Shown piece after piece: positions 1-55,195 of a DNA stretch of 55,195 nucleotides. Made by a program: the position numbers and the translations under genes. The notes beneath the pieces are model-generated. The model was not told the origin of the DNA. It worked only from the letters and a program-made list of their open reading frames with translations, and made no database searches. Source of the DNA: a virus (lineage: Duplodnaviria; Caudoviricetes); IMG/VR virus record IMGVR_UViG_3300032323_002612, positions 1 to 55,195 of that record. One strand, 5' to 3'. Within the stretch, counting starts at the first letter, position 1; the number at the start of each line of letters is the position of its first letter.

Positions 1-1027
1 ACTGTGCAACATACTGGTCGTACACTTGTTGGCTGGCAAGATTCTTGCCCTTGGCTTCGACCTCGATGTCAAACTGGTCAGTAAATGTCAAAGCCCACTC
101 AGTCACAGCTGAATTCCACATAAAGTCTGAATGTGCACGAATCTTTTGTTTCTTCATGCCCTGACCAAGAAGAGCTGCAAGATCTGGGCGAGTTCGGGGG
201 CAATGGCCCACAAGAAGATCTTCGCGGCTAACACTGTAATGCATGCCAGGGCGCACACCACGCCAACTGTCAGCAACCCGCTGAACGCGATCATCCTGGG
301 CACTGATGTATTCGCCAGTGTTGACCCAATGGTGATGTACGTCCAACACAAGAGCCACATGCTGGCCCACAGTAAGAGTAGAGTCAAGGCCATTTGTTAT
401 TTCGTCATTTTCTATGGTAATAAGGTTGCGGGCTTCGGGAGTCAGGCGACCCAGAGTCTGCAAGAACTTGGCGGTACCACCCTTGCCGCTCAAGTGCACA
501 TTGATCATAAATCCGTGATCATGCCATGTTGAACCGTAACCCATCCAACGAGCCATGTCTGCATGATACTCGAATTCCAGGATACTGCGTTCCACAATTT
601 CGTCAGCTTCAGATGCCAACACACAAAACTGTCCGGGATGGAAGCTGAGTCGCACACCCAATCTGCGAGCAGTTTCGCCAATAGGTGCAAAGATTTGTTC
701 CAGGTGTCGTTGAATGTCGGGCTGTTGCCACCAGTCGATCCAGCTGGGTTCTGTGTAGCCTTGCAGCATTTCACTACCCAGTCGAACCATACGCCGTTCT
801 GGTGGCAGTGTGGCCACACGCTCGATCATGCGAACGGCTGCGGCAGCATTGTGATTCATGATGTCCCATTGCCGCTGTTCGGCTTGGTCCTTGTGCTCAC
901 GAAGCCATCGCATTGTAGTTGAACGCCCGTTAAGGTCCCGGTCTACTGCATTGACTTTCATGCCGCCGCATTCGGACGGGTCATTGAGCCATTTGCAACA
1001 GAAGCCAATTCGAGGATGTGTATTCAT
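1..1027 (-). CDS. uvsE: UV damage endonuclease (UvsE/UvdE family); 3' end runs off the window
   Basis: Absent from the ORF track because there is no stop in the window. Manual translation from ATG 1027 gives MNTHPRIGFCCKW...RLSFHPGQFCVLAS...LITIENDE...LVLDVHHHW...RAHSDF...DIEVEAKGKNLA, the UvsE motif series. Confidence 0.85.
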   Translation of the reverse strand, partial: MNTHPRIGFCCKWLNDPSECGGMKVNAVDRDLNGRSTTMRWLREHKDQAEQRQWDIMNHNAAAAVRMIERVATLPPERRMVRLGSEMLQGYTEPSWIDWWQQPDIQRHLEQIFAPIGETARRLGVRLSFHPGQFCVLASEADEIVERSILEFEYHADMARWMGYGSTWHDHGFMINVHLSGKGGTAKFLQTLGRLTPEARNLITIENDEITNGLDSTLTVGQHVALVLDVHHHWVNTGEYISAQDDRVQRVADSWRGVRPGMHYSVSREDLLVGHCPRTRPDLAALLGQGMKKQKIRAHSDFMWNSAVTEWALTFTDQFDIEVEAKGKNLASQQVYDQYVAQ

Positions 1028-1033
1028 GCTTGT

Positions 1034-1062
1034 ATTATACAACAAAGCTGAATATTGGTCAA
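1034..1062 (-). promoter_or_regulatory. sigma70-type promoter TTGACC-N17-TATAAT, 6 nt before the uvsE ATG (leaderless)
   Basis: Plus strand reads attata at 1034-1039 and ggtcaa at 1057-1062, with a 17-nt spacer. Confidence 0.8.
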
Positions 1063-1976
1063 CCACGTACCAAATCCAGGGTCGTGCAGTGAAAACCACC
1101 GCCCAAGGTTCGGCTGTGTCGCAAAGTGTGTGGAATTACTGTCATGCCCAGACGGTTTTCCAGGTTGTGAATTAGGTCAGTTTGGGCAGCATCCACAATC
1201 ACCGTGTGTGGATCAATGCTCAACATGTTGATAGCAATCCATTTTGACGCATAGGGATATTGGTAAAAATCCTGTGCCTTTACTTCGTTTACATACAGTA
1301 TGGTTTTGTCCTGCAACATCTTTGGCAATGTTTTTGCGTTGACTCTGCTGCCATTGACCACAAAGGTGTTTTGATTCAGGGCCACAATGGTTGAATCAAT
1401 GTGCACACCAGCATAGAAGTTGCACAACTCAATCTCCACATCGGGTACTTGTTTGCACAACCATTCGTAGGCAGCACGGTTGCCTGACGCTGACTCCAAA
1501 AACAACCATTTGTGACGTTCTATTCGCAACACATTGGCAGCGTCCAGAACCATGCCTGCGTTGCGTGGCATGTGAACAATGCTGCCTGCATCTTCTAGGT
1601 AGTCAATGTAGCACTGATACTCCATGTCTCGGCTGGGATACATCATGGCAGGATTGATGATTTTGTCACCATACACAATGAATCTGTCACGTGGGCAGTA
1701 GTTGTACATGCCATCATGTGTTTGAAAGTTCATGGCTTGAGGACGCACTACTTCTACGCCATGATCAGTCAGTATTTTGCACAGGCCTTCAAGATCCTGG
1801 TTGGCTTCGTCTATGATGCGTTGCGGCACTGGCCCGGAAGGCAAGGGTGTTTCTTTCCACAGTGTGGTTTCAGCTTCGGCTCTAAACACAGGATCATGCT
1901 GTGGCCAGTTGGCATGTGTGGCATCGCCCACTATGATTTTTTTCAGTGTGTCGTATTCGTTGTAGCTGGAGATCAT
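1059..1976 (-). CDS. Amidinotransferase (glycine/inosamine-phosphate amidinotransferase family)
   Basis: SYNEYDTLKKIIVG start, YNYCPRD, VHIDST and C-terminal RTLGGGFHCTTLDLVR (catalytic His and Cys). Confidence 0.85.
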   Translation of the reverse strand: MISSYNEYDTLKKIIVGDATHANWPQHDPVFRAEAETTLWKETPLPSGPVPQRIIDEANQDLEGLCKILTDHGVEVVRPQAMNFQTHDGMYNYCPRDRFIVYGDKIINPAMMYPSRDMEYQCYIDYLEDAGSIVHMPRNAGMVLDAANVLRIERHKWLFLESASGNRAAYEWLCKQVPDVEIELCNFYAGVHIDSTIVALNQNTFVVNGSRVNAKTLPKMLQDKTILYVNEVKAQDFYQYPYASKWIAINMLSIDPHTVIVDAAQTDLIHNLENRLGMTVIPHTLRHSRTLGGGFHCTTLDLVRG

Positions 1977-2491
1977 GAGTGTCCTGTGATTTGTAGTGTG
2001 TATCGATCTGCGAGTCCAATGTTGGCGGCCATGTGCGGCACATCATATACCCATTGTACCACTTGGCCTGCACGCCAGTCGACCACAGGCACACCGTCAA
2101 CTTCAAGATAGTGTCCGCTTTGCCAATCTTCCAGCAGTACCAATGCTCGGTTGATGGTGTGCTCACGTCCTTTTAGATCAAACAATTCTATGTATCGTTT
2201 GTATAGGTCTTGATGCACAGGCATCACTGTGCCTGTGCTCATGCGATAAAACGCAAGACCAATGTCCTTCCAACCTAGCTCTGTGTAGATTTTCATAAAG
2301 CGATCAACCCAGGTGGGCAGTCTGTGACGCATGTCGCACAAGTCACCACAGATTTTGGTGTGATATCCTTGTGTGGTCCAGATGGCCACACTGGCAGGGT
2401 CGTTAAACGGCTCTTGTATGTACTCAAGCCGTTTGAATTCATCATCCCAGAACACTGGGAGACAATACTTATTGACCGCGGGTGTTGCCAT
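1973..2491 (-). CDS. Putative cupin/2OG-Fe(II) oxygenase-like protein
   Basis: HxD motif (MPVHQD), distal His (PHMAANIG) and R-x-T-L-Q-I-T-G terminal strand. Confidence 0.55.
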   Translation of the reverse strand: MATPAVNKYCLPVFWDDEFKRLEYIQEPFNDPASVAIWTTQGYHTKICGDLCDMRHRLPTWVDRFMKIYTELGWKDIGLAFYRMSTGTVMPVHQDLYKRYIELFDLKGREHTINRALVLLEDWQSGHYLEVDGVPVVDWRAGQVVQWVYDVPHMAANIGLADRYTLQITGHS

Positions 2492-3707
2492 AGTGAACAA
2501 CTCGGACATTGGCCGTAGATGTTAACTTACGCCACGGATCCACAATCACAGATCCTGGTTTGATATCGCAATAGGCCTGTGTGTCTTTTTGCTCACCGGT
2601 GTATTCGTAAGTAATCTTGCGATTGTGTGCCCATAAAAATACCGCAGGGGTATCAACTTCTTTAACCACTTCGTCCATGTTGTCTGCTAACGGATCAACA
2701 TACACAACAGGCATGCCTGCTTCTTTGACATAGTGTCCCACCAAGGTCGAATAGCTGCCAATACAGTATTCAACATCGGGCTTGTAGGCTTTGCCGTGAA
2801 TCACAATTGGCAACCCTGTTGCTCGTGCTTGCTCTACCAAGAACAACGCCAAGTTTTTGGCTTGAATTTCTCTAGCATGCATGATGGTATCAAACAAGTC
2901 ATAGCCCACATCATAGTGTTCAGCCAACCAACGCAGGGCAATGTTGTCACGTGGATGGCAAGCACCTGCGTCGCCCATACCTGCTGTCATGTACTTGGGA
3001 CCTTGCAATCGCATAGTGCTTCGTGCCAGGGCGTTTGTGACAACGTCAACATTGATGTTGCCAATCTTCATAGCAAAGTCTTGGATCATGTTTACAATAC
3101 CAACCTTGGCCGAAATGTAGGTGTTGTAGAAGATCTTGATGGCTTCGCACTCGTCCCAGGTGCCGATTTCGTAACGTGGGTCGTTGTTCATGATGGTCTT
3201 GTACAGTTCGATCAGTTCGCCTGCAATGCCAGTGAGTTCACCGTCTTCGGTGCCAATGATAACCATTTCAGGATTGGCCATGTCCCACTTTACTGAACCC
3301 ATAGCAATGAGATAAGGATTGTATAAGAACTGATGCTTCTTGTCCAACAGAGGCACAAACTTGGCTCGTGTAGTGCCTGGCAATACTGTGGAGATCAACA
3401 CAACCTTCTTGCTGGTTTTGGCATGCTGATTGACTTTGTTGATAGCGTCAATTACAGCGTCGTGACCAAAGTCTTTTGGTGTCATGTGACTCGAAGGTAC
3501 TGATCCGTCATAGCCCTCAGCATGCGGTGTGGGCACAGCAATAAAGATCCACTCGCTTTCGTTTACCAACTCGTCAATGTCGCAGACTTTGACACTGTTG
3601 CTGGTGCGTGGGTAAATGTCGTAGCCACGAACTTCGTGTTTTTCAGCCATAACTTCGGCACAGTCAAGGCCAAGTTTACCGATACCGATAAATCCAATTT
3701 TTTTCAT
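2469..3707 (-). CDS. UDP-glucose/GDP-mannose dehydrogenase family protein
   Basis: GFIGIGKLG Rossmann motif, AVPTP, STVLPGTT, IKIFYNTY, GACHPRD (catalytic Cys) and AYKPD. Confidence 0.9.
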   Translation of the reverse strand: MKKIGFIGIGKLGLDCAEVMAEKHEVRGYDIYPRTSNSVKVCDIDELVNESEWIFIAVPTPHAEGYDGSVPSSHMTPKDFGHDAVIDAINKVNQHAKTSKKVVLISTVLPGTTRAKFVPLLDKKHQFLYNPYLIAMGSVKWDMANPEMVIIGTEDGELTGIAGELIELYKTIMNNDPRYEIGTWDECEAIKIFYNTYISAKVGIVNMIQDFAMKIGNINVDVVTNALARSTMRLQGPKYMTAGMGDAGACHPRDNIALRWLAEHYDVGYDLFDTIMHAREIQAKNLALFLVEQARATGLPIVIHGKAYKPDVEYCIGSYSTLVGHYVKEAGMPVVYVDPLADNMDEVVKEVDTPAVFLWAHNRKITYEYTGEQKDTQAYCDIKPGSVIVDPWRKLTSTANVRVVHYGNTRGQ

Positions 3708-3783
3708 GTATGAGTGTTCCTTTAGATAGATTATACAACCTGCAGATAGCATCAACAACCACTGCGATAATTTAATTTATGGG

Positions 3784-3805
3784 ATTTTGCCGTGGGTGGC
3801 AAAAT
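3784..3805. terminator. Intergenic hairpin ATTTTGCC-N6-GGCAAAAT (possible terminator)
   Basis: Perfect 8-bp inverted repeat between two genes. Confidence 0.4.
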
Positions 3806-3811
3806 AAACAC

Positions 3812-4660
3812 TCAGGCTGTGCGTTTGAGTCGATCTAACACAGCGTCAAGATTGTACACAGTGTCTGTGGCATAGTCAAATGACAGGATCTGCCCCTGGG
3901 GATTCTTGTCGCTGACCACATTGAAGTCTGCGGGAAAATCTCTGTGTGTCAATGCTTCCAAACTCTTGAATTCAAATCGCTGTTGCGTAGTCAACACAAC
4001 GTTGTGATTCTGATACACTGACCAATTGGCCAACAGTTCGTATTCGCTGAACCATTTTACACCAGCACCATAATCCCAAGGAGTTTGATCAATTACGGTG
4101 TCTAGCCAGTGTCCTGAGAAAGTAGCAGCAATGCGTTCACGCAATGCAATCCAATCCCTTTTGAAAACCGGCATCATGTCACACACAAACGAATGCGGGT
4201 ATGGTCTTGGAAGCCCAGTGAGATTTTCAGCAGCTTGGTAATATCCCCAGTGATGATTGACGTTGGGCTGACAGAACAAATTTAGTTCATTGTCGATCAA
4301 GCACGAATAGGGTTGACTGCAAAATGTGTCAGCATCTTGCACAAACAACAGGTCTGCATCCACATGGTCTACACAGGCCAACTTCAGTGCTTGTTGAAAC
4401 AACCAACTGCCACGATAGTCATTGGTGAGATACCAGTTGTTGATTTGCGGATACTGTTGTGTTAGCTCTTCATCAGTGATGTACACAAACCCTGTGGTAT
4501 CGATATTGTAACGTTCAAAAACTTTTTGCAAGCGGTCGCCGGCCAAGGGACTCACAATATAGGTGTTGTCAAATTGATCAAGATTGTGATCAAACTGCAA
4601 AGAAAGGCAAGCATTGCCAATACGATGTGCCCCCACTGGCATAATTCTTGCTGTTTTCAC
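3812..4660 (-). CDS. Putative GT-A-like glycosyltransferase (DUF6492-like)
   Basis: GSWLFQQALKL, QDADT (DxD) and FSEYELLAN motifs; GTG start with GGAGG SD. Confidence 0.55.
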   Translation of the reverse strand: MKTARIMPVGAHRIGNACLSLQFDHNLDQFDNTYIVSPLAGDRLQKVFERYNIDTTGFVYITDEELTQQYPQINNWYLTNDYRGSWLFQQALKLACVDHVDADLLFVQDADTFCSQPYSCLIDNELNLFCQPNVNHHWGYYQAAENLTGLPRPYPHSFVCDMMPVFKRDWIALRERIAATFSGHWLDTVIDQTPWDYGAGVKWFSEYELLANWSVYQNHNVVLTTQQRFEFKSLEALTHRDFPADFNVVSDKNPQGQILSFDYATDTVYNLDAVLDRLKRTA

Positions 4661-4681
4661 GTTGCCTCCTGATATAGACTA

Positions 4682-5044
4682 TTATTTATCGGAGGTTACT
4701 GTGTAGGAGCCATCCCATGTTGCATCAGGTGGGTTACTGCGATATTGTTCCACACGTTGTTCAAGGTTGATATAAAAGCTGTCTAGTTCACCGTTCCATT
4801 TGCCCAACAACACTTGAATAGCTTGACCGCACTGATCCCATTCCTGATTGCGATAGTGTTGCAACAATTCACTGTGTAGTTGCTTGTTGGATTCAGCTAT
4901 GGGAAACTCTTGCAAAGGAATTTTGTCAATCACACAGTATGCGGTAATTGCAACATTGTCTGGCGGTCGTCGCACAGTATCTAGTTCCAGCACAGTGTGG
5001 CCATTGGGTATTTGTGCAGCAGTGTCTCCAAAAATAATGTACAT
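4682..5044 (-). CDS. Hypothetical protein resembling the C-terminal tail of class III adenylate cyclases
   Basis: ELDTVR, YRNQEWD and PPDATWDG motifs; no cyclase core. Confidence 0.45.
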   Translation of the reverse strand: MYIIFGDTAAQIPNGHTVLELDTVRRPPDNVAITAYCVIDKIPLQEFPIAESNKQLHSELLQHYRNQEWDQCGQAIQVLLGKWNGELDSFYINLEQRVEQYRSNPPDATWDGSYTVTSDK

Positions 5045-5065
5045 GTGTTTTCCTTTTAAATATGT

Positions 5066-5857
5066 ATGATGACTTTTACATTTGACTTAATTTCTGATTT
5101 GCACGTAGAAACCTGGCCTGCAGTTGACTGGAGTGTTGTTCCCACTAGCCCAATATGTATTGTGGCCGGCGATGTCAGCCGTGATCGTAGACATGTTGTA
5201 GAAACTCTACGCGAGCTAGGTCGCAGCTATCAAGCAGTGTTCTATATCGACGGCAATGACGAACATGAACTACATCTAGATAATTTGGGCTACAGCTATG
5301 CCGATCTTGTGCACAAGATCAACAGAATACCCAATGTGGTGTATCTTCAAGACAATGTAGTTGTAGTAGACGGCGTGGCAATCCTGGGCACCAATGGTTG
5401 GTGGGGGTTTGATTTTGATCTCGGTATAGATCCCACGGGCAGTGCACAACAGTTCCAAGAACAGCATGCCCTTAGCAACGAAGCAATCAAGGCCATCAGC
5501 AGAATGTCCAACACAGATGCCATGTACATGGTGAACTCAGTGAAACGACTGCAAACTCATCCAGATGTCAAAAAGATTGTAATGGTCACGCACACAGTAC
5601 CTGATGCGTCATTGATCGCACACGACATCAATCTAGAAGGACGCCTGGCATTCAACACCATGGGCAACAGACTGATGCAACAGGCTCTCACTGTTGACAG
5701 CGAACGCAAAATACATACCTGGTGCTTTGGGCACTACCCAGGCTCGGTGGACCAGATACGTGGAGGTATTCGATACGTCAACAACTGCAAGGGAAAGGGC
5801 AATACAGCATGGTGTCACCATGTGTATCACCCCTTGAGAATCACCGTGGATTATTGA
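5066..5857 (+). CDS. Calcineurin-like metallophosphoesterase (variant motifs)
   Basis: SDLH, AGD, GNDE, VTH and FGHY motifs. Confidence 0.75.
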   Translation: MMTFTFDLISDLHVETWPAVDWSVVPTSPICIVAGDVSRDRRHVVETLRELGRSYQAVFYIDGNDEHELHLDNLGYSYADLVHKINRIPNVVYLQDNVVVVDGVAILGTNGWWGFDFDLGIDPTGSAQQFQEQHALSNEAIKAISRMSNTDAMYMVNSVKRLQTHPDVKKIVMVTHTVPDASLIAHDINLEGRLAFNTMGNRLMQQALTVDSERKIHTWCFGHYPGSVDQIRGGIRYVNNCKGKGNTAWCHHVYHPLRITVDY

Positions 5858-6162
5858 ATAGTGTCCGGTTCCAGTTTGATCTGCAACGGAAAGCTCATGG
5901 CTCTAGCACTCACAGTAACTTCAATGCCTTTTTGTTCAGCAATTTCAAAAGGCAGCACTGCAACCACAGCTGATCCTGCTTCGTGAATGTCTTCGGTGAT
6001 GGTAAATGCAGTTTCCTCGTTGTAGTCAAAAAACTCCATTAAACTGTCGATCACAAACTCCATTGTGGTTTGATTGTCATTGAGATAAATCACCTTGTAC
6101 ATTGGCGGTTCTTTCACTGCCTCTGAAGGTTTGATACGTGTTTTTGTTTCAGATTGAGACAT
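5851..6162 (-). CDS. clpS: ATP-dependent Clp protease adaptor ClpS
   Basis: PPMYKVIYLND..TTMEFV...IHEAGSAVV...EIAEQK...FPLQIKLE; start moved to ATG 6162. Confidence 0.88.
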   Translation of the reverse strand: MSQSETKTRIKPSEAVKEPPMYKVIYLNDNQTTMEFVIDSLMEFFDYNEETAFTITEDIHEAGSAVVAVLPFEIAEQKGIEVTVSARAMSFPLQIKLEPDTIQ

Positions 6163-6838
6163 TGCCTGTTCCTTTGTTGTAATGTGCATGAATTTGCACG
6201 AGGTCTTTGTTGATAAACTTGTTGTACTTGTGCCAGTTTCCTGAGCAATGTATCTGTGATGCCAAGAAGAACACACCACTACCAGCAGTATAGCGAAAAA
6301 CGCCATCGGGTGTCAACCAGTCCAAAAAGTATTGCTGATGAACTGGATCAATTGAATGTTCAATGTCTTCGGTTTCACTGACGTTGCAGATCTTGGTATC
6401 TGGATTGGGGGCAGGGGTAGCCCAGTCGTGCAGCATCTGACTGAGATGATCATTGCTGCGAGCTTCTTCTTTGCACAGTATCACATTGAATTCAGGATGT
6501 GTGTCCAGTGCAATAATAACAGTATAGGTCGGAACATCATAATGTTTGCAATAGTCATCCACATGTGTGCTGTGTGGTAGACTTTGACGTTGATAGTTGG
6601 CCCATATGTTTTGGCATCCTGGCAAAAAGTGATGAGTAACTCTTTTTACAATATCCCAACACTGCTGACTTTTTGACGGTTCAATCAACAGTCTATGATC
6701 AATTATGGGTCCTTGATCAATCATGAGATGATCGTCGGTGGTAGCATTCACATACTTTTCTGTAGAGAATGTGTTGTAGTATTGTTTGAATAATGCAATC
6801 TCATCTGCAGTGATAAGATTGTGTTCAATTTGTGCCAT
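6149..6838 (-). CDS. Hypothetical protein, possible 2OG-Fe(II) oxygenase-like
   Basis: Long ORF with HVD and a distal IHCS; AAGGA upstream of ATG 6838. Confidence 0.45.
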   Translation of the reverse strand: MAQIEHNLITADEIALFKQYYNTFSTEKYVNATTDDHLMIDQGPIIDHRLLIEPSKSQQCWDIVKRVTHHFLPGCQNIWANYQRQSLPHSTHVDDYCKHYDVPTYTVIIALDTHPEFNVILCKEEARSNDHLSQMLHDWATPAPNPDTKICNVSETEDIEHSIDPVHQQYFLDWLTPDGVFRYTAGSGVFFLASQIHCSGNWHKYNKFINKDLVQIHAHYNKGTGNVSI

Positions 6839-6851
6839 TGTGATCCTTGAA

Positions 6852-6873
6852 AGTGGCAAGTTTCCTTGCCACT
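6852..6873 (-). terminator. Hairpin AGTGGCAAG-GAAA-CTTGCCACT after hsp20
   Basis: 9-bp stem, GAAA tetraloop on the minus strand, short T run. Confidence 0.55.
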
Positions 6874-6887
6874 GTATTTACACTACA

Positions 6888-7346
6888 TCAAGCAGTATAG
6901 CTGATAGCAATGGTCTTTGGTTTGGCTTCTTCGGGCACTTCACGTTTCAAGTGAATGCTCAAGATACCCAGTTCAAGATGTGCATTGGTGATTTCCACAT
7001 GATCAGCCAGTGTGAATTCTCTGCGGAAACTGCGTTCGCTGATGCCCTTGTGCAGGTATTTTGTTTCAGCATCTTCATTGTCCGCAGTCTCACGGCTGTG
7101 CTTGCCTTCAACCACCAGGGTCTTTTTGTCTTTGGTCACTGTCAGGTTGTCGTGTCCAAATCCAGCCACAGCTAGACTGATCATGTACTCATCATCACTG
7201 ATTTGCACAATGTCATAGGGTGGATAGTTGGTGTTGCTTTGTTGAGCAGTCACACGCATGAGTTCATCAAACATGTTGTCGAAACCGATACCAAATTTGT
7301 GAATTGCGGGAAGATCGAAACTGCGAAGGGTGAGAGTTTTTGTCAT
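6888..7346 (-). CDS. Small heat-shock protein Hsp20 (IbpA-like)
   Basis: IGFDNMFD, NYPPYDI, LAVAGF, YLHKGISERSFRREFTL and GILSIHL motifs. Confidence 0.93.
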   Translation of the reverse strand: MTKTLTLRSFDLPAIHKFGIGFDNMFDELMRVTAQQSNTNYPPYDIVQISDDEYMISLAVAGFGHDNLTVTKDKKTLVVEGKHSRETADNEDAETKYLHKGISERSFRREFTLADHVEITNAHLELGILSIHLKREVPEEAKPKTIAISYTA

Positions 7347-7420
7347 TTGTTTTCTCCTTTATTAAGCAAGATGACGTTTTAAAATGTAGCCCGACCATCG
7401 GCACTACAAACATATTTATA
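7342..7420 (-). promoter_or_regulatory. hsp20 5' region: TATAAATA late-type promoter and ROSE-like hairpin covering SD and start codon
   Basis: Minus strand reads TATAAATA...TGTAG-CCGA/TCGG-CTACA hairpin...GTCATCTTGCTTAATAAAGGAGAAACAAATGAC. Confidence 0.6.
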
Positions 7421-7429
7421 CAGGAAATC

Positions 7430-7672
7430 TCAATTTCTGTCAATTTTCATTGGCTCAATTAAATGATAATCGGGCACAGGCAATGTGGGATTCCAGGTCA
7501 TGGCAAAGAAACTGTAGTGTGCATCATCGTCAAACGTAAATCTTTTGCCGTATTTGACTGTTTTGGTAAAGTAAGGAATACTATAGCGATCAGACCATGC
7601 ATGCATTTCATGATTGATCGCTGCTGTAATCATAGCCGACGGTGCGTACCTAAACTCTATGTACATATCCAT
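7430..7672 (-). CDS. Hypothetical protein
   Basis: 80-aa ORF in line with the operon. Confidence 0.6.
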   Translation of the reverse strand: MDMYIEFRYAPSAMITAAINHEMHAWSDRYSIPYFTKTVKYGKRFTFDDDAHYSFFAMTWNPTLPVPDYHLIEPMKIDRN

Positions 7673-8283
7673 TCTGCTAGTATGTCAGCGATGCGTTGAT
7701 GTCCCAGTTGGTTAGGGTGTCCCATATTTGGCCACACAAACCGATTCTTGGAGTTTTTGAGATGCATAATTTTACTGGTTCCGTTGGGTATTTCTGCACC
7801 TTCCAGAAACACATCAGCTATGGTATCTTTGTATATTTTAGTTTGATCAACTTCTGGCCAAAGTTCAACACGATCCCAACCCCAGATATAATAATCCTCT
7901 ATGTTGTGTTTTGCACACATGGACTGCAATGCCATCAAGGTTGTGTTGATACGATAATTTGTTAGTTCAGGACTGTTGTATTTTGCATACCAATCAGCAT
8001 CCCCAGAACTTGAGGGGTTGAGTTCTCGTGTACAATGTTCTTCCCACACCAAATCTCGATCTACGCCTGTGAGAAAGAATATTGCTTTTGTATCATTCGC
8101 CCCTTGTGCTATTGCACTTCTAAGCTGCAAGATCAGATGAGGAATGGAGGTTGATGCTTCTGCAAATGATTTTACATCATTGCATCCAACTCGTTGATAA
8201 AGCAACTGCCCATATGGATATTCGCCTGGTTGTAGTTCTGAACCATATGGCCAACTGTCACCAAAAACAAACAATGTTGCCAT
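7657..8283 (-). CDS. SGNH/GDSL hydrolase-like protein
   Basis: N-terminal VFGDSW and C-terminal GHPNQLGHQRIAD. Confidence 0.7.
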   Translation of the reverse strand: MATLFVFGDSWPYGSELQPGEYPYGQLLYQRVGCNDVKSFAEASTSIPHLILQLRSAIAQGANDTKAIFFLTGVDRDLVWEEHCTRELNPSSSGDADWYAKYNSPELTNYRINTTLMALQSMCAKHNIEDYYIWGWDRVELWPEVDQTKIYKDTIADVFLEGAEIPNGTSKIMHLKNSKNRFVWPNMGHPNQLGHQRIADILAEWICT

Positions 8284-8507
8284 TAAAACATTTTTTTGGG
8301 CAGTTCCTGCTCACGCATTTTTTTACGCCAGCGGCTCTTGGCAGCACTGGCTTTGAGTTTGCGAGCAGTCGTGGGTTTGACATAGTGTTCGCGATCTCGC
8401 AAGTCATTCAACAGCCCCGAAGCAGCTATTTTTTTCTTGAACTTACGCAAGGCACGATCTACGTTGCCATCCTGTACCAGTACTGATCTACCGTGTAATT
8501 TTTCCAT
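8283..8507 (-). CDS. rpsU: Phage-encoded ribosomal protein bS21
   Basis: NVDRALRKFKKK...LRDREHYVKPT...RK...AAKSRW. Confidence 0.9.
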   Translation of the reverse strand: MEKLHGRSVLVQDGNVDRALRKFKKKIAASGLLNDLRDREHYVKPTTARKLKASAAKSRWRKKMREQELPKKMF

Positions 8508-8509
8508 TT

Positions 8510-9700
8510 TCAAAGTTCCTTGGGACTATTGACCAAAGCCTGATCAATATCTACCTGTTTGATGCCGTCTGACCGATAACGAGTCAAGTTGTACATGTGT
8601 GGCAACAACACACGCTCCAGTTCCGAGTGTAGGCCGCGAGCACCTGTTTTGTTCTTGATAGTACGCTCGGCAATAAGGTCCAGGCTGTCTTTGCTGAATC
8701 CCAGTTCAACATCGTCCTGGCGAAACAGCCACTGATACTGACTCACATAGTTGTGCTTGACATCTTGAAGAATACGCACAAGATCTGCTTTATCAAGTTC
8801 TTTTAGTGCTACCCAAGCTGGGAAGCGACCCACAAATTCAGGAATCAAGCCAAAGCGTACCAAGTCGTCAGGTGTGGTCTGACTCAACTGAGCTTTTTCA
8901 TTGGCCTGCACTTCAGCACCAAAACCAATGCTGGTACCTTTGACACGATTCTTTACAATATTTTCCATGCCCACAAATGCACCGCCAGCAATGAACAAGA
9001 TGTTGGTGGTATCAATTTCCACTGTGTCACCTGTGGGATGCTTGCGGCCACCTGTGGGAGTGATTCTGCATTTGGTACCTTCTACCAGTTTGAGCAGAGC
9101 CTGTTGTACTCCTTCTCCTGACACATCACGAGTAATGCTGGCACTTTCACTCTTGCGACTGATTTTGTCAATTTCGTCCACAAACACAATGCCACGCTGA
9201 GTTTTTTCAATGTCGCCGCCTGCGGCAGCAAACAGTCTTGATATCAGGCTTTCTACGTCATCGCCTACATAGCCTGCTTCAGTAAGGCTGGTGGCATCTG
9301 CAATCACAAAAGGAACGTCAAGATAACGTGCCACTGTGCGAGCCAACAATGTTTTGCCCGAGCCTGTGGGACCCAGCATGAGAATGTTGGCTTTTTCAAT
9401 TTCGTGTTCAGGATCTTGATTGGCAATGCGTTTGTAGTGATTGGCAATGGCCACACTCAGCAAGATCTTGGCTTGGTCTTGCCCGATCACGTACTGGTCC
9501 AGATGCTCACGAATTTTGCGAGGATCCAGGCTGGGTGCAGCCGGAGCTTTGATGTTTTCTGGTGCATCTACCAACAAATTTTGGCATAGATCCACGCACT
9601 CGTTGCAGATAGCAACGCTTTCGCCCACAATTAGCTTGGTCACAGCGTCTTTGTGTTTGCCGCAAAAACTGCAATTGTAGATAGAGTCAGTTGATTTCAT
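8510..9700 (-). CDS. clpX: ClpX ATPase
   Basis: CSFCGK...CNECVDLC zinc domain, [12 protein letters not shown] pore loop, [22 protein letters not shown] loop and GARGL. Confidence 0.95.
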
Positions 9701-11193
9701 GTGTTGGATTCTGAGTTGTTTTGCAAGCGGTTGGTCACTTGTAGTTGTTCTGCATCAGTCAATAGTTCAGCGTCGTAGGCTCCTTGGCTGATCAATTGAA
9801 TGAGATGGTCAATGTAGGCCATATCGTAAGTATAGTTGTCTGTGGTGTTTTTGTCAACCTCGATCCAACGACTGCCGTTGAATTTGTACAACTGACTAGG
9901 TATTCTATCCATTCTAACAAAACTGTCACCTTTGGCAGGGTTTGGTGGAAACTCAACGCCAAAGCTGCTGGTGGGTCTGTGTAGATACTGCATCCAGGGT
10001 AATTCATCAATTTCACCGCGAGCCAACATGTTGCGTTGATTCTTTATGGTGGCACCCGGATTATCCTGTTTCCACTGCTTGATAGCTTCTTTGACTTTGG
10101 GGTCAGTTTCTTCATCAACCACCGAGTCCATTGCGCTGACTAATTGTTCTTGTTTTTCTTCTGGCCACGGTTGCTGAAACTCCGCTGGGTTTCCTGAATA
10201 TATTGTCGGCTCAGGTTTGTAGACCATGGGCTCCAGATCTTTAAAATGGTCAAATGGTTTCAGCAGGTAAGGATGCTGTTCAAATATTGATTTTTCTGGC
10301 ATTGGCTCGCTGTTGGACGTGAACATCCAACCTGTGGGATGTGGGTCTTGAACCACGGGTTTGTCTGGCTCAGGTTCTGGTGTTGGTTCAGGCTCAGGTT
10401 CCTTTGCTGGTGCCAGGCCTAGCCTTTCGAACACTCGCTGGCGTTCCCACTTCAAGCTTTCTGTTGCCGCCAACAGCATCATGATGGCCAAGGGATCAAA
10501 CACAGCAACAATCACAATGATCACCCAGGTCACTGCTTTTTCCAGCAAGTTGGCATCAGGGTTGTCGCCGTAGATCAACTTGGCAATGTATTTCAGTGGT
10601 CCGACCTCGGCTTCAACCTTGCGGATCTCGGCGGCAATAGGCGCACGAACTTCGTTGAGTTCCGCGATAAGCTTTTGCGACTGTGATATTTCTGCCAGAA
10701 GGCGACCACGTTCTTTCTGCTGGGAGCGACGCAGAGCCACTGCTCGGTCGGCACCCGTTTCTGTTGTTGAGCGGCCCAGTACTTGATCCACTCCTTCATC
10801 CATCTGTTTAAGTGCTCGACGGGCTGTTTCAATATTCTCTTTTTCAGTTTTGATCTTTTCATCATAGACAGCAATCTTGGCCTGTACATCGCCACTTACT
10901 AGGCTTTGGTCGCTGTGTGCTTTGCTCAAGAAACCAAAGATGCCCATGCTGGTGATCAACATCAGCACGGCCACAGCCGGGACCAGGTACAGTTTCATGA
11001 GCCAACGGCAACGGCTCCAGTACTCGTGCAGCCACAGCGTGACCACAACTTTGCCCACTTCCAGTATTGAACCCATTATGATGATGGGAATCACTGCCGC
11101 AGCAAAAATAGCAGCAAGACCTGCAATAGAATAGTAGGCGGCGATAACTGACAAACACAGGGCTACCGCCAAAGTAAGGTAGCTGAGAAACAT
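9697..11193 (-). CDS. Membrane protein with coiled coil and Pro/Glu-rich linker
   Basis: Three N-terminal hydrophobic helices, coiled coil, another TM segment (VFDPLAI) and PEPEP repeats. Confidence 0.7.
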   Translation of the reverse strand: MFLSYLTLAVALCLSVIAAYYSIAGLAAIFAAAVIPIIIMGSILEVGKVVVTLWLHEYWSRCRWLMKLYLVPAVAVLMLITSMGIFGFLSKAHSDQSLVSGDVQAKIAVYDEKIKTEKENIETARRALKQMDEGVDQVLGRSTTETGADRAVALRRSQQKERGRLLAEISQSQKLIAELNEVRAPIAAEIRKVEAEVGPLKYIAKLIYGDNPDANLLEKAVTWVIIVIVAVFDPLAIMMLLAATESLKWERQRVFERLGLAPAKEPEPEPTPEPEPDKPVVQDPHPTGWMFTSNSEPMPEKSIFEQHPYLLKPFDHFKDLEPMVYKPEPTIYSGNPAEFQQPWPEEKQEQLVSAMDSVVDEETDPKVKEAIKQWKQDNPGATIKNQRNMLARGEIDELPWMQYLHRPTSSFGVEFPPNPAKGDSFVRMDRIPSQLYKFNGSRWIEVDKNTTDNYTYDMAYIDHLIQLISQGAYDAELLTDAEQLQVTNRLQNNSESNT

Positions 11194-11197
11194 AGAT

Positions 11198-11518
11198 CTA
11201 TTTATTGGTCATACCAACCACTTGAACAGCTAATTTAATGCTGACCCAACTGGCAAATGTTTGATCAGGAACATCAAACCATACTCTTACTTTGTTTCGT
11301 GCCCAGTTTTTTTCTAGTTTGCGTTTGACTCTGGGCTGACCACGCCAGTTATGCAGTCCGTAGAGTGCGTTGGCCTCACGGATGATTTTGTACCATTGAA
11401 CAGCGTTTTCCAGTTCAACGGTCACACGATAAAGTTGCATAGCATCGGTCGTTGCTTTAAGCGGGTCAAGGGACTGCAACGTGTCATTGCTGACAGCGGT
11501 TTCAATGTTGACAGACAT
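11198..11518 (-). CDS. Hypothetical protein
   Basis: 106-aa ORF with AAGGA SD. Confidence 0.65.
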   Translation of the reverse strand: MSVNIETAVSNDTLQSLDPLKATTDAMQLYRVTVELENAVQWYKIIREANALYGLHNWRGQPRVKRKLEKNWARNKVRVWFDVPDQTFASWVSIKLAVQVVGMTNK

Positions 11519-11519
11519 A

Positions 11520-11700
11520 ATATCCTTTCACTGTTGATTCTCACTGGGCTTACTCCCGGGTACCAGCCGGGTTTTGACTTGCGTCTGAGACAGTGCCACA
11601 CCTTGTGGATTTCTGCTGATGAGCCACGGCATTAACCGGGCAATTACCCCCGATTTCCATTCAGCGACCACCATATCCTGGCCAGGCCCGACGCTATGCA
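11520..11700 (-). ncRNA. Candidate structured RNA (5' leader or sRNA), unclassified
   Basis: GC-rich intergenic region after a TTGACC-N17-TAAAAT promoter, with several hairpins including GAC-GCAA-GTC. Confidence 0.4.
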
Positions 11701-11706
11701 ACAACT

Positions 11707-11735
11707 ATTTTACAGTAATGCATGCCGCTGGTCAA
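11707..11735 (-). promoter_or_regulatory. sigma70-type promoter TTGACC-N17-TAAAAT
   Basis: Plus strand reads atttta at 11707-11712 and ggtcaa at 11730-11735. Confidence 0.7.
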
Positions 11736-12640
11736 GAGAATTCTGTGATGATATTGTCCAGTTCTTCCCGAACAAAGTGTTCGTCAGGATCGTAGGCCAC
11801 ACCACGCCACTTCTTGATGGCCAATGTATCTTCAGGGCTCCACTCATTGTACCAACGTTCACCATTGAACACTGCCTGGTATTCGTGGCCTGTTGCTGTT
11901 TGTACTTCGTACTTGCCTTCTCGAACTGGTCGGGTCTTGGCTGGGAACCAATCAGTTAGTTTGTACTTGATGTCATCCATGTCACGATAGCGTTCGTATC
12001 CTGAACCCCGATTTGATCCAGCAATGTAGAACGCATGCTCGGAACCTTTGCCATTGGTGTTGCCACCGTTGTTGTCCAGTTCCTCATCGTCGTATTCCAC
12101 ACCTACCACGATTTCGTTGCCATCAAAATCTGAAATGTTAATCAAGAGTTTTTCAGGGTCAAACGGCTCCTTGAGTTCAATGTCGGCTTCAAAGAAACTG
12201 CCTTTTTCAGAACTGTATCCGTAGTAGACCACAGTGCCTGCAGGCTTTTCGTCAACCCAGACTTCTTCAAATGTGCTGAGTTGAACATCGCATCCGTCAA
12301 GATCGCTGAGTTCTCTTTGATACACTACCTCGCCTTTTTCGTTGGTGACCTGTAGAGTACCAGAATTTCTATCTACACCACTGACATGCCCCATATCGTC
12401 ATTGTCATACCAGCAACCGGGTTCAAACGGACGCATGTCTTCGGGCACATCATCAAACTCGTCACCGCCCCAGGCATAGTCGGGCACACTGAGTCTGTGT
12501 TGCCGGAAGTAGTCGTAGATCCGGCGATCCACAGTGCCCATCACATACTCGCCACCGTAGCCCCACAGTTCAACTTTGTAGGTGCGAGGTGTAAACTTCA
12601 ACACCTCCATCAAGTGTTCTTGTTCTTTAGTTGTTGCCAT
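11732..12640 (-). CDS. Acidic hypothetical protein
   Basis: 302-aa D/E-rich ORF with AAGGA SD. Confidence 0.7.
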   Translation of the reverse strand: MATTKEQEHLMEVLKFTPRTYKVELWGYGGEYVMGTVDRRIYDYFRQHRLSVPDYAWGGDEFDDVPEDMRPFEPGCWYDNDDMGHVSGVDRNSGTLQVTNEKGEVVYQRELSDLDGCDVQLSTFEEVWVDEKPAGTVVYYGYSSEKGSFFEADIELKEPFDPEKLLINISDFDGNEIVVGVEYDDEELDNNGGNTNGKGSEHAFYIAGSNRGSGYERYRDMDDIKYKLTDWFPAKTRPVREGKYEVQTATGHEYQAVFNGERWYNEWSPEDTLAIKKWRGVAYDPDEHFVREELDNIITEFS

Positions 12641-13094
12641 TATCTTTTTCCTTTACAAGTTTGCACACCAGTTGAAATTGCTCGTAGGCATCACGAACCG
12701 CTGGATGTTGCATGAGCTTGTCTGCTTCAACCTGCATAGCCTTTACACCGGCTTCCACAATGTCACGAGTACTGCTACCTTGTAGAGTACAGAGTTCGTC
12801 GCCGAACTCCTTGGCCAATTTCTTCCACGCCCGTCGTTGCCCTTCCGTAAGTGGAGTTCGTTGTGGTCTTAATTCGCTAGCATCCATCATGGCCTTACAC
12901 ATAGCATCTTCAGCCACTCTCCCAGCGGCAATCATGGGTGCCAAGGCTGGATCAATGTTGAACCTGCGACTAGTGCCGCCTGGATACACCATCACAAGAT
13001 GATTGCCCTTGTGAAAACTGTCCATGAGATCGTTGTCGTACTCGGCCACAGGCTTGTACCTGCGACCTTCTTTGACATAGTAGATTTTTTTCAT
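12627..13094 (-). CDS. Hypothetical protein
   Basis: 155-aa ORF overlapping its neighbours. Confidence 0.7.
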   Translation of the reverse strand: MKKIYYVKEGRRYKPVAEYDNDLMDSFHKGNHLVMVYPGGTSRRFNIDPALAPMIAAGRVAEDAMCKAMMDASELRPQRTPLTEGQRRAWKKLAKEFGDELCTLQGSSTRDIVEAGVKAMQVEADKLMQHPAVRDAYEQFQLVCKLVKEKDNGNN

Positions 13095-13489
13095 TGGTAT
13101 TTCTTGTCCAGTTTGGTGTTGGTAAGTCCAGCCAGCATTTGAAATTGATCCCAGGCATCTTTTACAGCAGGACGCGATGCCAGTTCAGAATCTGGCAGCA
13201 CAGTTTCCAACCAAAACTCCCGACGGCGAGGCGGATTACGACCAAACTTGCGAGGCTGATGCATACGACCCGAAGCCCACAAATCCATAACAACTGCGTA
13301 CACAGCGTCATGCTCCAGGTCGTACCATTCAGGATTGTATGAGGTGTACCCATCCCAAATGCTGTCCCATTGTTCCGGATCCGTGGGATCAAAGTCTGTG
13401 CGAGTGATCAGCACCAACACATCGTCGATGTCCACACGACCTTCCACAATGTCGCGAACGCAACGACTGAGACTCAATCCAACTTTCAT
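13091..13489 (-). CDS. Hypothetical protein
   Basis: 132-aa ORF, ATGA overlap. Confidence 0.7.
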   Translation of the reverse strand: MKVGLSLSRCVRDIVEGRVDIDDVLVLITRTDFDPTDPEQWDSIWDGYTSYNPEWYDLEHDAVYAVVMDLWASGRMHQPRKFGRNPPRRREFWLETVLPDSELASRPAVKDAWDQFQMLAGLTNTKLDKKYQ

Positions 13490-13720
13490 TTAACCACCAT
13501 AATGTTTGATAACTGTGTTCAATGCTTCAATCATGCGAGTGTTGATAGCAACATCTTCTGGATGCAGCCAATAGCCATCAGGATTGGTATCTGTGCGTGG
13601 ATTCTTTTTCCACTCACTCAACTCTTTCTTGAGATAGGCTCGTTGTTCTTTCAAATTCAGCACAGTGATGCGATCGGCGGCCTCGCCGTCTAGTGTGATA
13701 GGCCCAACTCGTTTGCTCAC
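13490..13720 (-). CDS. Hypothetical protein
   Basis: 76-aa ORF, GTG start coupled to the ligase stop. Confidence 0.6.
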   Translation of the reverse strand: MSKRVGPITLDGEAADRITVLNLKEQRAYLKKELSEWKKNPRTDTNPDGYWLHPEDVAINTRMIEALNTVIKHYGG

Positions 13721-15093
13721 AGTTTTTCTCCTGGTTCAAATCCACGGAATCGTTTGTGACGAGGGAACCTCAGTGAGTATGTTCCGTCTTGGTTTTGCGT
13801 AACTGCATCAGCTTCAACTTCGCCGATGACACCAAGTAACTGATCCCGTGCGGCCCAAAACTCATCACGATCGCCATCGCTATAACCAGTACCAACATTA
13901 ACCCGAATATTGCGTCCATTGTCAACTCCTTCGTAAATTATAGCACCCAACCGGCCCTCATTGCGACCAGTACCTTCTTCAAAACCCACAATGGTCAAGT
14001 CCACAGTGATAGTGGGTTTCCATTTCATCCAACTATCACTACGCTTGCAGAGATAGGGTGCATCCAGATCCTTGATCATAATGCCTTCATAGCCCTGTTC
14101 CACTGATGCTTCAGCGAATCGACGCATGATGTCATGCCCTTCTGCTGTGTCCAGGTCTACATCCATGCCCGGCATAATACGCAGGTTAGCAGTCTCTTCC
14201 AAGGCAGATTTGGCACTGTCAAGCCACTCCAACCTTTTGTGCTGTTGCACATTCCAATGGCCTTCTTTGAGTGCGTCCAAGGGCAACACATCAAAAATGT
14301 GATACACCATGTTGCTAGTTTCAGCATCACTCTTGCGGTGTGCCTGCTTCATGAGCTTTTGAAAGCTTTCGCCCACAATCTCGCCGTCTAGCACAAACTG
14401 GCCACCAGTACCACGACCGTATTGAAACGCCTTACGGTTGTCTTCAATGGCTTCGGCAATCTGCGGGAAGTTTTCAAACACCTTGCCATTACGGCTGTAC
14501 AGTGTGCAAACATCGCCTTGTACCACAGCCACCACACGAACACCATCCAGTTTGACCTCTAGACGCTTGATGCCCTTCATTTTTTTGGGCTGTCCAGCAC
14601 TGTCCTGAGCCAACTGTACACTGAACACTGGAATCTTCCACTCTGTGTTGCCCACAACTTTGTTGATGGTTTTTTCAGAGATACCGCAACGCAGATCCTT
14701 GATGATTACTCTGCGGGCCAGGTTGTTCCATTCGTCCGAGTCAAACTGTTCGGCCACTTCTTGAATACGGTCACGGGCACGATGTCCTGTGATACCACGG
14801 GTGCGTAGATTTTCCAGCAAGGCCCAGAACACTGGCCAAGGATTGTCGCGGCCAGTCAGCCCCGACGTCTCTGGCACTTGCCTGACGTTGAATGTGTAGA
14901 AAGGATTGTAGGCCTGATAGCAGTTGAACAAGAAAATCTGTGCGTCACTACTGCCCAGTTTTGCAGCCATCAAGGCTTTTTCGATTGTTTTTTCTTTGTG
15001 AATTCTACTGTCCGAGCTTTCAAGATCGCGGATCCATCCTGCGGCCATTACACCCTCAAACCGGTTGTCGCTGAAGTCAATTTCATTAATCAT
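13717..15093 (-). CDS. ATP-dependent DNA ligase
   Basis: EVKLDGVR (motif I), LDGEI, EGIMIKD, WMKWK and SLRFP; start at ATG 15093. Confidence 0.93.
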   Translation of the reverse strand: MINEIDFSDNRFEGVMAAGWIRDLESSDSRIHKEKTIEKALMAAKLGSSDAQIFLFNCYQAYNPFYTFNVRQVPETSGLTGRDNPWPVFWALLENLRTRGITGHRARDRIQEVAEQFDSDEWNNLARRVIIKDLRCGISEKTINKVVGNTEWKIPVFSVQLAQDSAGQPKKMKGIKRLEVKLDGVRVVAVVQGDVCTLYSRNGKVFENFPQIAEAIEDNRKAFQYGRGTGGQFVLDGEIVGESFQKLMKQAHRKSDAETSNMVYHIFDVLPLDALKEGHWNVQQHKRLEWLDSAKSALEETANLRIMPGMDVDLDTAEGHDIMRRFAEASVEQGYEGIMIKDLDAPYLCKRSDSWMKWKPTITVDLTIVGFEEGTGRNEGRLGAIIYEGVDNGRNIRVNVGTGYSDGDRDEFWAARDQLLGVIGEVEADAVTQNQDGTYSLRFPRHKRFRGFEPGEKL

Positions 15094-15103
15094 ATTTACG
15101 CTT

Positions 15104-15511
15104 TCACCATGAACTATTGTAGAACACTTTGAGTCCCAGGAACAACTCGGCACGAGCATTCTTGATAAACTCCAGGTCAATTTGTCGATAGTATTCGTCA
15201 GCGGCTTCGCCAAAGAAAAATCCTGTTGTGCCTGGCAACTGTCCATGCGTTACTGCCAGTTCCAGTGCATCAAGATCCTGCCAGGTCAACTCCAGCTCGT
15301 CGCCATTGAAGCCACCTTTGTTGCCTTTTGATTCCCAAAGGTCTCGCATCCAACCATGCAGGTTGGGATGTTTGCGCCAGTAGGCAAGTTCACGGGGTTT
15401 GGTCTTGCCGGGCACAGTCCACTCACCGTCTTCGTAGGCCCCGGGTGCGGCATAGTATTCGTCATATTCGCCAGCCTTAGCGGCCACGTATGCATACATA
15501 TCCAGTCCCAT
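15104..15511 (-). CDS. Hypothetical phage protein (GLDMY...YWRKHPNLHGWM)
   Basis: 135-aa ORF with a motif pattern I recognise from phage hypothetical proteins. Confidence 0.75.
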   Translation of the reverse strand: MGLDMYAYVAAKAGEYDEYYAAPGAYEDGEWTVPGKTKPRELAYWRKHPNLHGWMRDLWESKGNKGGFNGDELELTWQDLDALELAVTHGQLPGTTGFFFGEAADEYYRQIDLEFIKNARAELFLGLKVFYNSSW

Positions 15512-15786
15512 TATGCAGCCTCCAACATGTTGGCAGGAACCTTGAACAACATTTGACCAGTGTCCACTGTGATGTACTTGATGGCAATTTTGCGAACGGT
15601 GCCGCGATAAGTCATGCCATTGCGGTTGCTGGTAAACTTCACAGTGTCGCCCAGCATGAGACTGCGTTTGGCTCGCTGTGTGAGTTGAGCACGAGCATAC
15701 TTCACAGCGTCGATGATGCTGGTGAGTTCAGTGTTAGAGAAGTTACCAAACATGATTGCAGAATTAACATCTTTGATGCTGAGCAT
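15511..15786 (-). CDS. Hypothetical early protein
   Basis: 91 aa, AAGGAG SD, directly behind an early promoter. Confidence 0.75.
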   Translation of the reverse strand: MLSIKDVNSAIMFGNFSNTELTSIIDAVKYARAQLTQRAKRSLMLGDTVKFTSNRNGMTYRGTVRKIAIKYITVDTGQMLFKVPANMLEAA

Positions 15787-15815
15787 TGCTGACTCCTTTG
15801 TGTTACAATGTGTAT

Positions 15816-15844
15816 ATTATAGCAAATTGGCGATTTTTGGTCAA
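15816..15844 (-). promoter_or_regulatory. Early promoter TTGACC-N17-TATAAT
   Basis: Minus strand ggTTGACCaaaaatcgccaatttgcTATAAT. Confidence 0.85.
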
Positions 15845-15869
15845 CCAAAACGTTGGTAATACTTGTGTA

Positions 15870-16154
15870 TTACATGCTCCAATAAGTTTCGCTGGCAGGG
15901 TTGCAACACCAGGGAGTGTCGCGGTCAATTTGGACATCTGCACCGGTTATCAAGTTCTTGACAGTGACCATTGTGGGCAGAAACTCAATGCGGTAGCCTC
16001 GGCTTGTGGGCCACATTTCGTATTGCAATTCACGGACTTCACGATGCATCTCGGCTGCGTCACGATTTCGCCAAACACTAGTGCTGACCAGGCGTTCACC
16101 ACTCTTGGTACGACGATCTGCTTTGTAGATGTACATGGTGTGATCTTGTTTCAT
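15870..16154 (-). CDS. Hypothetical early protein (ends TPWCCNPASETYWSM)
   Basis: AAGGAG SD before ATG 16154; the track's upstream extension crosses a promoter and terminator. Confidence 0.75.
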   Translation of the reverse strand: MKQDHTMYIYKADRRTKSGERLVSTSVWRNRDAAEMHREVRELQYEMWPTSRGYRIEFLPTMVTVKNLITGADVQIDRDTPWCCNPASETYWSM

Positions 16155-16184
16155 TGCTGGCTCCTTTTTGCTGTCTATGTGTGT

Positions 16185-16213
16185 ATTATAGCAAATTGGG
16201 CATTTTGGGTCAA
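16185..16213 (-). promoter_or_regulatory. Early promoter TTGACC-N17-TATAAT
   Basis: Minus strand ggTTGACCcaaaatgcccaatttgcTATAAT. Confidence 0.85.
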
Positions 16214-16220
16214 CCAAAAG

Positions 16221-16246
16221 AAAAACCCGCTGAATTGGCGGGTTTT
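16221..16246. terminator. Intrinsic terminator AAAACCCGC-N7-GCGGGTTTT
   Basis: GC stem flanked by A and T tracts, just after the 862-aa gene. Confidence 0.75.
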
Positions 16247-16270
16247 GTAGTACTTGAGTATTAGTTTTTG

Positions 16271-18859
16271 TTAGCCGTGTACTGTAAACGATTGTGTTAC
16301 CACACTGCCAGTGGCTGGATATGTGACCTGTACCTGATATGCACCCACAGGTGGTGCTGACAATCCAGTTACAGTAGCTTGCCCTGATGCGTTTAGTGTA
16401 CCAGACCCTGTGCCAAATGCACCAGAGTATGTGTAGGCTGCCAACGCTGTGCCAGTAATGGTCAGTGTTGCAGTGCTGCCGCTGGCAATGTCGTTGGGAG
16501 TGTTGAACCAACCAGTTTGATTTACTGTGACAGATTCTGTTGTGATAGATGCCACAGCATTTACCAATGTACTGGCCTGAGCACTACCTACTGTGACTGT
16601 GATGTTTGCAAGGCCCACAGGAATCATCCAACCAGGCACTGAGTAAAAAACTCCTGTTGCTAGGGCAGCAGCATCAGTTACTCGCACTGTCATGGTATTG
16701 GCAATAGCTGAAGACGATATCACGGCTGTCATGCTGTCGTCTGCTGGCAAGATTCTGACCTGCAACAAAAAGTCCTGTGCTGCCAGCACTGTGGTATTGG
16801 TGGTCCCGTTGATGCCCAGTATCTCAATCTGTTGTGGCGGCAATGGTGTTGCAGGATTCACTGCCTGTGCCACAGAGTAATCCGCAGACAATGCACTGTT
16901 GGTGGTCTGAAACTCTGGTGCGGGCAACGGGGTTGGTGGTGGCTGCGTCAGTGTCTGATCAGTTAGCACAGTAGCAGACGAACCTACATCTGCAGGTCCA
17001 GGCCAAGTAGTAGGCACTTGGTTGTTGGCGGTTATTCCTGCGGTATTCAATGCACGATTGTTGCGACCTTCTCGCAATGCACCCACAATGGCCTGGCCGC
17101 TGATAACTGATGTATCGGCCACGGTATTCAAAAATTCAGACGCATCTCCAGGAGAGTCACTTTGTCCGTACTGCGGTAAACTGGTCACAAAACTCAGCAC
17201 AACGGTTTGATTGTCTGCTACAGAGCCATCATAGTTTATGCCAGCACGAGCTTGATTCACAGCTTCAGTTTCAATTTGCTGACAGATAGTGTTGAATGCT
17301 GTGTTCAGTGTGGTGTTCTGAACAGGATTGGCAGCTATCAATCCAGATATTATGGTAGTAGCCGCTGGAATCAATCCTGTAGTAAATGCAGCATTGCCAT
17401 TGGCATATACCCCGGCAGCAGGGCCGCTGGGAATAGTCACTGGACCGGAGAATACACCATAGTCTCCTTCCACAGTGTTCAACATGTCAGCATAGATACT
17501 GGTCAAGCTGGTCAGAGTCATGGTATTCAAAGTGGCGGTGACTTCGCTCATGAGATCTGTTACTGTGGCACCTGCGGCTGTGCCCAGCAAGTCGTTGATG
17601 GTAAAAGTTCCAAACTCACCAGTGCCCGTGGCAAACGATGTTTGATAGTAGTCAGTGGTGCTGGACGGCACGGGGCTGGTCAGTGTTTGCAGCAACGACA
17701 ATCCTTTGAGTGTGTTCAATTCAGCCGCAGCAGCGGCTAACTCAGGCAAGGTAGTATTTTCGATGCCTTTGATCTGAGCCAATGCGGCCACAACAGCACG
17801 AGTAGACACCGCTTGATCTGGCGGAATAATCTTGGCCAGTTGATCGCAACCAGTGGGACTTTGTACAACAATATCTGGACTAACTGTAGAGTCTGCACCA
17901 TATATCAACGCAGGACCATTGGCAGTGGGGGTCAACAAAGCAGGATAGCTAGTGGGAAACACTCGCACAGGATTCAACAGCTGACTCATGTTTACTTCAG
18001 GATTGGCGGAATCAAACCCAGGAGTGGTAACGCCCAGTATATCCAGCACGTTTTGCAAACAGTCACCAGTGACTTGACGCATGCCTTGGTAGGCCTTCTT
18101 TTGCAATACGTCAAATTCGGTCACAGTCAGTGTAATTGGGCCCGATGGTGTGGCCAATAGATCAATTTCGTCGGGTGTTAGTCCTGCGGCCAACATAGCT
18201 GTTTCTACACAGGGAATAGTGCCTTGAACTATTCCTGCCTGACTAGACAGTTGTTGCATGAGGCCTGCAGGAGTAAGAACCAGTTCTAGATTTGCAAGAT
18301 TATATGCGTTGCCTAGGTGTGCAAGATCATCGGCCAATGCCGGCAGTGCCAAGGAAACACCCGACACATCTCCGGTGATCAGATTATCCATGTTGGAAAA
18401 TGTAGGACCAAGATAAGTGGTGGCGTTGACCGCACTGTAGATTAAGTCCGTGGTCTGTTGTTGATATCCAACCGTGGACAGAAACACGCTGGCGAACTGT
18501 GCCAAATTACCATTGCCCAAATATCTGTCAGCAGTGTCGATGATCAGATTGCCAAACCCGCCTGTGACTGTGGCAGGAATCACTGGATCAGTTTGCACAG
18601 CTACCACAGTGTTGGCATAAGCAGTAGGTATGCTAGCACTCAAGGCAGGACATGTATTGGCACTCAGTGTTTGCAAGGTGGTCACTATGCTGTTGCTGAT
18701 TCCATATGTGTTGGCCAAGCTTATGGTGTCGATCAAGTTCTCCACAAATGTCAGTGAAGAATAAGATGACACTGCACTAGTCAGTGACGTGGGTGTAGCG
18801 ATGCCTACGTTGGCCAACAAACCAGCACCTGCAATCAACTGCAACGGAGAGTAGCTCAT
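16271..18859 (-). CDS. Large putative virion structural protein (baseplate/tail region)
   Basis: 862 aa, rich in T/A/S/G, with Ig-like C-terminal strands; coupled to the PAAR gene. Confidence 0.6.
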   Translation of the reverse strand: MSYSPLQLIAGAGLLANVGIATPTSLTSAVSSYSSLTFVENLIDTISLANTYGISNSIVTTLQTLSANTCPALSASIPTAYANTVVAVQTDPVIPATVTGGFGNLIIDTADRYLGNGNLAQFASVFLSTVGYQQQTTDLIYSAVNATTYLGPTFSNMDNLITGDVSGVSLALPALADDLAHLGNAYNLANLELVLTPAGLMQQLSSQAGIVQGTIPCVETAMLAAGLTPDEIDLLATPSGPITLTVTEFDVLQKKAYQGMRQVTGDCLQNVLDILGVTTPGFDSANPEVNMSQLLNPVRVFPTSYPALLTPTANGPALIYGADSTVSPDIVVQSPTGCDQLAKIIPPDQAVSTRAVVAALAQIKGIENTTLPELAAAAAELNTLKGLSLLQTLTSPVPSSTTDYYQTSFATGTGEFGTFTINDLLGTAAGATVTDLMSEVTATLNTMTLTSLTSIYADMLNTVEGDYGVFSGPVTIPSGPAAGVYANGNAAFTTGLIPAATTIISGLIAANPVQNTTLNTAFNTICQQIETEAVNQARAGINYDGSVADNQTVVLSFVTSLPQYGQSDSPGDASEFLNTVADTSVISGQAIVGALREGRNNRALNTAGITANNQVPTTWPGPADVGSSATVLTDQTLTQPPPTPLPAPEFQTTNSALSADYSVAQAVNPATPLPPQQIEILGINGTTNTTVLAAQDFLLQVRILPADDSMTAVISSSAIANTMTVRVTDAAALATGVFYSVPGWMIPVGLANITVTVGSAQASTLVNAVASITTESVTVNQTGWFNTPNDIASGSTATLTITGTALAAYTYSGAFGTGSGTLNASGQATVTGLSAPPVGAYQVQVTYPATGSVVTQSFTVHG

Positions 18860-19158
18860 TATCGTCCGCCTACGAATACATTGGGCGAACCACCAACACG
18901 AGCATGTCCGCAGGAATCAGTATTTCCAGTAACTACCACTGGTTGATTGCCTGCCCTGACAGATGCAACACCGCCAGCTGTAACTTGACTTCCGTCGTTG
19001 TGCACAGTGGTTCTTCCTCTGCGACCATAAGGAGGATGTGCAGTCACAGCCTGTGCAGGAATCATGATTGGCAGGTTGTTTACACGCACAGAAGCAACAC
19101 CACCCTTGGCTGCTCCTCCTCCTGCATTTAAATCATTTTGACGCTGTGCTGCTGGCAT
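18859..19158 (-). CDS. PAAR-motif spike tip protein
   Basis: MPAAQRQND...SVRVNN...H...SVRAGNQPV...DSCGH...GSPNVFVG. Confidence 0.85.
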   Translation of the reverse strand: MPAAQRQNDLNAGGGAAKGGVASVRVNNLPIMIPAQAVTAHPPYGRRGRTTVHNDGSQVTAGGVASVRAGNQPVVVTGNTDSCGHARVGGSPNVFVGGR

Positions 19159-19159
19159 G

Positions 19160-19468
19160 TTATCCTAGTATAAGTTTCTTTTCTGGCACCTTGATACCAG
19201 TTGTTGCTTCTAGGTATTTCATTTTGACTGAGTCATCAGTTTTGGATACCAAAGAAACGCTGTTAGTATTTAACTTAATTTCTTCCTTGGGATCTGCTGT
19301 AAACAAACTGGGCACCAGTCCCATACCTTGTGGGCCTGGAGCAATGCTGACAGGTTCTTCCAGGGTGATCCAGTCGCCGCCGGACATTTTTACTTTGGCA
19401 ACCATTTCTTCGCCAGAGTTCATTTTGAATGTGTATACTTGATTGTGTTCCAGTGATAGTTGCGTCAT
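19160..19468 (-). CDS. T4-like-phage hypothetical protein (possible Sm-like fold)
   Basis: TFKMNSGEEMVAK and YLEATTGI pattern. Confidence 0.65.
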   Translation of the reverse strand: MTQLSLEHNQVYTFKMNSGEEMVAKVKMSGGDWITLEEPVSIAPGPQGMGLVPSLFTADPKEEIKLNTNSVSLVSKTDDSVKMKYLEATTGIKVPEKKLILG

Positions 19469-19686
19469 GCTAGTTTCTTTCTGAGTTCTGTAAATCCGCC
19501 CACATGTTCTCCATCCAAGAAAATTTGTGGTAGTGTGCGAGCTGTTGGTACAGCTTCAAATAGTTGTTCTCGAGTCCAGTCCTGACTCACGTTGCGTTCT
19601 TCGTATTCAATACCTCGGCTCTCTAGCAGAGATTTGGCTTGAACACAAAATGGACATTGGTCCTTGGACCATACAATTGCTTTCAT
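19465..19686 (-). CDS. Glutaredoxin
   Basis: CPFC, TLPQIF and VGGFTEL motifs. Confidence 0.92.
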   Translation of the reverse strand: MKAIVWSKDQCPFCVQAKSLLESRGIEYEERNVSQDWTREQLFEAVPTARTLPQIFLDGEHVGGFTELRKKLA

Positions 19687-19687
19687 T

Positions 19688-20098
19688 TTAGTTTCCTTCT
19701 TTTGATTTGTCGTAGGTTTTGGCAAAGATGTCAGCTTTGACTACCCCGTAGTCGCCGGGCCCATGTTTGACAATGTAATCGTTGCCCTTGGTATATTCTA
19801 AATTGCCCCATGATGCTTTCACAACTCCGTCATGATCAGCCAGTTTGGCTACTTTCATGATTTTCTTGGGGACGGCTGTACCGTCACCGTTGTCGTCATA
19901 GTAAGCAGCGAACTTGATGTGACTCACAGGATATTTCTCGCCCTTGGGACCAGTAATAATCTTGTGACCTACTGTATAGTTCACTGGGCCTTCCAGTGTT
20001 TGTACAGTACCGTTGTCAGTTGCGGTTTCGTAACTGATTGGGGTGGGATGTTTGTAGGTAGCAAAGCTGCCTTGGTTGAACCATTGGTCGTTAATCAT
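19688..20098 (-). CDS. PGDYG-family protein
   Basis: VQTLEG, GPKGEKYPV and HGPGDYGVVKADIFAKTY motifs. Confidence 0.75.
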   Translation of the reverse strand: MINDQWFNQGSFATYKHPTPISYETATDNGTVQTLEGPVNYTVGHKIITGPKGEKYPVSHIKFAAYYDDNGDGTAVPKKIMKVAKLADHDGVVKASWGNLEYTKGNDYIVKHGPGDYGVVKADIFAKTYDKSKEGN

Positions 20099-21195
20099 AA
20101 GTTTGGTAATTCATCGTAGTCAAGAGAATCGCTCATAACACCAATAACATAGTTAGTGCTTTCGTTCTCTTGCAGTGCAGTTTGTTTCTTGCTGGTGTCC
20201 ACGTGCTTGTTGAACCAAGGAATAGGTGTACTGCGTGGTGCAGACTCCAGATACTTGATGCCAATTTCGTGCAAGGCGTTCTTGGCAGTGTAGTCCACAA
20301 AGTCTCGCAGGATGTTGGCGTTGAGGCCAATCACAGGACCGTGCTTGAACAAGTAGTTGGCCCAGTCTTTTTCTTCACGAATCACATCCTGGTACATTTG
20401 ATACACTTCAGCTTCGCAGCGAATCTTGGCCGCAGCAAAACGCGGATCTTCTTTGACCACTTGATTGATCATCCAAGCTGTCCATTCCTTGTGCATGATT
20501 TCGTCCTGCAGGATTAGACTGATGATGTTGCCGTTGCCGATAAAGATACGATTCTCTACCATGGCCAAGCTGGTGGCAAAGCTCACCATGAAGCGGAATG
20601 CTTCCAGAGCATAGCTGGCATTGAGTGCTAGCCAGATAGCATCAATGTGTTCTGTTTCTGTAACAACGCCACCTGTTTCTTTGCGGCAGTTGATCAAATG
20701 TAACTTGTCATAGTAGTCGCCCACACTGGAGGCCATGGCCACAATCTCTTCTGTGTCATGGATGGTATTGAACACATCCTTGGGCACGTTGTAGATGTTG
20801 CGAATAATGTGGCTATAGCTGCGACTGTGAATGTTGGTTTCAAAGAAACTCCAGTTGTACATCAAGGCTTCTAGTTCAGGAATGCTGCACACAGGTGTAA
20901 AAATTTGACTGGGGCCACGGCCTTGCAAACTGTCCAGTGCTGTTTGTCGCAGTAGATTTGATGTAAAGATGTGTTTGACAGTGTCGCTAGCGTCTTTGAA
21001 GTCTTGGCTGTCTTTGGTCAAACTGACTTCTTCAGGTACCCAAAAGAAACCACGAGCCTCTTGTTCGAACTTGGCCAGCTTGTTGTACTTGACTTCTTCA
21101 AATCGTTGAATGGTCACAGGACCAGATGGGTCCAGAAACATCTTGCGACTCAGGTAGTCTGTTTTTGTTTTTAGATTGTATTGTGCTTTGCTCAT
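20095..21195 (-). CDS. nrdB: Ribonucleotide reductase class Ia beta subunit
   Basis: FFWVPEEV, ETNIHSRSY, ALEAFRFMVSF and DEIMH motifs. Confidence 0.95.
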   Translation of the reverse strand: MSKAQYNLKTKTDYLSRKMFLDPSGPVTIQRFEEVKYNKLAKFEQEARGFFWVPEEVSLTKDSQDFKDASDTVKHIFTSNLLRQTALDSLQGRGPSQIFTPVCSIPELEALMYNWSFFETNIHSRSYSHIIRNIYNVPKDVFNTIHDTEEIVAMASSVGDYYDKLHLINCRKETGGVVTETEHIDAIWLALNASYALEAFRFMVSFATSLAMVENRIFIGNGNIISLILQDEIMHKEWTAWMINQVVKEDPRFAAAKIRCEAEVYQMYQDVIREEKDWANYLFKHGPVIGLNANILRDFVDYTAKNALHEIGIKYLESAPRSTPIPWFNKHVDTSKKQTALQENESTNYVIGVMSDSLDYDELPNL

Positions 21196-21201
21196 GATTT
21201 G

Positions 21202-21351
21202 TTACCAATGTCTAATTACCCCTGCCACAATAAACATGTTTGTGATTATGTAACATGCTACTATGGCAGTTCTTATCCAGGCAACGCGATCGGCTTCACG
21301 ATCGTCGTTACTGGCTTTGTCCCCTAGTGCTTTTGCCCAAAGACGCCACAT
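21202..21351 (-). CDS. Small membrane protein (49 aa)
   Basis: Manual translation MWRLWAKALGDKASNDDREADRVAWIRTAIVACYIITNMFIVAGVIRHW fills the nrdA-nrdB gap. Confidence 0.7.
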   Translation of the reverse strand: MWRLWAKALGDKASNDDREADRVAWIRTAIVACYIITNMFIVAGVIRHW

Positions 21352-21354
21352 AGT

Positions 21355-23670
21355 TTATAGTTTGCAGCTTTCGCAATCTTCTTGATCGTCAAAGTTGATT
21401 GCTTCCAACGGAGTTTCAGTTTCTACCTGTTTTGAACCTTGCTTGTTGATTAGGCTGTAGTAGAATGTTTTCAGCCCCCACATGTGTGCCTGCATCAAGT
21501 TCTTGGCAATCAAGGTAGTAGGCACTTTGCGACCTTCAAAGTGTGCAGGATTGTAGAAAGTGTTGGTGGAGATTGACTGATCCACATAGGCCGCCAACAC
21601 CGCCGCAGTTTTTAAATAACCGTCGCAGTCCTTTTGTGCCCACATCAGTTGATACTTGTTCTTGAGTTTGTGATACTCAGGTACAACCTGTGTCAGGCTA
21701 CCAGCCTTGCTTTCTTTGACACTGATAAGGCTCATGGGCATTTCAATGCCGTTGGTTGAGTTGATTACCACTGAGCTAGATTCCACAGGTGCAATGGCCA
21801 TTGTGGTAGCGTTGCGAACGCCATGCCCACGCATTTGAGCACGTAAGCCTTCCCAGTTCAGCTCAGGAGCAAAGTTGGTTAACTCGTTGACTCCTTTGGC
21901 ACGCAGTTCCCAGGGAAACACACCCTTGCCGTATCGAGTTTGGTCTGATCCTGCACAGCGGCCACGCTCCTTGGCCAGTTCCACACTCATCTCAGTGAGA
22001 TAATATGCTTGATGTTCCATCCATGACTTGACTTCTGCCAGTGCATCCTTTTCGCCGTACTGCAAGCCACGCTTGGCATGCCAGTAGGCCAGGTTGGTGA
22101 TACCAATACCCAGGGGGCGAATTTCATCATTGCTTAACTTGCTTTGAATACTCAAAAAGTCCTGGTAATCAAGTATATTGTTGAGACTGCGGTGAAGAAT
22201 ACGGCAAGCCCTACGCATATCTTCTGGGTTACGGAAAGCTCCCCAGTTGATACTGCCCAATGTGCATAGTGCAATGCGACCATCAGGATCATCGAGACGT
22301 TTAAAAGGTTTAGTAGGGAGTAGAATTTCACAGCAAAGGTTACTCTGGTAAATGGTATGATACTCAGGATCAAACGGGCCCTGGTTCATGACGTTGTCTA
22401 TAAACACAAGATAGATACGTCCTGTGTCTGTTCGCTCTTTCAAAATGCCGCCTTTGAATACTTCTTCAGCTGACATTACTTTTTTTCTCAAATCTCGACG
22501 AGATTCGTACTTGACATAAAGTTCTTCAAACAAGGCAGTATCTTGATAGAAGGCTTCGTATAGATCCGGCACTTCGTTAGGGTCAAAGAACGTGATGTTC
22601 TCTTTGTTTTTAAATCGACGCCAGAAAAAAGCACTAAGCACCACCCCATAGTCCATGTGTCGGACACGGGTTTCTTCGGTTCCTTGATTGTTCTTGAGCA
22701 CAATAAGGTCATCGAACTGATGATGCCAAATGGGATAGAAAACAGTTGCACTAGCATTGCGAATGCCTCCTTGACTACAACTACGCAGGTCACCAAACCA
22801 CTTCTTCAAGAAAGGAACCATGCCAGTGTGTTGTATTTCGCCACCACGAATAGGCGAACCTAGGCTACGCAGTCTGCCAATCTCTAAACCAATGCCAGCA
22901 CGTTTGCTAGCATACTTGGCCATCATCTCTCCACTAGCAAAAATACTATCCAGATCATCATCACTGCGAATAAGAACGCAACTACTGAACTGCTTAGTAG
23001 GAGTCCCAAGCCCAGCAAGCACAGGAGTAGCAAGAGTAAATAGGCCATCACTAGCCGCATTGTAGTATTCCTTTATGTAACGCATGCGAGCACTGTTGGG
23101 TTCTTCTGCGTGAAACACAGTGGCTGCTGCAACCATGTATCGTACCTGTGGTGTCTCGTACATTTCTTTGGTTGAACGATTCTTGACCAGGTACTTTTCA
23201 ATCAGTTGCTCAATGGCAGCATAACTGTATTGCTCGTCTTTGGCATGATCCATCATGTCGTTCATACGGTTCCAGTCAGCCTCATCGTACCATTCCAAGA
23301 GTTCAGGAGTGTACAGGCCTGTGGCCACATTACGCTTCACAATTTCATACAAGTGGGGAGGCTCGTAGCTGCCGTAAACGTCTTTACGCAACATGCTGAC
23401 TCGTTGTTTCCCAGCTACATATTGGTAATTGGTGTGTCCTACATCAGGGTTGGCTTCAACGTCAATCAAGTCCACAATGGCTCGCAAGGTAATTTCGTCA
23501 ATTTCTTTGGTGGTGATCCCATCATAAAAATGTAGTTGGGCTTTGATCTCTACCATGCTTTGACTAACATCTGCAATGCCTGTGCATATTTTGGCAATTT
23601 GTGTCTGCCACTTTTCTAAGGCCAAGGGTTCACGCTGGCCACTGCGTTTAACGACGGTGATAATTTTCAT
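21355..23670 (-). CDS. nrdA: Ribonucleotide reductase class Ia alpha subunit
   Basis: ATP cone (VVKRSG), QFSSC, SNLCCEI, LKTFYY and C-terminal CESCKL. Confidence 0.96.
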   Translation of the reverse strand: MKIITVVKRSGQREPLALEKWQTQIAKICTGIADVSQSMVEIKAQLHFYDGITTKEIDEITLRAIVDLIDVEANPDVGHTNYQYVAGKQRVSMLRKDVYGSYEPPHLYEIVKRNVATGLYTPELLEWYDEADWNRMNDMMDHAKDEQYSYAAIEQLIEKYLVKNRSTKEMYETPQVRYMVAAATVFHAEEPNSARMRYIKEYYNAASDGLFTLATPVLAGLGTPTKQFSSCVLIRSDDDLDSIFASGEMMAKYASKRAGIGLEIGRLRSLGSPIRGGEIQHTGMVPFLKKWFGDLRSCSQGGIRNASATVFYPIWHHQFDDLIVLKNNQGTEETRVRHMDYGVVLSAFFWRRFKNKENITFFDPNEVPDLYEAFYQDTALFEELYVKYESRRDLRKKVMSAEEVFKGGILKERTDTGRIYLVFIDNVMNQGPFDPEYHTIYQSNLCCEILLPTKPFKRLDDPDGRIALCTLGSINWGAFRNPEDMRRACRILHRSLNNILDYQDFLSIQSKLSNDEIRPLGIGITNLAYWHAKRGLQYGEKDALAEVKSWMEHQAYYLTEMSVELAKERGRCAGSDQTRYGKGVFPWELRAKGVNELTNFAPELNWEGLRAQMRGHGVRNATTMAIAPVESSSVVINSTNGIEMPMSLISVKESKAGSLTQVVPEYHKLKNKYQLMWAQKDCDGYLKTAAVLAAYVDQSISTNTFYNPAHFEGRKVPTTLIAKNLMQAHMWGLKTFYYSLINKQGSKQVETETPLEAINFDDQEDCESCKL

Positions 23671-23677
23671 TCTGTGC

Positions 23678-24103
23678 TTACTTAATTTGTTGTTTTATTT
23701 GGGACTGGGTAATACTGTGCCGAGTTTTCTTGGGACTCAGGTTGATATTTACGATAGTGTCGCGGTCCCAATTCAATATATATTTCTCTTTGCTGATCAG
23801 GACTAAATTGTCTCCGTCCACCTCTGTCAACACCGCATCCTGCAGATCTTCACGGTCCAACATAGCTATAGTATACATGATTCCCAACCCTCTTGCAACA
23901 CTGCAATACAAGTTGTCATCCAACAATTGCCATGGATCGGGCCAATTTGGCTGATCATCCCAGTGCAGGTGATAGGGCGTCCAAGGAGCATCAAACCACC
24001 AAGAGTTGATAGCCGTGAGTGCAGATTCGGTATCTAGAGTTTTGCAATGGTGACGAAGAGTCGACCAGCTAGCTAGTCGTTCAGCAAAAGTTTTGGGCCA
24101 CAT
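23678..24103 (-). CDS. Hypothetical protein (possible transglutaminase-like Cys motif)
   Basis: WPDPWQLLDDNLYCSVARGLG. Confidence 0.55.
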   Translation of the reverse strand: MWPKTFAERLASWSTLRHHCKTLDTESALTAINSWWFDAPWTPYHLHWDDQPNWPDPWQLLDDNLYCSVARGLGIMYTIAMLDREDLQDAVLTEVDGDNLVLISKEKYILNWDRDTIVNINLSPKKTRHSITQSQIKQQIK

Positions 24104-25882
24104 TTATGCTAAGTGTGCAATTGAGTAAGTGATAGTCCCGGCTGTGCCAGTTGATGTGGTAGCATAGGCCACAGTGATATTGCCGCCTGGGCTGGCTTCG
24201 GTCACAGTGAGAGTCACCCCAGTACTGTTATTTTCCACGTAATCGTCTGTGTAGGTAAAACCACTAGTGGTGCCGTTGACCACTAGTATTGAACCTGTTC
24301 TAAATGTTGCTCCTCGAGAGATAGTGTAATCTACTCGAAACGCTTTGATGGTACTGGTAGATATCACAAACAGAGTGCCAGAGTTGTTGTCGGCCAACAC
24401 AGAATCAATACCAGCGGTGCGTTGATAATTGCCCAGATTTATCTGGTTGGCTACGGTGGTGTTGCTGACTCCGTTGACAGTGAATGCAATACCACGAATG
24501 TTCATGCCTAGTGCAATACTGTTGGTCCTGGTCAAATTAATTCTAGGAAAAGTAGCACTCTGTGCAGTGGTACGCTCAAACATGTCACCAATGCTGACGT
24601 TGTTGTTGCCGTCAATGTCAATGATGGAATAACCAGGGGACGCAAAGATAGAATTGCCCACATTGTAGAATGTGTTGTAGGCTGTGGCATTTAGTGCTGT
24701 GCTGTCAAACACAATGCCTTGTGCGTAGATTTGATCAAAAGTATTTTGTACAAAGCGTACACCAGTGGGATTGGTGGTCAACACAGCACCTTGATACAAT
24801 GTGTCAAAATAGCTGTTGCTGACAGTGACTCCTTTGAGCACCTGATCGGTAGCAAACGCATACACGGCGTTGGAGAATTTGCAGTTGTCAAACTTGATCT
24901 GAGTACATGGACTTGATCCTGTACTGGCAAATCTCACACAGCTAAGATCGTCTGTGCTGGCAGTAATGTCGTCTACTGTGAGTGGCCCAATGAAGCTTAC
25001 ATTTTGATAAGTGATCTGTTCAGCGTTTTCTGTAAGGCTGATACTGTGAGGCTGTGGCGGAGATGCTGACATGTCACCAACGTTGAATGTTTGAATACTC
25101 ATGTTGGTAACTTCAACATTTCGAGGAGAAATACCGCCGTTGGTACCAATACTACCGCCTACTTGTTGCAAGCTGTCAGACGTACGGATCACATATGCAG
25201 GCAAATCTTCTGGTTGCCAATACACTGTGTTGTCAATACTGACTCCTACTGGGACTTCGCCTAGCGATCTATAGTAATCGCCGCTGTACTTGACCAACAC
25301 TCCAGACTGATATGCAATGTTTCCCACAGTGCCTGAACCACTGAAAGTGTCTACCTTGAACTGAATTATGCTAGAATCAATGCCTTCGCCGTACAACAGG
25401 GCATAAGGAGGAATCAATAAGGTGCCTGTGACTAGATACACACCAGCTGGGAAGAACAGGCTGCGACGAATTTGTGGGTTGATTTCTCTGCAGTAGATTT
25501 GAAACAGTGCACGATTGATAGCAGCAGTGTCATCTGTGACACCGTCGCCTACTGCACCAAAGTTAGTGACCACAGCATAACTATCCAGTCTGTTTTGCAG
25601 ACTTTGAGTAACAGGACTTCCTGAAGTTGCACCAGTCTGTACCACATACCCGCCAGCATTGCCCTCGTATGTGTAGGCAGTGCTGTAGGCCAATAGGTCA
25701 CTGAACTCTGTGAGAATTTCAGTGTTGCCCACAACAGGAGCACCTTCGGCTAGCTCACCGTTGCCAATGAAAAGTCTGCGTTGGTCTACAGCCCAGCCAA
25801 ATTCAGCACCTGCCAGCGGTTGTGGAAGATCTTGTTCAAGTCCCTTGCGTTGGGTAATTCTAGATATTTGTAAAATGGCCAC
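24104..25882 (-). CDS. Tail fibre/spike protein with pectate-lyase-like beta-helix
   Basis: N-terminal AEFGWAVDQRRLFIGNG; FGAVGDGVTDDTAAINRAL and LFFPAGVY. Confidence 0.75.
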   Translation of the reverse strand: MAILQISRITQRKGLEQDLPQPLAGAEFGWAVDQRRLFIGNGELAEGAPVVGNTEILTEFSDLLAYSTAYTYEGNAGGYVVQTGATSGSPVTQSLQNRLDSYAVVTNFGAVGDGVTDDTAAINRALFQIYCREINPQIRRSLFFPAGVYLVTGTLLIPPYALLYGEGIDSSIIQFKVDTFSGSGTVGNIAYQSGVLVKYSGDYYRSLGEVPVGVSIDNTVYWQPEDLPAYVIRTSDSLQQVGGSIGTNGGISPRNVEVTNMSIQTFNVGDMSASPPQPHSISLTENAEQITYQNVSFIGPLTVDDITASTDDLSCVRFASTGSSPCTQIKFDNCKFSNAVYAFATDQVLKGVTVSNSYFDTLYQGAVLTTNPTGVRFVQNTFDQIYAQGIVFDSTALNATAYNTFYNVGNSIFASPGYSIIDIDGNNNVSIGDMFERTTAQSATFPRINLTRTNSIALGMNIRGIAFTVNGVSNTTVANQINLGNYQRTAGIDSVLADNNSGTLFVISTSTIKAFRVDYTISRGATFRTGSILVVNGTTSGFTYTDDYVENNSTGVTLTVTEASPGGNITVAYATTSTGTAGTITYSIAHLA

Positions 25883-25900
25883 AGTGTAATCCTCAATTGA

Positions 25901-26617
25901 TTACATATTTAGCATGTAGTACTGCTCAACTCGGTGCCACCAAAGACTGCGATATTTTTCAAACTCTGCACCCTCCAGCACAAATTCTTGATATTGTGGG
26001 GGTTTAATGATGTTGAATTGTTCGTCTACGTCGGGTTTGACGCACATCAAGATCACGCCTTTGCGAATCTGTGTCCCGTGCAGTTCATTGTGTGCTTCAG
26101 CATAGGCACACAGTTGCAAAAAGTAATCTTCAATGTACTCGCGTTTTTTGGGCTTGTTGCTTTGCTTGTAGTCAAGAATAGCTTCCTGATTCAAGTGTAT
26201 GCCTGCACCGTCGGTGGTGCCTGCGTACACAGCAGGAAAATACAGCGGAACCTCAATGCCCCAAAATTCATTGACGTTGCACAGGCCTTTGGTGACCACT
26301 TCGTGTGCCATGGCATGACTGGCCCATGAATAAGGATTAGTGGTACGTTCCTTGATTGCACCATGCTTGACATAGTCTTCAAGGTAAGTGTGCATGCGGG
26401 TGCCGCGATTGGCTGCTTCTGTAGTGATCTGCTGTGCCCGAGCTTCACCTACAGATTTTCTCCAATTGGCCAGGGCAATACGACTCTCTGCGGGTTTGGT
26501 TTTGTCCAGTATGGTGGTTACACTGGGTAGTTTGTTGCCATCGGGTGTGGCATAAAATCTTTTGCCATTGACTTCCACACGAGGGATAGGTTTGTATTCA
26601 AATTTTGGGTTGTACAT
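25901..26617 (-). CDS. PD-(D/E)XK exonuclease
   Basis: LPSVTTIL, RGTRMH, YAGTTD, ILDYKQS and QLCAYA motifs. Confidence 0.85.
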   Translation of the reverse strand: MYNPKFEYKPIPRVEVNGKRFYATPDGNKLPSVTTILDKTKPAESRIALANWRKSVGEARAQQITTEAANRGTRMHTYLEDYVKHGAIKERTTNPYSWASHAMAHEVVTKGLCNVNEFWGIEVPLYFPAVYAGTTDGAGIHLNQEAILDYKQSNKPKKREYIEDYFLQLCAYAEAHNELHGTQIRKGVILMCVKPDVDEQFNIIKPPQYQEFVLEGAEFEKYRSLWWHRVEQYYMLNM

Positions 26618-27984
26618 TATTTAAAAATCATTGCTCGTGTTAGAGCAATTGTTGGGTCAGTGTTGTGTTGTATTGTTTTAAATTTTTGTTGATCTTCTGT
26701 GGTCAGTATATTGTACAATCTTTGATTGAAAGTTGCAATGCTCAAATTAGTCTTTTGATCAAAGTATGCTGTGTGACGCAAAAACTTTTCCCACAGCTCT
26801 GGCTGCGGACGATTGTTTTCTAATTCAGCTATGGTAATATTCAAAAAGTTATACACTGCGGCCAGGTGATTGGGATATGCATCAAAGATAGGATGCAACA
26901 AACATTTTCTTAGAGATTCTGCCAGCTGCGGTCTATATTGTGTAGGCAGTGCTTGTACATCCAGATGATTGGTTTGCATGGTCAAATTGGCCACAAAGTT
27001 ATGAAACACAATGCCATGACTACGGTACCATTGATACCAGTACTCCAGCCAGTCATCTATATAAAAAATATTGTTGAGGCTAAACACAGGGCTCACTGCA
27101 CACTTCCATCTAGGCACAGAAGTTTTGCGACCGTTTTTTACAGTCAAACTTGGTCGGAATGTGATCAATGATTCAAGGTTGTCTTCTACCTTTGAAAATC
27201 GTGCTGGCCATCGTACATACTGATAATTTTGACCCACACTGTCAATACTGAGATTTATGTCTACACTGGCAAATTTTGTCAACAACTCCAGTAGCTCAGT
27301 CGACGGGTTCACAGTCATTGCTGTAGTAAGTCTGATATTGACACGAGATGCAATATCTTGATCAACCATCCATCGCAATAGTTTGCTCATGCCCGGTTGT
27401 ATCAGTGTTTCGCCACCAATGAAATGCACAAAAAAATATTCAGCCTTGTCAATCAATGCTGGAATTTGAGAAGTGATTCTGCTCCAATGCTCTGCGTCCT
27501 CGCTGATATCATTTTCGTAAAATTCACTGACCACTGCATTTGTGAGTTTGGCAAACGTGCTGCTTTCAAATGGGGTACAACTACGACATGCAAGTCCACA
27601 AAAATTGCTGAATTTGATTCGAAATTCAAATTCTCTGATCTCTTGAGTTTCGGTAAACAATTCAAAACGATCTTGTGGTAATTCTGCAAATGCTCTTAAA
27701 CGTTCACTTTGCCCACCGTTGGCTTCTTCTTTCCAGCATCGATAGCAAGCAGACGGCCACTCTCCTTCAAGCTGTTGTTGTTTGATTTCAGCAAACACAT
27801 CTGTTCCTGCTGCAGGAACAAACAATGACTCGTCTAGATTACAACAACAAGTTTGATACACTGGTTGTTTTTTGTCGTCGCTGTGTCGTATGTCAATTGT
27901 GGTGTAAGGTGCTGGACATAACGTAGGATGGTTCAACGCCCATTTCATACGCTTGGACATTTGATCCTGTACTTGTTCTATCAT
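26617..27984 (-). CDS. Radical SAM protein with N-terminal SPASM/twitch-like Cys cluster
   Basis: CGLACRSC (CxxxCxxC), GGETL, SIDSVG and YVRWP motifs. Confidence 0.85.
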   Translation of the reverse strand: MIEQVQDQMSKRMKWALNHPTLCPAPYTTIDIRHSDDKKQPVYQTCCCNLDESLFVPAAGTDVFAEIKQQQLEGEWPSACYRCWKEEANGGQSERLRAFAELPQDRFELFTETQEIREFEFRIKFSNFCGLACRSCTPFESSTFAKLTNAVVSEFYENDISEDAEHWSRITSQIPALIDKAEYFFVHFIGGETLIQPGMSKLLRWMVDQDIASRVNIRLTTAMTVNPSTELLELLTKFASVDINLSIDSVGQNYQYVRWPARFSKVEDNLESLITFRPSLTVKNGRKTSVPRWKCAVSPVFSLNNIFYIDDWLEYWYQWYRSHGIVFHNFVANLTMQTNHLDVQALPTQYRPQLAESLRKCLLHPIFDAYPNHLAAVYNFLNITIAELENNRPQPELWEKFLRHTAYFDQKTNLSIATFNQRLYNILTTEDQQKFKTIQHNTDPTIALTRAMIFK

Positions 27985-28301
27985 ACTCTAAAACTTTCTC
28001 CACAACCACATCGATCTCGCTCATTGGGATTTCGAAATTCAAATCCTTCGTTTAGTCCGTTACGCACAAAATCCACTGTCATCCCTTGCATGTAAACACA
28101 GCTTTTGGGATCAATGAATATTTGACATCCGTCACACTCAACACACTGATCTTCAGGTTTGGGAGAATCTACAAATTCCAATACATATGCTAGCCCTGAG
28201 CATCCTGTGGTTTTTACCCCAAGTCTGATGCCGGCACCGTGACCTCGACGTTGTAGTGTTTGAGAAATTTTACGGGCTGCTGTTGGTGTTAGTGTTATCA
28301 T
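27981..28301 (-). CDS. iscA: Fe-S cluster assembly protein IscA
   Basis: TTGCSGLAY and FRNPNERDRCGCGESF motifs. Confidence 0.92.
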   Translation of the reverse strand: MITLTPTAARKISQTLQRRGHGAGIRLGVKTTGCSGLAYVLEFVDSPKPEDQCVECDGCQIFIDPKSCVYMQGMTVDFVRNGLNEGFEFRNPNERDRCGCGESFRV

Positions 28302-29280
28302 TATGAGTGCAAAAATATTGACATACCCCAGGCTGATCGTTGGTATCCCAGGATGCAGACAGGTTGTCAAACCATTCTAGTGCTGCTTCTATACCAACCG
28401 TGGGAGCATGGTTATGTGCTATGTATTTACCCAACTCAGTGTTCCAGGCACTAACTCCGGTATGAGATCGATATGTTGCAGGATTGAATCCAGTCCAACA
28501 ACAAGGATAAACATGACCGTCGGCGGCCATGTACACACTGCGTTCACGAATGGCCCAGCATGCTATTTTGACTGTTTTTTTGTTCTCAACAATCTGTTGT
28601 TGTTTTGCAATTTTTATTTCAATAAAAGATTCGTCTATCTGATCTGGCCAATCCCAATCAGATTTTATAACAGCAACTTTTTTCCCATGTCGATTGTACA
28701 CAGGACCGTTGTCACGTACAGTAGGTCGAACTTGAACCTCTGAGAATCCTATTTTGTTGGCCAGTGCATGTATCTCGGGCATCTGTGATTGGTTGTGATC
28801 AAATTCATTGATGCACCAGATAGCGTTGCCGCCAGCTGCAATAAAGATTTCTGCATTTCGTATGATATTGTCAAAATTAGTATCTTGTCGATACAGTGCG
28901 TGAGTATCTTCTAGTCCGTCAATGCCAAACAACACAGTGACTCCAATATTGCCCAGAGTGTGCCAGAATTCTCGATCCCTTGCACTGCCATTGGTGTGAA
29001 TACGAATATCCATGGTGTGACGACTGCGACGTAGATACTTAATGATATCTATGCTTTCGGGGTTCATTACAAAATCCCCGAAGTTGCCATTGATCACAGT
29101 TTGATGTATTCTGCCCAGTCTCGGCGGTACAAATGCTTTTCTAAAATCGGCCAGGCTTAGATTGGTTTCAACAAATCCTAAATTTGTAGGGTAACCTTGC
29201 ACTGTTCTTGGACAAAAAGGACACCGTGCGTTGCACAGGCTACTCAGCTCAAGATGTAAATGATTGATTTCATACTGCAT
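28270..29280 (-). CDS. Radical SAM/SPASM protein (paralog A)
   Basis: CNARCPFC, GNFGD, HTNGS, GIDG and GHVYPCCW motifs; start at ATG 29280. Confidence 0.88.
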   Translation of the reverse strand: MQYEINHLHLELSSLCNARCPFCPRTVQGYPTNLGFVETNLSLADFRKAFVPPRLGRIHQTVINGNFGDFVMNPESIDIIKYLRRSRHTMDIRIHTNGSARDREFWHTLGNIGVTVLFGIDGLEDTHALYRQDTNFDNIIRNAEIFIAAGGNAIWCINEFDHNQSQMPEIHALANKIGFSEVQVRPTVRDNGPVYNRHGKKVAVIKSDWDWPDQIDESFIEIKIAKQQQIVENKKTVKIACWAIRERSVYMAADGHVYPCCWTGFNPATYRSHTGVSAWNTELGKYIAHNHAPTVGIEAALEWFDNLSASWDTNDQPGVCQYFCTHNDNTNTNSSP

Positions 29281-29320
29281 AATTGTGGGAGATCCGTGTT
29301 TTAATGTATTGTTGATGTCA

Positions 29321-30307
29321 TCATGTTGAACAAGTGTATAAACACACTCCTGGTTTGTTGTCTGACTGCCAGGTATCAGCCAATGTCTCAAACCATGCCA
29401 TGGCCGCGTTGATGCCCACAGTAGGAGCATGATTGTTGTTGATCAGAGGAGCAGTTTCTTGATTCCATTGCGAAATGCCATCAAAACTTCTGTAGGTCTT
29501 GGGACTGTGACCTACCCAACAGCATGGGTATGCATGACCGTCAGCTGAAATATAAACAGATTTTACTTTTTCAGCCCAGCAAGATATGGTGTTGTTCTGA
29601 GGTTTGTTTACAGGATAGTTTTGAGATTCTGTTACTCGCTGTTGAATAAACAATTCATCAATTTGATCAGGCCAGTTCCAATCAGTTTTGAGCCAATGAA
29701 TTTTTGTGCCTTTTCTGTTGTAAACAGGACCACGGTCACGGTCAGTGTCTCTGAATGTACTTTCAGCGAATCCCAGTTCGCGGGCCATGATCTTGACTTG
29801 ATCAATTTGATGTCGGTTGTGGTCAAATATTGTCATGTTCCATACGGCATGGCCGCCGGCTGCAATAAATGTCTGGGCATTTTTTATAATGGTATCAAAG
29901 TTTGTGTCTTGTCTATACAAGTTGTTGGTATCACCAATGCCGTCAATGTTGAACTTGATTCGTATGTTCATGCTGCCAAGGTCAGTCCAAAACTGTCGAT
30001 CACGAGCACTACCATTGGTATGCACTTCTATTTTACCGTAGCGAGGAATATGCTGTCTGAGGTATTGAATAATTTCAACACTTTGGGGATTCATTACAAA
30101 ATCTCCAAAGTTGCCATTGATCAGAACAAAGTTTACCTTGCTCAGCAAATCAGGAGGCAACGCTTTTTGCACATCGACTAGGTCAAGATTGGTTTCTTCA
30201 TAACCCATGTTGGACGGAAACCCTTGAAAGGTGCGGGGACAAAGTGGGCAACGAGCATTGCACATCGAGCTCAGTTCAAGATGTAGGTTATTGATCTCAT
30301 ACTGCAT
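29321..30307 (-). CDS. Radical SAM/SPASM protein (paralog B)
   Basis: CNARCPLC, GNFGD, HTNGS and GHAYPCCW motifs. Confidence 0.88.
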   Translation of the reverse strand: MQYEINNLHLELSSMCNARCPLCPRTFQGFPSNMGYEETNLDLVDVQKALPPDLLSKVNFVLINGNFGDFVMNPQSVEIIQYLRQHIPRYGKIEVHTNGSARDRQFWTDLGSMNIRIKFNIDGIGDTNNLYRQDTNFDTIIKNAQTFIAAGGHAVWNMTIFDHNRHQIDQVKIMARELGFAESTFRDTDRDRGPVYNRKGTKIHWLKTDWNWPDQIDELFIQQRVTESQNYPVNKPQNNTISCWAEKVKSVYISADGHAYPCCWVGHSPKTYRSFDGISQWNQETAPLINNNHAPTVGINAAMAWFETLADTWQSDNKPGVCLYTCST

Positions 30308-30866
30308 GGTTGGGATTGATCCAATTTTTCAACCATGTACGTTGCAGTCGCACAATGTCCTTGGCCAACTCACGCTGTTCACTCACAAAGTTTGTGGTGT
30401 AATCCAAAGCAGTAGCCGGGGGCAATTCTACCTGTGCTGTGATTTCGTGCCCTGCACGACTCATGGTTTTCAATCCATGTTTGCGGGCTAGGTGTTGTAT
30501 TTTTTGATTGCCTGTGATACAGTGCATGAATACCACGTGCACACCATGTGTTTTGCCCCAGGCAATCATATGAGCCATCAGTTGGTCTGCAATGCCACGA
30601 CCTTGGTAATCACGCTCTACGCTGACTGCCAACTCCCAGTCAGCGTCATCTCTAGCCAAGTGACCAAATCCCACAATACGATCGTCCTGATAGTAGGTAA
30701 ACAAGTGATGCTGATCCTGATGATACAGCATATTCAAGATCATAGCATCAATGGATTCAGGGGACACCGCATAGCCAAACCGTGTGTAGCGATCTTGCTC
30801 GGGCAAGTTCTTTAGGTGAGTTGCATACTCAGCAAGATGCTCAGTGTGGCTGTGTTGTATTTTCAT
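30297..30866 (-). CDS. GNAT acetyltransferase
   Basis: ELAVSVERDYQGRGIA (motif A) and N..IQHLARKHG. Confidence 0.85.
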   Translation of the reverse strand: MKIQHSHTEHLAEYATHLKNLPEQDRYTRFGYAVSPESIDAMILNMLYHQDQHHLFTYYQDDRIVGFGHLARDDADWELAVSVERDYQGRGIADQLMAHMIAWGKTHGVHVVFMHCITGNQKIQHLARKHGLKTMSRAGHEITAQVELPPATALDYTTNFVSEQRELAKDIVRLQRTWLKNWINPNHAV

Positions 30867-31236
30867 GACGTTTCTTGTAATCTTCTACCGCGGCTTTGAT
30901 TGCGTCTTCAGCAAGGATGCTACAATGGATTTTGACTGGGGGCAAGGCAAGTTCTTCAGCAATTTGGCTATTTTTAAGAGCTGCGGCTTCGTCCAATGTC
31001 TTGCCTTTAACCCACTCGGTAACAAGAGAGGAACTCGCGATCGCACTACCGCAACCGTAGGTTTTGAATCTGGCATCTGTGATAACTCCATCTTGAACTC
31101 GAATTTGCAGTTTCATTACGTCACCGCAGGCCGGTGCTCCCACCATACCAGTGCCCACGTCAGTATCGTTTTTGTCAAACGATCCTACGTTGCGTGGATT
31201 TTCATAATGATCAACTACTTGTTGTGAATAAGCCAT
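30841..31236 (-). CDS. iscU: Fe-S scaffold protein IscU
   Basis: DHYENPRNVG, APACGDVM, GCGSAIAS and LPPVKIHC motifs. Confidence 0.95.
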   Translation of the reverse strand: MAYSQQVVDHYENPRNVGSFDKNDTDVGTGMVGAPACGDVMKLQIRVQDGVITDARFKTYGCGSAIASSSLVTEWVKGKTLDEAAALKNSQIAEELALPPVKIHCSILAEDAIKAAVEDYKKRHENTTQPH

Positions 31237-31293
31237 AAGAAGACTCCTTAATTGATTATAAGGTATTTAAGTCGAATTGTCTAGAGATTTGAG

Positions 31294-31650
31294 TTAGATG
31301 CCGCGATCTTTTTTGGCAGCAGATTTGGCAGCAGCGGCCACGATGTCTTGTGCTTTGTTTACGGGCATTTGAACAGGACCTTCTTGTCCTGCACCTTTGA
31401 ACACAATTTGGTTTGTGTTGGGATCCAGTGGCTCTAACACACTGCTCAGTGGTGGCTGACCCACAATCTCCTGAACGTTGTTTCGGTTTACGTTGATATC
31501 CAGGCTTTGTGCCAAGTTTATAAACGCATCTACACTGATCTGTTTTGGAGCGCTAGTGTCATCTGCTCGTCCAGCCAAGAACTGCACCAGTCCCAACAAT
31601 TGGTCAGGACTGGGAGTAGACGAAGATCCAGCGACTTCAAATATTTTCAT
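31294..31650 (-). CDS. Hypothetical protein (putative virion/internal)
   Basis: 118 aa, starts MKIFEV. Confidence 0.65.
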   Translation of the reverse strand: MKIFEVAGSSSTPSPDQLLGLVQFLAGRADDTSAPKQISVDAFINLAQSLDINVNRNNVQEIVGQPPLSSVLEPLDPNTNQIVFKGAGQEGPVQMPVNKAQDIVAAAAKSAAKKDRGI

Positions 31651-32555
31651 TATCTACGTGCACGGCCCAACACTGCACCAGCTGGTTCAGCATCAGGTTC
31701 AACTGGTTCAGCAGCCATCTCGCCTGCTTCTGCACCTAGTTCAGCACCCATATCAGCACCTAGTTCAGCACCCATATCGGCACCGGCTTGTGCACCCATG
31801 GCAGCAGCGTCTGGTGCAGCAGGAGCAGCAGTACCAGTTACCACGCCCAGGGCTTGATCCAGTTGTTGTTTGGCACCTTGTAGATTTTGCATGAGTCCGC
31901 TGAGTGCAGCACTAGCGTCAGCATTGAATTGTGTGGCTTGGTCAATACCAACTTGGTTCTTGATTGAGTCAACCAAGGCAGGCAATTCTTTGAATTGCAG
32001 TTCGCTGACATCTTCCAACATGCCTTGCATTTTATCAACCATGTCTTGAGCTGCCAACACCACTTGAGCCTGTTGTACTTCTGATTCTTTCAGCATACGA
32101 TATGCACGACGCAGACGACTTTCTTGAGCCATCATAGCAGCGCCAGCTACCATCTTTTGTTCTTCAGGATTCAGTGTCTGTCCTGCTTGACTCTTCTTGA
32201 GTGCGGCCGCAAGTTTGGGATCCTTGGCAGCAGCCCCAGCCACAGCAGGCTTGGGTTGACCAGCAGGAGCAGCAGCAGGTTGTTGACCGGCAGCAGCAGG
32301 AGGCATGTTCTCTTTGACTCGTTGAGCGAGAGCTTGCTCCATCATGACCAGTTTGAGATAACTGGGGTTCTGCTCGCTGGTGTGTCTCGCGGTGGTACTG
32401 CGATGTTCACCCAACAAGCTACGCACACGAGTCAACAGTTGTTGAGTCTGAGTGCGAGTCAAGTTTTCAAACTTGATGCTGGGACCAAAGTAACTTTCAA
32501 ATACTTTGGCGATTTGCTTTGTGGGACGCGGAGCGGCCAGGTCGTTCAGTTTCAT
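31650..32555 (-). CDS. Ala-rich helical protein, possible prohead core/scaffold-like
   Basis: Coiled-coil segments, LKESE site and low-complexity acidic tail; TAAATA upstream. Confidence 0.55.
   Translation of the reverse strand: MKLNDLAAPRPTKQIAKVFESYFGPSIKFENLTRTQTQQLLTRVRSLLGEHRSTTARHTSEQNPSYLKLVMMEQALAQRVKENMPPAAAGQQPAAAPAGQPKPAVAGAAAKDPKLAAALKKSQAGQTLNPEEQKMVAGAAMMAQESRLRRAYRMLKESEVQQAQVVLAAQDMVDKMQGMLEDVSELQFKELPALVDSIKNQVGIDQATQFNADASAALSGLMQNLQGAKQQLDQALGVVTGTAAPAAPDAAAMGAQAGADMGAELGADMGAELGAEAGEMAAEPVEPDAEPAGAVLGRARR
31732..31779. repeat. Near-perfect 24-bp tandem repeat x2 encoding GADMGAEL
   Basis: gcacctagttcagcacccatatc(a/g) occurs twice, in frame. Confidence 0.75.
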
Positions 32556-33003
32556 TGGAGAATCCTCTTATTTGCCAATATTTAGCCGAATTAATACATT
32601 TCTCTAATTCGTTGTTCAATGCATTATAGTACTCAACCTTGCTTTGTATCTTGGTTGTTACTGATTCGTAGAAGTCTTGGCTACGACTTCTTTCCGCTAG
32701 GGCCCGTCGGCATCGTATGTCTGCCGCTAGGCTGTGTTTTTTGTTGTCCAGCAAATGAATGCTGCGTGCTAGTGCGTGCTGGTTTAGGTGATCGGCTATG
32801 CACCAGCTAATGGCACTGCGTTTGCTGCTAAAAGTCAAAGAATCTTGATTTTTGATGCTGACAGCAACATTGTGTTGTGCAGGAATCACATGATATTTGC
32901 CAAATGCGTTATAACCATTTTTGCCGTCAGGCACAATGAGTTTGCTAGCTAAACTCTGAATTTCTTTGGTAGCAAAACGTTCAAGTTTTTCGTGGCGTAT
33001 CAT
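32497..33003 (-). CDS. Hypothetical protein
   Basis: ORF from ATG 33003, coupled to the upstream stop. Confidence 0.65.
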   Translation of the reverse strand: MIRHEKLERFATKEIQSLASKLIVPDGKNGYNAFGKYHVIPAQHNVAVSIKNQDSLTFSSKRSAISWCIADHLNQHALARSIHLLDNKKHSLAADIRCRRALAERSRSQDFYESVTTKIQSKVEYYNALNNELEKCINSAKYWQIRGFSNETERPGRSASHKANRQSI

Positions 33004-33263
33004 TTGAATACGTATTGAGTCAGCAACCATACCACTGTAGATGTCAAGGCACCGATTATGCCAATGCCCCAACCAATTAGTTGATCGTTGCGTTTTTCAG
33101 CCATCTTGTTTACTGTGGCTGCAATAACACCAACATCTGAATGCACTTCTGCGATTTTGCCGTCAACAGATTCCAGCTTGAGCTCCAGCATTTTGTAACG
33201 CTCGGCACACAATTCAACGTGGGCTTCCAAGCTCTTTTTTTCAATGTCAGTGGTATCGACCAT
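33000..33263 (-). CDS. Coiled-coil protein with C-terminal TM helix (holin/hemolysin-like architecture)
   Basis: LEAHVELCAERY, coiled coil and hydrophobic C-terminus. Confidence 0.55.
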   Translation of the reverse strand: MVDTTDIEKKSLEAHVELCAERYKMLELKLESVDGKIAEVHSDVGVIAATVNKMAEKRNDQLIGWGIGIIGALTSTVVWLLTQYVFK

Positions 33264-33264
33264 G

Positions 33265-33699
33265 TCAAATCTCCAGTGGTGTATTTATGGGTTCAAACCA
33301 AATGTTTTGATCTGCACCTTGAGTAATCAACACAGTTTCTTCAGTAAGAGTTTCTGTTAGTCCAGTGATCATGGGCACGCCTGTGCACTCATTGACCAAA
33401 CCTGATAGGTCATCTTCTTGACCGGACGTACTGTATACTAATCCAGATTCTACTTCAAATTCAAAACTCCATACACCACTATCTTGCCCCAAATTAGTGA
33501 CTGATATAGGTTGTGTTCTTAGACTGATCAACTGGGTCAGTGTTTCCCAGTTTCGTTGTTGGTTTCTGGCATAGATCCAGGTCAGCTGATCCCGAACCAC
33601 ACCGCCGGCACCATGTTCAAATGGTACCTGACTGGGTCTAAAATGACCAGTTACTCCAGTAGCACTGCAATCAAAAAAAGTTCTACATATGATTTTCAT
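33265..33699 (-). CDS. Hypothetical protein
   Basis: 144-aa ORF; RNQQRNWETL motif. Confidence 0.7.
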   Translation of the reverse strand: MKIICRTFFDCSATGVTGHFRPSQVPFEHGAGGVVRDQLTWIYARNQQRNWETLTQLISLRTQPISVTNLGQDSGVWSFEFEVESGLVYSTSGQEDDLSGLVNECTGVPMITGLTETLTEETVLITQGADQNIWFEPINTPLEI

Positions 33700-33723
33700 T
33701 CTACGGGTATTTAACGGCCAACA

Positions 33724-33752
33724 AAAAGCCCAGGATATTTCTATCCTGGGCT
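33724..33752 (-). terminator. Intrinsic terminator AGCCCAGGATA-GAAA-TATCCTGGGCT-TTTT
   Basis: 11-bp stem, GAAA loop and T tract on the minus strand. Confidence 0.85.
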
Positions 33753-33772
33753 GTTGCTTAATCAGCTAGTGA

Positions 33773-34174
33773 TTAGGAAGTAGCTAGTTTGAAGCCTGTG
33801 CTAGCAGCACTGTTCAACTGGAAACCAGTGTAAGTGATGTTGGCAGCAGCCAAGAATTCAGCAGCTGATGTGTTGGTAGTTGCGTTGGCGAATGCACCTG
33901 TTGGGAATATGCCAAAGCTGATCTGTGCTCCGTCAACTTGATACACAGCCACTGTGCATGTTTGTTGAACAGCTTGAATAACGTTGGCAACGTATTCTTG
34001 AACGTCTTGTTGTGCAGCAACTGATGTGTTAGCAGTTACGCTGAAGAAGTCCAGCTTGGGACCAGCAGGGTTTACTGGTGTTGCTGCGGTAGAAGCACCG
34101 GCTGCAACTGGTTGACGAACGTCAATGGCGAATACTGGTTGTGCGTCGCCGTTTACTGGGGTAATGAATGCCAT
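33773..34174 (-). CDS. Putative abundant virion protein
   Basis: Own TAAATA promoter, AAGGA SD and a dedicated terminator; Ala/Thr-rich. Confidence 0.6.
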   Translation of the reverse strand: MAFITPVNGDAQPVFAIDVRQPVAAGASTAATPVNPAGPKLDFFSVTANTSVAAQQDVQEYVANVIQAVQQTCTVAVYQVDGAQISFGIFPTGAFANATTNTSAAEFLAAANITYTGFQLNSAASTGFKLATS

Positions 34175-34235
34175 GATAAATTTCCTTTAAGTTAGTGGGT
34201 TTTAGCCCTACACTTATTTATGTCTTTGGCAAAAA

Positions 34236-36128
34236 TCACCGAGTTTGCGGATTGTTTTGCATGCGATTTTGAGCAGCAAAAGCATTGGGATCAAAGCGAT
34301 TCACTGCCTTGGCATAGCCTGCAGGTGTGGCCATAACCCAACCTTCTTGTCCAGGATGCTCAAGATCAGCCTGTCGCAAGATATCCATCTTGATGTCATG
34401 CAACAACAAGAATGCTGTAAATGCAGCAGCCATGGCCTGTGTGTTTGATGTAGGGCTTTGCAAGTATTCCACAATGTTGCGGAACTTTTGAGGTGTTACC
34501 TTGGTCTTGAGCCATTCTCCAAACTCGGGCAACAATGTTTGCGGATTCAGGGGTGTACCTACTTTGGTGTTGATGTAGTCCACACACAGTTTGGCCAAGT
34601 CAGTGATCTTGTTGGCACGCAGTTCCACAGGATTGAACAAGGTATTGATCGCTGCACCACTGGTGCGTACCAGTTGCTTGAGTTGTTTGACTTTGGTAGG
34701 CTCAACAGCAAGTTGTCGTGGTGTAGCAGGACGCTCCAGCATCAAGCCAGGTACTTCGTTGAAACTAACGCCGCTCAAGGGCTGTCGAGCATCGCCAACA
34801 TCCCCATACATGCTATGAATAGCAATACCAATGTTGCTGTTGCCAATGCGTTGTCCCAAGGAACTTCGTGCTGGAATTTTGTACTCAACAGTGTTGGGAC
34901 GGAACACATAGTTTCCTGCAATTTCAGGTGGTGTCTGCATGTACAACAAGTCACCTTTGACATAGCCACGGAAGTTGGAGGGTAATGCAGCCTCTAGTAC
35001 TGGAAACAGTTCAGCATACAACTGAATCAGTTCTGTGCGATCACCTGAACGACGATTCTGTATGTCCGCCATCATGCGTGGGCTAGTAGCTAAACCATCG
35101 TAACCTTTGGCTTCAAAACCTGATCCGTCTGTGAGCACAAACTCACCTGTGGAGGGTTTGCGACCAAATATCACAGCAGGTTTGCCGTCCCACTTGGCAG
35201 TGGTAGTGCTGGGTTTTTCTGTGGCGTGCTGCACAATTTCTAGAGCGTCCAAGATGCCCTGGGTGCCACGGCGAAACACTAAATCTTCCAAGTGTTCAAT
35301 ACCCTTGGCCCTACCACCTACACCGGGCTCTTCTGCTTCTACTAAGGCAACATAGCCCTTGTTGACAATGCGATCGCGTAGACGTCCCAGGAACCCCACG
35401 TCATCTTCAGACATAGATTGCTGTGGTTCCTGCAGACCTTCACGTGCCAGATATTCACGGAAATCTTTTAGTTTGACTTCTCGATCAGGATCATTGCTGA
35501 GTGCTTTGTAGATGCTTTCTACATTCTTTAGATTTTCTCGAGAGAATGCAGGACCCAGTAGTACTTTGGCCACATAGTTAGGGTCTTGTCCGCCTTTGAC
35601 CAATTCATTTGTGGTGCGACTAAACATGCCATTGGCACCCACTTTGAGTCCCAGGACCTTGGCAATGCTTGACATCAACACATTGCGGTTCATGCCTTTG
35701 TAGTTGGATCCTTCTGCACCGCCGTAGAAGAATGTGCCCCAGTCCAGGTTAGGGAAAAACATAAAGTCTGTTTGCACATAGCCTTTGTCGGGATCTCCAG
35801 CAATAGGAGTACGGAAATGTACTTCGCCAGCTTTTTTGACCCATTCACGTGGATCTTGTTTTTGACTTTGCACAAACTGTGTGAGTTTGGCAGCAAGTTG
35901 ATCTTTGTTGATTTCACTGAGATCCACAGCTAAATCCAGGTCTCCAGATGTGGGCTTGCGACCTGTGGATCCTAACCAACGCTCTTCAGGGAATTCCATG
36001 CCCAGAACGTTTTCAAGATACGCAATGGTAGCAGGTACATCTGCTTGATTGATGCGTTGTGTCAATGGGCTGCCTTGCTGGTCCTTAAAGACATTGCCAC
36101 CTTCCAGTAGTGTGTGTAGTAGTTTCAT
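34236..36128 (-). CDS. Pol-beta-type nucleotidyltransferase fused to a ligase-like (KxDG, DUF6267-like) domain
   Basis: N-terminal LGSTG..SGDLDLAVD and VQTDF; C-terminal HLEDL, AKWDGKP, KGDLLY, QEGWV and KAVNR. Confidence 0.65.
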   Translation of the reverse strand: MKLLHTLLEGGNVFKDQQGSPLTQRINQADVPATIAYLENVLGMEFPEERWLGSTGRKPTSGDLDLAVDLSEINKDQLAAKLTQFVQSQKQDPREWVKKAGEVHFRTPIAGDPDKGYVQTDFMFFPNLDWGTFFYGGAEGSNYKGMNRNVLMSSIAKVLGLKVGANGMFSRTTNELVKGGQDPNYVAKVLLGPAFSRENLKNVESIYKALSNDPDREVKLKDFREYLAREGLQEPQQSMSEDDVGFLGRLRDRIVNKGYVALVEAEEPGVGGRAKGIEHLEDLVFRRGTQGILDALEIVQHATEKPSTTTAKWDGKPAVIFGRKPSTGEFVLTDGSGFEAKGYDGLATSPRMMADIQNRRSGDRTELIQLYAELFPVLEAALPSNFRGYVKGDLLYMQTPPEIAGNYVFRPNTVEYKIPARSSLGQRIGNSNIGIAIHSMYGDVGDARQPLSGVSFNEVPGLMLERPATPRQLAVEPTKVKQLKQLVRTSGAAINTLFNPVELRANKITDLAKLCVDYINTKVGTPLNPQTLLPEFGEWLKTKVTPQKFRNIVEYLQSPTSNTQAMAAAFTAFLLLHDIKMDILRQADLEHPGQEGWVMATPAGYAKAVNRFDPNAFAAQNRMQNNPQTR

Positions 36129-36826
36129 GTTTTGGGAAGATTTTGGGTTTGCATTTTTTGTGCCAAAACGTGACTGGGATCACCAGCATTGAATGGTTTT
36201 CCATTGTACAACATTTGACCAGCAGGATCAAATGTTACTTTGGCTGGCTGGCCACGCTCAGAGCCCTCTGCATCTGTGCCAGAAAATGCTCTGACGTTTT
36301 GTGCTTGAGCAATCATGGTGGCCAGACTTTCCCAGGCACGACTCATTGCAGCAGGATCTGTCTTGGGTGCCATGGTGGCCTTGATCACTTCTTCTTTGGC
36401 TTGCATTAATTTTTCAATAGTTGCTTGGCTTTGCCCGCTAGTATCTTTGGCATTAGCCAGCTTGGTTACATCAAATCCCGACAGGCTGTTGATCAAGGTC
36501 TGAAGTTCCAATTCAATTGCAGGCAGTTTGATTTGATCTACACTTATGATCTTGGGCTTGTGTTGTACAATCATGTTTTGTACTTCGGTGGCCCAGGTTT
36601 CTTGAGCTTTCTTGGCCAAGGCCTTTATCATGCCAGCATTCATTTTCATTGCAGCACCTTGTCGCTGTGCTGCGGTTGCATAGGGACCTTCACGACCACT
36701 GGGATCATCTAAATTGGCACCCACTGCTGATGCAGCTTTTTGTGCTAGAGCACCGCCTAGAGTACTGGCCATTGCACCCAGTACTTCATTGACTCTGGGT
36801 TTTCTTGTTATTTCATAAATCTGCAT
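36125..36826 (-). CDS. Hypothetical protein (putative internal head protein)
   Basis: Starts MQIYEIT..VNE; Ala-rich. Confidence 0.6.
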   Translation of the reverse strand: MQIYEITRKPRVNEVLGAMASTLGGALAQKAASAVGANLDDPSGREGPYATAAQRQGAAMKMNAGMIKALAKKAQETWATEVQNMIVQHKPKIISVDQIKLPAIELELQTLINSLSGFDVTKLANAKDTSGQSQATIEKLMQAKEEVIKATMAPKTDPAAMSRAWESLATMIAQAQNVRAFSGTDAEGSERGQPAKVTFDPAGQMLYNGKPFNAGDPSHVLAQKMQTQNLPKT

Positions 36827-37073
36827 CAGTTTTCCTTACTGATCTGGAAAACTTTCCAGAATCTTTGGTTCGTATGGCATTGAGCAATTTGCGTGTGAGA
36901 TTTTCTGCCTGGTCTCTAGGAAACTCGGATTCAATCTGTTCTATCAAGCGTATAGCAGAAGCAATCACATTGCTGGCACGACTTTCAATGATATGCCTGC
37001 GATCACGCTCAGCATACTTTTCTTCGTACAATGTGTCCAATTCTTCCAGGATACTTTTTGTTTTCTTCTGCAT
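36813..37073 (-). CDS. Hypothetical protein
   Basis: 86 aa; TAAATA upstream. Confidence 0.7.
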   Translation of the reverse strand: MQKKTKSILEELDTLYEEKYAERDRRHIIESRASNVIASAIRLIEQIESEFPRDQAENLTRKLLNAIRTKDSGKFSRSVRKTDADL

Positions 37074-37152
37074 TGTTCAAGGGCCTTTGGATTATTTAGC
37101 GGATTCTGAATTCTAATAAATATCTACAACTGCTGCAAAGCAAAGGAACAAC

Positions 37153-38106
37153 ATGACCAGTCAAATCAACCCCCAAGACATCAACGGCAACTATCCAGTT
37201 GCTGGGCAACCCAACAACACCAAAGGGTTTCGTGATAATTTTACCAATACCAAAACCAACTTTGAGTATGCGGCCAACGAGATCACCGAATTACAAAACA
37301 AAGCTGTGCTCAAGCAAGCATTGACTGGTGGTACTTTGGACAACAACATGAATGATGCCTTGCTCTATGCAGCCAAGATACAAGATTTTAGTGCAACGTC
37401 GGTGCAGATTGCAACCACTTCGGGCTTGGTCAACATTGACTATACTGCTGGTCATTATCAGCGTGTGAGTACCACAGGCAGTATCAATTTGGGTTTCTCT
37501 AATTGGCCTGCCAACAACTCAGCTGGTTGGGTCCGCGTGGTCATCAACATTACTAGCACTGCTCACACAGTAACTCTGCCCGCTGAAGTAAGTGTGGGTA
37601 CCACTGGTATTCAGGGTCTAGCAGGCACTGTGATCACATTTGCTGCCACTGGCACATACAGTTTTGAGTTTGTGAGTTATGACAGCGGAGCAACTATTAC
37701 CATCCAAGACCTTAGTCGTCCACTGAACCGTTATACCAACGGAGTGACTTCTAATTCTGCCACAGCAGGCATTGGATATGCCACAGGTGCTGGAGGTGCT
37801 GTAACTCAATTGACCAGCAAAAGTACTGGTGTTACCCTAAACAGAGTGTCGGGACAAATTACCATGAACAATGCGTCGTTGGCCGCGGCTGCAGAAGTCA
37901 GCTTTACACTGACCAACAGCACCATTGCTGCCACTGACGTAGTTTATACCTGCATTGGATCTGGTGCCACCGCTGGTGCTTACAACACACAGGTAGATGC
38001 TGTGGCCGACGGCAGTTGCAGAATTGGAGTGGGCAACAAAAGCACCGGCCCTCTCAGCGAAGCCATTGTGTTGAACTTTGTTGTGATCAAGGCGGTAGCC
38101 GGCTAA
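37153..38106 (+). CDS. Putative virion structural (tail-associated) protein
   Basis: YPVAGQPNNTKGFRDNF N-terminus, T/G/S-rich; TAAATA and AAGGA upstream. Confidence 0.65.
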   Translation: MTSQINPQDINGNYPVAGQPNNTKGFRDNFTNTKTNFEYAANEITELQNKAVLKQALTGGTLDNNMNDALLYAAKIQDFSATSVQIATTSGLVNIDYTAGHYQRVSTTGSINLGFSNWPANNSAGWVRVVINITSTAHTVTLPAEVSVGTTGIQGLAGTVITFAATGTYSFEFVSYDSGATITIQDLSRPLNRYTNGVTSNSATAGIGYATGAGGAVTQLTSKSTGVTLNRVSGQITMNNASLAAAAEVSFTLTNSTIAATDVVYTCIGSGATAGAYNTQVDAVADGSCRIGVGNKSTGPLSEAIVLNFVVIKAVAG

Positions 38107-39283
38107 TCATCTCTGCCAGTTCATGAAACGTCAAAGCTAGATCTTGTTGTCGCAACAGGTCTAGCTTTTTTGTTGACTCCAAGAACTTGGTCCACAGTTG
38201 AGGTTGATTGCTCAATGGCATATCCATGAAATCCAAGATGCTGGTGATTTGCCAATTAGGCGAACTTGCTTCTAATTTGGCTCGCACTTGTTGTTTGATA
38301 ACATCGGGCATGGCTCGCACATTGAGATATTGAGGATGGTGCACCATGTTGTAAAACACAGGAATACTGCGAGCACAAAAATATTCTTGTAGTTCTATGA
38401 CCTGCAACACATTCAAAACACACACTGTGATGCAAACATGCATGCGAATGTTGTTGTGATTGCGAACAAGATTCTGATAGCGAGCAAGATTTTGTTCCAC
38501 TGTACTCCAGGTTTCACCATAGCGTATGTAATCATAATGTGCACCAATACCGTCAATGCTGACATCAATTACTACACTTTTGAATTGAGCAAGAATGTCA
38601 ATGTAGTCTTGATTCCATACTGTGCAATTGGTGTTGATGTGTATGCTTTGCTGTGCCGCTCGTCCTGACTCCACACTTTTTTGTAGAATCACAAACACAT
38701 TGTCCAACAGCATAGGTTCTGCACCATAGATATCGTAGTACTCTACATCAGTGAACCAAGTTTCTAGGTCAGACCATAGCTGTGTGTTGTCCCGATCATA
38801 GCTGGTGCGTATTCGACGCCATCTTTCGAGATATTTGCGATAATCAGGTTCCTGTTCACGTGCTTCAACTTCCCAGTAGTCCCGATACCATTTGCTTGAC
38901 ACCTCGGGCCAGCATGTTCTGCAGGCCAAGTTACAGGTGTTACCGGGCTTGAGATCTACCAGCTGTGGACGTTCAGGATTGACTGTGATATCGGCAAACT
39001 GTCGGTTGGCCTCAGTGCGACGGCTTGTACGGCCAGCACTTTCTTCATTCCAACATGCACTGCAATTTGGATGCTGAATGCCAGCTTCGAGATCTGCTTG
39101 AATTTGTTTTCGAGTAGGACTATTCCAGGCCTGTTCAATGGTGCCTGTGTCTAGATATATTTCTTGCCCTGACTCATCTTGCAAGTAGGTTTGGCTGTGG
39201 CAGCACAGCAAACATCGTCCCGAATTGTGTAATGCTAGGCCTGTGTCAGCCCAAGCACAATACAAATTTTTGCCTTTTTCCAT
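38087..39283 (-). CDS. Radical SAM protein with twitch/SPASM-like N-terminal domain
   Basis: YCAW...LLCC...CSACW, CNLACRTC, GAEP, SIDG and YIRYG motifs. Confidence 0.88.
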   Translation of the reverse strand: MEKGKNLYCAWADTGLALHNSGRCLLCCHSQTYLQDESGQEIYLDTGTIEQAWNSPTRKQIQADLEAGIQHPNCSACWNEESAGRTSRRTEANRQFADITVNPERPQLVDLKPGNTCNLACRTCWPEVSSKWYRDYWEVEAREQEPDYRKYLERWRRIRTSYDRDNTQLWSDLETWFTDVEYYDIYGAEPMLLDNVFVILQKSVESGRAAQQSIHINTNCTVWNQDYIDILAQFKSVVIDVSIDGIGAHYDYIRYGETWSTVEQNLARYQNLVRNHNNIRMHVCITVCVLNVLQVIELQEYFCARSIPVFYNMVHHPQYLNVRAMPDVIKQQVRAKLEASSPNWQITSILDFMDMPLSNQPQLWTKFLESTKKLDLLRQQDLALTFHELAEMISRLPP

Positions 39284-39307
39284 TGTGTCCGTATCCTATG
39301 ATTAAAT

Positions 39308-39964
39308 ATGTATGCTATGACAGAACTATCAACTATATTCACTCCTATTCGTTACCTTGTGAGCAAACTGCATCTCAAAATGCCGTATTCTTATGCAGAA
39401 TTGATTGCTGAACTTGAAAACGAAGATTGGAAACCACACGGCGATGTTGCTCCTGTGGGACACAATCCATGGCCAGGCATGCGGTATAAAGTGCTGAGCC
39501 CAAAATGGGAGAACAAAAAACTAACTGAAATTAGTCGTTACTTTGGTAGTTCAGCATTCAAACGTCAGGCTATCAACTGGATGTACGACAACTACCCTGG
39601 CACAGATGTTGCCTGGGGTATGGATCGAGACACTATGTTCCGTCAAAGCGAATCACACATTGAATTTACCAGAGACATGCCGGGTTTTGTGAACGCCTTG
39701 CACACTGACTATAGAAAACTAATTGCCACTGGCATGATTTACTTTAGCAATCGTGATACAGAAGATCTCAGTAGTTATTTCTACAAATCAGAACAGCGTG
39801 ATGATCCTGTGCGTATGACCACCAACTTTGGAGACGGTTGGTGGCATCAAAATGGCAACTATACCTGGCACGAAGGATGGAATCGCACAGACTCTGTACG
39901 CTACAGTGGCCTGTTGGGACTGACTATATACACCGCCGATGCTCCTGTGTGGCCAGGTCAGTAA
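39308..39964 (+). CDS. 2OG-Fe(II) oxygenase-like protein
   Basis: LHTD (HxD), TWHEG and RYS motifs. Confidence 0.65.
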   Translation: MYAMTELSTIFTPIRYLVSKLHLKMPYSYAELIAELENEDWKPHGDVAPVGHNPWPGMRYKVLSPKWENKKLTEISRYFGSSAFKRQAINWMYDNYPGTDVAWGMDRDTMFRQSESHIEFTRDMPGFVNALHTDYRKLIATGMIYFSNRDTEDLSSYFYKSEQRDDPVRMTTNFGDGWWHQNGNYTWHEGWNRTDSVRYSGLLGLTIYTADAPVWPGQ

Positions 39965-41410
39965 TTACCCTGCCTTGATCTTGCCCAACATCTGTTTTAG
40001 TTTGGAACTTTGAACGTCTGCTGACACTTTGGGAGTGTCTGCGTATCTGCCTTGAGTGCTGGCAGCTGGTTCCCATGGAGCGGTGCTGTCTGTGTCGGCA
40101 TCAGCAGCCTTGACCTGACTACGGGCCTTGATACTTTCCATGATGTTGCTTTGAGACTTGTTGTATCCGCCTTCGTCCCCACCTTCATCAGTAATGCGCA
40201 TAGTTTCAATGTTGTACTCCAAATCAATTTTTTGACCAACGCCGGTCGAGCTTCGAGACTTCATACATTGTATTTGATACTTGCCACGCTCTTTCATAGC
40301 ACGACTTGTAAAGATACCAAATACGTTGTCAGCAGTGTTGATCTTTGAAATACCACCTGAAATGTGGCTGTGATCAAATTCAATTTCTTCCACTGCTGAT
40401 CGATTCAACTGTGATGCTGTTACCAGCAACACACCCAGCTCTTTGGCCAAGTTTCGTAGTTCTTCTGAAACATACTTGTCTTTCACAAACAAGTCGTTGG
40501 GACTGACCTTTGCACTCACCGGCATCAACAAGTCCAAGTAGTCTACCATAATAAAGTCTACTTTGATACCAGTTTGAATTTGTACTTCTTTGATGTAACT
40601 GCGAATGTCGTTGATGTTGCTTTGTGCCGGCAGGGCCTTGACTCTGTACTTGCCTGCTGTACGTCCTGTCATTTTGACCTTGAGCTCTGCTGAATCAATG
40701 TCCTTGCGAATCGCTTTGGTACTCATGCTGGTCAACATAGCGTCAGTTCGCAAACTGGTAAGTTCCTCACTCAATTCCAAACTGATATACACACCGCTGA
40801 GTCCTTGTTGCAACCAGTTTAGAGCAATGTTCATCATCACAAGCGATTTACCTGAGCCCGAGCCACCTGCAAAAATGTTGAGTTCACCTCTACTGAATCC
40901 ACCATAAAGCAGTTTGTCCAGTTGTGGCCAACCTGTTGATACTTGTCCACCTGAGTTGAAATATCGGTTGATACGAGCTGCAGGATCAGCAAAGTAGTCT
41001 GTGCCCATGTCCTTAGTCAGTGATATTTGTACAGCATCCTTGATCAGCTTTTCCACAGGATCAAACTCGCCTTTTTCTAGCAAGTCATAAGACTTTAAAA
41101 TAGCCCTAGACAGTTCTTCTTTTTTAGTAAAACCTTCGAACTCTTCCAAAAACCAAGCTTCGTGATTATCGCCCTGTAGTTCAGGCGGCAGCTCATTGAT
41201 CTTGATTCCTGTTTCTGCTGAAATTTGTAGTCGAGTGGGTAATGTGTTGTATTTGGCAGAGTAAGTTTTAATAAATTCAGCCGCTGGTCTAATACTTTTA
41301 TCAAAGTTTTCTGGATTATAAATGTTCTGCACACGCACATAACTTTGTGCGTCAGACAACATCATCTCTAAGAATAGTTTCTGGAAATCAATTCCGTAAT
41401 CTTTTTGCAA
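39965..41410 (-). CDS. Replicative DnaB/gp41-like helicase
   Basis: GGSGSGKS, LELSE, IMVDYLDL, TASQLNR and MKSR motifs. Confidence 0.92.
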   Translation of the reverse strand: MQKDYGIDFQKLFLEMMLSDAQSYVRVQNIYNPENFDKSIRPAAEFIKTYSAKYNTLPTRLQISAETGIKINELPPELQGDNHEAWFLEEFEGFTKKEELSRAILKSYDLLEKGEFDPVEKLIKDAVQISLTKDMGTDYFADPAARINRYFNSGGQVSTGWPQLDKLLYGGFSRGELNIFAGGSGSGKSLVMMNIALNWLQQGLSGVYISLELSEELTSLRTDAMLTSMSTKAIRKDIDSAELKVKMTGRTAGKYRVKALPAQSNINDIRSYIKEVQIQTGIKVDFIMVDYLDLLMPVSAKVSPNDLFVKDKYVSEELRNLAKELGVLLVTASQLNRSAVEEIEFDHSHISGGISKINTADNVFGIFTSRAMKERGKYQIQCMKSRSSTGVGQKIDLEYNIETMRITDEGGDEGGYNKSQSNIMESIKARSQVKAADADTDSTAPWEPAASTQGRYADTPKVSADVQSSKLKQMLGKIKAG

Positions 41411-42356
41411 GTTGTTTCTTCCTTATTTCAATTTTGTACTTGTTTGTTTCCCGAGCCTGCATAATAGTTAGCAAGGTACCTAGACGACCATATTTCTTCA
41501 CAGCATCATTGACGTCTTTGACGCCGTCTTGCCAGTTAGGTATACTCACTGCCCATCCCAGTTCTACAGCACGGTCAATTAGTTCTAGTCCTGCACTGTC
41601 TTGATCAGGCACTACTGTGATCTGTCGATCTAGGCTGCGTATCAGTCTGGCTTGTGCATCATTGATATCATTGTGCATCAAAGCCAGACCGCCTATACAG
41701 AGTGCATCAAATATACCTTCGGTCACAATCACATGCTGCCAGTCTGGATTCTGTAGATCAGTGCCAAACACATAGCCAGGCTGACTGTCGCTGAAGTATC
41801 TAGGGTTGTGTGCATCCAAAAAACGCTTGGTCCAACCTACCACACGATTGTTGTGTGTAAAAGGTATAATAATGCCTCGGCGTTTGCTCATGGGATCAAT
41901 CATGAATGGAAAATCCATTGGTGCATGACGTGCGTTCAAGTAACTCCAGTATGTGGTACCGGGCTGCACAAACTCTGCACCAGCAGGCAGTTCACGCTCT
42001 TCAAACTCAATGCCTTGCAACACGTTGAATGTTCGTTGTCGATCTTCTATCAGGCCATTGACGCTGCGATGACGTAGGCTTTCTAAATTGGCAAATTCAA
42101 TATCTCGATCAGACACACCCAACCAGCTCAAGAGCCTACGGGCCTTATAACTTAATGTACGGCCCTGGATAAAGCTGGCAGTGTATCCGCAGTTGAAGCA
42201 GTGATAACTCCAACCCTGATCAGACAACTTGATACCGCCGCGACTACGACGGTCTGAACTGGAACCATTGTGATGACAACATACTGCATTGAAACTCAGC
42301 CAGCCGCTGGGGCTAGCTTTGCGTTTGGCAGGTAGGTATGTAACAATATCCAGCAT
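41388..42356 (-). CDS. DNA primase (gp61-like; Zn finger and TOPRIM)
   Basis: YHCFNCG, TEGIFDAL, PDQDSAG and KDVND motifs. Confidence 0.9.
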   Translation of the reverse strand: MLDIVTYLPAKRKASPSGWLSFNAVCCHHNGSSSDRRSRGGIKLSDQGWSYHCFNCGYTASFIQGRTLSYKARRLLSWLGVSDRDIEFANLESLRHRSVNGLIEDRQRTFNVLQGIEFEERELPAGAEFVQPGTTYWSYLNARHAPMDFPFMIDPMSKRRGIIIPFTHNNRVVGWTKRFLDAHNPRYFSDSQPGYVFGTDLQNPDWQHVIVTEGIFDALCIGGLALMHNDINDAQARLIRSLDRQITVVPDQDSAGLELIDRAVELGWAVSIPNWQDGVKDVNDAVKKYGRLGTLLTIMQARETNKYKIEIRKKQLAKRLRN

Positions 42357-42380
42357 CTGCTTATTGTAGCAGATTATTGC

Positions 42381-43451
42381 TTATCTATACAGCAAATTGG
42401 TGACAGTACCATTGTTTATGACAACATTGGCATAGGTAGTGCTGCCGAATGTGATGGGTAAGTATCCTGACCCGCCAGCAGTAACTGTGATAGCTCCAAT
42501 CTGGCCATCGCCGGCATAGGATCCAACGGCTTCTGCACCTGCACCGTTGCCCACAATAACTATGTTGGGTGCAGCAATGTAGTTTTGCCCAGCATTGGTT
42601 ACCGCGATGCCAGTGACCACACCATCCACAACTGTGGCAGTGGCTTGTGCACCATAACCCTGACTTTGATTCAAGGCCACACGGATTAAGGGATGAAACC
42701 CTTCTACATTGAGATAGATAGTTTTGGTTTCGTTTAGATATTGAGTACTGTCCGTGACATCATACCAAGCCGACAGGTAATCTTCTGCTGCCTGAGCCTT
42801 GATGGTACCTGTAAAATGATGCAGATCCATTTTGATGGTGGTCAAACTTGCACCGTGTGTAGGAATTTCACTGCTGTAAAATTCAGTTGTTTGAGTGTAG
42901 TTCTGCGGCTGTGGAGTCAGTGCCCAGTCTGGCCATCCTGCAGGGGGGTTTTGGGGCCAGCTAGTTGGACCATATATTGTGGGTATAGTGAGATTGTTGC
43001 TGAGTTGAAATTCAGGAAAAATTGAATCCACAATGTTGCAGTCAGCACGAGCTTGACTGTTGGCGTCTGTGTAAACTGCCTGTACATAATCTCCAGATGT
43101 GCGTTGGATGCTGTAGCTAGCTGGTTGTGCTATGAGATTGATAGTGTCTGTGGTAGTTAGCGTTACTTTGACCCTACCAGTAGCAGCACTGAGAATAGTC
43201 ATGTCTTTGGTCAGCAACAGTTCGTCACCGTCTTGGCTGATCAATCTAAACACAAAGGCACTGCCAGTAATGTTCACAGGCTTTTGATCCTGGTTGATAA
43301 ATTCAAACAACAGCACGTTGTCCACGCCCTTGTTGATAGTTAGTTGTTTTGCGTACACTGGGTTATACCTCGCTGTGAAATAGCCACCACCGGTGTCAAT
43401 CAATAATACTTTGGTAATTTGTTGGTATAAGTATGCTGTGGTGGAATACAT
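42381..43451 (-). CDS. Putative virion structural protein (BppU-like N-terminus, Gly-rich repeats)
   Basis: NKGVDN..FEFINQDQKPVNITG and GITVT.AG.GY repeats; TAAATA upstream. Confidence 0.6.
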   Translation of the reverse strand: MYSTTAYLYQQITKVLLIDTGGGYFTARYNPVYAKQLTINKGVDNVLLFEFINQDQKPVNITGSAFVFRLISQDGDELLLTKDMTILSAATGRVKVTLTTTDTINLIAQPASYSIQRTSGDYVQAVYTDANSQARADCNIVDSIFPEFQLSNNLTIPTIYGPTSWPQNPPAGWPDWALTPQPQNYTQTTEFYSSEIPTHGASLTTIKMDLHHFTGTIKAQAAEDYLSAWYDVTDSTQYLNETKTIYLNVEGFHPLIRVALNQSQGYGAQATATVVDGVVTGIAVTNAGQNYIAAPNIVIVGNGAGAEAVGSYAGDGQIGAITVTAGGSGYLPITFGSTTYANVVINNGTVTNLLYR

Positions 43452-43471
43452 AGGATCCTCGAACAATATTT

Positions 43472-43849
43472 ATGGGCAACGACATCTTTACTAAATTGGC
43501 AGAAAAATATCCCTTTATCACGCTGTGCTTGTATGCAAACGTGGAATATGTGGGCATAGTTCAAAACAGGGACGACACTGTTACTACCATCTACGACTTT
43601 GGGCATGTTACAGACTTGCAGGACAAACTAACGTTTTTGGAATTGGCCAACACTTGGTGGTGGGAAAGCAATCGCAGTATACCTATCAACATCTTTTTAC
43701 GCGGTGAATGGGACCAATTTAGACACACTCTACGCACATTCAGCAACAAAGATTTGGAGATTTTACACGGCCCTGCTTGCAGTTTGCTGGACATTGCTCG
43801 CAAAAAGAGCAAGCGAAAATCTATTACACTGGTTCGACGGCTTGATTGA
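43472..43849 (+). CDS. Hypothetical phage protein
   Basis: EYVGIVQN and WWWESNRSIPINIFL motifs. Confidence 0.7.
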   Translation: MGNDIFTKLAEKYPFITLCLYANVEYVGIVQNRDDTVTTIYDFGHVTDLQDKLTFLELANTWWWESNRSIPINIFLRGEWDQFRHTLRTFSNKDLEILHGPACSLLDIARKKSKRKSITLVRRLD

Positions 43850-44393
43850 GTAAATTCATATGCAGTGCCACCAAGGCTGCATAACTGATTGCATGGGCTT
43901 TTTTAAACGTATAACCCCGGCTGGTATCTCCATCCCACACACTTGCAAACACTTCTGCCCAGGGTCGGCGTTGTAGATGTGCTTTGCCCGGACGAATAAT
44001 CGATATAAAAGCAGCCAGTCTTGGTATTGAATCTGGCTTCATTTCTTTCAACAAATCATAGTAATTGCCCACGTGTGCTAATTGACTAACCCAATGTGCG
44101 TCAGTCCACAGTCGGTGCCACGGAGGCGTTGCGGCCAGCATGGCTTCGTAGTGCTCAGGCGTTTGTATCAAACTGTACACACTCATGTTCAGGAAGTCTA
44201 GTTTGAAATAACCACGCTGTTCCGCTGTTTCGTAGTCTATGGCTGCACACTGATTTACAGAATCTTGCGGAATATCAGTTACGTATACTCCTGAATTGTG
44301 TTTTCTTCCATCACTTTGTCGTGCAGCAGTATGCCGAATCAATTTCAGCACAGTATTGCGATCAGCAAAGTCAATGTCAATATCTGCACTCAT
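43824..44393 (-). CDS. Miniature DnaE (Pol III alpha)-like catalytic fragment, 189 aa
   Basis: ADIDIDF, KHNSGVYV, GYFKLDFLN, ISIIRPG and GYTFKKAHAISYA occur in DnaE order. Confidence 0.8.
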   Translation of the reverse strand: MSADIDIDFADRNTVLKLIRHTAARQSDGRKHNSGVYVTDIPQDSVNQCAAIDYETAEQRGYFKLDFLNMSVYSLIQTPEHYEAMLAATPPWHRLWTDAHWVSQLAHVGNYYDLLKEMKPDSIPRLAAFISIIRPGKAHLQRRPWAEVFASVWDGDTSRGYTFKKAHAISYAALVALHMNLLNQAVEPV

Positions 44394-44737
44394 TTTACAT
44401 CACACAAGGCCACTGCAATACGCACAGCTTCCTCGGCTCGTTGTTGTGCAGCCAGTGCATCGGCCACTGCGGAATGTTTGGCAGCAAGGGCCTTCATGCG
44501 TTCTTCTTCAACCATACGGTTCTGTGCCCAACGTATGATTTCCCGTGTTTCGCCGTCCAGTTCAACGGTTGGATAGCCGGATAGCAGCACCAACCACGAG
44601 CTGCCATCATATACTTCAAGATTGCCGTTGATGTAGCGAACCATTCCTGCACTGGGTATGTTGGTGTTGATATAAGGAGCACTGTACGCACTGCCCGTTA
44701 CGGTTATGCCTGCACCGCCTGTGATGTTTCTAATCAT
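44390..44737 (-). CDS. Hypothetical protein
   Basis: 115 aa; GMVRY...LEVYDGSSW motif. Confidence 0.7.
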   Translation of the reverse strand: MIRNITGGAGITVTGSAYSAPYINTNIPSAGMVRYINGNLEVYDGSSWLVLLSGYPTVELDGETREIIRWAQNRMVEEERMKALAAKHSAVADALAAQQRAEEAVRIAVALCDVK

Positions 44738-44738
44738 G

Positions 44739-45428
44739 TTACCATCCTGCTTGAGTTAAAATTTGTTGTGCATATGCCTTGTCATCGGGGCTTTGTTGTA
44801 GCTTTTTGAGCCACACATCCGAATCAATATAGGGCCAGATCATGCTGACCTGTTGAGGATGCAAACTGGCCAAGAACTGCTGACCTGAATCACTACAGTA
44901 TATGGTCCATGGACTGAGCCTGCCCGATGAAATAGCATAACACACAGCATGTATATTGCCATATCTCAAGCAGTCATGTGGAGCCGCTTGATTGTTTTCT
45001 GCCCAGGTCAGGCTGTACTCAATGGCTCGGGCCAGTGCATCTTCCACAGCCTCCACTTTGAGATAGTCCAACAAATATTCTGTGTACACTCGATCTGAAC
45101 ACCAGTAATCAATTTTTTTGTTGTGCTTCAACAACCATGTCATGAACTGACCAGGATTTATTGTGCGAGTGTCTACACAGTAACGTCCAAACTTTACAAA
45201 CGCACGATAGTATGCACTGCTGGCAAAGTCTTCAAAGGTCTTGGCTTTTGTTGATCGTTGCACTGTGGCATAAAACTTTATGTAGGCCTGAAAGCCCAGT
45301 CTCACACCAGGCTCATTCTGTTCTTGATGCCGCCGCTTGGCTTCGCACACATGAACAGCCATACTGGTTTCTTTGGCAAAGGTTTTGTTGCAAAAGTCAC
45401 AGCTGAATTTACTTGGGGTCGTTGCCAT
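44739..45428 (-). CDS. Zinc-finger protein
   Basis: CDFC...HVC N-terminal finger; lies in the replication cluster. Confidence 0.7.
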   Translation of the reverse strand: MATTPSKFSCDFCNKTFAKETSMAVHVCEAKRRHQEQNEPGVRLGFQAYIKFYATVQRSTKAKTFEDFASSAYYRAFVKFGRYCVDTRTINPGQFMTWLLKHNKKIDYWCSDRVYTEYLLDYLKVEAVEDALARAIEYSLTWAENNQAAPHDCLRYGNIHAVCYAISSGRLSPWTIYCSDSGQQFLASLHPQQVSMIWPYIDSDVWLKKLQQSPDDKAYAQQILTQAGW

Positions 45429-45855
45429 GCTGACGAATGTATGCATCTAGTTCTTTTTTGGTTGTGATTGACGCCAACAAGTCAATCTCATCATTTTTCA
45501 AATGCGGAAACAGTTCGCTGAGTTGTTTCTTGAACGAACTAGCACCGGGTTCTTTTTTCTTGGGTGCAATCCAGGGATGCCGAGGCGTACCCATGTCTGG
45601 GCTCACAGTAGTCGCCAACAGCCATTGCAGTTTGGGATGTTTGCCCAGATCAAAGAAGTGCTTGTTGAATCGTTCATTGCAGCTAATCACATAGAACTCC
45701 TGCAGGTCTCGCGATCCCTCCACTGAACTGCCCCAACGTATCATGAGATAGTTTGAGAACTTCTTGCGTTCTTCAGGAGTAAGCTCATCGTAAAAGTCTC
45801 GATTCTTGCGATCAAATTGTCGCATCTCGTTAGCAATGTTTAGTTTGTCACTCAT
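45409..45855 (-). CDS. Clamp-loader small subunit (gp62-like)
   Basis: FSNYLMIRWGS...N...HPKLQW...HPWI pattern and replication context. Confidence 0.6.
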   Translation of the reverse strand: MSDKLNIANEMRQFDRKNRDFYDELTPEERKKFSNYLMIRWGSSVEGSRDLQEFYVISCNERFNKHFFDLGKHPKLQWLLATTVSPDMGTPRHPWIAPKKKEPGASSFKKQLSELFPHLKNDEIDLLASITTKKELDAYIRQHGNDPK

Positions 45856-46090
45856 GGGATTTCTTTAGATTATACAGCACAAACAATTGATCCAGCAACT
45901 CCCGCATAGCCGGATCTGTTTCGCACATGGTCAGCACCGAATTTATTTCACTGGCATACTCACGCATGGACACACTGTTGCTGTCAGTCCAGCCAACCAT
46001 GCGTCGTTTGGTCTGACCCATTTCTCGAGCATAGATTCGATTGTCCACACGCTCGTAGATGTAGGTTGTGCCAGGAGTGAGATTACCCAT
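45848..46090 (-). CDS. Hypothetical protein
   Basis: 80 aa, translationally coupled. Confidence 0.7.
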   Translation of the reverse strand: MGNLTPGTTYIYERVDNRIYAREMGQTKRRMVGWTDSNSVSMREYASEINSVLTMCETDPAMRELLDQLFVLYNLKKSHE

Positions 46091-46425
46091 TAGTGATCTC
46101 TTTGTCCATTGAACACACAGTTAAACACCATGTTCATGTCACCATCGTTGATCACACGATGAAACGCACCATCAGGAATCAATATGATGTCGCCAGCATT
46201 GACTCTAAAACGTTGTTCGTCTACCAACATGATACCTGTGCCTTGCACAAAAAAGTAAACTTCTTCTTGTCCCACATGGCTGTGCCCACGAGTGGCTTGA
46301 CCTCGATACAGCTCTGTGCTGCTCAACACAAGACTTTTCAATGTCTTGTTGTCTTTGAGCAAGTAAGTATTGTTGTCTTTGACAACTTCTCCGCCAACAT
46401 CGTGTATAGTGTATTTGATATTCAT
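46090..46425 (-). CDS. Cupin-domain protein
   Basis: GHSH..QEEVYFF..G.G and GDIILIPDGAFHRV motifs. Confidence 0.85.
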   Translation of the reverse strand: MNIKYTIHDVGGEVVKDNNTYLLKDNKTLKSLVLSSTELYRGQATRGHSHVGQEEVYFFVQGTGIMLVDEQRFRVNAGDIILIPDGAFHRVINDGDMNMVFNCVFNGQRDH

Positions 46426-46426
46426 A

Positions 46427-46927
46427 TTACCAGGCCTTGTTGTAGTCTACGATTTCGCAGTTGCGACTGACGTCTTTTACAAAGTACACGCAGTCAGGTT
46501 CGGGATCGTCATTTAACGGCACTGCTAGCATTTGGCCGTTTTTGAGTTTGGGTGCGTACCACGACACTTCATGATAAACATCCAGGATTTCAATGTCAGG
46601 AAAACTGGGTCTGAAACTGGTCAATGGATTGAACTGAAATACTCGGAATCCTCGATCATTGATCGACGTCAATGGCAGCACTTCGAGATCACCTACTTCA
46701 GGTTCACCTATTAGGATCTGCCAATCCATGGGCATGCGAATTGTATTGTTGCCTATTCTTAGTACCAATGCAGGTGAATTGAAACTTTCTAAAAATATCA
46801 GTGGTATAAAATGATAGTCTGGATCCGTGGGCGTAGAGTTGTCGAGAATAGCAAATCGCATGTCATCAACTTCTTCTGGCAAGTGATCTAGGTCGTAGTG
46901 TTTGTTGTCTAAGGTTAAAATTCTCAT
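46427..46927 (-). CDS. Hypothetical protein (possible degenerate Hint-like fold)
   Basis: 166 aa from ATG 46927; own TTGACA-N17-TACACT promoter. Confidence 0.7.
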   Translation of the reverse strand: MRILTLDNKHYDLDHLPEEVDDMRFAILDNSTPTDPDYHFIPLIFLESFNSPALVLRIGNNTIRMPMDWQILIGEPEVGDLEVLPLTSINDRGFRVFQFNPLTSFRPSFPDIEILDVYHEVSWYAPKLKNGQMLAVPLNDDPEPDCVYFVKDVSRNCEIVDYNKAW

Positions 46928-46935
46928 ATGTAGTA

Positions 46936-46964
46936 AGTGTATATGGCCGGACATCAAATGTCAA
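46936..46964 (-). promoter_or_regulatory. Promoter TTGACA-N17-TACACT, 8 nt before ATG
   Basis: Plus strand reads agtgta at 46936-46941 and tgtcaa at 46959-46964. Confidence 0.65.
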
Positions 46965-48430
46965 GCAATTTTCATCCAATCCAGTTTCTCAGCAGTGAAC
47001 GGATAGTTGGCTTCTTTGTAGAACTGTTTGCGTTTGGTCAAGTGACGCTTGGCAAACTTGCAGGTCGATGTCACGTCCCAGATCTGAACATGGTCTTTGT
47101 CTTCCGCTTTACGTATGCCACGACCAATACTCTGAATAACTCTAACAAAACTCTTGCCAGGCTCAACAAGAACCAAATTAAAAATACGGGGGATATTAAT
47201 ACCAACAGCAGCCACTCCATATGTGGCCACAATGATTTTGTCCGTTGCCTCAGCCACTTGATCATATTCATCTTGACGGTCTTTTGATTTGGTTGCTCCT
47301 GACACAAACACTGCTTTGTCACCCAAGCGGGCCACTAGTTCTGTGCCTGCTGCCACACGATCAACCAGCACTAGAGTATTGCCTGTTTCGTTGATTTGCA
47401 GAATCAACCCTGCCATGGCATCCAGCCGACCTTTTTCCTCCAGCAAGTATTTAAGCTCGCTTTGATAGTTGCTGAACTCCACATGGTCCAGCAGTTGTAC
47501 AATGTTCACATGGCATTGTGCCAACACTCCACGGTCCTGCAATTCGCTGGCACTGAGCTTGCTGATAACTGGACCCAAGCTCACCAACAGGCTTTGGCTT
47601 TCAAACTTTTCTTTGGGCACTGTGCCTGTAAGACCCCAACGAATTGGCACTCGCGACATCACGCCTGTGAGCATGGTCTTGAGTGCATCGGCTTTGGCCA
47701 TGTGTACTTCGTCCACTATGACACATACCACACCTTCCATAAAGTCCAATATGGTAAAGTCTGCTGTACCGCTGGATGTGTTTTTCATCAACACGTTGAG
47801 ACTTTGCCATGTACAAATGGTGTGCGTTTTGCCCAGCTCTTTGCGATCACCAAAGTACACGCCCACATCAAGCCCTAGATTGATGTAGTCCTTTTCGGTT
47901 TGTCGCACAAGGTCTTTGTTGGGCACAATAATGATTGAACGCCCATACTTCTGCACGTTCCAACTCAAGGCCGCTGTCATTAGAGTCTTGCCTGCACCTG
48001 TGGCCACTTCTTGAATACACTGCGGATTCTGCAAGTAGTTGTTGACAATTTCCACTTGGTAGTCACGCAACATCACAGGTTGGCCTGCCATGGGATGGCC
48101 CACAGGCCACAGTGTATGCTGGAATGTGTCTTCCCGCATGGCCTCAAACTCAAATGTATTGGAGTAGTCACGCTGATCATCTAGCTCAATGTCGTAGTCG
48201 TACTGCTCCAGGATGGGAATGATCTCGGGCAATAAGTTGATGTAGCTAGATCCGCCCAGCTGAAAGTAGGCCACTTTGCCATCCCAACGGCCCAGTCGCA
48301 CAGCAGGTTGATACCGTGCTCCAGGAATTTCATACTTGAATGTGTTGACTAGTTTTTTGCGGCAGTCAAGATCCAGGCCCTCGATCTTGATGTTTACTTC
48401 GTCTTTAATAATTATTGTTGCTTGTTTCAT
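46961..48430 (-). CDS. uvsW: UvsW-like superfamily 2 DNA helicase
   Basis: WDGKVAYF, LRDYQ, ATGAGKT, DEVH, GLTGT and QSIGRGIR motifs. Confidence 0.88.
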   Translation of the reverse strand: MKQATIIIKDEVNIKIEGLDLDCRKKLVNTFKYEIPGARYQPAVRLGRWDGKVAYFQLGGSSYINLLPEIIPILEQYDYDIELDDQRDYSNTFEFEAMREDTFQHTLWPVGHPMAGQPVMLRDYQVEIVNNYLQNPQCIQEVATGAGKTLMTAALSWNVQKYGRSIIIVPNKDLVRQTEKDYINLGLDVGVYFGDRKELGKTHTICTWQSLNVLMKNTSSGTADFTILDFMEGVVCVIVDEVHMAKADALKTMLTGVMSRVPIRWGLTGTVPKEKFESQSLLVSLGPVISKLSASELQDRGVLAQCHVNIVQLLDHVEFSNYQSELKYLLEEKGRLDAMAGLILQINETGNTLVLVDRVAAGTELVARLGDKAVFVSGATKSKDRQDEYDQVAEATDKIIVATYGVAAVGINIPRIFNLVLVEPGKSFVRVIQSIGRGIRKAEDKDHVQIWDVTSTCKFAKRHLTKRKQFYKEANYPFTAEKLDWMKIA

Positions 48431-48437
48431 ATGTTAT

Positions 48438-48466
48438 ATATTACACTGTTGCTTTCGCAAAGTCAA
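48438..48466 (-). promoter_or_regulatory. Promoter TTGACT-N17-TAATAT, 7 nt before the uvsW ATG
   Basis: Plus strand reads atatta at 48438-48443 and agtcaa at 48461-48466; no SD. Confidence 0.65.
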
Positions 48467-48495
48467 AAAAACAGGTACCTTTTTAGGGGTACCTG
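48465..48495 (-). terminator. Intrinsic terminator CAGGTACC..GGTACCTG-T7
   Basis: Minus strand caggtacccctaaaaaggtacctgttttttt. Confidence 0.85.
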
Positions 48496-48560
48496 CTGTA
48501 AAGCCTGGGCCGGAGCCAACCGTATAATGCCCAGGAAAAAAGGAATCAAAATGAACTACA
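48472..48560 (-). ncRNA. Candidate anti-RBS small RNA / 3'UTR regulator
   Basis: CCUGGGC/GCCCAGG stem with loop GGUUGGCUCC and 5' flank CAUUUUGAUUCCUUUUU, both antisense to early-gene RBSs; ends in a terminator. Confidence 0.55.
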
Positions 48561-48561
48561 T

Positions 48562-48666
48562 CTACTCTGCTACTACCACTTGAAAACCCTGTTGCTGTTG
48601 TTCGTCTGCTTCATGCTGGCTGTCTACAACGAACAAAAACAAATCACCATCCCAAATTTCAAACAT
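48562..48666 (-). CDS. Small acidic protein (34 aa)
   Basis: Manual translation MFEIWDGDLFLFVVDSQHEADEQQQQGFQVVVAE; TAAGGA SD. Confidence 0.6.
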   Translation of the reverse strand: MFEIWDGDLFLFVVDSQHEADEQQQQGFQVVVAE

Positions 48667-48674
48667 ACTGTTCC

Positions 48675-48827
48675 TTAAAGAATTGAGTTAGCGGCCGCTG
48701 CCGCGTTCCAGGCACTGAAAAAGATATTGACCCATCCCAGTTTGTTGTGGCCGTTTTCAAAGTCACGCTGGGCCCAGGTCCACAAAAGCCAAGCCGCCAA
48801 AATGTTAACGATTGTCCAAGCAGTCAT
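48675..48827 (-). CDS. Small membrane protein (50 aa)
   Basis: Manual translation MTAWTIVNILAAWLLWTWAQRDFENGHNKLGWVNIFFSAWNAAAAANSIL; ATGA overlap. Confidence 0.6.
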   Translation of the reverse strand: MTAWTIVNILAAWLLWTWAQRDFENGHNKLGWVNIFFSAWNAAAAANSIL

Positions 48828-48931
48828 GACATCACCGCAACCAAAAAGATAAAAAATGCCGCAACAGGATAACCAAACAACAAGGCCATCATGGCAAGTA
48901 TGGTGCCAAAGAAAGCCTTGTCGCTACCCAT
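48824..48931 (-). CDS. Small membrane peptide (35 aa)
   Basis: Manual translation MGSDKAFFGTILAMMALLFGYPVAAFFIFLVAVMS; TGATG coupling. Confidence 0.6.
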   Translation of the reverse strand: MGSDKAFFGTILAMMALLFGYPVAAFFIFLVAVMS

Positions 48932-49173
48932 CACATGCCACCATTCTTCAACAAGTGCATTGTGACATCCGCTGCCGGCACTTGCACCATTTCCCGGCTG
49001 TACTTTTGCACAGGTCGGGATGTTTTGCTGGCTGGATAGATCTTGATCTTTACATAACCATGATCCGAAGGTGTTGGGCGACCCAATGCAGTGACTTGAT
49101 AAAGATTGGCGTAGAACACCACAAAGTCACCCACTGCAAGATTGCGACCCAACATATCCTTCATATCAAGCAC
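48931..49173 (-). CDS. Hypothetical protein
   Basis: KDMLGRNLAVGDFVV pattern; coupled to its neighbours. Confidence 0.65.
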   Translation of the reverse strand: MLDMKDMLGRNLAVGDFVVFYANLYQVTALGRPTPSDHGYVKIKIYPASKTSRPVQKYSREMVQVPAADVTMHLLKNGGM

Positions 49174-50185
49174 TCTTCATGCAAGTTGTTTCTGCCAGTC
49201 GCTTCCAGTTCAGCACACTCATCTTGCGAAGATCTGCAATCTTGATTGCCATACGCAGGCTCACTTCACGCAGGCGATTCTGGTTGGCGTCCATGAAGTC
49301 AATGATGTCGTCTTGAACTTCTGGAGCAAAGTCATAGTCTGCAAACAACACACCGTCTTTGGCAATCTGCTTGATACGCAACAGTTTGTCACGCATGGTG
49401 TCCAGGGTCAAGTCCAGGTAGTGGCAACGGCTTTGCAGTGCATCCAAGTGATCCCGCAGTTTCTGCGACTTCATCTTGTCAAACTTCAAGTTGGTGATAA
49501 AGATGGCACTACCTTTGAACTCAAAACTGTCTGGAATGCCTTCGCGACGCAGGCTGCTGGATTCGCTCAACCAGGAGATCTTGCGCTTCTTGCCAGAGTC
49601 CAGGGCACCTTTCAGCAAGTTCAGTGCAACGTCATCCAGCAAGATGCTGTCGCAGTCGTCAAACACAACCACGCAGTTAGAGTCTGAATACTTGTAGAGA
49701 GTTTGGTACAGGCCGATGGGAGTTGCTGAGCCTTTGACAACTTCGGCACGCAGTCGCTTGCCAGCCAGTTTGTCAAACATAGTGGCCTTGTCAATTTCTT
49801 GCTCAACGCCAAAGCTCTTGCCCACGCCAGGAGGGCCGCTCACAATCATGGCACGGATGTCGCCACTCACAGTGGCCTTGGTCATTTCGTGCAGGATGTC
49901 AAAACGCTCACGGATACGATCCATGGCTTGTTCATCAGTTTCTGCGGCACGGGTGGGTTCTGGTACTGCGGTAGGTTCTGTAGTCATGCCGTTAGTGTAC
50001 TCGATATCTGCGATGTTGTCAACACGAATACGGATAGTGTCGGGGCACTTGGGGAAATGTCCAGAATTTTTCACTGTGACATAGCTGCCTTTGGCACCAG
50101 ATTGAAAACCAGACACCAGTTCAAATGTGGTGTTCTGAACAGTGTTGCCACGGTAGTTACCGTTAAGGACTCGAATTGCACTCAT
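49166..50185 (-). CDS. AAA+ ATPase
   Basis: GPPGVGKS (Walker A), VVVFDDCD (Walker B), FITN and ALQSRC (Arg finger). Confidence 0.85.
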   Translation of the reverse strand: MSAIRVLNGNYRGNTVQNTTFELVSGFQSGAKGSYVTVKNSGHFPKCPDTIRIRVDNIADIEYTNGMTTEPTAVPEPTRAAETDEQAMDRIRERFDILHEMTKATVSGDIRAMIVSGPPGVGKSFGVEQEIDKATMFDKLAGKRLRAEVVKGSATPIGLYQTLYKYSDSNCVVVFDDCDSILLDDVALNLLKGALDSGKKRKISWLSESSSLRREGIPDSFEFKGSAIFITNLKFDKMKSQKLRDHLDALQSRCHYLDLTLDTMRDKLLRIKQIAKDGVLFADYDFAPEVQDDIIDFMDANQNRLREVSLRMAIKIADLRKMSVLNWKRLAETTCMKSA

Positions 50186-50231
50186 GGTTGGCTCCTTTAG
50201 TGTGCGGTTGAAGTTTACTGTCTATGCTGTT

Positions 50232-50260
50232 ATTATAGCAAAATGGCGATTATTGGTCAA
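50232..50260 (-). promoter_or_regulatory. Early promoter TTGACC-N17-TATAAT
   Basis: 32-bp block (50231-50262) identical to the copy at 50417-50448. Confidence 0.85.
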
Positions 50261-50387
50261 CCATTTGTTCTGCCAGTACTTGTGGCGTAATTACAACACC
50301 ACCGTAGCATTGTTGGTACAATTCTGCAACACTTTTCAGGAAAAAAGTGTATACTTTACCATTACCAGCAATCAATGTGTACTGCAT
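50250..50387 (-). CDS. Small early protein (45 aa)
   Basis: Manual translation MQYTLIAGNGKVYTFFLKSVAELYQQCYGGVVITPQVLAEQMVDQ; AAGGA SD, between two promoters. Confidence 0.65.
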   Translation of the reverse strand: MQYTLIAGNGKVYTFFLKSVAELYQQCYGGVVITPQVLAEQMVDQ

Positions 50388-50417
50388 TATGATTCCTTTT
50401 TGCTTTGCTATACGAGT

Positions 50418-50446
50418 ATTATAGCAAAATGGCGATTATTGGTCAA
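50418..50446 (-). promoter_or_regulatory. Early promoter TTGACC-N17-TATAAT
   Basis: Minus strand ggTTGACCaataatcgccattttgcTATAAT. Confidence 0.85.
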
Positions 50447-50451
50447 CCTTT

Positions 50452-50655
50452 TTACTGCTTTTTCAGCAAATCAAAGATTTGATTTTGCAGTTCGTTGACC
50501 TGATCCAACTCAACATAAAAGTCTGTAGTAGGATCGTAGTACATTCCTTCACGAACATCATAGTACAAGACCTGCCCGTTGGGGTAGTGAAATGGGCCTT
50601 CCAAGCCTTTGCGGGGACCGTACTCTTTGGCGTTTTTAAAAACCACATAAGACAT
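50452..50655 (-). CDS. Hypothetical early protein
   Basis: GLEGPF...VLYYD..EG.YYDP.TDFY motif; AAGGAG SD. Confidence 0.75.
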   Translation of the reverse strand: MSYVVFKNAKEYGPRKGLEGPFHYPNGQVLYYDVREGMYYDPTTDFYVELDQVNELQNQIFDLLKKQ

Positions 50656-50684
50656 ATCAGCTCCTTGTTGTGTTGTATGTCCTA

Positions 50685-50713
50685 ATTATAGCAAATTGGC
50701 AAATTTTGGTCAA
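50685..50713 (-). promoter_or_regulatory. Early promoter TTGACC-N17-TATAAT
   Basis: Minus strand ggTTGACCaaaatttgccaatttgcTATAAT. Confidence 0.85.
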
Positions 50714-50988
50714 CCTAAAGAAAGTAGTACTAAAGTTAAATCTGACTCCCTGCGGAATGTGATCCAGTAGGGCCTGCCAATATCACGATCATAGCGACTG
50801 TTTCGTTCGCCGTAGTATGAATACCAGTCATGTTCACGCAACCAGCCACCGCCTTTTAATCGATCGCGACAGACTTTTTCAACCGCTCGAATTTTGTCAC
50901 TGTTCCAGCCGTTGTAAAACTTCAAGGCCACAACATGCCCATGGTCTCGGAACTGGCGGAATCTGCGATTGAGTTTGACTATTTTCAT
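50710..50988 (-). CDS. Hypothetical protein (leaderless)
   Basis: ATG 50988 lies 6 nt after TATAAT. Confidence 0.65.
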   Translation of the reverse strand: MKIVKLNRRFRQFRDHGHVVALKFYNGWNSDKIRAVEKVCRDRLKGGGWLREHDWYSYYGERNSRYDRDIGRPYWITFRRESDLTLVLLSLG

Positions 50989-50994
50989 GTGCCA

Positions 50995-51023
50995 ATTATA
51001 ACACTGACACATTTATTGGTCAA
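50995..51023 (-). promoter_or_regulatory. Promoter TTGACC-N17-TATAAT
   Basis: Plus strand reads attata at 50995-51000 and ggtcaa at 51018-51023. Confidence 0.8.
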
Positions 51024-51761
51024 TTAGCACCAAAGTTTTACGATTTCAGGATCAGTGATCTTGTGGGGTTTGGGATTGCCGTGAAACACCAGCACACTGG
51101 CATCGCCACTGATTACCGTGCCTGTGCCTGGACGACGATGTACTCTGTGTGCAAAATCGTAGCCACCATCTAGACACTGCCAACGCCAGCTTTGAACAAG
51201 GTGCTGGTCAAAGTAGCGTATGCGGTTGTGACCCAGAGCTGCCTGTATGTAATCTTGATCCCCCGGATATCTGCGTGTGACTTCATTGATGTTTTCTCTG
51301 CTGAAATTGTGCCACACATCGCCAAACGTGGGCACATGCCACCACATGATGCTACTGTTTAGAGTCAGCTTGTTGGGATTCTGTAGATATTTGAAATCAT
51401 GTATGCCCCACAAGTATTTGGGATCCAGACTCGGTATCCATCCAAGATCCCGCACAATCACAGTGTCAAGGTCAAAGTACAGCATGTTGCCTTGATGATG
51501 ACGGGGATCAAATAATTGCAGCTTGTACCACCAACTGCGTCTAGGTCCCGACACCCCAGGCCATGCAACAAGATCGTGTCGTATCATGTGATCAGGAACT
51601 GGCCGTTCTGCTTCAGTATAAACATGCATGCGAATGCCCTGAGGTATGTTTCGCTGTAGCATGTTGTACAATCGATCCACATACACCCAGTCGTAGCCAG
51701 TGCCATGTATCACACATGCACAGTCTACAGGTTCAGTGCCGGTGCTAGTCTGGTGAGCCAT
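51024..51761 (-). CDS. GT-A glycosyltransferase (GT8-like)
   Basis: WWYKLQLF, YFDLDTVI, NSSIM, GDQDYI and VFHGNPKP motifs. Confidence 0.8.
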   Translation of the reverse strand: MAHQTSTGTEPVDCACVIHGTGYDWVYVDRLYNMLQRNIPQGIRMHVYTEAERPVPDHMIRHDLVAWPGVSGPRRSWWYKLQLFDPRHHQGNMLYFDLDTVIVRDLGWIPSLDPKYLWGIHDFKYLQNPNKLTLNSSIMWWHVPTFGDVWHNFSRENINEVTRRYPGDQDYIQAALGHNRIRYFDQHLVQSWRWQCLDGGYDFAHRVHRRPGTGTVISGDASVLVFHGNPKPHKITDPEIVKLWC

Positions 51762-52561
51762 AGTCCTGCTTTGATTTCTTCTACGGTATATTCTGTGTGG
51801 CAAATCTGTGTGAGCCACAGATCTCTATTCACAGTGTAGGGTTTTTCAATGTCTGCATACTGCACAGATACTGGTTCTGCCAAACTGGTTTCATCCACAA
51901 CGGGACGTACACCTGCAATGGCTGCTTGAATGCCTGGGCCTGAATTGTAATTGACCACAGCATGACAGTTGAAGTGCATGTCATAATTGTCGTAGGTATT
52001 GGGCACACGCTGTGGTTGTTGTACTGCAATGCCTGCGGGCAATGCGATGCGGCATCTAGGATGCGGACGCACCACTATTGAGCGATCTGTGTGTTGCCGT
52101 AGCGTGGTCACTGTATCTTGCACCCATTGTGTCATGTTGGCAATAGCTTCAACCTGCAGGCTTTTGACATGTTGTAGTGCAATCACAATCTCAGGTGTGG
52201 TCATTGTCTGTGTGGCCAAACTGATACCTAACTTGCGAGGACGATCCCAGTCCAATCGAGTCTGATGCCCATAATAGCCTTCGGCAGTGACATTGTTCAC
52301 AGAGATCTTCCAGGTGTTGCCACGATACAGTGCACCCACTTCCACAACGATCACTGGCAAACCCAAAGATCTATAGTGAGCATGCACTGCTTGATTGGCG
52401 GCCATGCGACCCGACCACAACACACTCCAAATCACTGCGGCATCTGCACACCAGGAATTCTCTTGCGTTTCATGACCGGCTGCTTGCAAACAGTCCAGCA
52501 CAGCCTCCATCACAGGTCTGCCATTGAGTGCAACTTGACCGGGAAAGTAGGCAATTTTCAT
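51725..52561 (-). CDS. Capsule-biosynthesis-type (GT-B-like) protein
   Basis: VVRPHPR and VNYNSGPGIQAAIAGV motifs. Confidence 0.7.
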   Translation of the reverse strand: MKIAYFPGQVALNGRPVMEAVLDCLQAAGHETQENSWCADAAVIWSVLWSGRMAANQAVHAHYRSLGLPVIVVEVGALYRGNTWKISVNNVTAEGYYGHQTRLDWDRPRKLGISLATQTMTTPEIVIALQHVKSLQVEAIANMTQWVQDTVTTLRQHTDRSIVVRPHPRCRIALPAGIAVQQPQRVPNTYDNYDMHFNCHAVVNYNSGPGIQAAIAGVRPVVDETSLAEPVSVQYADIEKPYTVNRDLWLTQICHTEYTVEEIKAGLWLTRLAPALNL

Positions 52562-52592
52562 ACAGGATATTTAAGCTAGTAAATACCCCAAT

Positions 52593-53387
52593 ATGATATT
52601 ACCCACAATGCACGGTGCTATGGCACCAGTAGACTTTTTCATTTACAGTGCTTGCGACTCATCTTACTTTGACGAGTTTGCTGGATCCTTGGTTGGCAGC
52701 ATACAGGCCAACAGTGTAGACCATTTGCACTTGCACATATTCAATCCGCGTCAGGACCAACTGGCATGGTGTGCCACACAGCCCAGGCTCAGTGTCAGCT
52801 ATGAACATGTGGACTTGTCAGCATTTGATGCTGCTGCCGAATACTGGAACCAGCCGCTGACTGACACTGTATCCAAGTCTAGACTGGAACGCACTCGTAA
52901 TGCCATGAAAAAAGGACAGGATCGTGATCTGCATCATCGCATGCAAAAAACCTACTATGCTTGTGCAAGGTTTATTAGACTGGCTGAATTGGCACCTGCA
53001 ACATCGTTCATGAGCATGGATGTAGACGCTGTGGTTCGTGCACCAATACCCAGACTTGGTCAAGAACACGACTTTTATTTGCACAAGATCACAGGAGCCA
53101 AGGCTCGCATACTAGCTGGGGGCATGTATCTACACTGTCAAGGACGTAGTCAGCAGTTTTTAACTGAGTACAGTCAGACACTGAGATCCAGTCTAGAAAG
53201 TGATTGCATTTATTGGGGTCTGGACCAAGACATCCTGGATCAAGTTGTGCCACGCTATGACAGCGGTCACTTGCCTATCAGCATGATTGACTGGGACATG
53301 AGACCCAACAGCGTGATATGGACCGCCAAAGGCACACGCAAGGACTTGCCGCAATTTATCGCCGAGCAGAAGCGATATAGTTCTTGA
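52593..53387 (+). CDS. Putative nucleotide-sugar transferase (GT-A)
   Basis: YYACARF, MDVDAVV, WGLDQDIL and WTAKG motifs. Confidence 0.7.
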   Translation: MILPTMHGAMAPVDFFIYSACDSSYFDEFAGSLVGSIQANSVDHLHLHIFNPRQDQLAWCATQPRLSVSYEHVDLSAFDAAAEYWNQPLTDTVSKSRLERTRNAMKKGQDRDLHHRMQKTYYACARFIRLAELAPATSFMSMDVDAVVRAPIPRLGQEHDFYLHKITGAKARILAGGMYLHCQGRSQQFLTEYSQTLRSSLESDCIYWGLDQDILDQVVPRYDSGHLPISMIDWDMRPNSVIWTAKGTRKDLPQFIAEQKRYSS

Positions 53388-54267
53388 TAGCAGCCCACAA
53401 CTGACCTGAACGCACTTCGTCATTGCTCCAGTGTATGTTGGCAATTCGATGAGCCCAGTCAGTGCGATCTGGCATAGGCGGATTATCTATTTGAGTTATG
53501 TCAGTAAACGCCACGTCTGCAGCCCAGCTATGAACAGTGTCTTCGATATAGCCTGGTACGCCTTCTATGGCAGCAACTACATTAGGTGTTGAGTTGATGC
53601 CCACAGTGCACCAACAGTTGACCAAAGCATCACGAATGTTGGCATGTTCGCTGATGGTGACTGCGGCCCCGTACTTTTTCTGTATCTTTTCTATTTGCTT
53701 GAAACGTGTGCCGTCGCCTGGATGCATGCGAATCATGATGGGCCGAGAACTGTATTTGCGAATACGTTTAATGATCTTGTCCAACCAAACTTCTTGGTCT
53801 GTGAACATGTTGAAACCCTTGGGACGCTGACAAAGAACCAGAATATGATTGCCTGTGGTACGCCAGGGCTTCAACTCAGTGTTGTGCCATCCAGCAAATC
53901 TATCCCATTTGGTATTATCTATGTTGCCAAAGAAGTAGGTGCCTGAGTCGGGGTACACCGAGTTAAGGCTATAGCGATGCCATTCATGTTCTGACCTAGC
54001 ATAGTGCAAGATATTGCTGTCCACAAACACACTGGGAGTTTTTTGCAGTCGCAGTTGATCAATGATTTTGCGGCGAAAATTGTCTTCTAGAGTGTAGCCC
54101 AACACAAAGCCAGCATCCAGTTTCTGATCAGGCAGTCGATTGTCTCTGTAATCTACTACTTCATCACCGTGTGCTCGAACACCAGCAGCAAAGTTGTCCA
54201 TCAACATGACCTTGTTTGAAAACTTAGCAGGATTGGATATGGAGTTGTAAAATATTCCTACTTTCAT
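53356..54267 (-). CDS. Capsule-biosynthesis-type (GT-B-like) protein
   Basis: IRMHPGD and NSTPNVVAAIEGVP motifs; same architecture as 51725-52561. Confidence 0.7.
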   Translation of the reverse strand: MKVGIFYNSISNPAKFSNKVMLMDNFAAGVRAHGDEVVDYRDNRLPDQKLDAGFVLGYTLEDNFRRKIIDQLRLQKTPSVFVDSNILHYARSEHEWHRYSLNSVYPDSGTYFFGNIDNTKWDRFAGWHNTELKPWRTTGNHILVLCQRPKGFNMFTDQEVWLDKIIKRIRKYSSRPIMIRMHPGDGTRFKQIEKIQKKYGAAVTISEHANIRDALVNCWCTVGINSTPNVVAAIEGVPGYIEDTVHSWAADVAFTDITQIDNPPMPDRTDWAHRIANIHWSNDEVRSGQLWAAIKNYIASARR

Positions 54268-55019
54268 ACCCAGTCCTTTGACTTGGTCATTGAAATATTG
54301 CCTTCTTCGGGCAAGGTATTACGGCCCATAATGTAGGTGCTGATCTGCATGGGCACCAAAAACTGATTGATAGCATTGTCTGCTGGATACCAATAAGGAC
54401 GATAAAACTTGGTCAATGCCAACGCAGCATCTGGAGTAATAGCATAACCACTGGCTCCGGGCATACTGAAGTTCTGCCACTTGCGAGCCTGTGCTGGACC
54501 TGTGGGATTTTCTAGGTAGCTTTTTTGTGGCTCGGTCATGAATGAACTTTTGCCCAGACTCAAGATCAGTACTCCGTCAAACTCCACAGGAGTGTAACCA
54601 CGATAGAACTTGACGTCATCTTCAAAGATCATTATGGGCTCATTGAGCTCTACACACTTAGACCACAGATTGTAGTGACTGTAAAAACATCCTATCACTC
54701 CTGGACGACTCAGTTTGCCCATATCTTTTTTATCAATGAGTTGGCGTTCAATGATTTCGTAACGATGTTTCCGTTTGAATTCTTCGTAGAGTTCAGGCCT
54801 TATCAATTGCTCAATGTCATGATCATCCAGCACACGGTTCTTGATACTGTAAGGGTACAAGGTCTTTTGTGCTTTCTTGGCCATGGCCACTGCTTTGTCA
54901 CCTGGTGTGCCTTCAAACAACTCTGCTTCAATATTGTACTCAGCAAGTTGATCCAGCATCTGCCGTGATGATTTTACACTGTGATCACGTTCAGGTAGGT
55001 ATATTACAAATGCTTTCAT
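54264..55019 (-). CDS. Glycosyltransferase family 25
   Basis: AFVIYL, GVIGCFYSH..LW, IFEDD and GYAITPDAA motifs. Confidence 0.85.
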   Translation of the reverse strand: MKAFVIYLPERDHSVKSSRQMLDQLAEYNIEAELFEGTPGDKAVAMAKKAQKTLYPYSIKNRVLDDHDIEQLIRPELYEEFKRKHRYEIIERQLIDKKDMGKLSRPGVIGCFYSHYNLWSKCVELNEPIMIFEDDVKFYRGYTPVEFDGVLILSLGKSSFMTEPQKSYLENPTGPAQARKWQNFSMPGASGYAITPDAALALTKFYRPYWYPADNAINQFLVPMQISTYIMGRNTLPEEGNISMTKSKDWV

Positions 55020-55195
55020 ACAGAGAAAACAGCTTCGTGGCGATATCTATCTATGATCCGGTATCCAAACTGTGCAAGATATTTTTCAACTTCGGGGAAA
55101 GGCTTGTCGTATCTCAAACCATGTCCGGCTTCTTCTACAGCAATGATTGGCAGATATTTTTTGATTGTTTGTTCTGCCCCATTGAGAGCAAACCA
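55016..55195 (-). CDS. C-terminal part of an FkbM-family methyltransferase (partial)
   Basis: Manual translation ..ALNGAEQTIKKYLPIIAVE...YLAQFGYRI..; the 5' part lies outside the window. Confidence 0.6.
   Translation of the reverse strand, partial: WFALNGAEQTIKKYLPIIAVEEAGHGLRYDKPFPEVEKYLAQFGYRIIDRYRHEAVFSV

Follow-up and report, generated by a model that had tools for sequence, protein, structure and literature searches.

The window analyzed here is the whole 55,195-nucleotide stretch of a virus assigned to Caudoviricetes (IMG/VR record IMGVR_UViG_3300032323_002612). Its minus strand carries a gene for an AAA ATPase of 339 amino acids (49166..50185), which belongs to phrog_1250 and is a homologue of the T4-type NrdC.10. 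The homologous ORF of Acinetobacter phage ZZ1 is annotated nrdC.10, a gene that has been tied to a weak AAA motif (PMC1524935). A sigma-70-type promoter, TTGACC-17-TGcTATAAT (50232..50260), lies in front of the gene, giving an inferred 5' UTR of about 40 nt. It is one of four near-identical promoters, at 51023, 50713, 50446, and 50260; two more are found at 16213 and 15844. Behind the gene, four small ORFs of 80, 36, 50, and 34 amino acids (48562..49173) are followed by a hairpin (48504..48535), a U-rich single-stranded linker CUUUAC (48498..48503), and an intrinsic terminator (48463..48497) in which a stem-loop at 48497-48470 runs into a stretch of T. The AAA ATPase transcription unit ends at this terminator. 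The following unit is opened by a promoter, TTGACT-17-TAATAT (48438..48466), for a UvsW-like helicase (46961-48430). The features of both units are on the minus strand, and the order within the AAA unit is promoter, short 5' UTR with a Shine-Dalgarno (SD) sequence, AAA ORF, small ORFs, hairpin, linker, and terminator.

The hairpin loop carries an exact antisense of the ribosome-binding site (RBS) of the AAA ATPase gene. A 5' arm CCUGGGC (48535-48529) and a 3' arm GCCCAGG (48510-48504) enclose an 18-nt loop (48528-48511), and the minus strand from 48535 to 48504 reads CCTGGGC-ATTATACGGTTGGCTCCG-GCCCAGG. Within the loop, the core GGUUGGCUCC (DNA GGTTGGCTCC; 48521-48512, minus strand) is the reverse complement, at 10/10 positions, of GGAGCCAACC (50195-50186, minus strand), the SD plus spacer immediately 5' of the AAA ATPase ATG at 50185. 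The AAA RBS is the sole site on the minus strand of the window with an exact 10/10 match to the core. The predicted duplex between loop and RBS has an energy of -18.9 kcal/mol; opening the two sites costs 1.55 and 3.22 kcal/mol, leaving a net -14.1 kcal/mol. Inside the loop, the two bases at either end of the anti-RBS are able to pair with the two at its other end, and thus part of the seed would have to open. A preliminary description of this DNA had proposed the loop as a 10-nt antisense of the AAA ATPase SD plus spacer. Every string and coordinate that it gave is reproduced in the window sequence, and the exact match holds and is co-conserved in relatives. Relatives either keep this 10-nt match or compensate for its changes, which puts it far beyond chance. 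A search of Rfam 15 with 48300-48800 on both strands (E up to 10) returned four unrelated matches far below the gathering score: a snoRNA, an SL2 RNA, and two microRNAs.

RBS and anti-RBS lie between one promoter and the first terminator and hence in one predicted transcription unit. The window promoter search found no promoter-like site between the AAA gene and the hairpin. Among relatives, 133 of 140 non-redundant loci have a similar promoter within the 90 nt that precede the AAA start, and the -10 element ends a median of 33 nt before the ATG. The TTGACT box immediately past the terminator is also kept. The small-ORF cargo after the AAA gene is variable and is missing in half of the relatives; the terminator stem begins no more than 70 nt past the AAA stop codon in 73 of 146 non-redundant loci, where the mRNA looks monocistronic. 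In loci with insertions of extra genes behind the AAA gene, the element still adjoins the terminator, at distances of up to 2106 nt, and the median spacing from the end of the anti-RBS to the terminator stem is 16 nt. Within the window, the predicted pre-terminator anti-RBS is specific to the AAA transcription unit: three other terminators with stems of at least 7 bp are preceded by no complement longer than 6 nt to any RBS in the 3.5 kb upstream. Six metatranscriptome runs, all in the form of assembled contigs, have small fractions of sequence words in common with the locus. Contigs aligned from four of them are 85-95% alike to the locus and therefore come from relatives; such contigs carry no information on ends, strand, or level.

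The predicted hairpin and terminator constitute a conserved, covarying RNA structure. Across 50 class-A sequences, six of the seven pairs of the hairpin stem are changed on both sides, with 97.1% of cells paired. For the terminator stem the corresponding values are five of eight pairs and 98.5%. Taking both helices together, 97.9% of cells are paired and 11 of 15 pairs show double changes, a result reached by none of 500 shuffles. RNAalifold predicts the same two helices, and the three T columns of the linker are invariant or nearly so in the class-A alignment.

We show that complementarity between the 3' end and the AAA RBS is widespread among related phages. The comparative set comprised 240 IMG/VR relatives plus the window, reduced to 146 non-redundant loci, and at each locus we took the first terminator that follows the AAA gene and compared the 60 nt in front of it with the locus's own AAA RBS for contiguous Watson-Crick pairing. 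A complement of at least 7 nt is present in 135 of the 146 loci, and one of at least 8 nt in 113. The core GGTTGGCTCC occurs in 49 of 81 sources, and the same loci have GGAGCCAACC-ATG at the AAA start with flanks that vary; all 50 distinct class-A sequences have it unchanged. Other lineages carry different blocks in its place, each complementary to the AAA RBS of that lineage. Counting paired blocks of at least 8 nt, the 113 loci display 24 distinct ones, and both sides change, as in the RBS/anti-RBS pairs GGAGCCAACC/GGUUGGCUCC, AGGAGCUAGA/UCUAGCUCCU, and GGGCUAGAAA/UUUCUAGCCC. Further compensatory pairs are AGGAGCTAGA/TCTAGCTCCT; GGGCTAGTAA/TTACTAGCCC versus GGGCTAGAAA/TTTCTAGCCC; and AGGAGCATTC/GAATGCTCCT, AAACAGGAGC/GCTCCTGTTT, and TGGAGCAACA/TGTTGCTCCA. 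The motifs are (N)GCUCC(N) or CUAGCCC-type blocks, and the UCCCC(UG) motif of the S. aureus sRNA type is not among them. Over the 135 loci the longest paired block spans about -14 to +1 and is centered on the SD core. Its register and length shift among lineages, with some blocks extending 5' of the SD and others 3'.

The excess disappears when partners are exchanged among loci. For 71 distinct RBS 14-mers, the mean longest complement is 8.14 with the own segment versus 6.41 +/- 0.15 with swapped segments (reached by 0 of 10,000 permutations), and random 60-mers from the same locus give a mean of 4.87. Among 22 well-separated representatives, the values are 7.64 for own and 6.04 +/- 0.24 for swapped segments (0 of 20,000 permutations). 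The own segment ranks first, alone or tied, for only 25 of the 71 targets and for 8 of the 22 representatives, because many lineages share similar blocks. On the tree, the paired block requires a minimum of 32 changes, a count that includes mere length changes. Independent contrasts (FastTree, 146 AAA proteins) gave, per motif, about three pairs that had co-changed, about none in the opposite direction, and several changed on one side only (sign test, p ~0.25 each); this test is underpowered owing to the few usable pairs per motif. Thus, the statistical weight rests on exact complementarity in many classes rather than on counted events. Together these comparisons indicate that the predicted anti-RBS and the AAA RBS co-evolve. 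The preliminary description had suggested looking for loop/early-RBS covariation in related phages; for the AAA RBS it is there, with 24 block types and an excess over permutations.

The longest block is shorter than 7 nt in 11 of the 146 loci. Two of these loci (L090 and L092) pair with a one-base bulge, and some of the 11 show no pairing (L065, L094, L159, and L230). Among cultured phages, positions 47900-50700 have no nucleotide match in 50,697 phage records. At the protein level 1308 records match, and we compared three homologues: a small hairpin of PA5oct, 20 nt past the stop codon, holds an 8-nt complement, and the complements in ZZ1 and VAP7 measure 7 and 6 nt, respectively. We do not find these possible counterparts convincing. 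A literature search, whose reach ended short of the supplementary tables of phage ncRNA candidates, found no description of the element.

We consider it somewhat probable that the element is a conserved 3'-UTR anti-RBS in the mRNA of the NrdC.10-like AAA ATPase that represses translation of this gene, acting primarily in cis or else as a 3'-derived sRNA. We infer repression solely from the overlap of the pairing with the SD, and the primacy of cis action and its timing are likewise what we infer. Under such a mechanism, once the 3' end is transcribed, the exposed loop would nucleate pairing with the RBS of the same molecule. The anti-RBS is complementary to the SD, the spacer, and the first base of the start codon, and the resulting duplex of 10-11 bp would exclude the 30S subunit. 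Translation would then be mainly limited to the time before the transcript is complete, capping the output per mRNA as a delayed self-repression of the sort put forward for icaR of S. aureus. The duplex may influence mRNA decay as well, and a fragment of hairpin plus terminator, if it persisted longer than the mRNA, could exert its effect in trans on newly made AAA transcripts.

A more elaborate version, which we put forward only tentatively and regard as rather unlikely, would make the element a translation timer built into an early mRNA throughout a group of large freshwater phages. The RBS would be free during transcription; the tail would then close on the head, circularize the mRNA, and end translation, and a released fragment would persist as an sRNA silencing subsequent copies along with, in some lineages, sister early genes. 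RBS and anti-RBS would co-evolve as a private address code of each lineage. If true, such a code could also keep co-infecting relatives from cross-regulation.

The foremost alternative to cis repression is a possible, if doubtful, one: a trans-acting sRNA of about 70-90 nt derived from the 3' UTR, either cut from the mRNA or outliving it, that would repress the AAA gene and other early genes, perhaps also host mRNAs, at their RBSs and serve as a shut-off timer of the early class. The architecture is compatible with this reading, comprising a U-rich tract that is conserved on the 5' side of the hairpin, a loop-borne seed, a U-rich linker, and a U-tailed terminator. Chaperone-dependent sRNAs have a similar build, with a U-rich tract, a loop seed, and a terminator with a U-tail. 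The persistence of the element beside the terminator despite inserted genes also favors it, and virulent Pseudomonas phages offer a precedent in their reported 3'UTR-derived ncRNA candidates (PMC10914365).

The evidence for additional early-gene targets is mixed. The preliminary description had the loop also targeting three other early RBSs, those of the genes at 16154, 15786, and 50655. Each offers nine contiguous pairs when G-U is allowed, of which 8, 7, and 6, respectively, are Watson-Crick. These matches are built on the GGAG core and G-U pairs, and are no commoner than with shuffled loops: the minus strand has 30 such 9-nt sites versus 27 +/- 13 for 100 shuffled loops. We therefore reject them as evidence on their own. 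By duplex energy, the same three genes rank 4, 11, and 23 of 227 candidate start sites in the window, which speaks for a trans role. Among class-A relatives, GGAGCCA is present in 38 of 110 distinct upstream GGAG-type RBSs versus 1 of 120 in the TAGCTCC class, and GGAGCCAAC or GGAGCCAAA is present at other early genes of relatives. The full 10-nt match AAAACAGGAGC recurs in the L177 lineage, at two or three further early RBSs. A wider regulon thus has some support in two lineages, class-A and L177, as judged from these predicted pairings. However, the matches in both could stem from promoter-UTR cassettes duplicated by shared descent, and the GGAGCCA counts are not phylogenetically independent. 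Moreover, in relatives of the TAGCTCC class the matching GGAGCTA occurs in 0 of 120 distinct upstream GGAG-type RBSs, and the regulon is therefore not a general property.

The 5' flank of the hairpin (48537..48553, minus strand) had been proposed as a second seed of such an sRNA. It is a 16/17 antisense match to 50401-50385 on the minus strand (50385..50401), the RBS and start codon of a 45-amino-acid early ORF (50250-50387) and thus its putative target. The match is real and unusual in the window, being reached by 1 of 300 shuffles over the whole strand and by 0 of 1000 over 152 RBS windows. It has no counterpart in relatives. When the 24-nt flanks of 47 class-A loci were compared with the upstream 1.6 kb, the longest complements were 5-9 nt, within the range of controls (means about 6-7.7, maxima 7-12), and a 12-nt complement was reached by the window alone. 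Eight distinct homologues of the 45-amino-acid gene showed no matching RBS/flank pair; the closest (L236, on the contig of L007) differs in its RBS, and its flank is unrelated. The flank is a possible lineage-specific second seed, and its absence from relatives counts against the trans-acting reading.

We regard it as improbable that the pairing of the two mRNA ends is real but serves mainly mRNA stability or processing, as end protection or a nuclease site, with any effect on translation secondary. The comparative evidence for pairing would be identical to that for cis repression. Both outcomes also have precedents: the 5'/3'-UTR duplex of hbs modulates RNase Y cleavage (PMC5737220), and that of icaR serves as a substrate for RNase III (PMC3868564). 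However, the paired block is centered on the SD core and reaches the start codon in nearly all lineages, which fits a block of initiation and exceeds the needs of end protection. For RNase III, furthermore, a duplex of 8-11 bp is short.

It is very improbable that the complementarity is a feature of the DNA, with inverted repeats flanking the AAA gene as protein or recombinase sites, as remnants of an inverted duplication, or as an opposite-strand small ORF with its RBS. The two sites do form an inverted repeat in DNA, and plus-strand 48512-48529 resembles an SD followed by ATG; but one copy always falls on the AAA SD and the other always within or alongside a covarying stem-loop that immediately precedes a terminator, and the shifting register and length of the block fit RNA pairing rather than a fixed protein site. 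The edges of the paired blocks are uninformative on RNA- versus DNA-level pairing (15 G-U versus 21 C-A/A-C among 183 flanking positions, with A-G dominant). We rejected an opposite-strand small ORF: the plus-strand ATG is missing in many class-A rows (e.g., L006, L010, L014, L015, L063, and L179), and there is thus no conserved antisense ORF. An invertible segment was also rejected, as the AAA gene is inverted relative to the helicase in none of the L001-L080 loci that carry both.

The closest known system to cis repression of the AAA gene is icaR of S. aureus, in which a 3'-UTR anti-SD pairs with the SD of its own mRNA, blocks the initiation complex, and yields an RNase III site, with cis versus trans action left open in that account (PMC3868564). 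The icaR motif is the 7-nt UCCCCUG, 260 nt past the stop codon (PMC3868564). In both systems a 3'-UTR motif complements the SD of its own mRNA; here the match is exact over 10 nt in the window and at least 7 nt long in most loci. In contrast to icaR, the phage block of 8-11 nt includes gene-specific spacer bases, is known from sequence alone, and sits in or next to a hairpin shortly before the terminator. The icaR case concerns a bacterial gene and is presented as a singular example, its account offering no comparative covariation (PMC3868564), whereas many compensatory variants are seen here in a large group of uncultured freshwater phages. The UCCCC(UG) motif does not occur here, and the likeness to icaR is one of mechanism, not of descent.

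Other systems share single aspects. Like bacterial 3'-UTR-derived sRNAs, the element has a terminator in common with a coding transcript, a conserved seed, and a U-rich region before the terminator hairpin. Those known to us act on the mRNAs of other genes; here, by contrast, the target conserved universally is the parent transcript's own first gene, and the sRNA form of the element is a putative one. The C4 antisense RNA of phages P1 and P7 pairs at the icd ribosome-binding site. It is needed for full repression of ant in the c4-icd-ant operon (PMC8198154), and is likewise a phage RNA from the same operon as its target. However, C4 lies upstream of its target, is processed out, and acts in lysogenic immunity, whereas the present element is downstream, at the 3' end, among apparently lytic early genes, and has no Rfam match, C4 included. 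In B. subtilis, a 14-bp duplex joining the 5' UTR to the 3' UTR of the hbs mRNA masks an RNase Y site in the leader and stabilizes the mRNA (PMC5737220). This is also long-range pairing between both UTRs of one mRNA, but the duplex described here is centered on the SD.

Control of bacterial-type mRNAs through a 3' UTR that pairs to the SD of the same transcript rests on very few cases, and we know of none with broad comparative support. About 150 non-redundant phage loci now supply, at one and the same genomic position, two dozen RBS/anti-RBS pairs that differ from one another. The mechanism can thus be tested directly by swapping partners and restoring them. Modules of this kind can be found from sequence alone, by comparing the region before a terminator with the first RBS of the operon. 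The element also offers a first regulatory handle on the NrdC.10-like AAA ATPase, a widespread and uncharacterized protein of T4-like and jumbo phages, whose tight control suggests that its dosage may be sensitive.

The last stretch of the AAA ATPase transcription unit carries a perfect complement of the gene's own ribosome-binding site (RBS). A minus-strand hairpin at 48535-48504 (CCUGGGC, an 18-nt loop, GCCCAGG) contains within its loop the anti-RBS GGUUGGCUCC (48521-48512, minus strand). This is the exact antisense of GGAGCCAACC, the Shine-Dalgarno (SD) sequence plus spacer that abuts the AAA ATPase start codon (50195-50186, minus strand), and the site is the only exact one on the minus strand of the window. 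The preliminary description had read the hairpin as a phage small RNA with two seed modules directed against early-gene RBSs, and every string and coordinate in it was reproduced. The predicted energy of the window duplex is -18.9 kcal/mol, with opening costs of 1.55 and 3.22, giving a net value of -14.1 kcal/mol. In the modeled loop, the terminal Gs and Cs of the anti-RBS, two of each, may pair with each other, which would leave UUGGCU as a fully exposed nucleation site.

The element closes a region of early-looking character. The window is an entire assembly, a single 55,195-bp contig of phage DNA. Besides the AAA ATPase (phrog_1250; 49166-50185, minus strand) and a UvsW-like helicase (46961-48430, minus strand), it encodes a ribonucleotide reductase large subunit, an ATP-dependent DNA ligase, a DnaB-like helicase and two radical-SAM proteins (example coordinates for this set: 21355-23670, 13717-15246, 39965-41410, 26617-27984 and 38087-39283). 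Close relatives occupy IMG/VR contigs of 200 kb up to about 345 kb; thus, the 55-kb window is likely an incomplete genome, a piece of a jumbo-type freshwater phage. The early-looking region spans 51023-48463 on the minus strand and holds four near-identical, strong sigma-70-type promoters (51023-50995, 50713-50685, 50446-50418 and 50260-50232), with two further minus-strand copies at 16213-16185 and 15844-15816. All six share GGTTGACC...TTTGCTATAAT with an extended -10, and behind each come a short leader and then a small gene (the AAA ATPase for 50260). The promoter cassette, including the leader part ACACATAGACAG, is found again in relatives. The AAA gene is followed by four small ORFs and then the hairpin; an intrinsic terminator (stem 48497-48470 plus T-run, minus strand) is next, with the helicase promoter immediately behind it.

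Two mRNAs in this neighborhood appear to lack leaders. For the first early ORF, which shares its frame with 50710-51012, the ATG (50988, minus strand) stands 6 nt past the -10 box of promoter 51023-50995 and has no SD before it, so its sequence looks like that of a leaderless mRNA. The helicase mRNA is probably leaderless as well: its ATG (48430, minus strand) lies 7 nt past the -10 box TAATAT (48443-48438) and has no SD, and relatives show the same arrangement (TATACT or TATAAT, 6-9 nt, ATG). Two genes past the helicase, a cupin-domain protein (Pfam Cupin_2, E 6e-14; 46090-46425, minus strand) is uncommon cargo within a replication module.

The anti-RBS and the AAA RBS covary among relatives. 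A first IMG/VR scan with the helicase as query gave 80 loci, or 81 sources with the window. The exact loop 10-mer was present on the helicase strand in 49 of the 81, always within a G+C-rich hairpin directly 5' of a terminator and a TTGACT promoter; the AAA start in these loci is GGAGCCAACC-ATG, with variable adjoining bases. Six loci without the loop motif have the AAA RBS aaaGGAGCTAGA and the pre-terminator hairpin loop TCTAGCTCC, and locus L052 has the start GGGCTAGTaacc-ATG and the loop ACTAGCCC. Two extra scans with the AAA proteins of divergent loci added 160 loci. A scripted search then located the AAA gene in 221 of 241 sources; 200 of these also yielded its RBS together with the first terminator after the gene, and they reduce to 146 non-redundant loci. 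The score of each locus is the length of the longest perfect Watson-Crick match that the AAA RBS (positions -22 to +3) makes with the 60-nt segment preceding that terminator.

Complements reached at least 7 nt in 135 of the 146 loci and at least 8 nt in 113. By length, there were 14 loci at 11 nt, 31 at 10, 32 at 9, 36 at 8, 22 at 7, nine at 6 and one each at 4 and 3. Several loci scored 6 can form 10-13 bp with a one-base bulge (L090 and L092 and, judged by eye, L040 and L066). No complement between the AAA RBS and the pre-terminator segment was found in four of the 146 (L065, L094, L159 and L230). There are 24 distinct paired blocks among the 113 loci. They include GGAGCCAACC(A), AGGAGCTAGA, AGGAGCATTC, TGGAGCAACA, ACGGAGCAA, TTCTGGAGC and TAGGAGCTAGA. 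GGGCTAGTAA and GGGCTAGAAA differ by a single base that is matched on both sides, and AAACAGGAGC extends 5' of the SD rather than 3'. The SD core lies inside the block in nearly all loci, and the block reaches the first base of the start codon.

Pairing exceeds what swapped partners give. With one representative for each of 71 distinct RBS 14-mers, the mean complement was 8.14 nt for own segments versus 6.38 nt for swapped ones (permutations, 6.41 +/- 0.15; 0 of 10,000 reached the observed mean) and 4.87 nt for random 60-mers from the same locus. A stricter set, 22 representatives separated by at least 5 differences in their RBS 14-mers, gave 7.64 nt versus 6.04 +/- 0.24 (0 of 20,000). The own segment ranked first, alone or tied, for only 25 of 71 targets and 8 of 22, because similar blocks are common to many lineages. 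A FastTree phylogeny of the 146 AAA proteins requires at least 32 changes in the paired block, a count that includes pure length changes. Independent contrasts per motif gave about three pairs in which both sites changed in the same direction, about zero opposite and one to seven with a change on one side only; a sign test on these few phylogenetically independent contrasts gave p of about 0.25.

The element is a conserved RNA structure. In an alignment of 50 distinct class-A sequences (from relatives whose loop carries the same core as the window), the hairpin and terminator helices are paired in 97.9% of cells, with double-sided changes in 11 of 15 pairs. None of 500 shuffles matched this, slid registers were 23-48% paired, and RNAalifold independently predicted the same two helices. 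The loop 10-mer is unchanged throughout, and little or no variation occurs in the Ts of the inter-helix linker or in a pair of Ts immediately 5' of the hairpin. Other lineages carry the anti-RBS in another hairpin's loop (with stems like GGATTGTC/GACAATCC or TTGGAACGTC/GACGTTCCAA) or, in some, single-stranded directly 5' of a hairpin. Thus, the architecture varies while complementarity is kept. An Rfam search with the element matched no family.

Some relatives carry additional pieces. The AAA 3' UTRs of L197 and L200 are bipartite: first comes an anti-SD (TTAGCTCC or ATAGCTCC), and 3' of it a hairpin with a loop, TAGACATAC, that complements the gene's own start-codon region, GTATGTCTA. The order of the two blocks is incompatible with one continuous helix. 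One sub-lineage (L039, L045-L051, L056, L072 and similar) has an extra small hairpin, TAACC-CTCCAA-GGTTA, ahead of the class-A hairpin; its loop includes CUCC, and no RBS matching this loop was found within 1.6 kb upstream.

The wider regulon of early targets is less well borne out. The loop does show the three further 9-nt matches proposed for the genes starting at 16154, 15786 and 50655 (8, 7 and 6 Watson-Crick pairs, respectively, the rest G-U), but these do not exceed chance. When 227 candidate starts were ranked by duplex energy, the AAA RBS came second (-21.8 kcal/mol), behind a TTG inside a 47-codon ORF; ranks 4, 11 and 23 fell to the three genes, and rank 204 to a fifth (50387). For that fifth gene, a 45-aa ORF, the 5' flank of the hairpin (48553-48537) had been proposed as a second seed. 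Its 16/17 match to 50401-50385 is real and statistically unusual in the window, but has no counterpart in relatives: the flanks of 47 class-A relatives gave no match above control level, and the closest homologue of the 45-aa gene has a different RBS and an unrelated flank. The match may have arisen recently in this lineage alone, or it may be coincidental.

Homologues of the AAA ATPase are widespread. They occur at the protein level in 1308 phage records, including many T4-like phages, and the best (41% identity) is from the Pseudomonas jumbo phage PA5oct. The homologous ORF of Acinetobacter phage ZZ1 is annotated nrdC.10, described as a T4-type ORF that is conserved, bears a weak AAA motif and has no assigned function (PMC1524935). 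Against PDB sequences, the protein had only marginal AAA+ matches, to Lon and RuvB-like proteins (E about 0.04-0.2). Three cultured homologues contained no convincing 3' anti-RBS. In PA5oct (MK797984.1; CDS locus 686-1840), the NrdC.10-like homologue is annotated thioredoxin; 20 nt past its stop is a small hairpin with an arm, ATGCTACT, complementary to its own RBS spacer, AGTAGCAT, over 8 nt, a length expected by chance at a few percent.

Transcript layout fits action within one molecule. Of 140 non-redundant loci with enough flank, 133 have a TTGAY-N16-19-TAYAMT promoter no more than 90 nt 5' of the AAA start. The -10 box ends a median of 33 nt (range 27-53) before the ATG, so the RBS falls within a short 5' UTR; at the other end, the anti-RBS lies a median of 16 nt (range 0-51) from the terminator stem. 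That stem begins no more than 70 nt past the AAA stop codon in 73 of 146 loci, where the mRNA is therefore apparently monocistronic. The remaining loci have inserted small genes, up to 2.1 kb, and the element remains beside the terminator. Complementary, covarying and structured, and on one transcription unit with the AAA RBS, the 3' element would pair with that RBS and block 30S binding. We take intramolecular (cis) action as the primary mode because both partners invariably share a transcript and half of the loci are monocistronic units of simple layout. Ribosomes could then load only until the 3' end is transcribed, which would cap the output of each mRNA.

A serious rival to cis action is that a stable 3' fragment represses in trans, and 3'-derived small RNAs are a known class. 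Staphylococcus aureus icaR provides a precedent for 3'-UTR anti-SD pairing: a UCCCCUG motif in its 3' UTR pairs with its own SD and inhibits initiation complex formation, the duplex is an RNase III substrate, and cis versus trans is left undecided (PMC3868564), a question common to icaR and the phage element. Less likely are a main effect on mRNA stability, as in hbs (PMC5737220), and DNA-level readings of the two sites, since the paired block is centered on the SD, its register differs between lineages, no inverted isomers were seen among those of loci L001-L080 that carry both the AAA and helicase genes, and a plus-strand ATG is not conserved in the class-A alignment.

The observation in the preliminary description is thus confirmed, and its interpretation holds in part. 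The mechanism class is already known from icaR; a literature search, supplementary files excepted, returned no description of the element or of phage 3'-UTR anti-SD self-pairing. What makes the case interesting is unusually rich comparative evidence together with the simplicity of the test. Judged by sequence comparison, the element is best filed as a putative phage-borne, family-wide, covarying 3'-UTR anti-RBS module.
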